From: Shewanella sp. GD04112
GTDB lineage: Bacteria; Pseudomonadota; Gammaproteobacteria; Enterobacterales; Shewanellaceae
Direction of reading: 5' to 3'
Assembly: GCF_029835735.1 (NCBI RefSeq)
Contig: NZ_JAOEAL010000001.1
Coordinates: 2,470,530-2,502,529 of the forward strand
Length of the DNA stretch: 32,000 nucleotides
Shown: positions 1 through 32,000 of the stretch, piece by piece
How the letters are laid out: each line of letters starts with the position of its first letter
How positions within the stretch are numbered: position 1 is the stretch's first letter
The notes under the pieces: model-generated
Databases searched by the model: none
What the model was told of the DNA's origin: nothing
What the model saw: the letters and a program-made list of their open reading frames with translations, nothing else
Program-made: the position numbers and the translations under genes

Positions 1-2089
1 ACACAAATCAGTCCATGTGAAGTTATCCCGTACTTGGACCAATAAAGGCACTGTCTCCGGCGATGTGACTGGTAGTTACCAACAGGGCGATGACAACCAA
101 ATCACCTTAATACTAGACAATTTAGGCACTTTTGAAGGCGTACTCGCCTGGCAATGGGATCCTGAGCAAAACAAACTCATGCCAACCTTTAGCGCCATTT
201 CTAATGATGGGGTGAGTATTTGGGGCGTGAAGCTCACCGATAAAACCACTGAGGAAATTTTATCGGCATCGGCAAATGGCATTAGCCTGCCGACCGAAGT
301 CACCGAAGGCACGCTCGCCTTACCGACACAAGGTACCCGTGGGTCAACTATCGAGTGGAAATCGAGCGACGAGTCAGTAATCAGAACCGATGGCACCATT
401 ATCCGACCCAACGTTGGCGAGGGCGATAAGGTCGTGACCTTAACCGCGACAATTATGGTCAACGGTAAGAAGGTGACTAAAACCTTCCAAATTACCGTAT
501 TTGCCCATAAAACCTATAACCGTATTGCCCACTACAGCTTCGAGAATAACCTCAAGGATTCCCTAGGCTTATTTGGTGATGGTCAACCCACTGGCGATAG
601 GATCTTCAAAGCGGGTGATGCCATTGGTTACGCCACAGGCTTTGAAGGACAAGCCCTATCATTAGATGGTGCCCACGGGGTGTTACTGCCATCGGGCATT
701 ATCTCCAGCTACGAGTACACAGTGTCTTTCTGGGCAAGTCCTGTGGTTATCACAGGATTTACCACGGCATTCTTCGGCGCAGTTAACGAGCAAACCGCTG
801 AAGATGGTAGCAAGTTCTCCAATACCTGGGTCAGCTTGCTGCCACAGGGCTGGGACGGTAATACCATGTTCTGGAGCCATAATATCGATACCAGTGGCAG
901 CTCAGTACTGGAGACCTGGTTTGATGGTGTAACGGGTGAGCGCATCGCTGAAAACACTTGGTCGCATCTGGCGTTCTCCGTCAATAAAGGGCTCGTTAAA
1001 GTCTTTATCAACGGGGTTGAGCGCTTTAGCAGCGGTAACCTTGCCAACTACTTTACGGGGGCTCAGGGCGTTTTCGGTCTTGGGGTTAACTACTGGGATG
1101 TTCCATACAACGGCCTTATCGATGAGCTAAAAGTATATGAAGCGGCATTAACGGCTGAAGAAGTCAAAGCCCTCGATATCGACAAGTTAGCCGATAGTGA
1201 ACTCTTGTCCTCAGCAACGGCCATTCTGGAGCTAGGCGACTTATCGGCGGTGCGTGAAAACATCGAACTGCCAGTAACGGGTCCTTATGCTTCGGCCATT
1301 TCATGGGAATCGTCAGATCCAACGACTATTGATACTCATGGTGGCGTAACGCAACCTGTTCGTGGTGAAGAAGACAAGGTTGTCACCTTAACGGCGACCT
1401 TAAAACTGGGTAATGCGACCCAAACCAAAGTCTTCACGGCAACCGTTAAAGCTAAGAATCCGCCAACACCGGTCGCAATCTATAGTTTTGAAGACAATCT
1501 TAACGACAGTACCGCTAACTTCGGCGCGGGCACTGTAGTGGGTAACCTGATTGGCGTTGAAGGCGGTAAAATCAGCTATGTGGATGGCGCGGTAGGCAAG
1601 GCGGCGGTCTTTGATGGTGCCTCTGGTATTGTATTGCCGAATAACCTTATCAAAGACTACACCTATTCAGTGTCAATGTGGCTCAACCCTGAGCAGCTGA
1701 ATAAGTACACTACAGCCTTGTTTGGTTATGCGACGGATTCCAGCTGGACCAGCGTCTTACCAGGCGGTCAAAATGATTATGAGCGCATGGTGTTATGGTC
1801 AGGCACAGCATGGTACGACGGTAGAACTGGTTTTGTGATGCCAAAATCCCAATGGACGCACCTTGCGTACACAGTGAATGGCGGCGAGGTGAAGGTCTAT
1901 ATCAATGGTGAATTGAAGTTTACCGGCGCGAACTTCCCGAACATATTCTCAGTACCGACCACTAAGTTTGCGGTCGGGGTTAACTTCTGGGATGTGCCTT
2001 TCAAAGGGGCAATCGATGAAATCAAGTTCTATGACGAAGCGATTACTGAACAAGATGTGGCTGATTTATTTGGCGAATCTAATCAATAA
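1..2089 (+). CDS. Extracellular repeat protein, 3' portion: two [bacterial Ig-like + LamG/concanavalin-A-like lectin] modules; 5' end lies outside the window
   Basis: The frame is open from base 2 to TAA at 2087-2089; the track ORF starts at an internal GTG at 17. There are two internal repeats. Each has an Ig-like segment (LPTEVTEGTLALPTQGTRGSTIEWKSSDESVI..GEGDKVVTLTATI and LPVTGPYASAISWESSDPTTI..GEEDKVVTLTATL) followed by a LamG-type segment (HYSFENNLKDS...IDELKVYEAALTAEEV and IYSFEDNLNDS...IDEIKFYDEAITEQDV). Confidence 0.7.
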   Translation, partial: HKSVHVKLSRTWTNKGTVSGDVTGSYQQGDDNQITLILDNLGTFEGVLAWQWDPEQNKLMPTFSAISNDGVSIWGVKLTDKTTEEILSASANGISLPTEVTEGTLALPTQGTRGSTIEWKSSDESVIRTDGTIIRPNVGEGDKVVTLTATIMVNGKKVTKTFQITVFAHKTYNRIAHYSFENNLKDSLGLFGDGQPTGDRIFKAGDAIGYATGFEGQALSLDGAHGVLLPSGIISSYEYTVSFWASPVVITGFTTAFFGAVNEQTAEDGSKFSNTWVSLLPQGWDGNTMFWSHNIDTSGSSVLETWFDGVTGERIAENTWSHLAFSVNKGLVKVFINGVERFSSGNLANYFTGAQGVFGLGVNYWDVPYNGLIDELKVYEAALTAEEVKALDIDKLADSELLSSATAILELGDLSAVRENIELPVTGPYASAISWESSDPTTIDTHGGVTQPVRGEEDKVVTLTATLKLGNATQTKVFTATVKAKNPPTPVAIYSFEDNLNDSTANFGAGTVVGNLIGVEGGKISYVDGAVGKAAVFDGASGIVLPNNLIKDYTYSVSMWLNPEQLNKYTTALFGYATDSSWTSVLPGGQNDYERMVLWSGTAWYDGRTGFVMPKSQWTHLAYTVNGGEVKVYINGELKFTGANFPNIFSVPTTKFAVGVNFWDVPFKGAIDEIKFYDEAITEQDVADLFGESNQ

Positions 2090-2114
2090 TCTAGATTAGC
2101 TGTCTATACTGAAA

Positions 2115-2136
2115 GCACCCATTCGGGTGCTTTTTT
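2115..2136 (+). terminator. Rho-independent terminator after the LamG-repeat gene
   Basis: Stem gcaccc (2115-2120), loop attc, stem gggtgc (2125-2130), then T6 (2131-2136). It lies 26 nt after the stop codon. Confidence 0.75.
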
Positions 2137-2187
2137 ATTGTCTGCAACATTGCAATTGAGTTTGGTTATCCGCGACTAAGGAATTTG

Positions 2188-3052
2188 ATGACTGTTTTTC
2201 GTCTATTTATGCTAACGACGCTTACCATGTTGGCCTTTGCCTGTAACTCGATACTTTGCCGGCTTGCGTTAAAGGATGGCAGTATCGATGCCTGCAGCTT
2301 TACCCTGATCCGCTTGTTGTCTGGGGCCATCATGCTCTTGCTATTAAGCCTTAACAAGCCTGCACCGGAGGCCAAGGGCCATTGGAGGCCAAGGGCCATT
2401 GGAGCTCAGCCTTGGCATTGTTTGTCTACGCAGCGGGGTTTTCCTACGCCTATATCAATATGACGGCCTCAATGGGGGCACTGCTACTCTTTGGCGCCGT
2501 TCAAGCCACCATGATTGGCTATGGGCTGTACCGAAAAGAACCCTTTAATACCAGACAATGGTTTGGGTTGGCCTGCGCAGCCGCGGGGTTGCTTTTTCTG
2601 TTGTTACCCGGGCTGTCGGCGCCGCCGCTTTTGAGCTCATTGCTGATGATAAGCGCCGGAGTCGCTTGGGGGATTTACTCGATTAAAGGCAAAGGGGCCC
2701 AGCATCCCATTCCAATCAGTGCGGGCAACTTTATCCGCACTGTGCCGATGGCACTGTTATTACTGCTATTAGTTCGAGATCCCTTAGCGGTAAGTCAGAT
2801 GGGAATTATCTATGCGTTAGTCTCAGGCGCCATCGCTTCAGGCTTAGGTTATGCAATTTGGTATTCTATATTACCTTTATTGTCATCTACTTACGCCGCT
2901 ACTGTACAATTGAGTGTGCCGTTAATTGCCGTGGGGGAGTGCTATTGCTGAGTGAACCCCTGAGCCTTCGATTATTGGCAGCTTCCTGTGCCATCCTCGG
3001 TGGCATTGCACTGGTTGTGCTCAGCAAATCTGCACCACAAAATAAAAGCTAA
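2188..3052 (+). pseudogene. EamA/DMT-family (drug/metabolite transporter) gene disrupted by two frameshifts
   Basis: One multi-TM protein is split over three frames (track ORFs 2185..2463, 2382..2951, 2858..3052). The ATG at 2188 follows aaggaa. Break 1 is the 17-bp tandem duplication at 2367-2400. Break 2 is at the G5 run 2934-2938, where one extra G would read ..LIAVGGVLLLSEPLSLRLL.., a typical EamA C-terminus. Confidence 0.75.
2367..2404 (+). repeat. Perfect 17-bp tandem duplication (ggaggccaagggccatt x2, plus ggag)
   Basis: 2367-2383 is identical to 2384-2400, and the next 4 nt repeat again. Removing one copy restores ..PEAKGHWSSALALFVYAAGFSYAY.. in a single frame. Confidence 0.95.
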
Positions 3053-3151
3053 ATAGAAAGAAACATTTATCTTTTCCTTTTGCCCTTGCGTCATCCAACG
3101 CCTTGTTTAAGAATAAGGCCATTCTGGGTAAAAGGATGTCTTGAGTAAATC

Positions 3152-4048
3152 ATGCAAACGGTCACGGTTGGCGAGCTGTTGATGACAATCCCTGTTGGCA
3201 ACCGCCTTGGTGAAGGTGTGTTATGGGATGAGTTACACCAATCCATTTGGTGGACCGACATTTTATCCGCTGTGATTTATCGTTTTCATCTCGACAACCG
3301 CACCTTAGATACTTTCCCCATGCCGCATCGCGTCGGCTCCTTTGGCCTCACGGTAATGCCTACAACACTTATCGTCGCATTCGATATCGGTATTGCATTC
3401 TATGATCTTGAAGATAAAAGCCTGACATGGCTGGCGCAGCCAGAGGCTCAGATTGAGGGAAATCGCTTTAACGATGGTCGCATCGATAGGCAAGGGCGTT
3501 TTTGGGCAGGCACTATGGTGGAACAACGTCAAAGTGCAGCACAACACGCCGCCCTGTATTGCATTGACGAGAAAGGGTATTGCCACCAACGCCTAACGTA
3601 TCTCGAAATCTCCAACGGCCTATGCTGGAGTCCAGATGGACGAACGCTCTACCATGCCGATTCGCCAACACATCAAATCCATCAATATGATGTTGATATC
3701 CAAACGGGTTTATTAAGTCGTAAGCGCCTTTTTGCGACCACCAGCCATCATATTTTCCCTGATGGTTCAGATGTCGATGCGGCGGGTTACCTCTGGAATG
3801 CCCAGTGGGGCGGTGGCCAAGTGGTGCGCTATCGTCCCAATGGTGAAGTCGATCTTATCCTCAAATTGCCCGTTACCCATCCAACCAGCATCGCCTTTGG
3901 CGGCGAAAGACGCGATCTGTTGATCGTCACCAGTGCCAAACACTCACTTGAGGCATCGCAATTAGAGCAAGAACCGCAAGCCGGCGATGTGTTTATCTAC
4001 CAATTAAATGGAATTTGTGGCTTAGACAGTCCGCGCTTTAACGGTTAG
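3152..4048 (+). CDS. SMP-30/gluconolactonase/LRE-like family protein (beta-propeller lactonase-type)
   Basis: 298-aa ORF. The N-terminal GEGVLWDELHQSIWWTDI motif, later NDGRIDRQGRFWAGTM, LYHADSPTHQI and IAFGG.....L.VTSA are the pattern I associate with this family. Confidence 0.7.
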   Translation: MQTVTVGELLMTIPVGNRLGEGVLWDELHQSIWWTDILSAVIYRFHLDNRTLDTFPMPHRVGSFGLTVMPTTLIVAFDIGIAFYDLEDKSLTWLAQPEAQIEGNRFNDGRIDRQGRFWAGTMVEQRQSAAQHAALYCIDEKGYCHQRLTYLEISNGLCWSPDGRTLYHADSPTHQIHQYDVDIQTGLLSRKRLFATTSHHIFPDGSDVDAAGYLWNAQWGGGQVVRYRPNGEVDLILKLPVTHPTSIAFGGERRDLLIVTSAKHSLEASQLEQEPQAGDVFIYQLNGICGLDSPRFNG

Positions 4049-4526
4049 TTTGCGATAAAAATCGCTAATACCTTTTATTGAATCAATTTATTGCTTACAA
4101 AACGCTCTGCACTGAGGATAGATAAGTGATTTTCTAAGGTGTTTTCATCACTCAAGTGGCAACTATTCGCTGCCGTTTATACCGCTTAACTCACTGCTAG
4201 CTACATTGATAGAGACCACTGTTAGCAACATCCATTGGAAAAACGGTTGTTTTCTGCCGATCATTTCTCTTAAATTGTGATCTTGCTCTAAAAGTGCCTA
4301 ATCGGTATTTTCATTCATATTTTGACCAATCGCCGTCACTTTTGTGATGCGCGTCAACAATAAGATTTACCCCAAATGGAACTTGGTACAAAGTGGACAA
4401 AATGGCTAATCAAAATGTCCATGTCGATAAAATCACTTAAATATCGCAATCTGCAATTTTTATAGATTTTAATTCCAGCGAACATCATATAAACAACTTA
4501 TTTTGGTTAAATATTCTTTTGAAGTC

Positions 4527-4548
4527 TTAATGTGATTTTGATCACCTG
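4527..4548 (+). promoter_or_regulatory. CRP-like binding site upstream of fdnG
   Basis: ttaaTGTGAttttgaTCACCtg matches TGTGA-N6-TCACA at 9/10 core positions and lies about 125 nt upstream of the fdnG ATG. Additional TGTGA half-sites occur at about 4278 and 4343. Confidence 0.4.
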
Positions 4549-4669
4549 TTAGAAATTGTCATTATTAGTCACTTTTTTATACTCGCACCATGAGTAGGGT
4601 TAAGTTCTCTACTCAAGCCTGCAGCGTACGCGCTGCAACTTAGTGAGCACATAAAAGAGAGTGTGTGAA

Positions 4670-7600
4670 ATGACAATGAATAGACGACAGTTTTTTAAAC
4701 TCTGTGCTGTGGGAGCCGCGACTTCTACTATTTCTGCACTGGGGTTGATGTCCGAAAAGGCATTTGCATCCGTCAGAGGTTTTAAATTGCTACGCGCAAA
4801 AGAGACGCGTAACAATTGTTGCTACTGCTCTGTGGGTTGTGGGTTGTTGATGTACAGCCAGAGCAGCAACGGGAAGAATGCGGAGCAGAGCATTTTTCAT
4901 ATTGAGGGCGATGCCGATAATCCAATTAACCGCGGTGCTCTGTGTCCTAAGGGTGCAGGCTTGGTTGACTATGTAAACAGCCCCCACCGTTTGAAATATC
5001 CTGAAGTGCGTTTACCCGGTTCGGATAAATGGCAGCGCATTAGCTGGCATGAGGCCTTTAAGCGTATCGCAAGACTCATCAAAGACGAGCGCGATGCCAA
5101 TCTGGTTGAAAAAAATGCCCAGGGTCAAACCGTTAACCGCTTAGTCAGCCTAGGCATGATGACCTCATCGGCCCAAGCAAACGAAGGCTGCTACATCACC
5201 CATAAGTTCGGCCGTGCCATTGGTATGCTAGGGATAGATAACATCGCCCGCGTTTGCCACGCCCCAACACCAGCCGCAATGGCGCCCACCTTTGGCCGCG
5301 GTGCTATGACGAGCCACTGGGCGGATATGAAAAATACCGATCTGGCCATTGTGATGGGTGGTAATGCAGCAGAAGCGCATCCCGTTGGTTTTGGTTGGGT
5401 GACAGAAGCGATGGAGCATAACAACGCCAAGTTGATTGTGGTCGATCCGCGCTTTAACCGCAGTGCTGCCGTCGCCGATTTATATGCGCCTATTCGTTCG
5501 GGCACTGATATTGCCTTCCTGCTCGGCATGATCCGCTACTTGCTCGAAACACAGCAAATCAACCTTAACTATGTCAAAGCCTATACCAACGCCACGTTTA
5601 TCGTGCGGGAAGACTTTGAATTTAACGACGGTTTATTCAGTGGCTACGATGAGGCTAACCATAAATACGACCAATCCACTTGGTTCTATGAGTTAGATGA
5701 AGAGGGCTACGCCAAGGTTGACCCTAGCTTAAGTCATCCACGCTGCGTGATTAACCTGTTGAAAAAACACGTTGATCGCTACGATCCTGACACAGTGTCC
5801 AGCATCACGGGTACGCCTAAAGACGCCTATCTTGAAGTATGTCAGCAAATTGGGGCGACCCATGTTGACCATAAAGCCGCAACCTTCCTGTATGCCCTCG
5901 GTTGGACACAGCACAGCGTCGGCGCGCAAAACATCCGCACCATGGCGATGATCCAATTGCTGCTTGGCAATATGGGGATCATGGGCGGCGGCGTGAATGC
6001 GCTGCGTGGTCACTCAAACGTTCAAGGCGCGACAGACTTAGGTTTATTGTGCCAAGGATTACCTGGCTACCTGAAACTGCCTCAAGATAGAGATGTTGAT
6101 TTACAAAACTATTTAGCCCATTACACCCCAAAAGCCTTAAGACCAAACCAAACCAACTATTGGCACAATTACCCAGCCTTTACCGTGTCGTTGTTAAAAG
6201 CGTTTTTCGGTGATCATGCCACCGCAGAAAACGATTATGGTTATGACTGGCTGCCAAAGTGGGACCAACAGTACGATATCAATAAGCAAATCGACATGAT
6301 GGTTCACGGTGAGGTCAATGGCTACTTTATCCAAGGTATCAACGCACTTAACTCCCAGCCCGATAAGCAAAAAGTGTCTAAGGGCTTATCTAATCTGAAG
6401 TTCTTAGTAGTGCTCGATGCACTGGCAAATGAAACTTCCAGCTTCTGGCGCAATGCGGGTCAGTTTAACGATGTGGATACCGCCAGCATTCAAACTGAAG
6501 TCTTCCGCTTACCCACAACCTGTTTTGCTGAGGAAAGTGGTTCAATTGCTAACTCGAGCCGTTGGTTACAATGGCACTTTAAGGGCGCCAATCCACCCGG
6601 CGAAGCCTTATCAGATCCGGCAATTCTTTCTGGCATCATGCTGGAATTAAAACGTTTATACCGTGAAGAGGGCGGCCGTTTACCTGAGCCGATTGAAGCC
6701 ATCAAGTGGGATTACGCGATGGAGCATGAACCCAGCTCCGAGGAAATCGCGCAGGAGATGAATGGTTATGATCTCACGACCGGTAAGCTACTCAATGGCT
6801 TCTCCGAGTTAAAAGCCGATGGCTCAACCTCATGCGGTATTTGGGTTTACTCGGGAATGTGGACCGAAGCGGGCAACCTCATGGCGCGTCGTGATAATAG
6901 CGATCCATCCGGTAAAGGCATTACCCCGAATTGGTCATTCGCTTGGCCTGCAAACCGCCGTATCTTGTATAACCGCGCTTCCTGCGACGTGCAAGGTAAG
7001 CCGCGCGATCCGAGCCGTGTACTGCTCGAATACAAGGACAACAAGTGGCAGGGCATTGATGTGCCAGACTTTAATGCCAAGTTGAATGCCGAAGATTCGG
7101 CCCATCCTTTCATCATGCAAGCCGATGGTGTTGGCCACTTATTTGCCCTGCGTGACTTAAAAGATGGTCCATTCCCAGAGCATTATGAGCCGTTCGAATC
7201 GCCACTGGCGAGTAACCCGCTGCATCCTAAAGTCACCAATAATCCGGTGGCGCGGATGTTCAAAGGCTTACGTGAAAGCTTTGGTACCAATGAAGAATTC
7301 CCCTATGTTGGCACCACTTACTCGATGACGGAGCACTTCAACAACTGGACCACGCATTGTCACCTAGCTGCGATTACCCAGCCACAACACTTTATCGAAA
7401 TCGATGAAACGTTAGCGGCGGAAAAGGGCATCAATAACGGTGATTGGGTCAAAGTAAGCTCCAAGCGCTCGCATATTGTCACTAAGGCCTATGTGACTAA
7501 ACGACTCCAACCCATGATGGTTCAGGGCAAAAAAGTCCACACCATTGGTATTCCACGCCATGGCAGTTACGAGGCCCTGACGCAAAAGAGTTATATCGTC

Positions 7601-7693
7601 AACGAGCTAACTTCATCTGTGGGCGATGCCAACACCCAAACCCCTGAATATAAAGCATTCCTTGTGAATATTGCCAAAGCGGAGGGCTTCTAA
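4670..7693 (+). CDS. fdnG: Formate dehydrogenase-N type, alpha (molybdopterin catalytic) subunit, Tat-exported, cysteine variant
   Basis: Twin-arginine signal MTMNRRQFFKLCAVGAATS...AFA. N-terminal Fe-S cysteines CCYCSVGCG. Active-site stretch ARVCHAPTPAAMAPTFGRGAMT, with TGC at 5255-5257 where E. coli FdnG has Sec. The ATG at 4670 follows aaagagag; the track start GTG 4661 is less likely. Confidence 0.9.
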   Translation: MTMNRRQFFKLCAVGAATSTISALGLMSEKAFASVRGFKLLRAKETRNNCCYCSVGCGLLMYSQSSNGKNAEQSIFHIEGDADNPINRGALCPKGAGLVDYVNSPHRLKYPEVRLPGSDKWQRISWHEAFKRIARLIKDERDANLVEKNAQGQTVNRLVSLGMMTSSAQANEGCYITHKFGRAIGMLGIDNIARVCHAPTPAAMAPTFGRGAMTSHWADMKNTDLAIVMGGNAAEAHPVGFGWVTEAMEHNNAKLIVVDPRFNRSAAVADLYAPIRSGTDIAFLLGMIRYLLETQQINLNYVKAYTNATFIVREDFEFNDGLFSGYDEANHKYDQSTWFYELDEEGYAKVDPSLSHPRCVINLLKKHVDRYDPDTVSSITGTPKDAYLEVCQQIGATHVDHKAATFLYALGWTQHSVGAQNIRTMAMIQLLLGNMGIMGGGVNALRGHSNVQGATDLGLLCQGLPGYLKLPQDRDVDLQNYLAHYTPKALRPNQTNYWHNYPAFTVSLLKAFFGDHATAENDYGYDWLPKWDQQYDINKQIDMMVHGEVNGYFIQGINALNSQPDKQKVSKGLSNLKFLVVLDALANETSSFWRNAGQFNDVDTASIQTEVFRLPTTCFAEESGSIANSSRWLQWHFKGANPPGEALSDPAILSGIMLELKRLYREEGGRLPEPIEAIKWDYAMEHEPSSEEIAQEMNGYDLTTGKLLNGFSELKADGSTSCGIWVYSGMWTEAGNLMARRDNSDPSGKGITPNWSFAWPANRRILYNRASCDVQGKPRDPSRVLLEYKDNKWQGIDVPDFNAKLNAEDSAHPFIMQADGVGHLFALRDLKDGPFPEHYEPFESPLASNPLHPKVTNNPVARMFKGLRESFGTNEEFPYVGTTYSMTEHFNNWTTHCHLAAITQPQHFIEIDETLAAEKGINNGDWVKVSSKRSHIVTKAYVTKRLQPMMVQGKKVHTIGIPRHGSYEALTQKSYIVNELTSSVGDANTQTPEYKAFLVNIAKAEGF

Positions 7694-7695
7694 TT

Positions 7696-8598
7696 ATGGC
7701 TTCTCAAGATATTATCCGCATCTCAGGCACCACGGACATCACCCCCGCGTCTCAAGCACGCATTGGTGCGGTCCAGCAGGTGACTAAGCTGTTTGATGCG
7801 ACCAAATGTACCGGCTGTAAGGCATGTCAGGTTGCCTGCTCCGAATGGAATGACCTTCGTGAAGATGTCGGCACTTTCCAAGGCAGTTACCAGAACCCGA
7901 TGATACTGTCTCCAGAAAGCTGGAACATAATGCAATATCACGAAGTGATGGATAACAATAAGTTGCGTTGGCAATTTACCCACACTGCCTGTATGCACTG
8001 CGCCGATCCAGCCTGCTTAAAAGCTTGTTCTACCAGCGGCGCGATTGTGCAACATGCCAATGGCACTGTGGATTTTGACTCGAACAAGTGTATTGGCTGT
8101 GGTTATTGCGCCAGTGCCTGTCCTTTCAACGTGCCTAAGATCAGTGCCAAAGATAACAAAGCCTATAAGTGCACCCTGTGCTCCGATAGGCTCGCCGTTG
8201 GCCTCGAGCCTTCCTGTGTTAAAACCTGCACCGTGGGAGCGCTGCGTTTTGGCACCCGCGAAGACATGTTGTTCTATGCCGAAAAACGCGTCGAGCAGTT
8301 AAAGGAACGCGGTTTTAGCAAGGCGGGACTTTATAACCCCGAGGGCGTTGGTGGTACGCATATGATGATGATCCTCCACGACATCACACAACCCGAAACC
8401 TATGGCATGCCAAAGGATCCGCAAATCCCCGCCGCCACCGAATGGCGTCAAGATTGGCTCAAACCTTTGGGCACCGCAGGCTTGCTCGCAACGGCGGCGT
8501 TCGCCCTGATGCACCGCATTGCGGTAGGGCGCAACATCGTCGAGGAAGATCAGCCCGGTTACATTGATGCCGGTGCCACAGAGGAGGAAAAGCAATGA
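7696..8598 (+). CDS. fdnH: Formate dehydrogenase iron-sulfur (beta) subunit
   Basis: Four ferredoxin-type Cys clusters (CTGCKACQVACSEWN; CMHCADPACLKAC; CIGCGYCASACP; CTLCSDR..EPSCVKTC) and a C-terminal TM helix. It is collinear with E. coli FdnH as I recall it and starts 3 nt after the fdnG stop. Confidence 0.9.
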   Translation: MASQDIIRISGTTDITPASQARIGAVQQVTKLFDATKCTGCKACQVACSEWNDLREDVGTFQGSYQNPMILSPESWNIMQYHEVMDNNKLRWQFTHTACMHCADPACLKACSTSGAIVQHANGTVDFDSNKCIGCGYCASACPFNVPKISAKDNKAYKCTLCSDRLAVGLEPSCVKTCTVGALRFGTREDMLFYAEKRVEQLKERGFSKAGLYNPEGVGGTHMMMILHDITQPETYGMPKDPQIPAATEWRQDWLKPLGTAGLLATAAFALMHRIAVGRNIVEEDQPGYIDAGATEEEKQ

Positions 8599-9218
8599 GT
8601 CATAAAGAGATGATAGTGCGCCATAAGCTCGTTGATCGTCTGTGTCACTGGACCATAGTCTTTGTGGGATTAGTGACCTTTTTAACGGGATTCTCGTTTT
8701 TTTACCCTTCGTTCCAGTGGCTGAGTGGCATTGTTGGCACACCACAACTGGCAAAAGTGATGCATCCATTCTTCGGGATCGCTATGTGTCTGCTGCTGGC
8801 GGTGATGCTGATCCGCTATTACCAGCACAATAAGTGGAATAAGTACGATTTGCCCTGGATGAAAGCCGTGGTGTGGGTGCTACTGCAAAAAGAAGAGAAC
8901 ATTCCGCCCGTGGGCCATTACAACCCAGGTCAGAAAATGTTATTCCGCGCCTTTGTGGTTTTTGTACTGGCGTTTCTGATCAGCGGCATCATGATGTGGC
9001 AACCTTATTTTGCCCCCATGTTCTCGGCAGAAGCCGTCAATTGGGCCACCTTAGTCCACTCGGCCTGCGGCATATTAATGCTGTTATCCCTGGTGGTACA
9101 CGTATGGATGGCCTGCTGGATTGAAGGATCTATCACTGGGATGCTCTACGGCAAAGTCTCTAAGGCTTGGGCTCGTAAGCACCACCCAGCCATGTTAGAA
9201 GAACACGAGGAAAAATAG
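8595..9218 (+). CDS. fdnI: Formate dehydrogenase cytochrome b556 (gamma) subunit
   Basis: 4-TM protein with MIVRHKLVDRLCHWT...HPFFGIAM...YNPGQKM...GKVSKAWARKHHP, matching the FdnI pattern. ATGA overlap with fdnH. Confidence 0.85.
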   Translation: MSHKEMIVRHKLVDRLCHWTIVFVGLVTFLTGFSFFYPSFQWLSGIVGTPQLAKVMHPFFGIAMCLLLAVMLIRYYQHNKWNKYDLPWMKAVVWVLLQKEENIPPVGHYNPGQKMLFRAFVVFVLAFLISGIMMWQPYFAPMFSAEAVNWATLVHSACGILMLLSLVVHVWMACWIEGSITGMLYGKVSKAWARKHHPAMLEEHEEK

Positions 9219-9220
9219 CG

Positions 9221-10120
9221 ATGAAGATGGCCAGCGATATCCCGTTAAGTTTTGTTGATAAATCCCCCTTAGCATTAAAACCGCTAAAAGCGGCACATCC
9301 TGAGAAAATTTATCAGCATAGAGCACGTCGTTTAGCACAATTAGCGCAGGATTCTCCGCTGGCGGATTATCTCAAGCTCTGCCAAATCCTAGTGTCGACG
9401 CAGCAAAAACTTGCGGCAACGGATATGGGCCCAGTACCAATGATTGACGCTGAGGTGCCATATCCGTTGTCCCTAAGCCAAACTCAAACGGCTCAGGATT
9501 GGTTAAAAGCATTGCAAGCATTGCTAACAAAATTGGTATCTCAAGTGCCCACGCATTTAGTGCCTGTTCTACAGGAGTTACAACAGCAGTCGCCAACTCA
9601 ATTGCTAGAGTGGGGCACTCAACTGAGGCAAGGGGAGTTTAGTGCCGTGCCTGCGCAGTACAGCCTATTTATTTGGGCGGGATTGTCCTTGTATTGGTCA
9701 CACTGGGCCCCCATGGTGATTGCACGAATGGATGTGAATAAGGTTAAACAGTCTAGCCTTTGCCCGGTGTGCGGCAGTCATCCCGTCGCCAGCATGATTG
9801 TCGATGAGCCACGGGAAGGGCTGCGCTATCTGCATTGCAGTCTGTGTGAAAGCGAGTGGCACTATGTGCGCGCCCATTGTACCTGCTGCGAGCAATCCCG
9901 GGAGATGTCAATTTGGTCGTTTGATGACCATAAGGCAGCCGTGCGGATTGAGAGCTGCGAGGCGTGCAAGGGATACACTAAGATGTTGTTTACCAACCGT
10001 TTGCCATTGTTAGATGCGGCAGCGGACGATATCGCATCGATGGGATTGGATGCCGAGCTCAATGCAAAGGGCTATGGTGCCACAACGGTAAATCCACTGT
10101 TACTTGCACATGAAGCCTAA
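9221..10120 (+). CDS. fdhE: Formate dehydrogenase accessory/maturation protein FdhE
   Basis: C-terminal rubredoxin-like cysteine pairs CPVCGS..LRYLHCSLCESEWHYVR..CTCCEQS...ESCEACKGYTK are typical of FdhE, and it sits in the conserved position after fdnI. Confidence 0.85.
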   Translation: MKMASDIPLSFVDKSPLALKPLKAAHPEKIYQHRARRLAQLAQDSPLADYLKLCQILVSTQQKLAATDMGPVPMIDAEVPYPLSLSQTQTAQDWLKALQALLTKLVSQVPTHLVPVLQELQQQSPTQLLEWGTQLRQGEFSAVPAQYSLFIWAGLSLYWSHWAPMVIARMDVNKVKQSSLCPVCGSHPVASMIVDEPREGLRYLHCSLCESEWHYVRAHCTCCEQSREMSIWSFDDHKAAVRIESCEACKGYTKMLFTNRLPLLDAAADDIASMGLDAELNAKGYGATTVNPLLLAHEA

Positions 10121-10173
10121 ATAGTAAAAAGGATTAATAAACAAGGCCATGGATGGTTTTGATACTGTATGTT

Positions 10174-10205
10174 CCATTCGGTCACCACTTAGTGTGACCG
10201 AATGG
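10174..10205 (+). terminator. Perfect 12-bp stem hairpin downstream of fdhE (terminator-like, no T tract)
   Basis: ccattcggtcac (10174-10185), 8-nt loop, gtgaccgaatgg (10194-10205). It is followed by tcatcg rather than a U run. Confidence 0.4.
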
Positions 10206-10430
10206 TCATCGACTGTGATATCAAACTAACTGATTCAAATCTTATTCGTGCGCTACGTGAAATCTGCAAAACTTGCAGGGGCAATCTTGCCAAATATTCA
10301 CGTAGGAACGCCTTGAAAATAGCGTAGAAGTAACCCATCAAATGTATCTATCCCTTGATTAAACAAAAATCAACGGTAAGCGCTAAACGAGGACAATCTT
10401 AACCCTTTATTGGGCGGACAATTAGACGCA

Positions 10431-10457
10431 TGAAAATTCTCACCGAGAATCAGAATG
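10431..10457 (+). repeat. Left terminal inverted repeat (IR-L) of the about 16.5-kb accessory segment
   Basis: TGAAAATTCTCACCGAGAATCAGAATG compared with the reverse complement of 26882-26908, TGACAATTCTCACTGAGAATCAGAATG, is 25/27 identical. It starts with TG and is preceded by CGCA (10427-10430). Confidence 0.8.
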
Positions 10458-10537
10458 AGCCTTCAATAAAATCAGATAGTTATACCTCTATTTCAGAATG
10501 CATCAAAACGAAGATTCTCACATAAATCAGAATGAGC
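10436..10537 (+). repeat. Sub-terminal direct repeats of an about 24-bp unit (ATTCTCAC-N4/5-ATCAGAATGAGC), plus partial copies
   Basis: Copy 1 is 10436-10460 (attctcaccgagaatcagaatgagc). Copy 2 is 10514-10537 (attctcacataaatcagaatgagc). Partial copies are aaaatcagatagt (about 10468) and tttcagaatgcat (about 10491). Confidence 0.8.
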
Positions 10538-11068
10538 TATATATTTATATTAACTATCTGAAATTTCTATATTTATTTTAAAAAGTGGTGCAGGCCGTTA
10601 TAGATAAACCCACATAGGTAACGTTTTCAATGAAGTGACTGACCACAAGATTGAGTAGATGCTATTGGCAATACCTTTCCATTATGCCCCCTTCATCCGT
10701 AAAAAAAACAACTGTCTGGACACCGACATTTTTATTACAAAATTTCTCCGTTTTTTTGTTAAATCAATGCAAAAGTTTCAGTATTTTTGTCCAAATATTG
10801 TTGGTTATTATCCAAAATTCATAAATGTAAGGTTAGTATCAGATTGATATTAACTTATTGTTTTAAATGGGTTCCTGAGCAATTTCGTACCCTTTGCTAA
10901 ATTCATATCCTGTTCGTCTTAGAGCATTGGAATCTAGAATGAGTGCCCAACCAAAATATGAATGGTCCATCTATGAAAATTAGCGACTGGCTGCCCGATT
11001 GATAGAACACTTATCCATGTCTTTTTCGTTGCTCTACACCGAACAGTGGCGATTCAAAGGAGGTTATT

Positions 11069-11239
11069 ATGGCTAAATCACTGAACGAACTTAGAAAGAG
11101 GCTTAAGCCACAAGTGCAATTGGCTGCTAGAGCTAAAGCAGAAGAAATTCTCGCTGAAATGAGCATGAAAGATGTGACTAAATCGCGTGGTCATAATGAG
11201 GCTACTGTCGAATTTCTGATTCCAGAAAGAAAAAATTAG
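11069..11239 (+). pseudogene. Short XRE/HigA-like antitoxin N-terminal fragment (56 codons)
   Basis: Strong SD aaggaggttattATG. MAKSLNELRKRLKPQVQLAARAKAEEILAEM resembles the N-terminal leader of HTH antitoxins, but the ORF stops before any HTH could be encoded. Confidence 0.35.
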
Positions 11240-11399
11240 TGGCAAAAGAAATGGATAAAACTAGGTAGCGAAGTAGTGGTGATTCAACCAACTTGAAATT
11301 AATTTGCCCCTTTCTTTGTTTCGCATGACCAAGTTAGCTCAGCTTGGTATTGAACCGTTGACCTAATTTTAGTAATGCTACAAGTGCCTACTGTTCTAG

Positions 11400-11812
11400 A
11401 GGCTAACCAGAGTCCCCGATAGAGGTCAATAAAATCGATCATTTCTGGGGTTTGCAATCTAGCACCGCGACTGCGAAAAAAGCCGCTGCCTTCTTCAAAA
11501 TTTCGTTAGCTTGTTTTAGCTCTCAGTTTTTACGTTTAAGCTCTTTAAGCCTGGTGGCCGTATCAGTTGTGACTCCAGTTTTCTCTCCAGAGGGCGGTTC
11601 CATTTTGTTAACCCATACTCGAAGGCTTTCTGGGGTACAACCGATCTTTGAAGCGATAGACTTGATAGCAGACCACCGAGATGGGTGCTCACGCTCTGCT
11701 GTTAAAACCATACGAACCGCACGTTCGCTGACTTCTGGGGAATAAGTAATTCTTTTTCTCATTGGCTAATTCTCTCAAGAAAGTTAGCCTCCGACAAACT
11801 AGGATCAATTCA
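11400..11812 (-). mobile_element. IS3-family remnant (left IR, orfA, first codons of orfB); inner (left-hand) boundary uncertain
   Basis: The minus-strand terminus TGAATTGATCC ends at 11812. It is followed by orfA and an ATGA-overlapping orfB start (MIDFIDLYRG..) at 11442. Recognisable transposase sequence fades near 11400. Confidence 0.6.
11436..11762 (-). pseudogene. IS3/IS911-type orfA (HTH transposase subunit) with an in-frame TGA
   Basis: MRKRITYSPEVSERAVRMVL...LKELKRKN-TGA(11520-11522)-ELKQANEILKKAAAFFA.. continues in the same frame, giving the typical IS3 OrfA leucine-zipper tail. Confidence 0.65.
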
Positions 11813-11866
11813 TCCTCCACGCTTTTTTACTCAGTTTGTTTTCACAAGCCGTAGTGGAGTTATGAA

Positions 11867-12733
11867 TCACAAGATCCACCGTTTTAAACTATGTGGCTGA
11901 GCGACCGTGAGCTGGTTAGCTTGAGGTGAAGATTTCAGCTTTTTTGTGTCAAGGCATATGTTTAGGCGTTTTACGTAATACTTAATCAAAGCTCTTCTGC
12001 AAGATACGAAAAACTGTGCTTCAAGCATCCCATAGTCTGCTTTTACAACCAGTTGCTGTTCTTGAGTAAGAAAGGGGTTCGTTGTGATTTCGAAAGTTTC
12101 TTCGATGTTCCAATCGTCATCATCTTCTTTGGTCAAAGAAGACTTATCGAGGATTTCAGGTTCATTCCTGAATCGGCTTAGAACAAAGTCTCGAAATCCC
12201 TTCTTCTCTTCACAGTAAGCTCGTACGTGCCATCTAAAACCATCGAAAACAAGGGTGTGCGGTGCAATGTTTCTTCCTCGCTCAGAAGGGTGCTCTAACG
12301 AAACATAGTCAACATCAACACATCGCTGCTCTCTTGCTGCTTGAAGCAAACGCCTAACGATAATTGGTGCAACATGGCGGTCAGGTACACTGAGCACGAT
12401 CGAGTTTGCTTGCCCTAGCCCTTGAAGGTCAAAACCATCAATATTTTCGTTAGTGTATTTGTTTAATAGAGACAGGTACTCGTTTGGCGTTCCCTGCGTA
12501 AAACGTGGTTTAAAGTCATTAGTGGGTCTATAGCCTTTAATCCCCCGGTCATGAACAAGCGGAGGTATTTCGAAAAGCTTCTGATAGTTAGCAATGTCTC
12601 TCGATGCTTGCTGCCGCCCGATGTTGAATGAATTGCAAAGATGATTGGTTGTGAGCCTGCCTTCCCAAAGGGCAACGATTTCAATGAGTCGAAATCTAAG
12701 AAGCTGCTCCCATTTAACGTCAGCGGTAACCAT
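11867..12733 (-). CDS. WYL-domain transcriptional regulator (N-terminal HTH + WYL), divergent from the muk/jet-like operon
   Basis: N-terminus: W.QLLRFRLIEIVALWEGRLTTNHLCNSFNIGRQQASRDIANY, an HTH. WYL core: RNIAPHTLVFDGFRWHVRAYCEEKKGFRDFVLSRF. The ATG at 12733 is preferred, because the 26-codon hydrophobic extension to 12811 would cover the promoter region. Confidence 0.75.
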   Translation of the reverse strand: MVTADVKWEQLLRFRLIEIVALWEGRLTTNHLCNSFNIGRQQASRDIANYQKLFEIPPLVHDRGIKGYRPTNDFKPRFTQGTPNEYLSLLNKYTNENIDGFDLQGLGQANSIVLSVPDRHVAPIIVRRLLQAAREQRCVDVDYVSLEHPSERGRNIAPHTLVFDGFRWHVRAYCEEKKGFRDFVLSRFRNEPEILDKSSLTKEDDDDWNIEETFEITTNPFLTQEQQLVVKADYGMLEAQFFVSCRRALIKYYVKRLNICLDTKKLKSSPQANQLTVAQPHSLKRWIL

Positions 12734-12759
12734 GTAATGCCTGTTTTTGCTACATGTTA

Positions 12760-12808
12760 ATGTATACAGACTATACATCAATAAAAACCACAAGTATATT
12801 GGGTATAC
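12760..12808. promoter_or_regulatory. Two GTATAC-containing palindromes in the divergent promoter region (candidate operators)
   Basis: ATGTATAcagacTATACAT (12760-12778) and GTATAttgggTATAC (12794-12808). Both lie between the WYL gene start (12733) and the operon start (12910). Confidence 0.4.
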
Positions 12809-12909
12809 CACTTACCAAACTCAACTTACTAAATTTGCGATAGAAAAATTGGTATTCGAGAAACATGGTAAAAATAGTGATCTAAAACGAGGAGCTTGCG
12901 CAGTTTCCT

Positions 12910-14241
12910 ATGTTCCAAACAGAAAGACTATCAGCTCTTTTAAACCAGGTTCGAATGAACGAGCCTGCATTACACATTGAGCCAAACGAATACCTTTATT
13001 TGGCAGCCATGAGCTTATGGAATGTAAACGACGATGACGATTACCGACTTGTCGACCCAGGATATAAGGAGGAACAGTGCAACGAAATATTCTCCTACGT
13101 TGACAGGTGGCTGGGTCAAGACGACATCACCTCATTCCGGACAAGTAATTTTCTAAAACGAGCTGTTGAACAGGGCCTCGTAATGCAGGCCGGAAGCTCG
13201 TTAAGAAACGCTGATGGCTTCTATCGACTTACTCAGCTGAGTCACGACCTCCTCAAGCCCTTTACCGGCGACACATTGATACAGAAAGAGTCACTTTCTC
13301 AGAGATATGTACGGTTGGAGATCTTGCTTGGGAACCTACTCGTCTTGAAGATAGAGGATGACGAAGAGTGGGCTAATGAGATTAAGGCTCAGCTACCTTC
13401 ATTTAGGGACCTTCTCGATGGTATTAACAAAAACCAGGAGGCCTTAATAAAAGGGTTTCAGCTTCAACGCAGCTCGATCCAGTCAGCAGCCAGCGGCTCT
13501 CTTGCGCAACAAATGCAGCACTTGATTGAGTTAATTGACGAGATTGCAGGCCAAATAAGGGACCTAAAATCGTTGATACTGAATGGGGCGGACAATGTGC
13601 TTTCTCTACTTCATGAAATCAAAGAGATGGCACATAACAGAAATGCTCCGATCAGACTTACCAATGCTATGGCTGATATTCATGACCAGCTGGATTCTAT
13701 TCGTCAGTTCTCTGGGCACTCTCTTCTGGAGCTAGCAGAGTTCTTTGAGCAAGTTTTATCCACTATCCGCCTAAAAATCACCCTAGATCCAAACGCGAAT
13801 CTCAATTTATTGATTGAAAAAGCAGTCCTGCAAATGGATCGGATGCCTTGGTCAATCTCTATTCTTGCGCCAGATCCTGTTGTGGAGCTCAGGGATTGGG
13901 AGGCTCCGCCTCCACCTTTGGAAAACGAACTGCCAAATGATGGCGACCCTGAAGTCATCCTTAGAAAGACCCCTAGCGACTACCTAGAAAAATTAGCTAA
14001 GGGACTCGTTGCGAGAATGTATGAGAGCGATAACGAGGTCGATATTTCAAAAGTTGCCGACCAGATCCTTTCCAATGAAGAGTTTCAATATAAAGACCGC
14101 CATCGGTTGCTGTTTTTCATCTTCGATGAGTTGATAAAAAACGGAGATTGGACACGCCCTGCCTATCACCCTGAGTGGGTACAATTAGCACACGATAATA
14201 ACGTTGAAATTGAACAACAGTGGTTCAAAAAATATGACTGA
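12910..14241 (+). CDS. jetA: MukF-like kleisin (JetA/MksF-class) subunit
   Basis: 443 aa; E. coli MukF is about 440 aa. The N-terminal winged-helix region ..FLKRAVEQGLVMQAGSSLRNADGFYRLTQLS.. resembles MukF ..[30 protein letters not shown]... There is an acidic/proline linker (WEAPPPPLENELPNDGDPE). The C-terminus EWVQLAHDNNVEIEQQWFKKYD resembles MukF [20 protein letters not shown]. The E. coli strings are from memory. Confidence 0.7.
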   Translation: MFQTERLSALLNQVRMNEPALHIEPNEYLYLAAMSLWNVNDDDDYRLVDPGYKEEQCNEIFSYVDRWLGQDDITSFRTSNFLKRAVEQGLVMQAGSSLRNADGFYRLTQLSHDLLKPFTGDTLIQKESLSQRYVRLEILLGNLLVLKIEDDEEWANEIKAQLPSFRDLLDGINKNQEALIKGFQLQRSSIQSAASGSLAQQMQHLIELIDEIAGQIRDLKSLILNGADNVLSLLHEIKEMAHNRNAPIRLTNAMADIHDQLDSIRQFSGHSLLELAEFFEQVLSTIRLKITLDPNANLNLLIEKAVLQMDRMPWSISILAPDPVVELRDWEAPPPPLENELPNDGDPEVILRKTPSDYLEKLAKGLVARMYESDNEVDISKVADQILSNEEFQYKDRHRLLFFIFDELIKNGDWTRPAYHPEWVQLAHDNNVEIEQQWFKKYD

Positions 14242-15016
14242 TCATCTATTTACACACGCTCAAGACTCAAAGAAACAGTACCTTACACTAGATGATGTAA
14301 TTGATGACCCCCTATTCGCGGATGTAGATTATCGCCTTAGGGGCGGGGTAAACATTACTAGTGAAGATGACCGGTTACATACCTTTCTAGGAGAGACGGA
14401 GAGTGTGCTTCGCAAGTTTTACGGCAAGTTACACCTGGCTCTAGAAGTCACGCCTGAGAAAGTTTATTACCTAAGGCCACAGCGTCGTTCAAATGTTCCT
14501 ACGACCCGATTGAACCAATTAGAAATGGTTATGGGTCTAACGATAGTTGCAATGCAATGGGAAAAAAATGCGACTGATTTCGAATGGATCCCCGTTGATT
14601 TTCTTATTGAACGATTGAAGTCTCAGCTGTCGGACGAACGGTTCGCTGAGTTGTATCGCCGTAAGCCGGGCATTCAGACAGACCATGATGTAGGGCGTGT
14701 GAGAGAGGAAACGTTGAAGAGACTCTCTAGACTGTCACGTCTGAGTTTTATTAGGCTCAACAGAGATGAGCAGACTTTCTGGGCAACTAATGCGATCTAC
14801 AGGTTTATCGAACCTTTGAAAGGCTTGAGCAGCGAAGACGAGTTGCCAGGCCGCATAAGTTCGTTAATCCAAGAGGGTTTTCTTACCGACTCACCTTCGC
14901 CCAGAGAAGAGTTAAGAGACACGCCAAGAACAGAGTCTGAACATTGGTCATCAGAAGGCCTAACTATCGAAGGTGATACTCGCGATATGTTTGATGCGGA
15001 GGAATATGATGCGTAA
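14234..15016 (+). CDS. jetB: MukE-like KITE (JetB/MksE-class) subunit
   Basis: DPLFADVDYRLRGG...FYGKLHLALEVTPEKVYYLRPQRRSNVPTTRLNQLEMVMG parallels E. coli MukE NPLFPALDSALRSG...[40 protein letters not shown] (from memory). It has an acidic C-terminal tail. ATG 14234 overlaps the upstream stop (ATGACTGA). Confidence 0.75.
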   Translation: MTDHLFTHAQDSKKQYLTLDDVIDDPLFADVDYRLRGGVNITSEDDRLHTFLGETESVLRKFYGKLHLALEVTPEKVYYLRPQRRSNVPTTRLNQLEMVMGLTIVAMQWEKNATDFEWIPVDFLIERLKSQLSDERFAELYRRKPGIQTDHDVGRVREETLKRLSRLSRLSFIRLNRDEQTFWATNAIYRFIEPLKGLSSEDELPGRISSLIQEGFLTDSPSPREELRDTPRTESEHWSSEGLTIEGDTRDMFDAEEYDA

Positions 15017-18000
15017 TTACCCATACATAAAGAGCCTGTCGCTTGTGGGCGTCAACGGAGTCTCTGCCAGAACCCTCGATTTAGTTAATCCTCATGAACA
15101 TCAGACTGATAGGCAATATGGCACCGTGGTTAGCCTTTTAGGCAAAAATGGTTCAGGGAAAACGACGCTACTTGGGACCTTTATGTTGGCTCTCTTACCC
15201 GATATTCGCTCGGTCAGTTTGGGAACATCGGATAATTTTACTCAGACGCAGAAGATGCAGGACGCAGAAATGTTTGAGCGCTTGGGTAATCCGTCTCTTA
15301 TTGGGTTAGAGGTTGTATCTCGTGCTGGTGAAAGAGCGCTGTTTATTGTTCGCTCTGAGCGAGAGACGGGGTCCCGCTTGAAGTTTGACACGTTCAGGGT
15401 TGGGTTGTTCGATAGTTTAGCACCACTTGATTTTCTTATCGTTCGTAACGGCAACATGGTTACGCCCAGAACTATAGATGGTATTCGAGATATAGCTGCC
15501 GAGCATGGCTGCCGACTACAAAGCTTCGACAAGATTGATAAATACATGCTGGCGTTGTTTAACGATGGTATTTTGCCCAGAACATTCAACCGTTCTAATG
15601 AGCGTTACCAATTAGGTCAGATTTTTCACAGCGCCATGTCAGGAAAAAGAGATCAAGCTATCGGCCGAGATCTAGCTGATTTCCTAATGACGCACTCAAG
15701 GACAAATATCAAAAGTGTGGTCGATGTGTTGTCTGGAACAATGCGAAAGCTTAGGCAGACAAGAGATGATCTGGCGCACAACTCCAAAGACTATGCGTTT
15801 TTCAAGGAGTTGTTAGAGAAGTCCTTCACTGTATCAGCTAAAGCATGGGCTCAAGCCGAGTACAATTTTTCTCGAGCAGATAAAGAAGCTACATCCTGTC
15901 GACAAGATGTTTCAGAGTGCAAAGTTTCTATTGAGAAGAGTGATCAGGATCTTACGGAGTGTCGTTCGAAACTAGATACAAGCGTTGAGAATAGAACATC
16001 ACTCGAGCAGGAAAGTGAACAGCTAAAGCCAAGACTTGCTTCTGCTGTTGAGGGCGAAATCTTCTACAAGCAGGGTAAACAAGCCTCTGTGAGTCTATTA
16101 AAGAAGGAAGCTCAACTTTACGAGAGTTTGAGTTTGTCCCAGTTGGCTGACGAAGGCGCTGACGCGTCGCGCAACAAAGTTGAACAAGCTAATCAAGATA
16201 TCTTGGATATCCAAGCACAGCTCGCAGATGTGCAAGAACGTTTTATCCTTCTTGAGAAAAAGGCGGGGCAATACCGAAATGCGAAGTCGTTATTAGATAG
16301 CGTCAAGAGCTGGTGTGGCGATAGCTTTGAACTAGCGAAGCTTAAGGGCATGATTGAAGAATACACTGCACAATCCAAACAGCTAGCGCTAGAGGCGGAC
16401 CAGCTGGGAAACAAGCTCAATAGTGCAGAGAATATCAATGAAATTCATGCTAAAGCTGCATCACTGATTCGACGCGCTGGCGATAGCATTGACCCAAACG
16501 TCGCAAAGAATTGGTTTATCTCTACAGAGCTTAGACTCGAAGAGGAACGCCCGCTAGCCGTTAGCCTTGAACAGATGAGAAATGGATTGAGTGCGTTGAA
16601 AAGGAATCATCGTACTGTGAACCGCATGCTTGATCGCTTTAAGCAAGCAAAGTTACCACGCATGCCTTCCAATGAATCTGAGTACCAACAGCTTACGGAA
16701 GACAGAGGAGAAGCTCTTGAGTCGGCGAAGGAGGTGAAAGCGAGTGTCGATGCTAGGTATGAGGACGAGCGACATATCCAGGAAGAGCTAAAGATCGAGG
16801 TTTCACGTCTCAAATCGCTGCGAACAGAGTGGCAAAATTATCAACCTGCGGTTGCACGTTTATATGAATGCTTCCCTGATACTCAATTCACGGCAGAGAT
16901 GTTAGATGGGTTGATTAAAAACACGCAGAGAGAACTCAGGTCATTACGAGAGAATAACTCCCGAATAGAGAGCAATATATTTTCTTTGAAAGAGAGGATC
17001 CTTTCACTCAGCAACAGGGAAACTGGGTCATTGGAAACCCTCCAACGTTTTGCCAGCGATGTTGGCGGAGTGGCCGTAGCGGACTTGTATAGCGATATAC
17101 CGTTAGAAGAAGCTGGATTCACCGAAGCGGCTTTAGGTCAGCTTATGTGCGCTATCGTAGTGAATGACCCGAGCGATGCGGCTAGAACGCTATTAGCTGA
17201 ATATGGTGATAACTGGCCATTACCTGACGTGATCTTAATGACTGTAAAAAACCACAGTCCTGATCAACTACGGAGTGGTGGCTATGACGCGGACCTGTTT
17301 TTTAAAGATCTTAGTCAAGAGTTTGTAGGTGCTGATCTAGACCTTAATCACAACGAAAATGATGTTCCTTGGGTAGTTCTCAGTGAACCCTTTGGCGGTA
17401 TACGTGTTAGCGGGGTGCCTACTGAACCAGTTTTGGGTAAAGAGGCTCGGGATAAGCTGATAGCAGATCTACAAATTGAGTTAAATTCAAAGCAAACTTT
17501 GTTTGACAGTAACGATGAGAATATATCGCTGCTGCAAAGTGGCCTAGAGCAAGCCAATCGAATCAACGTTAATCCCTCATTGGCTTTCGCTGTTGAGCCT
17601 AATGTTGAGCTCAAAAAACAGAAATTACAACAACAAGGTAATAAGGTAGCTGACCTGTACTCTCAAACGTTGCAAGCGACCAATCGCGTAAAAACCTTAG
17701 AACTACAATGCAGTTTGCTTGAACAGCATGCGGATTCAAGTGATTTGCTAGACGTTAACTTCGACAAGGAGATTATGGAAGCAGAGGAACAAATCATACG
17801 TTCTGAAAAGGCTAAAAAGTATGTCGATAGGTACGGCGGTACCTTCTCGCAGATAAAGCAGCAATACCCGAAGATTCGAGAAGATTATCAATCTGACATA
17901 GACACGCTAAAGCGACAACATCAACTCGCTGAACAAGATCTTAGCAATACCAACAACCGCAAGCGCGATTTAACCTCGCTTAACCAAGTGGCGAATCATC

Positions 18001-19562
18001 TCGCTGACGATTACGAGCAAGCACAAAACGATCTTGCGAAAGAAGATGGAAACGTAAGTTCATTGCGTGAGAGGCACAAACAGAAACGTGTCATGCTCGA
18101 TGAGTTGAAGGTTCAGTTGAGAGAAAGCGAAGATAAAGCACGCAAAAACAAAGAGGTACATCTTAAGCTTCAATCGGAATATTCTGTGTTAGAAGAGCAG
18201 GTTGCGGAATCAAAACGTAGTTTGTCAAAGCTGACTTACCCTTATTGCGAAGGACTCGAAAAACAACTTTCACTCGATAGCGAAACGATATCTAAACGAT
18301 TGAGAGCGGCTCAAGAGCAATGTGAATCACTCCAACTTAAGCAAGTATCATTAACCGAACGCCATAACACCCTACTCAAGCAAGTAGAATCCCTACAGAG
18401 TACATCAGTGATTGCAGAAGAGGCGCGTGAAAATGCAAATGGTATAAAGCAAAAGGTGCTGGATGCTCTGCCTGCCGGAGCCACAAAACATAAGCTAGAG
18501 CAAGAAATGGACGTCTATTTTAAACTGATGCATGAAGGTGAGGCCGTCCAATACACTAATGGGATTTACGCAATATCTGGATTGGTCAATCGCTATGGTT
18601 TGAGTCGAGATGATGAGTTCTCCCAAAAAATAAATAGTTTTAATCTAGAGGGAGGGACCACCCTGCCTAGTCTTTGCCAGCTGCATAGTGACGCTATTTC
18701 TTTGTTTCGTCGGCAAGCCCGAGGGGACATTATTCGTAGTTCCGAGCCGACAGAGATGCTTACACAATTGGATAGTGCGTGTAGTCTCGCTAGGAGAACA
18801 CTTGAAAGCGCCGAAGAGCAGTTTCTCACAGATAGAAATGAACTAGGAAATGCCATTGCCCGTCGTGTACAGGATGAGCAGAAAGCCATAAGAAGGCTAA
18901 GTGCTGAAATGATAGGAATAAGCTTTGGGCAAGTTGCGGCTATTCGTCTAGTACCTAAAAGCGTCCCTCATTTCGAAGCTACTTTGAAGGCTTTGAGAGG
19001 AAGCGACGATGTCATGGACGATCTCTTCAATAATGCTGAAGATGTAGAAGAAGCGCTCGCAACACTATATCAAAAAACCACTGGTGGCCGGATCGAGGGA
19101 GAAAAGCTGCTTGACCATAAGAACTACATCAATGTGGTAACAGAAATCCAGAGAGTTGGTAGTGAAGAATTTGAGTTATTGGATGACAAAACACTTTCAA
19201 CAGGAGAGCGAATTGGCTCTGGATTGGTTGTCTTAATAGCAATTCTAAAAAACTGGGGACGGGTCTCACATGAAAAACAACCTTTCTTAATCCCGTTAGT
19301 AATGGATGAAGCATCACGTTTGGACTCCGACGCTCAGAGAACGGTGCACCAGTTGGCGGTAAAGACCGGAAGTCAGATTGTAATTGCCGCACCTGAGTCG
19401 CAAGGAAAGATATCAGGTGTTGGCTATCAACTTGTCAGAAGTGCTTCTAAAGCAGGTAACAAAGAGAGCCGTGTAATCATTAGTGGGATCCGGGATGCTG
19501 ACAGTTTAGGGATTGATGAAGAAGCATTTATCGATTCGGTTGTGAGTGGGGCGGCGCATTGA
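15006..19562 (+). CDS. jetC: MukB-like SMC ATPase (JetC/MksB-class), 1518 aa
   Basis: - SD GGAGGA precedes ATGATG at 15006.
- N-terminal head: IKSLSLVGVNGVSARTLDL, Walker A GKNGSGKTT (15141-15167), ALLPD.
- Very long coiled coils.
- Hinge-like VADLYSDIPLEEAGFTEAALGQLMCAIVVNDPS.
- C-terminal head: SFGQVAAIRL...LSTGERIGSG...LVMDEASRLD (D-E at 19305-19310)...QIVIAAPE...GYQLVR.
- Each motif matches MukB motifs as I recall them. Confidence 0.85.
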   Translation: MMRNYPYIKSLSLVGVNGVSARTLDLVNPHEHQTDRQYGTVVSLLGKNGSGKTTLLGTFMLALLPDIRSVSLGTSDNFTQTQKMQDAEMFERLGNPSLIGLEVVSRAGERALFIVRSERETGSRLKFDTFRVGLFDSLAPLDFLIVRNGNMVTPRTIDGIRDIAAEHGCRLQSFDKIDKYMLALFNDGILPRTFNRSNERYQLGQIFHSAMSGKRDQAIGRDLADFLMTHSRTNIKSVVDVLSGTMRKLRQTRDDLAHNSKDYAFFKELLEKSFTVSAKAWAQAEYNFSRADKEATSCRQDVSECKVSIEKSDQDLTECRSKLDTSVENRTSLEQESEQLKPRLASAVEGEIFYKQGKQASVSLLKKEAQLYESLSLSQLADEGADASRNKVEQANQDILDIQAQLADVQERFILLEKKAGQYRNAKSLLDSVKSWCGDSFELAKLKGMIEEYTAQSKQLALEADQLGNKLNSAENINEIHAKAASLIRRAGDSIDPNVAKNWFISTELRLEEERPLAVSLEQMRNGLSALKRNHRTVNRMLDRFKQAKLPRMPSNESEYQQLTEDRGEALESAKEVKASVDARYEDERHIQEELKIEVSRLKSLRTEWQNYQPAVARLYECFPDTQFTAEMLDGLIKNTQRELRSLRENNSRIESNIFSLKERILSLSNRETGSLETLQRFASDVGGVAVADLYSDIPLEEAGFTEAALGQLMCAIVVNDPSDAARTLLAEYGDNWPLPDVILMTVKNHSPDQLRSGGYDADLFFKDLSQEFVGADLDLNHNENDVPWVVLSEPFGGIRVSGVPTEPVLGKEARDKLIADLQIELNSKQTLFDSNDENISLLQSGLEQANRINVNPSLAFAVEPNVELKKQKLQQQGNKVADLYSQTLQATNRVKTLELQCSLLEQHADSSDLLDVNFDKEIMEAEEQIIRSEKAKKYVDRYGGTFSQIKQQYPKIREDYQSDIDTLKRQHQLAEQDLSNTNNRKRDLTSLNQVANHLADDYEQAQNDLAKEDGNVSSLRERHKQKRVMLDELKVQLRESEDKARKNKEVHLKLQSEYSVLEEQVAESKRSLSKLTYPYCEGLEKQLSLDSETISKRLRAAQEQCESLQLKQVSLTERHNTLLKQVESLQSTSVIAEEARENANGIKQKVLDALPAGATKHKLEQEMDVYFKLMHEGEAVQYTNGIYAISGLVNRYGLSRDDEFSQKINSFNLEGGTTLPSLCQLHSDAISLFRRQARGDIIRSSEPTEMLTQLDSACSLARRTLESAEEQFLTDRNELGNAIARRVQDEQKAIRRLSAEMIGISFGQVAAIRLVPKSVPHFEATLKALRGSDDVMDDLFNNAEDVEEALATLYQKTTGGRIEGEKLLDHKNYINVVTEIQRVGSEEFELLDDKTLSTGERIGSGLVVLIAILKNWGRVSHEKQPFLIPLVMDEASRLDSDAQRTVHQLAVKTGSQIVIAAPESQGKISGVGYQLVRSASKAGNKESRVIISGIRDADSLGIDEEAFIDSVVSGAAH

Positions 19563-20509
19563 TGCATGGACTACTGGAGGATGTAAAGTTAACACCTAAG
19601 CAGGCACTGGCACTTATTGATAAGCTTATTGAGCGCGGGAAAGTGTTGCCCAACCAGAGAGATAGTTTACTGATTGAGCGCCTTGAGCAACTTGGCATAG
19701 TGAAACGAGTGGGGAGTTACTGGCAGCTGTGTGAGCCCCAACGCATTGAGAGTGTTCGTAACCAAATAACGCAATATACTTTGCAAAAAAACAGGCCTGG
19801 TATCTTACGAAAGATGCCCGTTGTACATCATAAAAGTGCTGCTGCCTGGCGAGGACATAGCAAAAGTGGGCAAGGCGAGGCTCTTCAGAAAGGTCAACTG
19901 ATAAGTACAGACGATGTAGTACGGGTCCGCACTCAGAAGACCGGGTTCGTAATATACAGCGATAACGCCACGATTGATACTGACTTGGAGACTCTGCAAA
20001 GGACTGAAGTCAGCTTACCAGAACGGTTGTACAAAGACGCTCATGCGCCCTGTGTCGCTGGGGTAAAGTTGGTGTTGACTGTCGAAAACTTGGGCACATT
20101 TGTTGACTTCCCCATGGTGGATGGACTCGTATTGGTTTACTCATCAGGGAATAACTTTGCATCATCGGTTTGTTTTATCAAGCGCTTCTTGGAAGAGGTG
20201 ACCTGGGCACACTTCCCGGACCTTGATCCCAATGGTCTGATCATATCAACGCAAATGGCAGATACCCTCAACAAACCTTGCAATGTTTGGATTCCACCTC
20301 ATTGGGATAGGGTCCGAGCTCAGCCGCTGGTTTCTGGTAAAGGAAAAAAGGTATGGGGGGAAGCCCCTGCCTGCCCTGAAATCGCAAGTTTGCAGGAAAC
20401 AAGCCATTGGGTTGAGCAAGAGGTTCTCGTCTTAGATCAACGAAGCGTCAAAGCCGTCAGTGAGCTTGTTAGTGAGCCTAAGCTCCGGCTAATAACTCTT
20501 CAATACTAA
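19562..20509 (+). CDS. jetD: JetD/MksG-type Toprim (topoisomerase-VI-like) nuclease subunit, 315 aa
   Basis: The start overlaps the jetC stop (TGATG). Toprim signature: VLTVENLGTFVDF (Glu codon 20084-20086), WAHFPDLDPNGLII (DxD 20228-20236), then HWVEQEVL. The N-terminus looks winged-helix-like (LIDKLIERGKVL..LEQLGIVKRVGSYWQL). Confidence 0.7.
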   Translation: MHGLLEDVKLTPKQALALIDKLIERGKVLPNQRDSLLIERLEQLGIVKRVGSYWQLCEPQRIESVRNQITQYTLQKNRPGILRKMPVVHHKSAAAWRGHSKSGQGEALQKGQLISTDDVVRVRTQKTGFVIYSDNATIDTDLETLQRTEVSLPERLYKDAHAPCVAGVKLVLTVENLGTFVDFPMVDGLVLVYSSGNNFASSVCFIKRFLEEVTWAHFPDLDPNGLIISTQMADTLNKPCNVWIPPHWDRVRAQPLVSGKGKKVWGEAPACPEIASLQETSHWVEQEVLVLDQRSVKAVSELVSEPKLRLITLQY

Positions 20510-20699
20510 AGATTTTACGATTGACAGTTCAGGCGGCAGTTAATCAAACATTGTACTCGGCGAAGCTGATGTTCGTGCAGTGTGTCGACAATTCCGCTAC
20601 AGGGAAAGTCTCAATTCATTGCCTGGCGAACAATAGCCTAGCTATGCCCATAAGAAGCAGTTATCTGACTAGTTTACTTCTTAAGAATAAGGATACTTA

Positions 20700-22010
20700 A
20701 TGAGTATTGAGAAGTTTAGAAGCGTGGAGGAACTAAAACAGTTCTTCGAAGAAGGAGGTAACCCTTGGTTTGATGCAGAATTTTCTCCTCAGACTCAGAG
20801 TATCGTCGAAGCATTGGATGCAAAAGGAGCCTTTCTCAATAAGTGGTGGGTAAGGACCGCCATGGATTGGAAGTGTCCCGCCTGTAAAAGGACTAAGCCC
20901 CAAATAGCCAAACTAGATAATCGTAGATATGCCTCCTGCAAACTGGAGGAGCATCACGATCACATGAAGGATACGGTGCGCACGTTGTTCGAAGAAATAT
21001 CTTCGAACAGAGAAGTCGTTGTTGCAACTGAGCTAGCTAAGCGGTTTGCAATCAGGACGTCCTTTGCAATTTCCGCTTACGATAACACGGTGATTTGCGC
21101 GGATTGTAATAAAGCAGACGGTATTGCAAAACGGATGGTCAAAACTCACAGTGACTTTTCATACTCTCCAGCAGAAATTGGGCGATTTGTAAAACCATCA
21201 GATAATCGAGAGCATGAAATTGACGCGGATATCGCCAAGGAAATTTGGAACGAGAATCTGGAAACGTTCAATAAGCGTATGCAGTTGGCAAAAGTTATAG
21301 CGGAGTTGGCTGCCAGCGATTCACATTGGTATCAACCCTCAGAACCAACAGCCAAGCAAGTCAATGATTCTGCCAATTACAAGTTTAACTTGCGTGGATT
21401 AAGAGACCTTCACGATGATCCTGAAAAGCTTCTATACAATACAACGCCTTTCAAGGGAAACCACTCATCATGGAGATTGAATCCCAAGCCTTTCACAAGT
21501 ACGAGACCAACTGATGGACAAATAGCACATTTATCTAACACCAGGGGGCGGTACTGGAACAGGTACGACGACAGCTGGCAATGCCCATGTTGTGGTCGTT
21601 TAAAGCGGGAATGTCTTAAGCCGTCTAAAAATAACCCTTGGGTGTTTGAAGTAAAGGCCATTCTAGCTCATGATTCTGAGCATCAGTCTTTTGCTGAAGA
21701 AATTAAGGTGTGCAACGAATGTTTCAATGCTGCAAACCATCTTGGCCAGGAAGCAATAAAAGAAGCCAAAGAACAAGATGAGACGGTAGATGTATATTTT
21801 CCACATAGCTTGATACAACTGGAAGAGTTGAAGTCTGTTATAACGCCGAGATTACACTCCTCACATATCATTGATAATGACTTGGCTGAAAACGTGGTTC
21901 GCAATGCCATCAGGCGCATTATTGATGAAGACTATAACCAATCCCCAAAGCACAAGATGAAGCTGCAAGAACAGTTCAGTACAATGCTTTATGGTGGAAG
22001 TTGTGAATAG
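20700..22010 (+). CDS. Protein with two endonuclease-VII/HNH-like zinc modules (436 aa), otherwise unassigned
   Basis: SD aaggatacttaATG. Module 1: WKCPACKRTK...KLEEHHDHMKD...(about 47 aa)...VICADCNKADGIAKR. Module 2: WQCPCCGRLKREC...ILAHDSEHQSFAEEIKVCNECFNAANHLGQ. The layout CxxC...H.DH...CxxCN..(D/E)G is that of the T4 endonuclease VII branch of the HNH fold. Confidence 0.55.
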   Translation: MSIEKFRSVEELKQFFEEGGNPWFDAEFSPQTQSIVEALDAKGAFLNKWWVRTAMDWKCPACKRTKPQIAKLDNRRYASCKLEEHHDHMKDTVRTLFEEISSNREVVVATELAKRFAIRTSFAISAYDNTVICADCNKADGIAKRMVKTHSDFSYSPAEIGRFVKPSDNREHEIDADIAKEIWNENLETFNKRMQLAKVIAELAASDSHWYQPSEPTAKQVNDSANYKFNLRGLRDLHDDPEKLLYNTTPFKGNHSSWRLNPKPFTSTRPTDGQIAHLSNTRGRYWNRYDDSWQCPCCGRLKRECLKPSKNNPWVFEVKAILAHDSEHQSFAEEIKVCNECFNAANHLGQEAIKEAKEQDETVDVYFPHSLIQLEELKSVITPRLHSSHIIDNDLAENVVRNAIRRIIDEDYNQSPKHKMKLQEQFSTMLYGGSCE

Positions 22011-22164
22011 TTCAGCCTTCGCTAGACACGAATGCAGCGACTCCACTGTCTAATTTGATCAAATATTGTGAAGGTCCACTAGAACCGACTTTAAAAAAAA
22101 TCAGTGATTTATATGGGGATTACTAAAATTGGCCTTCTTTTGAGAATTACATGAGGGGAATGAA

Positions 22165-22530
<366 letters not shown>

Positions 22531-22857
22531 CTATGCCACTACACTCATATATTAGAACGTGAGAGCGTGGAGCGGATCGCTGCTCATCCTGGAAATCCGA
22601 TTGGCAATATTGTCGAACTCTGGGAAGAACAGGAAATCGGTGTGACTAAAGAAGCAAAGTTATTGAAGGTAATTGACCGCTTATTGCCATTCTTACATAA
22701 CATGACTAGCGAAGGCCAAGCTTGGAGGGATAATGGAATACATAAAGCCCAAGTGTTGAATATGCACCAATTTATCGAGAAGGAAAGTCCTGAAATTTTT
22801 TCATGGTTTGTTATACAGCTCGAATATGCCGTTGAACAAGGTTGGCTTAAAGCATGA
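22531..22857 (+). pseudogene. 3' fragment of an HD-domain (HD_3-type metal-dependent phosphohydrolase) gene
   Basis: ..IVELWEEQEIGVTKEAKLLKVIDRLLPFLHNMTSEGQAWRDNGIHKAQVLNMHQFIEKESPEIFSWFVIQLEYAVEQGWL matches the C-terminal half pattern of HD_3 proteins. The catalytic HD part is missing, and the frame is open right up to the IS3 terminus at 22530. Confidence 0.55.
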
Positions 22858-23065
22858 TCTTTCATTGGTTGTTTCTTGTCTATCCAGACTAGGCCCGTAA
22901 CTTGTCGATGCCCCATTCAAAGTTATCAACACGACTTGAGATGAGCATCACTAGCCTAATGTTGACCCAAACTAAGTAATGCGACAAAGTCCCCCTGTGT
23001 CAGGATTGTTGTCACCCCTAAATAATCATTATGTTTAAAGACAGGGTGCGGCAAAAGAGAACGAT

Positions 23066-23566
23066 ATGGCTCGGTATTCACCAGAACGTAAAGAAGCGAT
23101 CCTTAAAAAATTATTACCTCCTCACAACTTAACGGTCGCAGAGGTCGCTCGGGAAGAAGGCATCGCGGTGCAAACCTTGTATCATTGGCGAGATATTGCC
23201 AGAAAAGAAGGTCGCCCCGTGCCAGGTAAAACATTAACAGCCGATGATTGGTCGGCTGAAGCAAAACTTGCCGTGATTATTGAAACAGCGCCGCTGTCGG
23301 AAGCGGAGATAAACCAGTATTGCCGTGAAAAGGGCTTGTTCCGCGAGCAAGTACAGCAGTGGAAACAGGATTGTTTAGCTGGTTTTCAAACCTCAGAAGT
23401 ACAAACTAAAACCATTAAACAGCAGGCTAAGGCTGACAAAGCCGAAATCAAATCGCTGCAACGGGAATTGCGCTATAAGGAGAAAGCGCTGGCTGAAGCT
23501 GCTGCGTTACTGGTGCTCAGAAAAAAGCTCAATGCGCTCTGGGGGGACGACAGCGAGGAGAGCTAA
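23066..23566 (+). CDS. IS3-family transposase OrfA (HTH + leucine zipper)
   Basis: MARYSPERKEAILKKLL..LTVAEVAREEGIAVQTLYHWR is an HTH, followed by a coiled-coil tail KAEIKSLQRELRYKEKALAEAAALLVLRKKL. Confidence 0.8.
   Translation: MARYSPERKEAILKKLLPPHNLTVAEVAREEGIAVQTLYHWRDIARKEGRPVPGKTLTADDWSAEAKLAVIIETAPLSEAEINQYCREKGLFREQVQQWKQDCLAGFQTSEVQTKTIKQQAKADKAEIKSLQRELRYKEKALAEAAALLVLRKKLNALWGDDSEES
23521..23527 (+). promoter_or_regulatory. Programmed -1 ribosomal frameshift heptamer A AAA AAG
   Basis: The heptamer is in the X XXY YYZ register of orfA (codons AGA AAA AAG). The -1 frame is open from here into orfB (..AQCALGGRQRGELTPLPERIALI..). Confidence 0.7.
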
Positions 23567-23571
23567 CCCCC

Positions 23572-24621
23572 TTGCCTGAGCGCATAGCATTGATTGCCTT
23601 AATCCAAGAGGCCTATACCAATGGTGCTCGCCTTTATAAGGCTTGTGCTGAAACGGGCCTCAGTAAGCGTACCTATCGACGTTGGTATCGAGAAGGTCAA
23701 GTGCAAGCTGATTTAAGGCCAACAGCAGCTCGACCAGAGCCAGCAAATAAACTCGAAGAACATGAGCGACAACAGATATTAAGTGTGTGCAATCAAGCGG
23801 AGTACGCCAGCTTACCCCCGTCGCAAATTGTGCCAACATTATTAGATAACGGGATTTATATCGCCTCGGAATCCAGCTTCTACAGAGTGTTAAATGCTCA
23901 TGGTCAACTTAACCATCGTGGCCGCACTCAGGCTGCGGTCAATCGAAGCAAACCGTTGAGTTATCGGGCAGATGGGCCGAATCAAGTGTGGTCATGGGAC
24001 ATCACTTATTTAGCCTCAATCGTCAAAGGCCAGTTCTACTATTTGTACCTGTTTGAAGATATTTACAGTAGAAAAATAGTGGGTTACGAAGTTCATGAGC
24101 AAGAAAGTGGGGAATATGCCGCTGCGCTAATCCAACGCTGTCTGTTACGCGAGCAATGCTTTAACACGCCATTAGTGCTGCATTCTGATAATGGGGCGCC
24201 GATGAAGTCACTGACCATGAAAGCCAAGCTGGAAGAGCTTGGTATTACGGCATCATTAAGTCGGCCGCGGGTGAGTAATGACAACCCCTTTTCAGAGTCG
24301 TTATTTAAAACGTTGAAATACCGCCCACAGTGGCCGGCATCAGGTTTTAGCTGCTTAGCAACAGCAAGAGAATGGGTGGAAAAGTTTGTAACCTGGTACA
24401 ACGATGAGCATAAACACAGCCAGCTAAATTTTGTCTCACCAGGGCAACGTCATGCACTGCAAGATGGCGCTATTTTAGCGAAGCGCAAGAAAGTGCTTGA
24501 GGCGGCGAAGGAAAGAAAACCGATGCGTTGGTCTACAGAGATCAGAAATTGTGAAGCGGTTGGCGCTGTAACACTCAACCCAGATAAGGCACCAGAAGAA
24601 GGCGTAATAAATGCAGCTTAA
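23572..24621 (+). CDS. IS3-family transposase OrfB (DDE integrase core; expressed as an OrfAB fusion)
   Basis: WSWDITYL (D), LVLHSDNGAPM (D), SNDNPFSESLFKTLKYR (E); rve-type core. The frame is -1 relative to orfA. Confidence 0.8.
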   Translation: MPERIALIALIQEAYTNGARLYKACAETGLSKRTYRRWYREGQVQADLRPTAARPEPANKLEEHERQQILSVCNQAEYASLPPSQIVPTLLDNGIYIASESSFYRVLNAHGQLNHRGRTQAAVNRSKPLSYRADGPNQVWSWDITYLASIVKGQFYYLYLFEDIYSRKIVGYEVHEQESGEYAAALIQRCLLREQCFNTPLVLHSDNGAPMKSLTMKAKLEELGITASLSRPRVSNDNPFSESLFKTLKYRPQWPASGFSCLATAREWVEKFVTWYNDEHKHSQLNFVSPGQRHALQDGAILAKRKKVLEAAKERKPMRWSTEIRNCEAVGAVTLNPDKAPEEGVINAA

Positions 24622-24764
24622 TATTTAAACAAAGAGTGACAACTATCTTGAAAAACACCGAAGTCGCCGACTCTAACTATGGCGATTCTGCGCCGCTTAC
24701 TACTAATAATCATTAAGTTAATTATTCTTAAATATCTGAAAGGAAGCACCTATGATAGGCATTA

Positions 24765-25106
24765 TTGCCGATTGTCTTGGTTTACCTGGGCGTCCTACTC
24801 TTTTTAAGCCAGATTCTGCTATGGAAAATGCCTGCTGGGGGCAAGAAAACAATGGTTTCTCTGCTGCTGTTGCCGCTGCTGGCAGGCCTAAGCTTTATTG
24901 ATGAAATATGGGCCAGGCACCAGTTTCAGGCCTTATGCGCAGAAGATAATTTACTAAGCTACCAGGCGGATAAGGTCAGGGGGCAAGCGGTCAGCACCAA
25001 AGCGCTGATCCGGAACAATATCAGCGCAGCCGTGCCTATCGTTGAGCATACCCGGTACTGGTTTGTAGCTGGCACTGATGACATCGTGATCACCAGCAAA
25101 AGTTAG
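24765..25106 (+). CDS. Hypothetical small membrane protein (2 predicted TM helices); doubtful start (TTG)
   Basis: Hydrophobic N-terminus IVLVYLGVLLFLSQILLW and LLLLPLLAGLSF. It is more GC-rich than the DNA downstream. A competing ATG at 24752 with a good SD lies in another frame. The ORF ends at a TAG that is in frame with the next ORF. Confidence 0.25.
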   Translation: MPIVLVYLGVLLFLSQILLWKMPAGGKKTMVSLLLLPLLAGLSFIDEIWARHQFQALCAEDNLLSYQADKVRGQAVSTKALIRNNISAAVPIVEHTRYWFVAGTDDIVITSKS

Positions 25107-26018
25107 TTAGAAAATGGAAATTTATCTCCTCAAGATGCTGAGAAGCAATTAAGCGACATCTTAGTTCCGTTATTAAATGAAGATGGGTATAACATTGTTC
25201 AGACTCCTTTTCGCGGTGACATTGGAGTAGATTTTATTGCTGAGAAGCAACTTTCCACTAACCTAGAGCAAGTGGGAATCGAATATAAGCACTATAAATC
25301 TGCTGTAGGTGTCGATGCTGTTCGCCGGTTACTGGGAACAACATTTACTCACAACTTTGACCGTTTAATTTTAGTAACCAAATCTCGTTTTACTAAAGCT
25401 GCCCTTGAGCTTGCGAATTCGGCTTTACCAGTCAAGCTTGAACTAATTGACTTAGATGCTCTAAGAGCGTGGGTGCAGAGAGCAGAAAAAACTGAAGACT
25501 ATGACTTCGAACTAGTAAATATTATTCGTTCCAATATTAGCGAGCGGTTAGCAGTGCTAATAGCTAAAAATCCGCGATATCTAATGGATATTGAATGGAG
25601 AGAGCTTGAGTATGTTATTCAAACCGTTTTTGAAGAGCTAGGGTTCAGCGCAGAACTTACCCCAGGAAGCAAAGATGGCGGTAAAGATTTAGTGCTTACC
25701 TGTAGGATTTCTGGGCAAGATCATACATATTACGTAGAGCTGAAGCACTGGAGATCCCAACAAAAAGTAGGTGGACAAGCTGCTAGAGGTTTCCTGAAAG
25801 TGATTGTTAATGAAGAAGTGAATGGTGGGTTATTTCTTTCTTCATATGGTTATTGTGAGAATGCGTTTGAAATGTTGACTGAAATTGACAGAAAACATTT
25901 AAAGTTCGGCGATCAGAAAAAAATCGTTACATTATGTACACAATACGTTAAGTCTAAATCTGGTATTTGGTCTCCTACTAGCGGTTTATCGGAAGTATTG
26001 TTTGAACAAACTATATAA
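25107..26018 (+). pseudogene. Tandem Mrr-like (PD-(D/E)xK restriction-endonuclease fold) domain protein with no credible start for domain 1
   Basis: Domain 1: GYNIVQTPFRGDIGVDFIAEK...VGIEYKHYKS..VGVDAVRRLLG...LILVTKSRFTKAA. Domain 2: LGFSAELTPGSKDGGKDLVLT...YYVELKHWRS..VGGQAARGFL..GGLFLSSYGY. The frame is open from 25107, immediately after TAG 25104-25106. The first in-frame start (GTG 25272) falls inside the E-x-K motif of domain 1. Confidence 0.5.
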
Positions 26019-26046
26019 ATTCGCCTAACAAGGCGCTCAAGAATGA

Positions 26047-26069
26047 CAAAAAACGCTTGGCGTTTTTTG
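26047..26069. terminator. Bidirectional terminator-like palindrome (A6-stem-loop-T6)
   Basis: caaaaaacgc ttg gcgttttttg, 29 nt after the Mrr-like stop codon. The GC core of the stem is short. Confidence 0.4.
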
Positions 26070-26277
26070 CATCTTAGCTTTGCGTTAACCCATAGAAATT
26101 TTTATCCGAAAATGTCGAGTTAGAGTTAAGGCTTTAACTCGGAATTGTCCAATTACTTGATAGAGCATTTAATACAAATGAAAGAATAGGGCGGAATAAA
26201 AGTAGTCACAAAATTAGTGTTTTAAGATGCTTATTACATTGACAAATGCCATACATTTTTTACAAGGAAGCATCTTC

Positions 26278-26748
26278 ATGATATCAGTAACTTTTCACGA
26301 AAACTCGAGGCGTACACGTCAATTCAAGTCTGAAAATGGAGCTTTGAAGGCCGTATGGAAATGGCTTAAAGCAACAGAAGACGATAACGCCTATGCAGTG
26401 ATTATTGGTCCTATGTATTCTGAGCCAAGAGTCATCAAAGGCTGGCAAGAACTTCCATTCAGTGAACCTGAAAATTTAGACTTTTTGCAGACTAAGGAAT
26501 GGCGTCGACTGAGACAACAGGCCTTTGAGTTATATGGAAACTTTTGTGCCTGCTGTGGTAGAGGTCCAAAAGATGGCGTAGTGCTTCATGTAGATCATAA
26601 AAAACCTCGTTCGAAATATCCAAAACTTCAAGATGACATCAACAATCTTCAGATTCTTTGTGAAGAACACAACCAAATGAAATCCAATACATCTGAGCGC
26701 GATTGGGCTCAGTGGTGCCAAGCCAACTCTGTACGTGGCACTAAATAG
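26278..26748 (+). CDS. HNH endonuclease (small, stand-alone)
   Basis: Classical motif CACCGRGPKDGVVLHVDHKKPRSKYP....NLQILCEEHNQMKSN. The ATG at 26278 follows aaggaag; the track start at 26227 is less likely. Confidence 0.8.
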   Translation: MISVTFHENSRRTRQFKSENGALKAVWKWLKATEDDNAYAVIIGPMYSEPRVIKGWQELPFSEPENLDFLQTKEWRRLRQQAFELYGNFCACCGRGPKDGVVLHVDHKKPRSKYPKLQDDINNLQILCEEHNQMKSNTSERDWAQWCQANSVRGTK

Positions 26749-26834
26749 TCCAACACAAGGGTTAGTGAGGCACGGGCACGTGTCGAAGTATTCATAAATC
26801 AGAGCGACTGTTGTTATAAACACTCAGACACAAA

Positions 26835-26904
26835 ATTCTCACGTATTTCAGAATAGAGCACCTAAATCAGAATAGTGAGAACATTCTGATTCTCAGTGAG
26901 AATT
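26835..26904. repeat. Cluster of the same about 24-bp units as at 10436-10537, here in opposed orientations (mini-palindromic block)
   Basis: attctcacgtatttcagaatagagc (26835-26859, + orientation). atcagaatagtgagaac is a partial copy. cattctgattctcagtgagaat (26882-26903) is in inverted orientation and is part of IR-R. Confidence 0.8.
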
Positions 26905-26908
26905 GTCA
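26882..26908 (-). repeat. Right terminal inverted repeat (IR-R) of the accessory segment
   Basis: Its reverse complement, TGACAATTCTCACTGAGAATCAGAATG, matches 10431-10457 at 25/27. It ends ..CA at 26907-26908 and is followed by CGCA (26909-26912), the same tetranucleotide that precedes IR-L. Confidence 0.8.
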
Positions 26909-26944
26909 CGCATAGGGAATAGTGCTTTCCATATTTACTCACAT

Positions 26945-27178
26945 TCAATTTAACATAATATACATTGTGCGCATCCTTTTTTTTGAGGAATGTTCACACA
27001 GCCTTTTTGAGTCGGCCAGTATTAAGAGAACGTGCCATATAGGGAACATGATCACGATTGAGACATAGAACTCAGCCATAGATTTAAACTCAATTTCAGA
27101 TTCAATAGGAACCCAAAGAGTAACTTTAGTTAGACCAGAGGCGCGCTTCTTAGCTTCATACTTAGAGTTGCGACTCAT
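26945..27178 (-). CDS. Small ORF with a ribbon-helix-helix-like N-terminus whose 3' end reads through dif
   Basis: MSRNSKYEAKKRASGLTKVTLWVPIESEIEFKSMAEF resembles RHH/DUF3018-type small regulators. The last about 10 codons (..KKRMRTMYIMLN) are encoded by the dif sequence itself. Confidence 0.4.
   Translation of the reverse strand: MSRNSKYEAKKRASGLTKVTLWVPIESEIEFKSMAEFYVSIVIMFPIWHVLLILADSKRLCEHSSKKRMRTMYIMLN
26948..26975 (-). other. dif: dif site (XerC/XerD chromosome-dimer resolution site), doubling as the prophage junction
   Basis: The plus strand reads ATTTAACATAA TATACA TTGTGCGCATC. The reverse complement of E. coli dif (GGTGCGCATAATGTATATTATGTTAAAT, from memory) is ATTTAACATAATATACATTATGCGCACC, giving 26/28 identity. 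Confidence 0.8.
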
Positions 27179-27348
27179 GGCGTCACCAGTGACGGGGCAT
27201 TCTTAGCACCTTCAACAGGTATCAACTCGCAAAAGGAATTAATAAAATCGAAATAAGTGTTATGAGTATAGATAACACCGAGAGCAAAACCTAAGAAAAC
27301 AAAAACAAGTAAAACAAAAACAACAAAAAGTATTTCTTGAATATCCAT
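27175..27348 (-). CDS. Small phage membrane protein (57 aa)
   Basis: One strongly hydrophobic helix (ILFVVFVLLVFVFLGFALGVIY). ATG 27348 follows ggag. It overlaps the next ORF start (ATGA-type). Confidence 0.35.
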   Translation of the reverse strand: MDIQEILFVVFVLLVFVFLGFALGVIYTHNTYFDFINSFCELIPVEGAKNAPSLVTP

Positions 27349-27368
27349 AAATATAATCTCCAATTATT

Positions 27369-27400
27369 GGGAGGGGGCGCTCCGCTTGCCTCCCCCTCCC
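27369..27400 (-). terminator. GC-rich hairpin immediately after the zot-like stop codon
   Basis: gggaggggg (27369-27377) pairs with ccccctccc (27392-27400) across a 14-nt loop. There is no clean U tract on the minus strand, so a terminator or attenuator role is tentative. Confidence 0.35.
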
Positions 27401-28740
27401 TACCTATTTGCAAGCGAGTATTCACGGTCAGATTGATTAGTTTCAGGTTTGACCTTAATCAAGGGCTGACAAGTGATAAAAGTAGTAAAGTCATTAAATT
27501 TAAGTCTGGCTAAACATTCAGTTATAGGTGAGACAACAAATCCAACCGAACTAGGTAAAAAAACCTCATCAGTAACGGGATTGTAAAAGGAATAATCATA
27601 ATGAACTAAGCCATTGGATTTTTTTACATACTGGGAACCTGAAATATAAACATCCTTTGTAGCATCAGAAACGAACTTAGTTAAAAGCTGTGTTTCAGCA
27701 TCATCAAGTAAAGATGATGATTTAGGCAAAAGAGAAACTTTTGACTTGGGCTCATTAGGGGATGCAGTCTCAGGCGTTTGGAGAACTGAGTCAGGGACAG
27801 CAGAGGTTTTATCAAAAAACAATGTATTGGCAAATGAGTAAACAGAAAAAACAACAACAAAAATAAGAATAATCAAAATATAAAATATCTTGGGCATCTT
27901 AAATTTATGGGTATGCAGTTCAGCACTAAAATAAGAGCCATAGAAATTCGTTGGCCTCTTAATTAATGACTTTTGGCAATTTTTGACATCGTGATAATCA
28001 TCAACATCAAAACTTTTTGAGTTCTGATAACGAGCGACACGGTTAGAGTTAAACGCATTATGATAGTGAACATGGCGATTGACTAAACGCCTTACGTTAC
28101 TATCTAAAAGCATTCTATCCTGTGTAATTAAATGTATATCGTAACCATCATGGCGGTGAGTCTCAAATTTTGAAATATGAGGTGGAACTGTAGAACCCAC
28201 AGGACGAGGCGGGAAAAATTGCTGACACTCATCAATTAGGATAATGCTCTGCTTTGGTAGATTGAACCAATCCTTAGGGTTAGCAAAATGAGTAAAATGT
28301 AAATTCAAGTGCTCAAGGTGTGAGAACTCAACCTTATCGTAAGGCATATTGCTTAGGAACTCATCAAGCAGAGCCGTCTGCTTTGATGAATAAAGTTTTT
28401 TAACCCAAAACAGCCAAGTGTCTAGATGGTTGGCCGTATTGTAATAAGGCTCAAGCCAAGGAACGTCAGACAGTTGAATCAAATCACCGTTATCGTGAAC
28501 CCGTTTGATAATTTTACGAATGCGCTTTAGTGCCTGTTTGTTCTTCAAACGGTACATATAAAGACCGTAGAACCAGCCAGAAAAACTAGAGGCAACCTCA
28601 AAATCAAGCATCAACAACTTGATGTTATTATAAAAAATTGGCCTAGTGCCATTATTAGCGCCAACAAGATAAGCAATGGTATTCAGCGATTTAGACGCGC
28701 CCGGCTTCCCTGTAACTAACTCTAACATTATGCGCTCCAA
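27400..28740 (-). CDS. Zot/pI-like phage assembly ATPase
   Basis: N-terminal P-loop ELVTGKPGASKS, a Walker-B-like IILIDECQQFF, a single central TM helix (IFYILIILIFVVVFSVYSF), then a periplasmic C-terminal domain. This is the architecture of filamentous-phage gene I/Zot proteins. Confidence 0.8.
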   Translation of the reverse strand: MERIMLELVTGKPGASKSLNTIAYLVGANNGTRPIFYNNIKLLMLDFEVASSFSGWFYGLYMYRLKNKQALKRIRKIIKRVHDNGDLIQLSDVPWLEPYYNTANHLDTWLFWVKKLYSSKQTALLDEFLSNMPYDKVEFSHLEHLNLHFTHFANPKDWFNLPKQSIILIDECQQFFPPRPVGSTVPPHISKFETHRHDGYDIHLITQDRMLLDSNVRRLVNRHVHYHNAFNSNRVARYQNSKSFDVDDYHDVKNCQKSLIKRPTNFYGSYFSAELHTHKFKMPKIFYILIILIFVVVFSVYSFANTLFFDKTSAVPDSVLQTPETASPNEPKSKVSLLPKSSSLLDDAETQLLTKFVSDATKDVYISGSQYVKKSNGLVHYDYSFYNPVTDEVFLPSSVGFVVSPITECLARLKFNDFTTFITCQPLIKVKPETNQSDREYSLANR

Positions 28741-29078
28741 TCAACAGGTGATTTGTCGCCCGGCTTACGCCAAACAAGCTGCCTAGAGTAGCCGCTTTTG
28801 GAGACTCCTTTTAATACCATAAGCGCAACGCCGCTAGACATTGCAATATTTAAAGCCGTATCAATCCCAAGTAGGTGAATAAAAGTGGCTATATGAGGAA
28901 ATATAATTGAAGATGCAGAAGCATTTAAACGGTTAATTATTTCGTCAAAAATAAAACCTACTCCCGCATAAGTAACTGTACCAAAGCCAATAGCAACACC
29001 AATACGAGCAACAGAAGCGGTAATAAATTGACCAAGGAAAGGAAAAATAGAAGCAAGTAATAAAGGTATGAATTGCAT
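28728..29078 (-). CDS. pVI-like minor coat/membrane protein
   Basis: 116-aa polytopic hydrophobic protein located between the pIII-like and Zot-like genes, with overlapping stop/start. Assignment is positional only. Confidence 0.5.
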   Translation of the reverse strand: MQFIPLLLASIFPFLGQFITASVARIGVAIGFGTVTYAGVGFIFDEIINRLNASASSIIFPHIATFIHLLGIDTALNIAMSSGVALMVLKGVSKSGYSRQLVWRKPGDKSPVDWSA

Positions 29079-29087
29079 ATTTACCCC

Positions 29088-30659
29088 TTAGTGATATTTG
29101 ACAATCATTAAACCAGAAGCAACAGAAGCAAACGCAATTAAGAAGAACTTAATAACAGTTGCCAAGTCACAGAATGGTGATAAGTCGATAGTAAAGGTGG
29201 TAATTTTGGCATCAACAACATAAGGAGGTGGACAGGTATCAGAACCACCAAAATTAACACCGTTAGAAGAATTGTAATGCTCAGTAAATTGTTTTATGTC
29301 TACAGTGCCAGCATCTAAATTTTTAATATCAGAATCTTCACTATTTATAAAATCAGTAAGTGAATTTGTGGCAGCATTAACAGATTCAGAGGCAGAAAGT
29401 TCATCGGCAATAGTTTTACAACGGGACTCCCACTCCTTACGAGCGATATAGCATTGTGGGCTATTGGTAGAGCATACAAAAGTTTCGCAACCGTTCTCAG
29501 TAATAGCATCAGGGTCAGAGCCAGAGCCATCGCCAATCTTTCCAATGGCATCGACAATACTTTGCTCGGATTTACCAATAGCGCCTTCAATATCACGCAT
29601 ACGAACAGCAATATCTGTAAGGTTACTGTTTGCATCTAAAAGCTGCTCGACAACATCGGAATTATCAGAAGATGCACCACCAACAGAGCCTTTAATATCG
29701 GACAGAGTACTATTTACTTTCATTAACTCATTATATTGAGCCATCATCATTTCTAGCTTCTGCATTTCGAGTTGTAAGTCACCACCACCACCTCCACCTC
29801 CACCTTGAGCAATACGGCCTAATAAATCAGTAATAGTATTTGAAAGAGTATTATTTATAGCAGGGATTGAGGCAGAATTATTATTTATATTAGAAGAATC
29901 GGAGCTAATTTGACCTAACTTGTCTGCCATATAACCCAAAACTTGCATATATTCACCAGTAGAAGATGAACCGCCGCCAGATTGGGCTTTAATAGAATCT
30001 CGAATTTCAGCTAGGATAACTTGATTCTGTGAAACCCATTGCGTTTGGTATTGAATATCCGAGCGAACGCCACTCACACCACTGGCAAGAGCATTGCCTA
30101 AACCATCGGTACGATTAATTAAATCAGTGAACTGGTTAAAGTTCTGCCATCTTAATTGGTCAATAGATGTTTTAGTGTAAGAGGATTGTCTCGCACCCTT
30201 TAAAAGTGCGTCATAAATAACGCCTAAATCCGTGTGAATATCCTTAAGTTCAGTTGTAAAAGTAGTTGGCACCCAAGGATAAGGCGATAAGTTATCAGAA
30301 CTAGGGTCGGGAAAATTTGGGTTAGGATTTAGGTCAGGGTCTGGATTAGTACCACCGCCTCCGTCTTGACAGTTGTTAACGTCAGTTTCAAAGTAAACCA
30401 TCCAAACAGTGCAAAATGGGTTTTGCGGGTCGCCAGTTGCACAAACTAAATTTGTGCCCTTCCATGAAAAATCGTTTGAATCACATTGGGTATGGAAAAA
30501 AGCATTAGCGTCAGACTCAGCAGTAGCGCCAGTAAAATCAAAGGAAATTTCAACGCCAGGAGTTGCAGGTGGGGAATAAGCGAACGCAGGAGAACTTAAA
30601 CAAGCTAAAAGAAGATACGCCGCACGCAATCTGTAAGAACGAGAAGGACTAAAAGCCAT
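29088..30659 (-). CDS. pIII-like adsorption/minor coat protein
   Basis: Signal peptide ..LLACLSSPAFA. Cys-containing N-terminal domain. Pro/Asn/Asp-rich linker (GGGTNPDPDLNPNPNFPDPS). A Gly8 run. C-terminal membrane anchor (FFLIAFASVASGLMIVKY). It sits directly after the major coat gene. Confidence 0.65.
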   Translation of the reverse strand: MAFSPSRSYRLRAAYLLLACLSSPAFAYSPPATPGVEISFDFTGATAESDANAFFHTQCDSNDFSWKGTNLVCATGDPQNPFCTVWMVYFETDVNNCQDGGGGTNPDPDLNPNPNFPDPSSDNLSPYPWVPTTFTTELKDIHTDLGVIYDALLKGARQSSYTKTSIDQLRWQNFNQFTDLINRTDGLGNALASGVSGVRSDIQYQTQWVSQNQVILAEIRDSIKAQSGGGSSSTGEYMQVLGYMADKLGQISSDSSNINNNSASIPAINNTLSNTITDLLGRIAQGGGGGGGGDLQLEMQKLEMMMAQYNELMKVNSTLSDIKGSVGGASSDNSDVVEQLLDANSNLTDIAVRMRDIEGAIGKSEQSIVDAIGKIGDGSGSDPDAITENGCETFVCSTNSPQCYIARKEWESRCKTIADELSASESVNAATNSLTDFINSEDSDIKNLDAGTVDIKQFTEHYNSSNGVNFGGSDTCPPPYVVDAKITTFTIDLSPFCDLATVIKFFLIAFASVASGLMIVKYH

Positions 30660-30729
30660 ATTAAATCCTGTAATGTGATAAGCATAAAACCCCTAAGGAG
30701 GGGCAAGCCCCTCACAGAGAAAACGACTA

Positions 30730-30933
30730 TTAGCCGAAGATTGCGCCTTTAGCCCATTTAAAAACGACCGCGATAGCAGCAAGGCCAAGCATGGCACCAC
30801 CGACAGCAGTTAACGCAGCAGAACCATCGGTAGTAATCGCTGTTGTAGCAGCAGTCACATCGATAGCAGCACTAGCAGAAGAAGCAGCAACGGCAGAACC
30901 TAAAGCCACAGCGGATACAAGGTACTTTTTCAT
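30730..30933 (-). CDS. Major coat protein (pVIII/Cep-like)
   Basis: 67 aa. Signal peptide MKKYLVSAVALGSAVAASSASA. The mature part of about 45 aa has an acidic/neutral N-terminus, a hydrophobic core and a basic C-terminus (..VVFKWAKGAIFG). Confidence 0.8.
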   Translation of the reverse strand: MKKYLVSAVALGSAVAASSASAAIDVTAATTAITTDGSAALTAVGGAMLGLAAIAVVFKWAKGAIFG

Positions 30934-30948
30934 AAATCACCTATTTAG

Positions 30949-31164
30949 TTAGAAGCCGATTTGACGGCGGACGAGTTTTATAACAAATGCAATTGCGTAG
31001 AGTCCCGCAATAGCACTAAACAAAGCAAAGACCTCGGGCTGAGTGATTTGATTATCAAGCTGTTTAGCTTCAACAAGTAGATAACCGTCACAAGGGTCAG
31101 CGGTAGATACCTGTAAAAGAGTACCGCTTAGGCCGTTGGGAACCTCAACAACACAGAGAGCCAT
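30949..31164 (-). CDS. Small hydrophobic phage protein (pVII/pIX-position minor coat candidate)
   Basis: 71 aa with a C-terminal TM helix (VFALFSAIAGLYAIAFVIKLV). Assignment is positional only. Confidence 0.4.
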   Translation of the reverse strand: MALCVVEVPNGLSGTLLQVSTADPCDGYLLVEAKQLDNQITQPEVFALFSAIAGLYAIAFVIKLVRRQIGF

Positions 31165-31176
31165 TGCTTTGAATCC

Positions 31177-31497
31177 TTACGCCTTGCGAACAGCAGTAGG
31201 CGCTTCAAAAAGATGGAAGCCGTTAATAGAAACGTGCTTGCCTTCAGCATTAGCAAAAGACAATTCTTTATATTCGATTGAAAGAGTAATCCGCTGGTCA
31301 ACGGAAGCCTTCAAAGTCTCAATAGTTTTATTATCTTTTACAAGAGCCTCTGAAACATGAACATCTAATATCTGTGAAGGTGAAGATGCTAAAAAACGGA
31401 AAACACCAACATCAACAGATTCACCAGTCTGGTAATTTTTGATTTTTGGTTTAATTTGAATATCAGTTAAATCGGGGATTCTGCCTTCAATTTTCAT
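31177..31497 (-). CDS. Candidate ssDNA-binding protein (gene V position)
   Basis: 106-aa soluble, beta-rich-looking ORF immediately downstream of the replication gene, with SD aaaggaaatacaaaATG. Assigned by size and position only. Confidence 0.45.
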   Translation of the reverse strand: MKIEGRIPDLTDIQIKPKIKNYQTGESVDVGVFRFLASSPSQILDVHVSEALVKDNKTIETLKASVDQRITLSIEYKELSFANAEGKHVSINGFHLFEAPTAVRKA

Positions 31498-31556
31498 TTT
31501 GTATTTCCTTTCAGTTAAAAAAATGGGTCGGGACAGTTATTGACACGAGTCCAAGG

Positions 31557-32000
31557 CTAATGTCGAAACACCATAGCGCTCGCTTCGCTCGCTGGTGTTT
31601 CATCATTAGCTAAAGCATCAAGCCATAAAGCTTGCATTTCTTCATACTCCTGCACATGGCGCTCATATTCGGCATAGTCCTGTTCGGCCATACGTTGATA
31701 TTCGCGCTCCATTTCGAGAATGTCGAAAATATCAACAACGCCAGACATGACTTGCTTACGGGCTGCTATGTACTCCTCTTTGTTGACAAGCTTCCAATTT
31801 TTGAAGCGGGTAGCCTTGAAAACGCCGTGAAAAAGAACGCCATTAACGCGAGCGTGAGCAGCATCGCCATAGCGGGTTTTTGCATGTTCTGGCGCATCAA
31901 AAAGTTTGGAGATAACCGCGGGAACGGCATAATGGGTTTTTACAGTTTGGTCGGCGCGGCGAACAAAAATACCGCCCATGGCCATGCAGAAAGCGCCCCA
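31557..32000 (-). CDS. Phage replication-initiation protein (gene II/RstA-like), C-terminal part only; 5' end lies outside the window
   Basis: The minus-strand frame is open from the window edge (..WGAFCMAMGGIFVRRADQ..) to the stop at 31557. It is the first gene of the phage module. Assignment is mostly positional. Confidence 0.45.
   Translation of the reverse strand, partial: WGAFCMAMGGIFVRRADQTVKTHYAVPAVISKLFDAPEHAKTRYGDAAHARVNGVLFHGVFKATRFKNWKLVNKEEYIAARKQVMSGVVDIFDILEMEREYQRMAEQDYAEYERHVQEYEEMQALWLDALANDETPASEASAMVFRH

Follow-up and report, generated by a model that had tools for sequence, protein, structure and literature searches.

Repeat arrays at both ends of a Wadjet-carrying island beside dif in Shewanella as probable ends of a non-autonomous Tn7-like transposon

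The stretch of Shewanella sp. GD04112 DNA analysed in this study (32,000 nucleotides, hereafter the window) carries an island that lies between a formate dehydrogenase operon, of which the last gene, fdhE, ends at 10120, and a chromosomal dif site. A BrxR/WYL regulator is encoded in the island on the minus strand (11867..12811; Pfam WYL, 3.8e-14; the identical gene in L001 matches WHD_BrxR and BrxR_CTD), and a Wadjet/Mks-type condensin defence operon with JetA/MukF-like, JetB/MksE, JetC/MukB-like and JetD genes is located on the plus strand (12910..20509). The island also contains an IS3-family element (transposase at 23066-24621), a gene for a 436-aa protein without a family match and an HD-domain fragment. 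The cargo adjoining the right end consists of genes for an Mrr_cat restriction nuclease (25272-26018) and an HNH nuclease (26227-26748), both on the plus strand, and in S. mangrovi and metagenome contig L013 the right end still has remnants of the HNH-gene DNA joined to it. A spacer of 39 bp (26909..26947) separates the right terminus from dif, the bacterial site of chromosome-dimer resolution, which occupies 26948..26975 on the minus strand (GATGCGCACAATGTATATTATGTTAAAT) with its XerD arm towards the island and is the presumed attachment-site determinant. This dif has 2 mismatches to the dif of E. coli, at a level where 0 sites were expected by chance. On its far side is a filamentous prophage that carries Zot and DUF2523 genes, and filamentous prophages are found at this dif in relatives as well. 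The cumulative GC skew of the window peaks at about 28 kb. In Shewanella sp. ANA-3 the equivalent locus, matched by gene order and by one small protein of identical sequence, is located near 2.52 Mb in a chromosome of 4.97 Mb; this is about 33 kb off the midpoint, in the terminus region. Rfam and tRNA scans of the window were empty.

Clusters of ATTCTSA/TSAGAAT heptamers in the window were confined to two places, 10436-10533 and 26835-26903, and every repeat copy that the initial annotation had reported at the left and right ends was present in the sequence. The left-end array (10431..10537, plus strand) is composed of a terminal site, TGAAAATTCTCACCGAGAATCAGAATG (10431-10457), two partial sites and an inner full site. 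The full copies are at 10436-10456 (ATTCTCAC CGAGAA TCAGAAT) and 10514-10533 (ATTCTCAC ATAAA TCAGAAT), and the partial copies at about 10470-10480 (AAATCAGATAG) and at 10493-10499 (TCAGAAT). The right-end array (26832..26908, minus strand) comprises an inner full copy at 26835-26854 (ATTCTCAC GTATT TCAGAAT), a partial copy at 26867-26881 (TCAGAATAGTGAGAAC, that is, TCAGAAT-A-GTGAGAAC) and an inverted full copy at 26883-26903 (minus strand), which lies in the terminal site at 26882-26908 (reverse complement TGACAATTCTCACTGAGAATCAGAATG). When up to 2 mismatches were allowed, the 21-mer ATTCTCACN6TCAGAAT was matched twice in 32 kb, against 0.04 matches expected, once per island end (10436-10456, plus; 26883-26903, minus). 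Moreover, TSAGAAT occurred 20 times in the 32 kb (10.8 expected), with 11 of these occurrences within the two end blocks, and the maximum density of heptamers per 100 bp was 6 in the window and 2 across 500 Markov simulations. Beyond the element ends, the only clusters in the loci examined were two of three heptamers each, at the chance-match loci L008 and L014. The individual unit, two inverted ATTCTSA half-sites with 6-7 bp between them, is nearly palindromic, so that "direct" and "inverted" copies are less distinct than they appear. The right block as a whole is an imperfect 70-nt palindrome whose single-strand folding was stronger than that of 200 of 200 shuffled sequences (z = -4.05); this hairpin results from the opposed half-sites. 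Neither a terminator-like nor a promoter-like site was found in the right block.

The outermost copies constitute a 30-nt inverted repeat of 90% identity (10428-10457 versus 26882-26911), which is the best inverted repeat of the region; the terminal inverted repeat of the island is 27-30 nt. From this repeat and from the empty site, the whole element was delimited to 10431..26908 (plus strand; 16,478 bp). Its termini are TG...CA, and a target-site duplication of 4 bp, CGCA, lies on either side, with the left copy at 10427..10430 and the right copy at 26909..26912; the duplication can be read as 6 bp only through its overlap with the terminal T and A. For comparison, a protein look-up with the FdnH of the window yielded ten loci from related strains, in several of which the dif region directly follows fdhE. 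In two of these (L015 and L019), the site reads ...TTAGA CGCA TAGGG..., with CGCA present once (...TTGGGCGGACAATTAGACGCATAGGGAATGATAGC...ATTTAACATAATATACATTG...), and the window at the same place reads ...TTAGACGCA/TGAAAATTCTCAC...GTGAGAATTGTCA/CGCATAGGG... (slashes mark the junctions). Strains with an identical FdnH protein carry the uninterrupted site ...GGACAATTAGACGCATAGGGAAT...dif, which in the window is split by TGAAAATTC...GAATTGTCA with the CGCA doubled. The end motif was found in none of the ten empty-site loci. The uninterrupted site in related Shewanella genomes demonstrates that the island is a genuine insertion. The island is missing from strains whose FdnH is identical and thus reached this lineage recently, either by transposition before gene loss or by recombination of conserved flanks. 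A look-alike of a Tn7 terminus just to the left of the island (GGGCGGACAAT, 10412-10422) was rejected as host sequence, since it is present in the empty sites. The initial annotation had considered the repeats, dispersed at the left and packed at the right, as possible sub-terminal transposase-binding repeats of a Tn7-, Mu- or Tn5053-type element, and the empty site together with the target duplication now shows that they mark the ends of an insertion.

The position of the right end relative to dif was the same in kind wherever it was observed. In all six contexts the XerD arm is the side of dif nearest the right end, and the spacer between them measures 36-44 bp, being 39 bp in the window and in metagenome contig L013, 40 bp in Shewanella sp. 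ES07-05, 36 bp in S. mangrovi, 38 bp in Neiella marina and 44 bp on chromosome II of Pseudoalteromonas (P. spongiae). The dif-like site of P. spongiae has a poor XerC arm and was accepted on the basis of its perfect XerD arm and its near-midpoint position (about 20 kb from the midpoint of the replicon). Gap-free alignment of the right array was obtained with the right ends of the four Shewanella contexts and of Neiella; for that of P. spongiae, small gaps were needed. In the alignment the block and dif were conserved across hosts, the spacers were unrelated in sequence, and the conserved block ended abruptly at ...TCA or ...CCA. A fixed distance across unrelated spacers implies that the position is selected relative to a recognised site and does not arise from a sequence-specific crossover. 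The Shewanella right ends have adjacent cargo DNA in common, so that these insertion events are not fully independent; what makes the dif adjacency independent is the lack of relation between the spacers, together with its recurrence in Neiella and Pseudoalteromonas. Within the Shewanella right ends a conserved stretch of about 100 bp was also observed, which is deleted in L013 and absent in Neiella.

The neighbourhood of dif raises the question of whether the island is an integrative mobile element exploiting Xer recombination (IMEX), inserted at dif by XerCD, with the right block as an accessory sequence comparable to those of cer or psi. The right block lies 39 bp from dif, and a filamentous prophage, a classic IMEX, sits across the same dif in the window, as in relatives. 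However, the window contains a single dif-like site and none at the left boundary of the island, and the junctions consist of inverted repeats at which 4 bp of sequence other than dif are duplicated. Furthermore, the spacer is host DNA that is present in the empty site and therefore lies outside the element, and the autonomous relatives described below encode transposition proteins. Integration by XerCD is thus considered highly improbable.

The distribution of the terminal 21-mer was surveyed in one genome per species from 185,579 species, where 9 matches were obtained, 3 of which were real (S. mangrovi, Shewanella sp. ES07-05 and Neiella marina), and in a metagenome scan, where 1 of 3 matches was real (contig L013). 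The other 6 genome matches and 2 metagenome matches were rejected as single chance matches in unrelated taxa or in coding sequence. Nothing was found with the 21-mer in viral contigs, and a blastn comparison of both ends and the left interior with a plasmid collection returned only the IS3 remnant and chance-level matches. These results bear on the suggestion that the right block alone is a MITE-like palindromic element unrelated to the left block. Its palindromic structure and strong folding would suit such an element. Against this, the block lacks a separate target duplication, the 27 nt at its outer edge find their inverted-repeat partner in the left terminus, 16.4 kb away, and it constitutes the right end of full-length transposons. 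The few real matches, in the species genomes as in the metagenome, each lie beside dif; the block was never found away from an element end, and it aligns column for column with the right ends of autonomous elements. Of the alternatives weighed in this study, an independent MITE has the least to recommend it.

Full-length relatives revealed which proteins accompany these ends. The Neiella marina element, which was reached through two protein look-ups, spans 20.7 kb (L042, 1453-22112) and has an exact duplication of 4 bp, TTAC, at its flanks. The left end reads TGGTTATTCGCACTGAGAACCAGAACAG..., and its sub-sites lie at offsets of +57, +78 and +91 from the terminal site, identical to those of the window. 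The cargo includes a DUF4011 helicase, a DUF2130 protein, SIR2-HerA and Septu. A Septu homologue locus in S. oncorhynchi (L027/L028) is without end arrays and is unrelated. Beside the left end of the Neiella element lies a decayed block resembling a right end, which hints at tandem accretion at the attachment site. On chromosome II of P. spongiae, a complete 12.2-kb element (L051, 4484-16712) has the termini TGGTGATTC...GAATCACCA, the duplication CGTC and MC5/CTD9 as cargo. An exact 4-bp duplication and TG...CA termini were found in all three complete elements (CGCA, TTAC and CGTC).

One and the same tns operon was present in every relative examined, namely Neiella, P. spongiae and four metagenomic relatives. 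In Neiella its five main genes lie beside the left end and are transcribed towards it, and a small Xre_MbcA_ParS_C-like gene follows tniQ. The first protein is TnsA-like (226 aa in Neiella; 220-237 aa in relatives, upstream of TnsB); its family profile matched only TnsA chains in the PDB, weakly (E 0.04-0.075) and over nearly the full length, with a weak match to Pfam TnsA_N (E 0.11) and a conserved E...D...(D/E)xK pattern. TnsB is divided between two proteins. The N-terminal domain is a separate protein (166 aa in Neiella; 150-166 aa in relatives) that matches the first ~145 residues of rve/Mu-type transposases of about 650 aa (hhalign 97%, E 1e-10). The core protein (533 aa in Neiella; roughly 510-535 aa in the clade) has no Pfam match, and its profile matched the TnsB of the type V-K CAST (ShCAST) in the PDB (E 1e-6) and rve/Mu-transpos_C proteins (hhalign E 2.5e-43), with D107, D196 and E232 invariant. 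An AlphaFold2 model of the core from a 3-sequence alignment had a pLDDT of 33 and was unusable. The remaining genes encode a TniB/TnsC protein of 304 aa (Pfam TniB, 4e-16; VchTnsC in the PDB, 1e-6) and a large TniQ/TnsD protein of 649 aa (Pfam TniQ, 2e-12; ShTniQ, 5e-9, and TnsD, 2e-3, in the PDB). According to gene tables and Pfam scans, neither the Neiella nor the P. spongiae element contains a serine resolvase, and no recombinase or Xer activator was identified in the autonomous relatives. The word-indexed search of 5.8 billion protein clusters returned 3 members of the TnsB-core family, and the full HMMER search of 1.84 billion representatives returned 14 at E<=1e-30 and 202 at E<=1e-3, which indicates that the family is rare. 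The metagenomic contig L044, whose TnsB is 33% identical, carries six ATTCTCA/TGAGAAT heptamers at the end that its operon points to. A more distant relative, L054, has a different end repeat of the TCATTATCAT type, so the heptamer is not universal in the wider clade.

The co-occurrence of this end architecture with TnsA-like, TnsB, TniB/TnsC and TniQ proteins in full-length relatives agrees with the earlier proposal that the repeats are transposase-binding sites, for which binding itself is predicted from sequence. The initial annotation had also remarked that the same-orientation copy at the right end does not fit a simple Tn7-style end. This copy does depart from the classical Tn7 arrangement; taken as a sign against a transposon end, the remark does not hold, because the copy is conserved in the autonomous Neiella and Pseudoalteromonas elements and is thus a trait of the family. 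The near-palindromic unit, of a size typical of operators for dimeric helix-turn-helix proteins, could instead mean that the arrays are operators of an island regulator such as BrxR, or a generic host repeat, and that their position at the island edges is incidental. However, the arrays coincide exactly with the insertion junctions, are absent from the empty-site genomes, and are kept in elements whose cargo is wholly unlike that of the window, namely MC5/CTD9 in P. spongiae and, in Neiella, Septu and SIR2-HerA. A regulatory or generic origin of the arrays accordingly appears very unlikely.

The element in the window is devoid of the corresponding genes. No Tn7-, Mu- or Tn5053-type gene was detected in the island by Pfam, NCBIfam or PADLOC, and no tns remnant was detected in the window by tblastn with the Neiella Tns proteins or by tblastx; TnsB-type DDE transposase, TnsC/TniB, TniQ/TnsD and TnsA are all absent. 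An IS3 orfA fragment sits where the tns module would be, which is compatible with a deletion of the tns genes. TGA...TCA termini with a 4-bp duplication, within a range of 3-4 bp, are typical of the IS3 family. The island shows such termini and such a duplication, and it contains an IS3 element besides the orfA remnant, so that the ends might be of the IS3 type and the island might have been mobilised by the resident IS3 transposase or a related one. The inverted repeats of the resident element (~23000-23015 and 24636-24651, T..TCARGATWGTTGTCAC) are, however, unrelated to the island termini, and the relatives with the same ends carry TnsB, TniB and TniQ and no IS3. IS3 elements are not known to have sub-terminal site arrays or fixed-distance targeting. 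There is consequently little reason to credit IS3-mediated mobilisation.

Taken together, the arrays are best interpreted as the ends of a 16,478-bp non-autonomous transposon that belongs to a rare, divergent Tn7-like clade, a reading to which we assign a probability of roughly 0.85. The arrays are most likely the TnsB-binding sites of this element, because they co-vary with a TnsB-type transposase, mark the exact junctions and keep their asymmetry across genera. The membership of the window's element in the clade is supported by its ends, its target duplication and its location, and the binding of the heptamers by TnsB and the reading of dif by TniQ are predicted from anatomy and homology. 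In Tn7 and the CAST systems, TniQ/TnsD selectors recognise a sequence and act via TnsC, so that Tn7-like elements insert at a constant distance from it and always in one orientation. The spacing of 36-44 bp from the XerD arm fits this placement mechanism, and the element family probably homes beside dif via TniQ.

In the proposed mechanism, the heptamers, mostly paired as near-palindromes of about 21 bp, would be bound by the TnsB-type DDE transposase of the clade, which is predicted to act as a split enzyme composed of an N-terminal DNA-binding protein and a catalytic core. The spread sites at the left and the packed, opposed sites at the right would allow the two ends to be told apart, and thus a single orientation of insertion. 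The large TniQ/TnsD-type selector may recognise dif, or dif bound by XerD, and would recruit the TniB/TnsC ATPase. TnsB and the TnsA-like nuclease would then join the element to the target 36-44 bp outside the XerD arm, with the right end facing dif, a 4-bp duplication being made and dif being left intact. The copy in the window has kept both ends together with its defence cargo and IS3; its tns genes would have been lost by a route that we infer, and it could move only if another source provided the proteins in trans, or through homologous recombination between its conserved flanks.

Surveys of the attachment sites and selectors of Tn7-like elements do not mention dif (PMC10293859, PMC8649781, PMC11014353, PMC12452197), and no dif-homing Tn7-like family or TniQ element targeting dif was found in a literature search that was itself incomplete; only within the literature so covered is the clade undescribed. 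The full proposal, an undescribed Tn7-like clade of "dif hunters" in which TniQ reads dif or the XerD-dif complex, TnsB is split, the stagger is 4 bp and cargo is deposited about 40 bp from the XerD arm, is put forward tentatively, with odds slightly short of even. Few non-coding sequences of bacterial chromosomes are as conserved as dif. If the proposal is true, the selector that directs insertion beside it would amount to an almost universal targeting module for a "safe harbour", and a protein-bound recombination site would join the attachment sites of the Tn7 family. Some islands of the terminus, such as the BrxR-Wadjet island here and the Septu/SIR2-HerA island of Neiella, would then be explained as transposon cargo, and serial insertion beside dif would be one route by which defence islands build up at the replication terminus. 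Moreover, a TniQ that reads the XerD-dif nucleoprotein complex would parallel the reading of resolvase-res complexes by Tn5053. The clade also presents three departures from the Tn7 transposase, namely the split TnsB, the 4-bp stagger and the palindromic sites. For annotation, the end arrays by themselves can be enough to place an island without a transposase in a transposon family.

With Tn7-like elements the autonomous relatives share the core machinery, that is, a TnsB-type DDE transposase, a TniB/TnsC AAA+ protein and a large TniQ/TnsD, besides a weakly matched TnsA candidate. The ends are likewise asymmetric, with a terminal inverted repeat and several putative transposase sites, which are dispersed in the left end and crowded together in the right one. 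Further common features are the single orientation at a fixed short distance from a conserved sequence that is left intact, the right end adjoining the attachment site, and the defence-rich cargo. There are also differences. Known TnsD/TniQ-directed attachment sites of Tn7-like elements include glmS, comM, parE, nrdB, tRNA genes and others, whereas the presumed determinant in the present case, dif, is not a gene end but a non-coding site of recombination to which XerCD binds. The duplication is 4 bp instead of 5 bp, and the termini are TGA/TGG...CA instead of 5'-TGT...ACA-3'. The sites are near-palindromic and occur in both orientations in the right end, in contrast to one orientation per end in Tn7. 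In addition, TnsB is split into two ORFs with a core that escapes the Pfam rve models, the tns operon of the relatives lies far from the attachment site and is transcribed outwards, and the window copy, without any tns genes, is a non-autonomous derivative.

The closest dif-targeting elements in the literature are the insertion sequences of the IS1202 family, ISAjo2 type, which have been termed "dif/pdif hunters" (Harmer, Pong & Hall 2023, PMC10132070). These are 1.5-kb elements with a single transposase of 441-457 aa and no TnsC or TniQ; they insert 3-5 bp from the XerC arm, have TGT...ACA ends and produce mostly 5-bp duplications (PMC10132070). Both groups have a TnsB-like DDE transposase, repeat the terminal sequence once more internally at either end, and insert in a specific orientation beside dif or dif-like sites. 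The elements described here differ in their size of 12-21 kb, their TniB and TniQ, and their position 36-44 bp from the XerD arm. The "res hunters" of the Tn5053/Tn402 group use TniA/TniB/TniQ machinery to target a dimer-resolution recombination site. Tn5053 possesses a TniR resolvase and a res site, lacks TnsA, has 25-bp inverted repeats and 5-bp duplications, and targets the res sites of plasmids and transposons, whereas the autonomous relatives in this study have a TnsA-like gene and no serine resolvase and probably target the chromosomal dif. Finally, IMEX such as the CTX, VGJ and TLC phages and the gonococcal genetic island also occupy the dif locus and accumulate there; they are integrated into dif by Xer recombination and have dif-like flanks, whereas the element described here lies beside dif and is flanked by a 4-bp duplication.

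In Neiella marina, a type I restriction-modification system, within which a SIR2-HerA pair is embedded, was found on the XerC-arm side of dif (L042, the locus of the autonomous Neiella element, 22438-25823; L025 12121-20747). As the XerC-arm side thus also holds defence genes, both flanks of dif are defence islands. Moreover, a degenerate block resembling a right end (TCAGAATAGAAGGCGTAACTCAGAACGGTAGGCCGTTCTGAGTTCTACGTAGAATCTCCA; L042 1381-1441) lies twelve bp outside the left end of the Neiella element, which suggests tandem accretion, in which a later insertion displaced an older element from dif.

In the window, a filamentous (inovirus-type) prophage begins immediately past dif (26948-26975) on the XerC-arm side (27000-32000); its Zot and DUF2523 genes and a 523-aa pIII-like ORF all lie on the minus strand. 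This prophage is likely a Xer-integrated IMEX. One or two tandem filamentous prophages were also observed at the same dif in the related strains L019 and L022. In other related Shewanella loci, the dif-adjoining gene on the XerC-arm side encodes a conserved 431-aa tyrosine recombinase (Phage_integrase), the stop codon of which lies about 36 bp from dif, and is followed by a 72-aa ORF (L015 12835-14410; also L016-L018, L020, L021, L023 and L024).

Within the window island, an IS3-family orfA remnant (11426-11804; 79-aa ORF at 11523-11762, minus strand) occupies the place that the tns operon takes in the autonomous relatives. A complete IS3-family element is present at about 22996-24655, with orfA at 23066-23566, orfB at 23572-24621 and inverted repeats near 23000-23015 and 24636-24651. 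The cargo protein of 436 aa that accompanies Wadjet (20700-22010, plus strand) had no match in Pfam, NCBIfam or PADLOC. Its sequence includes two CxxC...CxxC motifs as well as an EEHHDH stretch, from which it is possibly a nuclease of duplicated zinc-ribbon or HNH-like type.

With regard to the transposition module, four members of the clade harbor a gene for a small Xre_MbcA_ParS_C-like protein downstream of tniQ (L042 3622-3846; L044 5929-6285; L048 5126-5479; L051 14528-14743), and this protein may be an additional part of the module or regulate it. In L054, which belongs to the TnsB-core clade but is more distantly related, the terminal repeat is a different one, of the ATGATAATGAAAT / TCATTATCAT type (15130-15260). 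Divergence of the end motifs appears to have accompanied that of the transposase.

At the right end of the window element, the stretch of about 100 bp from the HNH stop codon to the end array (26750-26830) was conserved in three Shewanella contexts. The metagenome contig L013 has lost it by deletion, Neiella lacks it, and Rfam gave no match to it. This stretch is probably inherited 3' untranslated sequence rather than a functional part of the end. In the host flank, GGGCGGACAAT (window 10412-10422) is also found where related strains have an empty site and is therefore not part of the window element. The 11 nt match the terminus of Tn7, and their presence in the flank could reflect either chance or the relic of another Tn7-type end.

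Follow-up and report, generated by a model that had tools for sequence, protein, structure and literature searches.

The dif site of Shewanella sp. GD04112 was probably re-formed by CTXphi-type integration of a Dolos-like filamentous phage

The 32,000-nt stretch of Shewanella sp. GD04112 DNA analyzed here (the window) carries a near-consensus dif site followed directly by the genes of a filamentous phage, and we consider it likely that this site is the working dif of the strain, restored at the XerD-side end of an IMEX of the CTXphi type. A prophage related to Shewanella phage Dolos lies between the original XerC arm of the host, which is beyond the window, and the host overlap and XerD arm, which are within it. 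If the route proposed below is correct, integration through a folded single-stranded attP that hijacks XerC, well known from V. cholerae, extends to the inoviruses of Shewanella.

A dif site probably at the chromosome terminus

The 28-mer singled out by the original prediction is found at exactly 26948-26975 on the plus strand and, read as its reverse complement (GATGCGCACAATGTATATTATGTTAAAT), departs from E. coli dif (GGTGCGCATAATGTATATTATGTTAAAT) at 2 positions as claimed, both of them in the XerC arm. Read on the minus strand, GATGCGCACAA-TGTATA-TTATGTTAAAT has the complete 11-6-11 architecture of a dif site, with an overlap and an XerD arm that match E. coli perfectly. Scanned with E. coli dif and allowing 3 mismatches or fewer, the window yields the 28-mer as its sole match, and dinucleotide-preserving shuffles produced none (0/100). 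By position the site is intergenic, and it is present in a single copy within the 32,000 nt.

Related genomes bear on whether such a site is the dif of the chromosome. The 21-kb loci of many S. xiamenensis-group genomes, fetched through homologs of a tyrosine recombinase gene that neighbors the site, are mostly unoccupied, and in ten-plus related Shewanella genomes the orthologous unoccupied site reads ACTGCG(C/T)ACAA-TGTATA-TTATGTTAAAT. The order at these empty loci is ccoNOQP, an HD-GYP regulator, the 431-aa recombinase, 36 bp, dif, about 290 bp, fdhD-fdhE-fdnI-fdnH-fdnG, a gluconolactonase and GH43, and the stretch from fdhE to GH43 corresponds to window positions 653-10119 reversed, at 92-93% nucleotide identity. 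The dif site is the sole dif-like sequence per 21-kb locus, at an orthologous position, in more than 15 relatives. In complete chromosomes the empty site is found at about 2.41 of 5.09 Mb (AP025014.1) and at 2.77 of 4.83 Mb (CP079718.1), that is, mid-chromosome. The dif of S. oneidensis MR-1 has been placed at position 2,476,928 of 4,969,795, 13,202 bp from the cumulative GC-skew maximum, with the sequence ACTGCGCACAATGTATATTATGTTAAAT (PMC2731167), to which the empty-site sequence of the relatives is identical; the S. baltica dif begins GCTGCGCACAATG (PMC3025954 supplement).

Orthology and the literature, rather than local GC skew or KOPS, support the predicted identity of this site as the dimer-resolution dif of the chromosome, located at the terminus. 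Local GC skew shows no sign change in the window or in the 21-kb empty-site loci, and KOPS (GGGNAGGG) are too sparse to inform, with 1 in the window (9813, + strand, toward dif) and 0 in the loci of relatives. A reader might take these uninformative local signals, together with a scan that covered the window and the relatives’ loci, as room for a chance or secondary dif-like sequence that is neither the dimer-resolution site nor the terminus, but we give this reading almost no weight, given the 0/100 shuffles, the orthology to the only dif-like site in the relatives’ loci, the exact agreement of its overlap and XerD arm with the dif published for MR-1 at the GC-skew terminus, and the mid-chromosome position in complete genomes.

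The fdn operon had likewise been predicted to lie at the chromosome terminus, and here the synteny of the empty sites and the identity to MR-1 dif agree. The fdnGHI genes of MR-1 lie near oriC, which at first cast doubt on this placement; the doubt was dropped because empty-site synteny puts this fdn operon beside dif and the cco operon.

Between fdhE and dif, GD04112 carries a 16.8-kb island in place of the 1.16-kb fdhD and intergenic stretch of the relatives, with homology ending at 10119 and resuming at 26946, so that the island abuts the XerD arm directly. Its Wadjet/MksBEF-like set comprises MukF-like (443 aa), MukE-like (270 aa), MukB-like (1529 aa) and JetD-like (316 aa) proteins, and the island also holds a 436-aa ORF with no assigned function (see Table 1 for the remaining genes). 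An origin of the island as an old IMEX was rejected, as the window scan showed no second dif-like site flanking or inside it. The island is strain-specific and of defense type, and it does not belong to the IMEX array.

Table 1. Features of the window and of the corresponding loci in relatives (positions are those of the window unless a contig is named)
Feature	Position	Strand	Basis or remarks
fdnG-fdnH-fdnI-fdhE	4661..10120	+	Pfam; XerD side of dif; 92-93% identity and same order in complete Shewanella chromosomes
Strain-specific island, 16.8 kb	10120..26945	+	XerD side of dif; host context, outside the IMEX
BrxR/WYL regulator	11867-12811	-	Domain match
Divergent Wadjet/MksBEF-like genes	12910-20509		Domain matches
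IS3-family element	23066-24621		Source of the DDE transposase match
Mrr-like nuclease	25272-26018		
HNH nuclease	26227-26748		
XerD-binding arm TTATGTTAAAT	26948..26958	-	Host origin; perfect match to E. coli, MR-1 and empty-site arm
Central overlap TGTATA, 6 bp	26959..26964	-	Host origin; same as empty-site dif of relatives and MR-1 dif
XerC-binding arm GATGCGCACAA	26965..26975	-	Phage attP site 1 origin; same as Dolos replicative form and metagenomic relatives
Left-hand 5 kb of Dolos-like inovirus prophage	26976..32000	-	Pfam/PHROG matches, Dolos identity, Logan contigs
Small ORFs	26945-27178 and 27175-27363	-	Prophage
Zot/pI	27400-28728	-	Pfam/PHROG
DUF2523/pVI-like	28728-29078	-	Pfam/PHROG
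pIII-like, 523 aa	29088-30659	-	Pfam/PHROG
Coat protein B	30730-30933	-	Pfam/PHROG
ORF	30949-31164	-	Prophage
ssDNA-binding protein	31177-31497	-	Pfam/PHROG
Phage_GPA-type replication endonuclease, C-terminal part	31557 to beyond 32000	-	Pfam/PHROG
Reciprocal junction	S. morhuae, L005		...AAAGCTGCGCACAA|TGTAACCTAGCGTTATGTTGAGG...
Reciprocal junction	Metagenome contig L010		...AAAACTGCGCACAA|TGTGATAACGTTATGTTGAGGG...
Recombinase gene	L016 10001-11296 (and L015-L024, L031-L040)		
Recombinase gene	L005 7167-8459; L028 6001-7290; L029 10001-11326; L043 12198-13493		

An integrase-less relative of phage Dolos

Inovirus genes on the minus strand begin immediately to the right of the site, where a filamentous prophage had been predicted. 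The prophage is about 80% identical in nucleotide sequence to Shewanella phage Dolos (OP867012) and shares its gene order, with a Rep protein that is 93% identical and the same attP module, in which the XerC arm of site 1 and its flank are identical. The Logan contigs L002 (8257 bp) and L003 are 100% identical to window positions 26962-32000 and hold the remaining 3.2 kb of the phage. The predicted lack of an integrase also stands: there is no tyrosine or serine recombinase in the window, where the sole “integrase core” match is the DDE transposase of the IS3 element, and none among the 11-12 genes of Dolos, L002, L009 and L011, whose phage genomes span 8.1-8.3 kb. The ORFs adjacent to attP have no informative Pfam/PHROG function. 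No phage-borne recombinase with att sites of its own, the mark of an integrase-dependent prophage, was found, and the absence of an integrase combined with a dif-like attP bears out the assignment to the IMEX class. By gene content, nucleotide identity and placement, then, the prophage is an integrase-less relative of Dolos that is inserted exactly at dif.

The last small phage ORF (26945-27178) has lost its usual stop, and its frame runs through the XerC arm and the entire dif into host DNA. It matches phrog_11804 over residues 1-38 only, and the read-through is probably incidental.

Hybrid junctions on the two sides of the phage

The native XerC arm of the host at empty sites differs from that of the window, which carries GATGCGCACAA preceded by CTCAAAAAAAAG. 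The same arm with the same adjoining CTCAAAAAAAAG is found in attP site 1 of the non-integrated Dolos replicative form and of metagenomic relatives. The overlap of phage site 1 reads TGTGATAACG or TGTGTTAAACG, and only TGT is common with the host TGTATA. Compared in this way, the window site is evidently a hybrid, with the XerC arm and the adjoining AAAAAAAAG from the phage and the overlap and XerD arm from the host. The XerC arm being phage-donated, the two apparent mismatches to E. coli dif are the footprint of the last IMEX and not strain divergence.

The reciprocal junction, in which the host arm is joined to phage overlap, loop and site 2, is seen in relatives: in S. morhuae (L005), in the metagenome contig L010, where the fragment of the host recombinase agrees with the S. 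xiamenensis-group protein at 134 of 140 positions, and in L039, which has both junctions on one contig. The phage-arm side of the insertion is therefore seen in the window and the host-arm side in relatives only. Together the two junction types bracket the crossover, with the outer XerC arm on one side and the third base of the overlap on the other, and this is where XerC cuts. The shared overlap sequence between attP site 1 and dif is limited to TGT, on the XerC side, which would be compatible with an XerC-only exchange. Site 2 of this phage lies at L002 39-66, about 8.2 kb to the right of dif.

A CTXphi-type attP module

The complete attP module is present in Dolos, L009, L010 and L011. Site 1 consists of the XerC arm GATGCGCACAA, a 10-12 nt overlap starting with TGT, and the XerD-like arm TTATGTTGAGG. 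The inverted site 2, about 95 nt downstream, reads CCGTAACATAA, 6 nt, TTGTGCGCGTC, with arms TTATGTTACGG, 6 nt, and GACGCGCACAA read on the other strand. Folded as single-stranded DNA, the region is predicted to form a long forked hairpin, with XerC arm paired to XerC arm, XerD arm to XerD arm, and an asymmetric overlap; compared with shuffles, the folds score z = -6.3 and -5.1. These folds were made on close relatives, since L002 begins inside the attP loop and is without about 85 nt of its own attP, namely the overlap of site 1 and the beginning of the loop. In an alignment fold, 22 of 60 pairs show compensatory changes, and these include XerC-arm positions at which both strands switch jointly from V. 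cholerae pre-CTX to the phages of Shewanella, in step with the host dif.

The homology to CTX became apparent only after the pre-CTX element KP972568.1 had been reached through Rep-protein similarity, the phage Rep being about 50% identical to its RstA-like protein; blastn of the attP against the phage collection returned Dolos as the sole match. The attP of KP972568.1 reads AGTGCGTATTA GGTGGTGCGGCA TTATGTTGAGG, 88 nt, CCGTAACATAA TGCCCC TAATACGCACT, and the Shewanella attP aligns with it along its whole length, with both XerD arms identical and loop segments alignable. In both the window and L039, the phage (+) strand and the top strand of dif are collinear, a requirement for single-strand integration. 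The module thus has two inverted dif-like sites and, in the (+) single strand, a predicted forked hairpin with an unpaired overlap, as in a CTXphi-type attP.

The likeness to CTXphi and pre-CTXphi is extensive: no integrase, integration at dif, a pair of inverted dif-like sites spaced by about 90 nt, a forked hairpin whose overlap is bulged, identical XerD arms (TTATGTTGAGG and TTATGTTACGG), a partly alignable loop, a new dif on the XerD side, tandem arrays and the related Rep. The Shewanella phages differ from CTXphi in that their XerC arms are re-tuned on both strands to the Shewanella dif (GCGCACAA instead of GCGTATTA), in that the site-1 strand has an overlap of 10-12 nt that begins with TGT, and in that their structural genes are Dolos/fs2-like and not those of the CTX core; toxin genes are absent. 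Across genera, then, the attP module is homologous, and its XerC arms co-evolve with the host dif.

An alternative that shares much of this evidence is integration of the VGJphi type, in which the double-stranded replicative form would recombine with dif through site 1 alone, by XerC exchange and replication, and site 2 would be irrelevant. VGJphi-type IMEX (VGJphi, f237) are likewise filamentous, lack an integrase, and undergo an XerC-initiated exchange at dif that replication completes. This route predicts the same two junction sequences that we observe, so the junctions alone cannot separate a single-stranded hairpin from a double-stranded substrate, and site 1 does have recognizable XerC and XerD arms. 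As a duplex, however, site 1 would have a spacer of 10-12 bp as opposed to 6-7, and site 2 is kept in every relative at a constant distance, with changes that compensate those in site 1, within a module that is homologous in its entirety to a CTXphi-type attP. VGJphi itself has one dsDNA attP, paired throughout and with an overlap of 6-7 bp, and next to it XafV, a combination that the Shewanella phages lack by sequence: they have two inverted sites and no ORF136/XafV-like sequence, the attP-adjacent ORF showing no similarity to VGJphi ORF136/XafV (BLASTP E = 5.5). We regard the VGJphi-type route as improbable and favor the CTXphi-type route.

In the phage variant of L002 only, the site-2 XerC arm belongs in addition to another inverted repeat, of 10 bp (L002 55-105; TGCGCGTCCC ... 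GGGACGCGCA), which could compete with the attP hairpin or serve as a terminator.

A predicted route of integration and tandem copies

For CTXphi and VGJphi, basal XerC activity has been described as giving a pseudo-Holliday junction that XerD cannot resolve and that replication converts into a completed integration, and each IMEX newcomer brings a new dif on the XerD side, from which arrays arise (bioRxiv 10.64898/2026.06.12.731946). The anatomy of the Shewanella locus, its junctions, the homology of its attP and the covariation within it are read directly from the sequences compared, whereas for catalysis by XerC and XerD and for the use of single-stranded DNA we reason by homology with CTXphi. 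In the route that we propose, sites 1 and 2 of the packaged (+) single strand would pair into a forked hairpin, in which duplex XerC and XerD arms flank a bulged overlap. Host XerC would then cut the site-1 strand after the XerC arm and swap it for the dif top strand, the TGT common to both overlaps easing the exchange, and the mismatch in the remainder of the overlap would stop XerD from completing the reaction. Replication would convert this pseudo-Holliday junction into a prophage with host-XerC-arm|phage-overlap at its far end and phage-XerC-arm|host-overlap+XerD-arm at its near end. If so, the near end would be a new and fully canonical dif, which could still resolve chromosome dimers and accept the next IMEX, and tandem arrays would be the expected outcome.

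The GD04112 prophage is itself probably present in tandem copies. An identical Rep protein is annotated twice in this genome, on a 4.88-Mb contig (MDH0448714.1 and MDH0448725.1), and the two accessions, 11 numbers apart, indicate two tandem copies. L002 ends inside dif after ...GGATGCGCACAATGT, at the point where a fork between “host” and “next copy” would be expected, and L002 and the S. morhuae phage contig L004 break at the same base within dif, after GCGCACAATGT. Elsewhere, L009 1-16906 holds a tandem of two Dolos-like genomes that differ from each other (pIII of 489 versus 523 aa), an arrangement for which a chimeric assembly is possible, and in L010 a second copy starts after the first (8825-8951). 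The tandem genomes of L009 and L010 are consistent with successive integrations into a re-formed dif.

One published observation counts against the CTXphi-type reading, namely that Dolos, the only cultured relative, is reported not to integrate in S. oneidensis MR-1 (bioRxiv 10.1101/2023.11.28.569023), in contrast to the integrated phage of the window. Dolos has a complete CTX-type attP (L001 6561-6711), but its site 2 has GACGAGCACAA instead of GACGCGCACAA, which places a C:T mismatch in the XerC-arm stem, and this mismatch may explain the lack of integration. The Dolos phage/satellite model would thereby gain both a predicted lysogenic route and, in a single XerC-arm-stem mismatch, a testable reason for its apparent failure to integrate.

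A host tyrosine recombinase beside dif

It had been foreseen that a tyrosine or serine integrase just outside the window would speak against an IMEX, and a tyrosine recombinase of about 430 aa does adjoin the far junction in relatives; it is, however, a host gene that is found at empty sites too, and so it leaves the IMEX assignment in place. The gene is conserved across Shewanella at species-like distances (62-100% identity), and the Oceanimonas pelagia homolog is again beside cco, 78 bp from dif. Within the S. xiamenensis group and in S. morhuae, the 3′ end of the gene points at dif and stops 36-100 bp short of the XerC arm. The gene occupies the XerD side, 0.3-1 kb away and likewise with its 3′ end toward dif, in S. 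piezotolerans WP3 and an IMG isolate contig. Its side, XerC or XerD, thus varies with the species, and the orientation of dif relative to the gene flips. No sequence relative of the recombinase was found in the PDB.

It is nevertheless worth asking if this 431-aa recombinase, instead of or together with XerCD, catalyzes the integration of the phage. Its gene ends very close to the XerC arm in the species just named, the R-K-HxxR-H-Y catalytic residues are retained, and it adjoins dif-integrated phages in several species, including SW1 in WP3. Against this, it is present at empty sites, is inherited in a core-like manner and is not phage-borne, and a 61%-identical homolog in Marinobacterium has no dif within 5 kb. 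The attP arms, moreover, imitate those bound by XerC and XerD, and they share homology with the attP of pre-CTX, which belongs to the CTXphi group and whose integration in V. cholerae is described as XerCD-dependent (bioRxiv 10.64898/2026.06.12.731946). We therefore think it very improbable that this enzyme integrates the phage, and catalysis by XerCD remains our preferred reading. As a phage integrase in the ordinary sense it was rejected outright, being present at empty sites, conserved across Shewanella and Oceanimonas, and absent from the circular Dolos genome.

A broader and improbable idea is that the recombinase, with its intact catalytic residues, joins in recombination at dif as a third Xer-like partner, as a factor in IMEX integration or excision, or as the cause of the dif flips. 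If it acts at dif, the Shewanella IMEX hotspot would not be purely XerCD.

Other elements at the same dif

The original prediction took the terminus to be a hotspot for such elements, and among relatives at least 4 different elements occupy the same dif, alongside the defense island and the conserved recombinase gene; the Shewanella terminus is a busy integration hotspot. The inovirus SW1 of S. piezotolerans WP3 is flanked by 13-bp repeats, GAATGCGCACAAT, in a paper that does not name them as dif (PMC3411601), and these repeats correspond to the dif XerC arm. Like the window phage, SW1 is an inovirus of Shewanella that encodes a Phage_GPA-type Rep and is integrated next to this recombinase gene, but it comes from another lineage, in which Zot has 382 aa and an HTH repressor is present, and the WP3 dif is inverted relative to the recombinase gene.

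In L039 (11335-11730, 19034-19061) a different inovirus backbone with a Phage_CRI-type Rep carries the same attP module as the Dolos family, and the module therefore looks exchangeable; the right junction of this element has an extra 247-bp direct repeat that contains a second site 1. L033 and L040 (11335-21296) hold a tailless PM2-like element at the same dif, with a P2_N/P2_C spike and a REP_ORF2-G2P Rep. Its junction, ACTGCGCACAA TGTATA|GATCGTTAAAG, retains the host overlap, which implies a crossover on the XerD side and a different IMEX mode. L022 carries another attP at the same dif.

The XerC arm of the empty sites is itself polymorphic, ACTGCGTACAA versus ACTGCGCACAA (L015-L024 and L031-L038, at about 11332). 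The T variant is the arm borne by the L039 phage, and some “empty” sites may therefore bear the footprint of past IMEX turnover.

Follow-up and report, generated by a model that had tools for sequence, protein, structure and literature searches.

A Dolos-lineage inovirus prophage at the Shewanella chromosomal dif site, probably a CTXphi-type IMEX

Dolos (GenBank OP867012.1; Schmid et al.) is a filamentous ssDNA phage infecting Shewanella oneidensis. It has been characterised by experiment, was isolated free, replicates as an episome to up to 1e11 particles and is reported to be non-integrating; dif, Xer and attP are unmentioned in its preprint (bioRxiv 10.1101/2023.11.28.569023). CTXphi of Vibrio cholerae, an inovirus with the Zot assembly protein and without integrase or secretin, has two inverted dif-like sites about 90 nt apart, of which attP1 has the longer spacer and attP2 the shorter. 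Its crossover falls at the border between XerC arm and central region, and dif is regenerated on the XerD side. Homology between spacer and dif central region is the rule described for CTXphi, a long attP1 spacer of the 10-13-nt type makes the double-stranded site unsuitable, virions require tandem copies and the RF is unstable (PMC4246890). Inoviruses of the VGJphi type (VGJphi, f237 and relatives) also lack integrase and secretin and begin their exchange at dif with XerC, and their hallmarks are a single double-stranded attP of 29 bp, integration that can be reversed, and XafV, an Xer activator next to attP.

In this study, a 32,000-nt stretch of the Shewanella sp. GD04112 genome (the window) was analysed. 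Positions 26962-32000 of its minus strand are an inovirus prophage module of an M13/CTXphi-like filamentous phage. We consider it quite probable that this region is the Zot-side 5 kb of an approximately 8.3 kb prophage of the Dolos lineage, integrated at the Shewanella chromosomal dif as a CTXphi-type IMEX. About 3.3 kb of the element and its far (host|phage) junction fall outside the window, and the completeness of the whole element was judged via contigs 100% identical over 5039 shared bases, taken from other datasets. The order of the module is Rep C-terminus, ssDNA-binding protein, small hydrophobic protein, major coat protein, pIII-like protein, pVI-like protein, Zot/pI and two small ORFs. 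All ORFs listed in a preliminary description of this DNA exist on the minus strand in the order and sizes given there, and the inovirus identity it proposed is borne out by Pfam, PHROG and NCBIfam matches and by synteny with Dolos. The DNA identity to Dolos is 76-78% across 77% of the region, a likeness far beyond chance. The comparison with Shewanella and Vibrio inoviruses that had been recommended yielded homologues, and by sequence the nearest known relative is Dolos.

The 3' end of rep, encoding a rolling-circle initiator, is open at the window edge (31557..32000, last 147 of 714 codons) and matches PHROG 28319 (E=1e-36) as well as PHROG 91, 'nicking at origin of replication'. This segment belongs to the 5039 nt that are 100% identical to contig L002 (Logan SRR21472611_441, another dataset), which served for the rightward extension also recommended earlier. 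There Rep is full length (714 aa; PF05840 Phage_GPA, E=1.4e-82; 92.6% amino acid identity to Dolos Rep) and accompanied by three divergently transcribed small ORFs, in line with the earlier placing of the replication and regulatory module beyond the window. No secretin or integrase is present in the full gene lists of L002 and of the relatives L044 (NCBI JAOTLR010000057.1) and L047 (SRR17050889_70945), as the earlier label of a CTXphi/VGJphi-style phage without either had implied, and no cargo genes were found on L002. Integration at dif, presumably by host XerCD, accounts for a phage without an integrase.

The gene V equivalent (31177..31497, minus strand, 106 aa) is an ssDNA-binding protein matching PHROG 5738 (E=4e-30) and 63% identical to Dolos ORF2; a PDB sequence search with it gave no match. 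It is followed by a 71-aa protein (30949..31164, minus strand) with one C-terminal hydrophobic segment (aa 43-66), which is 59% identical to Dolos ORF3 and matches PHROG 2924 (E=3e-11) and, weakly, PHROG 4644 'tail protein'; its position in the gene order makes it a candidate minor coat protein of the pVII/pIX kind. The major coat protein precursor (30730..30933, minus strand, 67 aa; PF05356 Phage_Coat_B, E=1.9e-12) has an N-terminal signal-like segment and a TM segment and is 97% identical to Dolos ORF4. Directly 3' of its gene, a consensus scan gave a pattern match to a terminator-like GC-rich hairpin with a T-run (30689..30714, minus strand). A terminator after the coat gene is in the usual inovirus position.

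The pIII-like adsorption/minor coat protein (29088..30659, minus strand, 523 aa) is a mosaic. Its C-terminus matches NCBIfam NF041109 (TspB C-terminal domain, 38.6 bits, cutoff 24) and PHROG 4352 (E=1e-12), and it possesses four Gly/Ser-rich linkers and a C-terminal TM anchor (aa 495-521). The N-terminal ~100 aa and the C-terminal ~120 aa are conserved with Dolos, whereas the middle (aa ~100-350) is replaced and only 10-28% identical. The pVI-like minor coat/membrane protein (28728..29078, minus strand, 116 aa; PF10734 DUF2523, E=3e-9; PHROG 1242, E=3e-18) is 86% identical to Dolos ORF6, and its stop codon and the start of zot share 1 nt. The Zot/pI-like assembly ATPase (27400..28728, minus strand, 442 aa, ATG start; PF05707, E=1.4e-17) matches PHROG 1041 'CTXphi Zot-like toxin' (E=7e-93), carries the Walker A motif GKPGASKS (aa 7-14) and, between aa 274 and 306, a hydrophobic (TM) segment, and is 84% identical to Dolos ORF7. 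The exact Zot protein is present on contigs L002, L003, L044 and L045. A 57-aa single-TM protein (27175..27348, minus strand; TM aa 1-31) has no assigned function; it is annotated as a gene on L002, L044 and L047 and has a homologous frame in L017, but none in Dolos.

The last small ORF (26945..27178, minus strand, 77 aa) had been counted among ORFs that were all intact. It is instead a frameshifted pseudogene, homologous to Dolos ORF8. Its T-run at 27069-27070 is one T shorter than in Dolos, in L044 and in both copies of L017; the conserved C-terminus LNRDHVPYMARSL...KKAV* sits in another frame, the ORF as shifted runs on through the dif site, and the match to PHROG 11804 is confined to aa 1-38. 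ORF8 is a conserved 61-aa protein encoded directly beside attP1, intact with 61-67 aa in 7/7 homologue clusters; L044/L045 carry a separate nonsense mutation. No XafT/XafV-like protein was detected, ORF8 itself being without a fold or family match.

In sum of protein likeness, amino acid identity to Dolos is 59-97% outside the mosaic pIII (41.6%). Dolos has the same order from Rep to ORF8 with the three divergent small ORFs, a similar genome size (~8.1-8.3 kb for the two), the attP1/attP2 hairpin region and an identical XerC arm, and it too lacks secretin and integrase. Identity is only ~60% for the ssDNA-binding protein, for ORF3 and for two of the regulatory ORFs, and the window relative is integrated at dif. 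Protein-level kinship to CTXphi was seen only for Zot and the coat class. The window phage differs from it in having a PF05840 (P2 gpA-like) HUH Rep, small regulators without assigned family that are putatively not RstR-type repressors, no toxin or other cargo, and Shewanella as host. RstA of CTXphi is not known to be of this PF05840 HUH kind. The unstable RF of CTXphi also stands against the robust episomal replication of Dolos in the window lineage.

An exact-site search found one dif site in the window (0 expected by chance). It is 28 bp long (26948..26975, minus strand) and is a phage/host hybrid, with the XerC arm GATGCGCACAA at 26975-26965, the central region TGTATA at 26964-26959 and the XerD arm TTATGTTAAAT at 26958-26948. 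The outer XerC-arm bases GAT are those of the phage attP1 arm (Dolos, L017, L018, L021, L044, L047), and the central region and XerD arm match the native Shewanella dif (ACTGCGCACAA-TGTATA-TTATGTTAAAT). The native site ACTGCGCACAATGTATATTATGTTAAAT, the same sequence as dif of MR-1 (PMC2731167), was also found in six Shewanella genomes. Phage identity with L002, L044 and L045 stops at window position 26962, in all at the same base (...GATGCGCACAATGT). An empty dif, ACTGCG(C/T)ACAATGTATATTATGTTAAAT, lies ~350 nt after fdhE in the same orientation, at the syntenic position, in these six related genomes, including S. decolorationis Ni1-3 (CP031775), and the XerD-side flank of the window aligns to all six. 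The true left end of the prophage is the dif site, 1-14 nt from position 26976, where the element had been started before. The preliminary description had overlooked this site.

The reciprocal junction was found in a relative, L018 (IMG/VR UViG_3300033997_000278), as ...CCCAAATCCCTCGCACATAAA-ACTGCGCACAA|TGTGATAACG-TTATGTTGAGG, its host flank matching the XerC-side flank of the empty sites; L018 also carries a second phage copy. L017 (UViG_3300024308_000077) is a heterologous tandem array with copies ~80-84% identical to each other, so that tandem arrays are formed by relatives of the window phage as by CTXphi. Both L018 and L017 are 92% identical to the window phage (pIII 98%; Zot match 100% in the best tblastn segment); for L044 the identity is 98.6% across the half on the Zot side. 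L047 is a closed circle of 8219 nt. L017, L018, L044 and L047 thus all document an intact attP with phage DNA on both sides. The nearest relative varies by segment, and the relatives are met in other host backgrounds as tandem array, repeat-collapsed contig or closed circle. No published description of L018, L017, L044, L002 or L047 was found in the literature. These contigs bear on the very improbable reading that the join of phage and chromosome is a chimera created in assembly at a short stretch identical in attP1 and dif, the phage being purely episomal in this strain. The two sites do have 12 identical bases in common, short-read assemblies of relatives break here (the ends of L044 overlap by exactly these 12 nt), and Dolos is reported as non-integrating in S. 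oneidensis MR-1, which also speaks against our main reading. However, every assembler needs overlaps far longer than 12 bases, the join is built exactly as XerC exchange predicts, the L018 junction comes from an independent contig with a genuine Shewanella flank, and the L017 array is hard to explain except by successive integrations.

The attP1 of the clade consists of the XerC arm GATGCGCACAA, a 10-13-nt spacer and a XerD arm. An inverted attP2 with a 6-nt spacer accompanies it at a distance of 46 or 90-93 nt, an arrangement present in 11 attP copies from 9 phage sequences; ~70 nt of the attP1 spacer region are absent from L002 and were taken from relatives whose neighbouring Zot-side segment is 92-98.6% identical. 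A forked hairpin is predicted for the pair in (+)ssDNA, as in CTXphi (z = -3.8 to -8.3). In the arms, 90.9% of cells pair compared with 24-46% in slid controls, pairing that is largely automatic from two inverted dif-like sites. Four pairs show compensatory changes with a covariation score reached by 0/500 shuffles, independent covariation being confined to the outer arm positions and the sequences being related to each other. All attP1 spacers begin with TGT, as does the dif central region TGTATA. By this architecture the attP is more likely a folded ssDNA site of the CTXphi type than one of the VGJphi type.

It is improbable that the same phage was integrated as double-stranded DNA in the VGJphi manner, with a single attP, two compatible flanking sites and reversible excision. 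The attP2 spacer has the canonical 6 nt, distant Vibrio relatives of VGJphi layout (L008/L024, ~48% Zot identity) have a dif-like site on either side, the two in direct orientation and ~7.6 kb apart, and junction topology by itself cannot separate ds from ss recombination at attP1. Yet the window junction carries the attP1 arm with its upstream context (...CTCAAAAAAAAG-GATGCGCACAA), not attP2, and the spacer of the used site has a length unsuitable for a double-stranded site in CTXphi (PMC4246890). The site at the far junction of L018 has a 10-nt spacer, which means that the flanking sites are not a compatible pair, and the inverted pair, its spacing and its compensatory changes are conserved through the clade.

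For the favoured CTXphi type, the phage would borrow the host XerC/XerD recombinases. The packaged (+) strand would bear attP1 with the inverted attP2 ~90 nt downstream, and the two would pair in ssDNA to a forked hairpin mimicking dif. Host XerC would swap one strand pair between hairpin and dif at the border of XerC arm and central region, and replication would fix the insertion. The predicted product is host XerC arm | attP1 spacer ... phage ... phage XerC arm | host central region and XerD arm. The window holds the second of these junctions, which would regenerate a usable dif. In double-stranded form the site would be non-recombinogenic, and no excision is expected.

Whether the copy still produces virions was weighed against a doubtful but possible alternative, namely that it is a trapped, non-productive remnant, inserted once and irreversibly and with one accessory gene in decay. 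The frameshifted ORF8 homologue agrees with a remnant, the far end of the element is outside the window, and the copy directly abuts dif, where rolling-circle replication from its own origin would enter host DNA; CTXphi virions, moreover, require tandem copies (PMC4246890). Against it, all seven recognisable replication/morphogenesis genes are full length compared with Dolos, which multiplies productively as an episome, and a close relative is known as a closed circle (L047). Other sequencing runs contain this very phage, with 100% identity across 5 kb, and the HNH gene adjoining the window dif matched only other samples, which suggests a different host background and recent spread. The contigs L002, L044 and L045 all break exactly at ...GCGCACAATGT; assemblers stop in this way where a phage end can continue into either of two sequences (host dif and phage attP1), which implies that those samples contain a replicative form or a tandem copy. 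The earlier suggestion that the prophage may still be functional agrees with its full-length replication and morphogenesis genes, but intact genes are insufficient for CTX-type activity.

Zot, the coat proteins, pIII and pVI would assemble the new virions, which would be exported through a host secretin. Since integration is expected to be irreversible and the copy abuts dif at its Zot-side end, virion production would need either rolling-circle replication through a tandem copy upstream or a replicative form present as an episome. This kind of element is already well understood; for the Dolos phage lineage, the integrated form is newly seen here.

The preliminary description had placed a CTXphi/VGJphi-style filamentous prophage at 26976-32000, and the ORFs it listed were found in the claimed order, all on the minus strand of 26945-32000. 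The nearest known relative of this prophage is Shewanella phage Dolos (GenBank OP867012.1), a laboratory model for inovirus satellites in Shewanella oneidensis. The window region displays 76-78% DNA identity to Dolos across 77% of its length. At the protein level, the amino acid identities to Dolos are 41.6-97%: 97% for the major coat protein, 92.6% for Rep, 86% for the pVI-like protein, 84% for Zot, 63% for the ssDNA-binding protein, 59% for the 71-aa protein and 41.6% overall for the pIII-like protein. Dolos is an 8146-nt filamentous ssDNA phage isolated on S. oneidensis MR-1 and reported to have a chronic, episomal, non-integrating lifestyle, and the preprint describing it makes no mention of dif, Xer or attP (bioRxiv 10.1101/2023.11.28.569023). 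Its filamentous virion with circular ssDNA was observed by electron microscopy (bioRxiv 10.1101/2023.11.28.569023), whereas the window relative is known from sequence. In contrast to Dolos, reported as non-integrating, the window relative was found integrated at dif, the chromosome dimer-resolution site composed of a XerC arm, a central region and a XerD arm.

Protein and profile matches for Zot, the coat, the pVI-like protein, the ssDNA-binding protein and Rep bear out the claimed inovirus nature. The Zot/pI morphogenesis ATPase matches PF05707 (E=1.4e-17) and PHROG 1041 'CTXphi Zot-like' (E=7e-93), and possesses an N-terminal P-loop (Walker A at aa 7-14) and a single hydrophobic (TM) segment within aa 274-306. 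The major coat protein (PF05356, E=1.9e-12) conforms to the small inovirus coat type, which combines a signal sequence with a hydrophobic core and a basic C-terminal end, and its gene is followed by a terminator-like hairpin. Matches were also obtained for the pVI-like protein (DUF2523, E=3e-9), the ssDNA-binding protein (PHROG 5738, E=4e-30) and the C-terminal part of the nicking Rep, whose last 147 codons lie inside the window (PHROG 28319, E=1e-36; PHROG 91). The genes are densely packed, with stop and start codons overlapping between pVI and Zot and between the two final small ORFs, and follow the inovirus order of replication, ssDNA binding, coat, adsorption and assembly. An Rfam search of 22000-32000 found no family, and a promoter scan gave fewer sigma-70-like matches than were seen in shuffles.

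The 523-aa pIII-like protein has no Pfam match, and a PDB sequence search with this protein and the ssDNA-binding protein gave no meaningful match. Its last ~50 residues match NCBIfam NF041109, the TspB C-terminal domain, above the cutoff; TspB is the counterpart of the adsorption protein in filamentous prophages of Neisseria. Gly/Ser-rich linkers and a C-terminal membrane anchor are present, and the pIII-like assignment is supported by this architecture together with the gene position. Between conserved N- and C-terminal parts, aa ~100-350 (window 29600-30360) form a hypervariable cassette, in which the worst 50-aa blocks are only 8-28% identical to Dolos and two complete relatives, L044 and L047, versus 98% to the IMG/VR contig L018 (UViG_3300033997_000278). 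This suggests receptor-binding domain swapping among otherwise similar phages.

The window ends within Rep, and two Logan contigs, L002 (SRR21472611_441, 8257 nt) and L003, match 26962-32000 of the window with 100% identity. The replication and regulatory module had been expected beyond the window, where L002 indeed continues into the full 714-aa Rep, a rolling-circle (HUH) initiator (PF05840, E=1.4e-82), and three divergently transcribed small ORFs upstream of it (67, 101 and 73 aa) that are homologous to Dolos ORF11, ORF10 and ORF9. The absence of a secretin and an integrase also held for the genes of L002 and of L044 (isolate contig JAOTLR010000057.1, 8332 nt) and L047 (SRR17050889_70945). 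Neither cargo genes nor recombinase genes were found on these three contigs, which have a unit length of 8.2-8.3 kb, inside the 5-15 kb range of compact filamentous phage genomes; an integrative mobile element exploiting Xer (IMEX) likewise lacks its own integrase. From the identical contigs we infer that the window's own copy would be complete, and the element is otherwise an ordinary IMEX prophage without cargo.

The phage homology stops within a 28-bp dif on the minus strand at 26975-26948, GATGCGCACAA-TGTATA-TTATGTTAAAT, which is unique in the window with 0 expected by chance. Further dif-like sites marking extra IMEXs in the window were rejected, as a search allowing up to 8 mismatches gave no second one. 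For S. oneidensis MR-1, the dif reported in the literature reads ACTGCGCACAATGTATATTATGTTAAAT (PMC2731167). In six related Shewanella genomes, including S. decolorationis Ni1-3 (CP031775), the native dif follows fdhE at a distance of ~350 nt and has the same orientation, and the window flank at 26908-26947 aligns with the flank of this empty site. The sole difference between the window dif and the native dif is in the outer XerC-arm bases, GAT versus ACT. GATGCGCACAA, with ...CTCAAAAAAAAG ahead of it, is identical to the attP1 arm of Dolos and five relatives (L017, L018, L021, L044 and L047). Since the GAT bases are those of phage attP1 and the remainder is native, the window dif is a hybrid of phage and host sequence, and the crossover falls within the 12 bases that both share, TGCGCACAATGT. 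The XerC cleavage point, between the XerC arm and the central region, lies there (PMC4246890), and the crossover position points to integration that would depend on host XerC/XerD. An assembly chimera of phage and chromosome was considered and rejected. A metagenome scan with the host flank and dif matched only dif sites of unrelated genomes, in which canonical XerC arms were seen and the 8 bases beyond the XerD arm were part of a conserved extended motif.

The phage attachment sites were compared in 11 attP copies from nine phage sequences of the clade. The spacer of attP1 is 10-13 nt long and always starts with TGT, and attP2 is inverted, has a 6-nt spacer and lies 46 or 90-93 nt from attP1. 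For the exact phage, the attP2 and attP1 XerC arms are seen on L002, and the remaining part of attP1 was taken from relatives whose neighbouring segment on the Zot side is 92-98.6% identical. A complete single copy should carry the inverted attP2 GACGCGCACAA-CGCACA-TTATGTTACGG before the attP1 XerD arm, and its far junction should have the native arm ACTGCGCACAA preceded by ...CCCAAATCCCTCCCACACAAA. As ssDNA, the attP region is predicted to fold into a forked hairpin in which the XerC arms pair, an asymmetric bulge follows and the XerD arms pair; these folds, as predictions, far exceed shuffled sequences in stability (z = -3.8 to -8.3). In an arms-only alignment 90.9% of cells pair versus 24-46% with slid partners, though much of this is automatic for two inverted dif-like sites. 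Four pairs at outer, non-consensus arm positions show compensatory changes in the same alignment, and the covariation score of the arms was reached by 0 of 500 shuffles. A conserved inner stem-loop was seen just after the attP1 XerD arm (Dolos, 6600-6625; L017, 3460-3485 and 11800-11825; L047, 3040-3065; also L019), with a loop carrying ATGCGCAGCA, a sequence similar to an XerC half-site in reverse; the stem-loop persists whether the spacer is of the 46-nt or the 90-nt version.

In the CTXphi class, attP1 has a 12-bp spacer, attP2 has a 5-7-bp spacer, the two lie 90 bp apart, and the (+)ssDNA substrate is integrated irreversibly by XerC catalysis (PMC4246890). The attP1/attP2 layout of the window clade has this architecture, with a predicted ssDNA fold. 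The attP-dif homology rule beside the XerC arm was stated for CTXphi (PMC4246890), and here TGT starts all attP1 spacers and the dif central region is TGTATA. The VGJ type uses a single double-stranded dif-like attP of canonical spacer length. Double-strand integration of this type, the other style named for this prophage, was rejected, as the arm used is that of attP1, with a spacer too long for a double-stranded substrate. Nor were the two compatible flanking sites of that type found, the far-junction site in L018 having a 10-nt spacer. In contrast, the more distant Vibrio relatives of the window Zot, L008 and L024, do show the VGJ layout.

The reciprocal junction is present in L018, whose phage is 92% identical in nucleotides to that of the window and 98% identical in the pIII amino acid sequence. 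At the start of this contig, the Shewanella XerC-side flank and the native arm run directly into the attP1 spacer, ...CCCAAATCCCTCGCACATAAA-ACTGCGCACAA|TGTGATAACG-TTATGTTGAGG; one full phage follows before a second copy begins. A second IMG/VR contig, L017 (UViG_3300024308_000077), holds three or more copies in an array, and some of these share only ~80-84% identity; this argues for successive integrations, as other explanations are hard to reconcile with such divergence. L044 starts with TGCGCACAATGT and ends with ...GATGCGCACAATGT, so that it is cut back to what attP1 and dif have in common, matching the expectation for a repeat node with two contexts; the end of L045 and L002 falls on the same base. 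The 30-nt terminal overlap of L047 denotes a closed circle of 8219 nt with an intact attP.

The claim that all ORFs seen in the prophage are intact does not hold. The 77-aa ORF at 26945-27178 is a pseudogene of a conserved 61-aa protein, corresponding to Dolos ORF8, and has been frameshifted by one T missing from the T-run at 27069-27070. Intact versions of the 61-aa protein are encoded by Dolos, by both L017 copies, by L018, L021 and L047, and in seven database clusters. In L044 and L045 (GCA_030008365.1, GCA_030008375.1) codon 30 of ORF8 is changed from GAG to TAG, a nonsense mutation, and conserved residues carry substitutions; this mutation is independent of the window frameshift, so the same small gene was inactivated twice. 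Pfam gave only a MazE-like match for ORF8 (E=0.02-0.1), which is below the cutoff. No NCBIfam match was obtained, and an AlphaFold model of moderate confidence (pLDDT 75) had no Foldseek match in PDB or BFVD. ORF8 is encoded 15 nt from attP1, and the Xer activators XafT and XafV are likewise attP-adjacent (bioRxiv 10.64898/2026.06.12.731946). A link of ORF8 to XafT/XafV was unsupported, as no similarity was detected.

In favor of functionality, the genes for replication and morphogenesis have their full length and the identical phage is present in other runs. These runs were not returned by a look-up with the dif-adjacent HNH gene of the window, whose matches were only contigs of 1-1.4 kb. Tandem arrays are present in L017 and L018, and contigs break at the bases shared by attP1 and dif, a pattern from which it follows that the phage end also occurs in a second context. 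The window copy adjoins dif on the Zot side, so any array would end with it. If the CTX model applies, replication that starts at the origin of this copy would proceed into host DNA, and virion production would require an upstream copy or RF. A dual lifestyle of the Dolos lineage may be imagined, combining high-titre episomal replication with CTXphi-type single-strand, XerC-mediated dif integration, with ORF8 as a lysogeny- or Xer-related factor lost after chromosomal fixation; we consider this rather unlikely.

The window is ordered as fdh operon (4661-10120), island, 46 nt of native flank, dif and prophage. The ~16.5-kb island between fdhE and dif (10432-26901) is absent from the six related genomes, ends 46 nt from dif, and has its borders marked by imperfect terminal inverted repeats of 30 nt (10428-10457 / 26882-26911) and by a direct duplication of 6 bp (ACGCAT). 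The island showed no recognisable transposase of its own besides an internal IS3-family copy (23066-24621; OrfA HTH_Tnp_1, OrfB rve) and an IS3 OrfA fragment at 11523-11762. At 11867-20509 a WYL-domain regulator is divergent from a four-gene MukF/MukE/MukB plus JetD-like (Wadjet/Mks-like) system. Its Pfam/PADLOC matches are weak (MukB N-terminus 3e-19, JetD 8e-7, JetA/B hardly recognised), and it may be a divergent variant. A 436-aa ORF (20700-22010) has no family match in Pfam, PADLOC or NCBIfam, and is followed by a Mrr_cat (type IV restriction-like) protein (25272-26018) and an orphan PtuB-like HNH nuclease (26227-26748) with no PtuA partner alongside.

Other inoviruses were seen near dif. 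Ni1-3 (CP031775.3, ~2.586 Mb; locus 5775-6903) possesses an unrelated inovirus, with a Phage_CRI/G2P-type Rep and a Phage_DNA_bind gene V, ~100 nt from native dif on the XerC side, so Shewanella dif is used by at least two unrelated inovirus lineages. The metagenome contig Ga0207798_100358 (1673-4190), from an unrelated genome, has the dif AGTGCGCATTATGTATATTATGTTAAAT and, ~1.6 kb away, a gene ~65% DNA-identical to the window Rep, which probably belongs to a further inovirus integrated at dif.

Integrase-less inoviruses at dif, tandem arrays and host secretin use are textbook IMEX biology (PMC4246890; PMC12715192). What is new here is modest, namely that the Dolos lineage has a CTX-type attP and occurs as a prophage in Shewanella chromosomes. 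Phages of enterobacteria are also known to carry CTX-type sites. The junctions define precise limits for the annotation of such prophages, whose ends are often misplaced by prediction tools, and the attP hairpin could become an integrase-free, site-specific integration device for Shewanella. Dolos itself is predicted to integrate at the MR-1 dif (ACTGCGCACAA|TGTATA) at low frequency. The sole description of the Dolos lineage had reported no integration; judged at the sequence level, the junctions show this lineage to be temperate, with the CTXphi style of dif integration, and extend the single-strand integration strategy to a Shewanella phage lineage lacking earlier integration reports.
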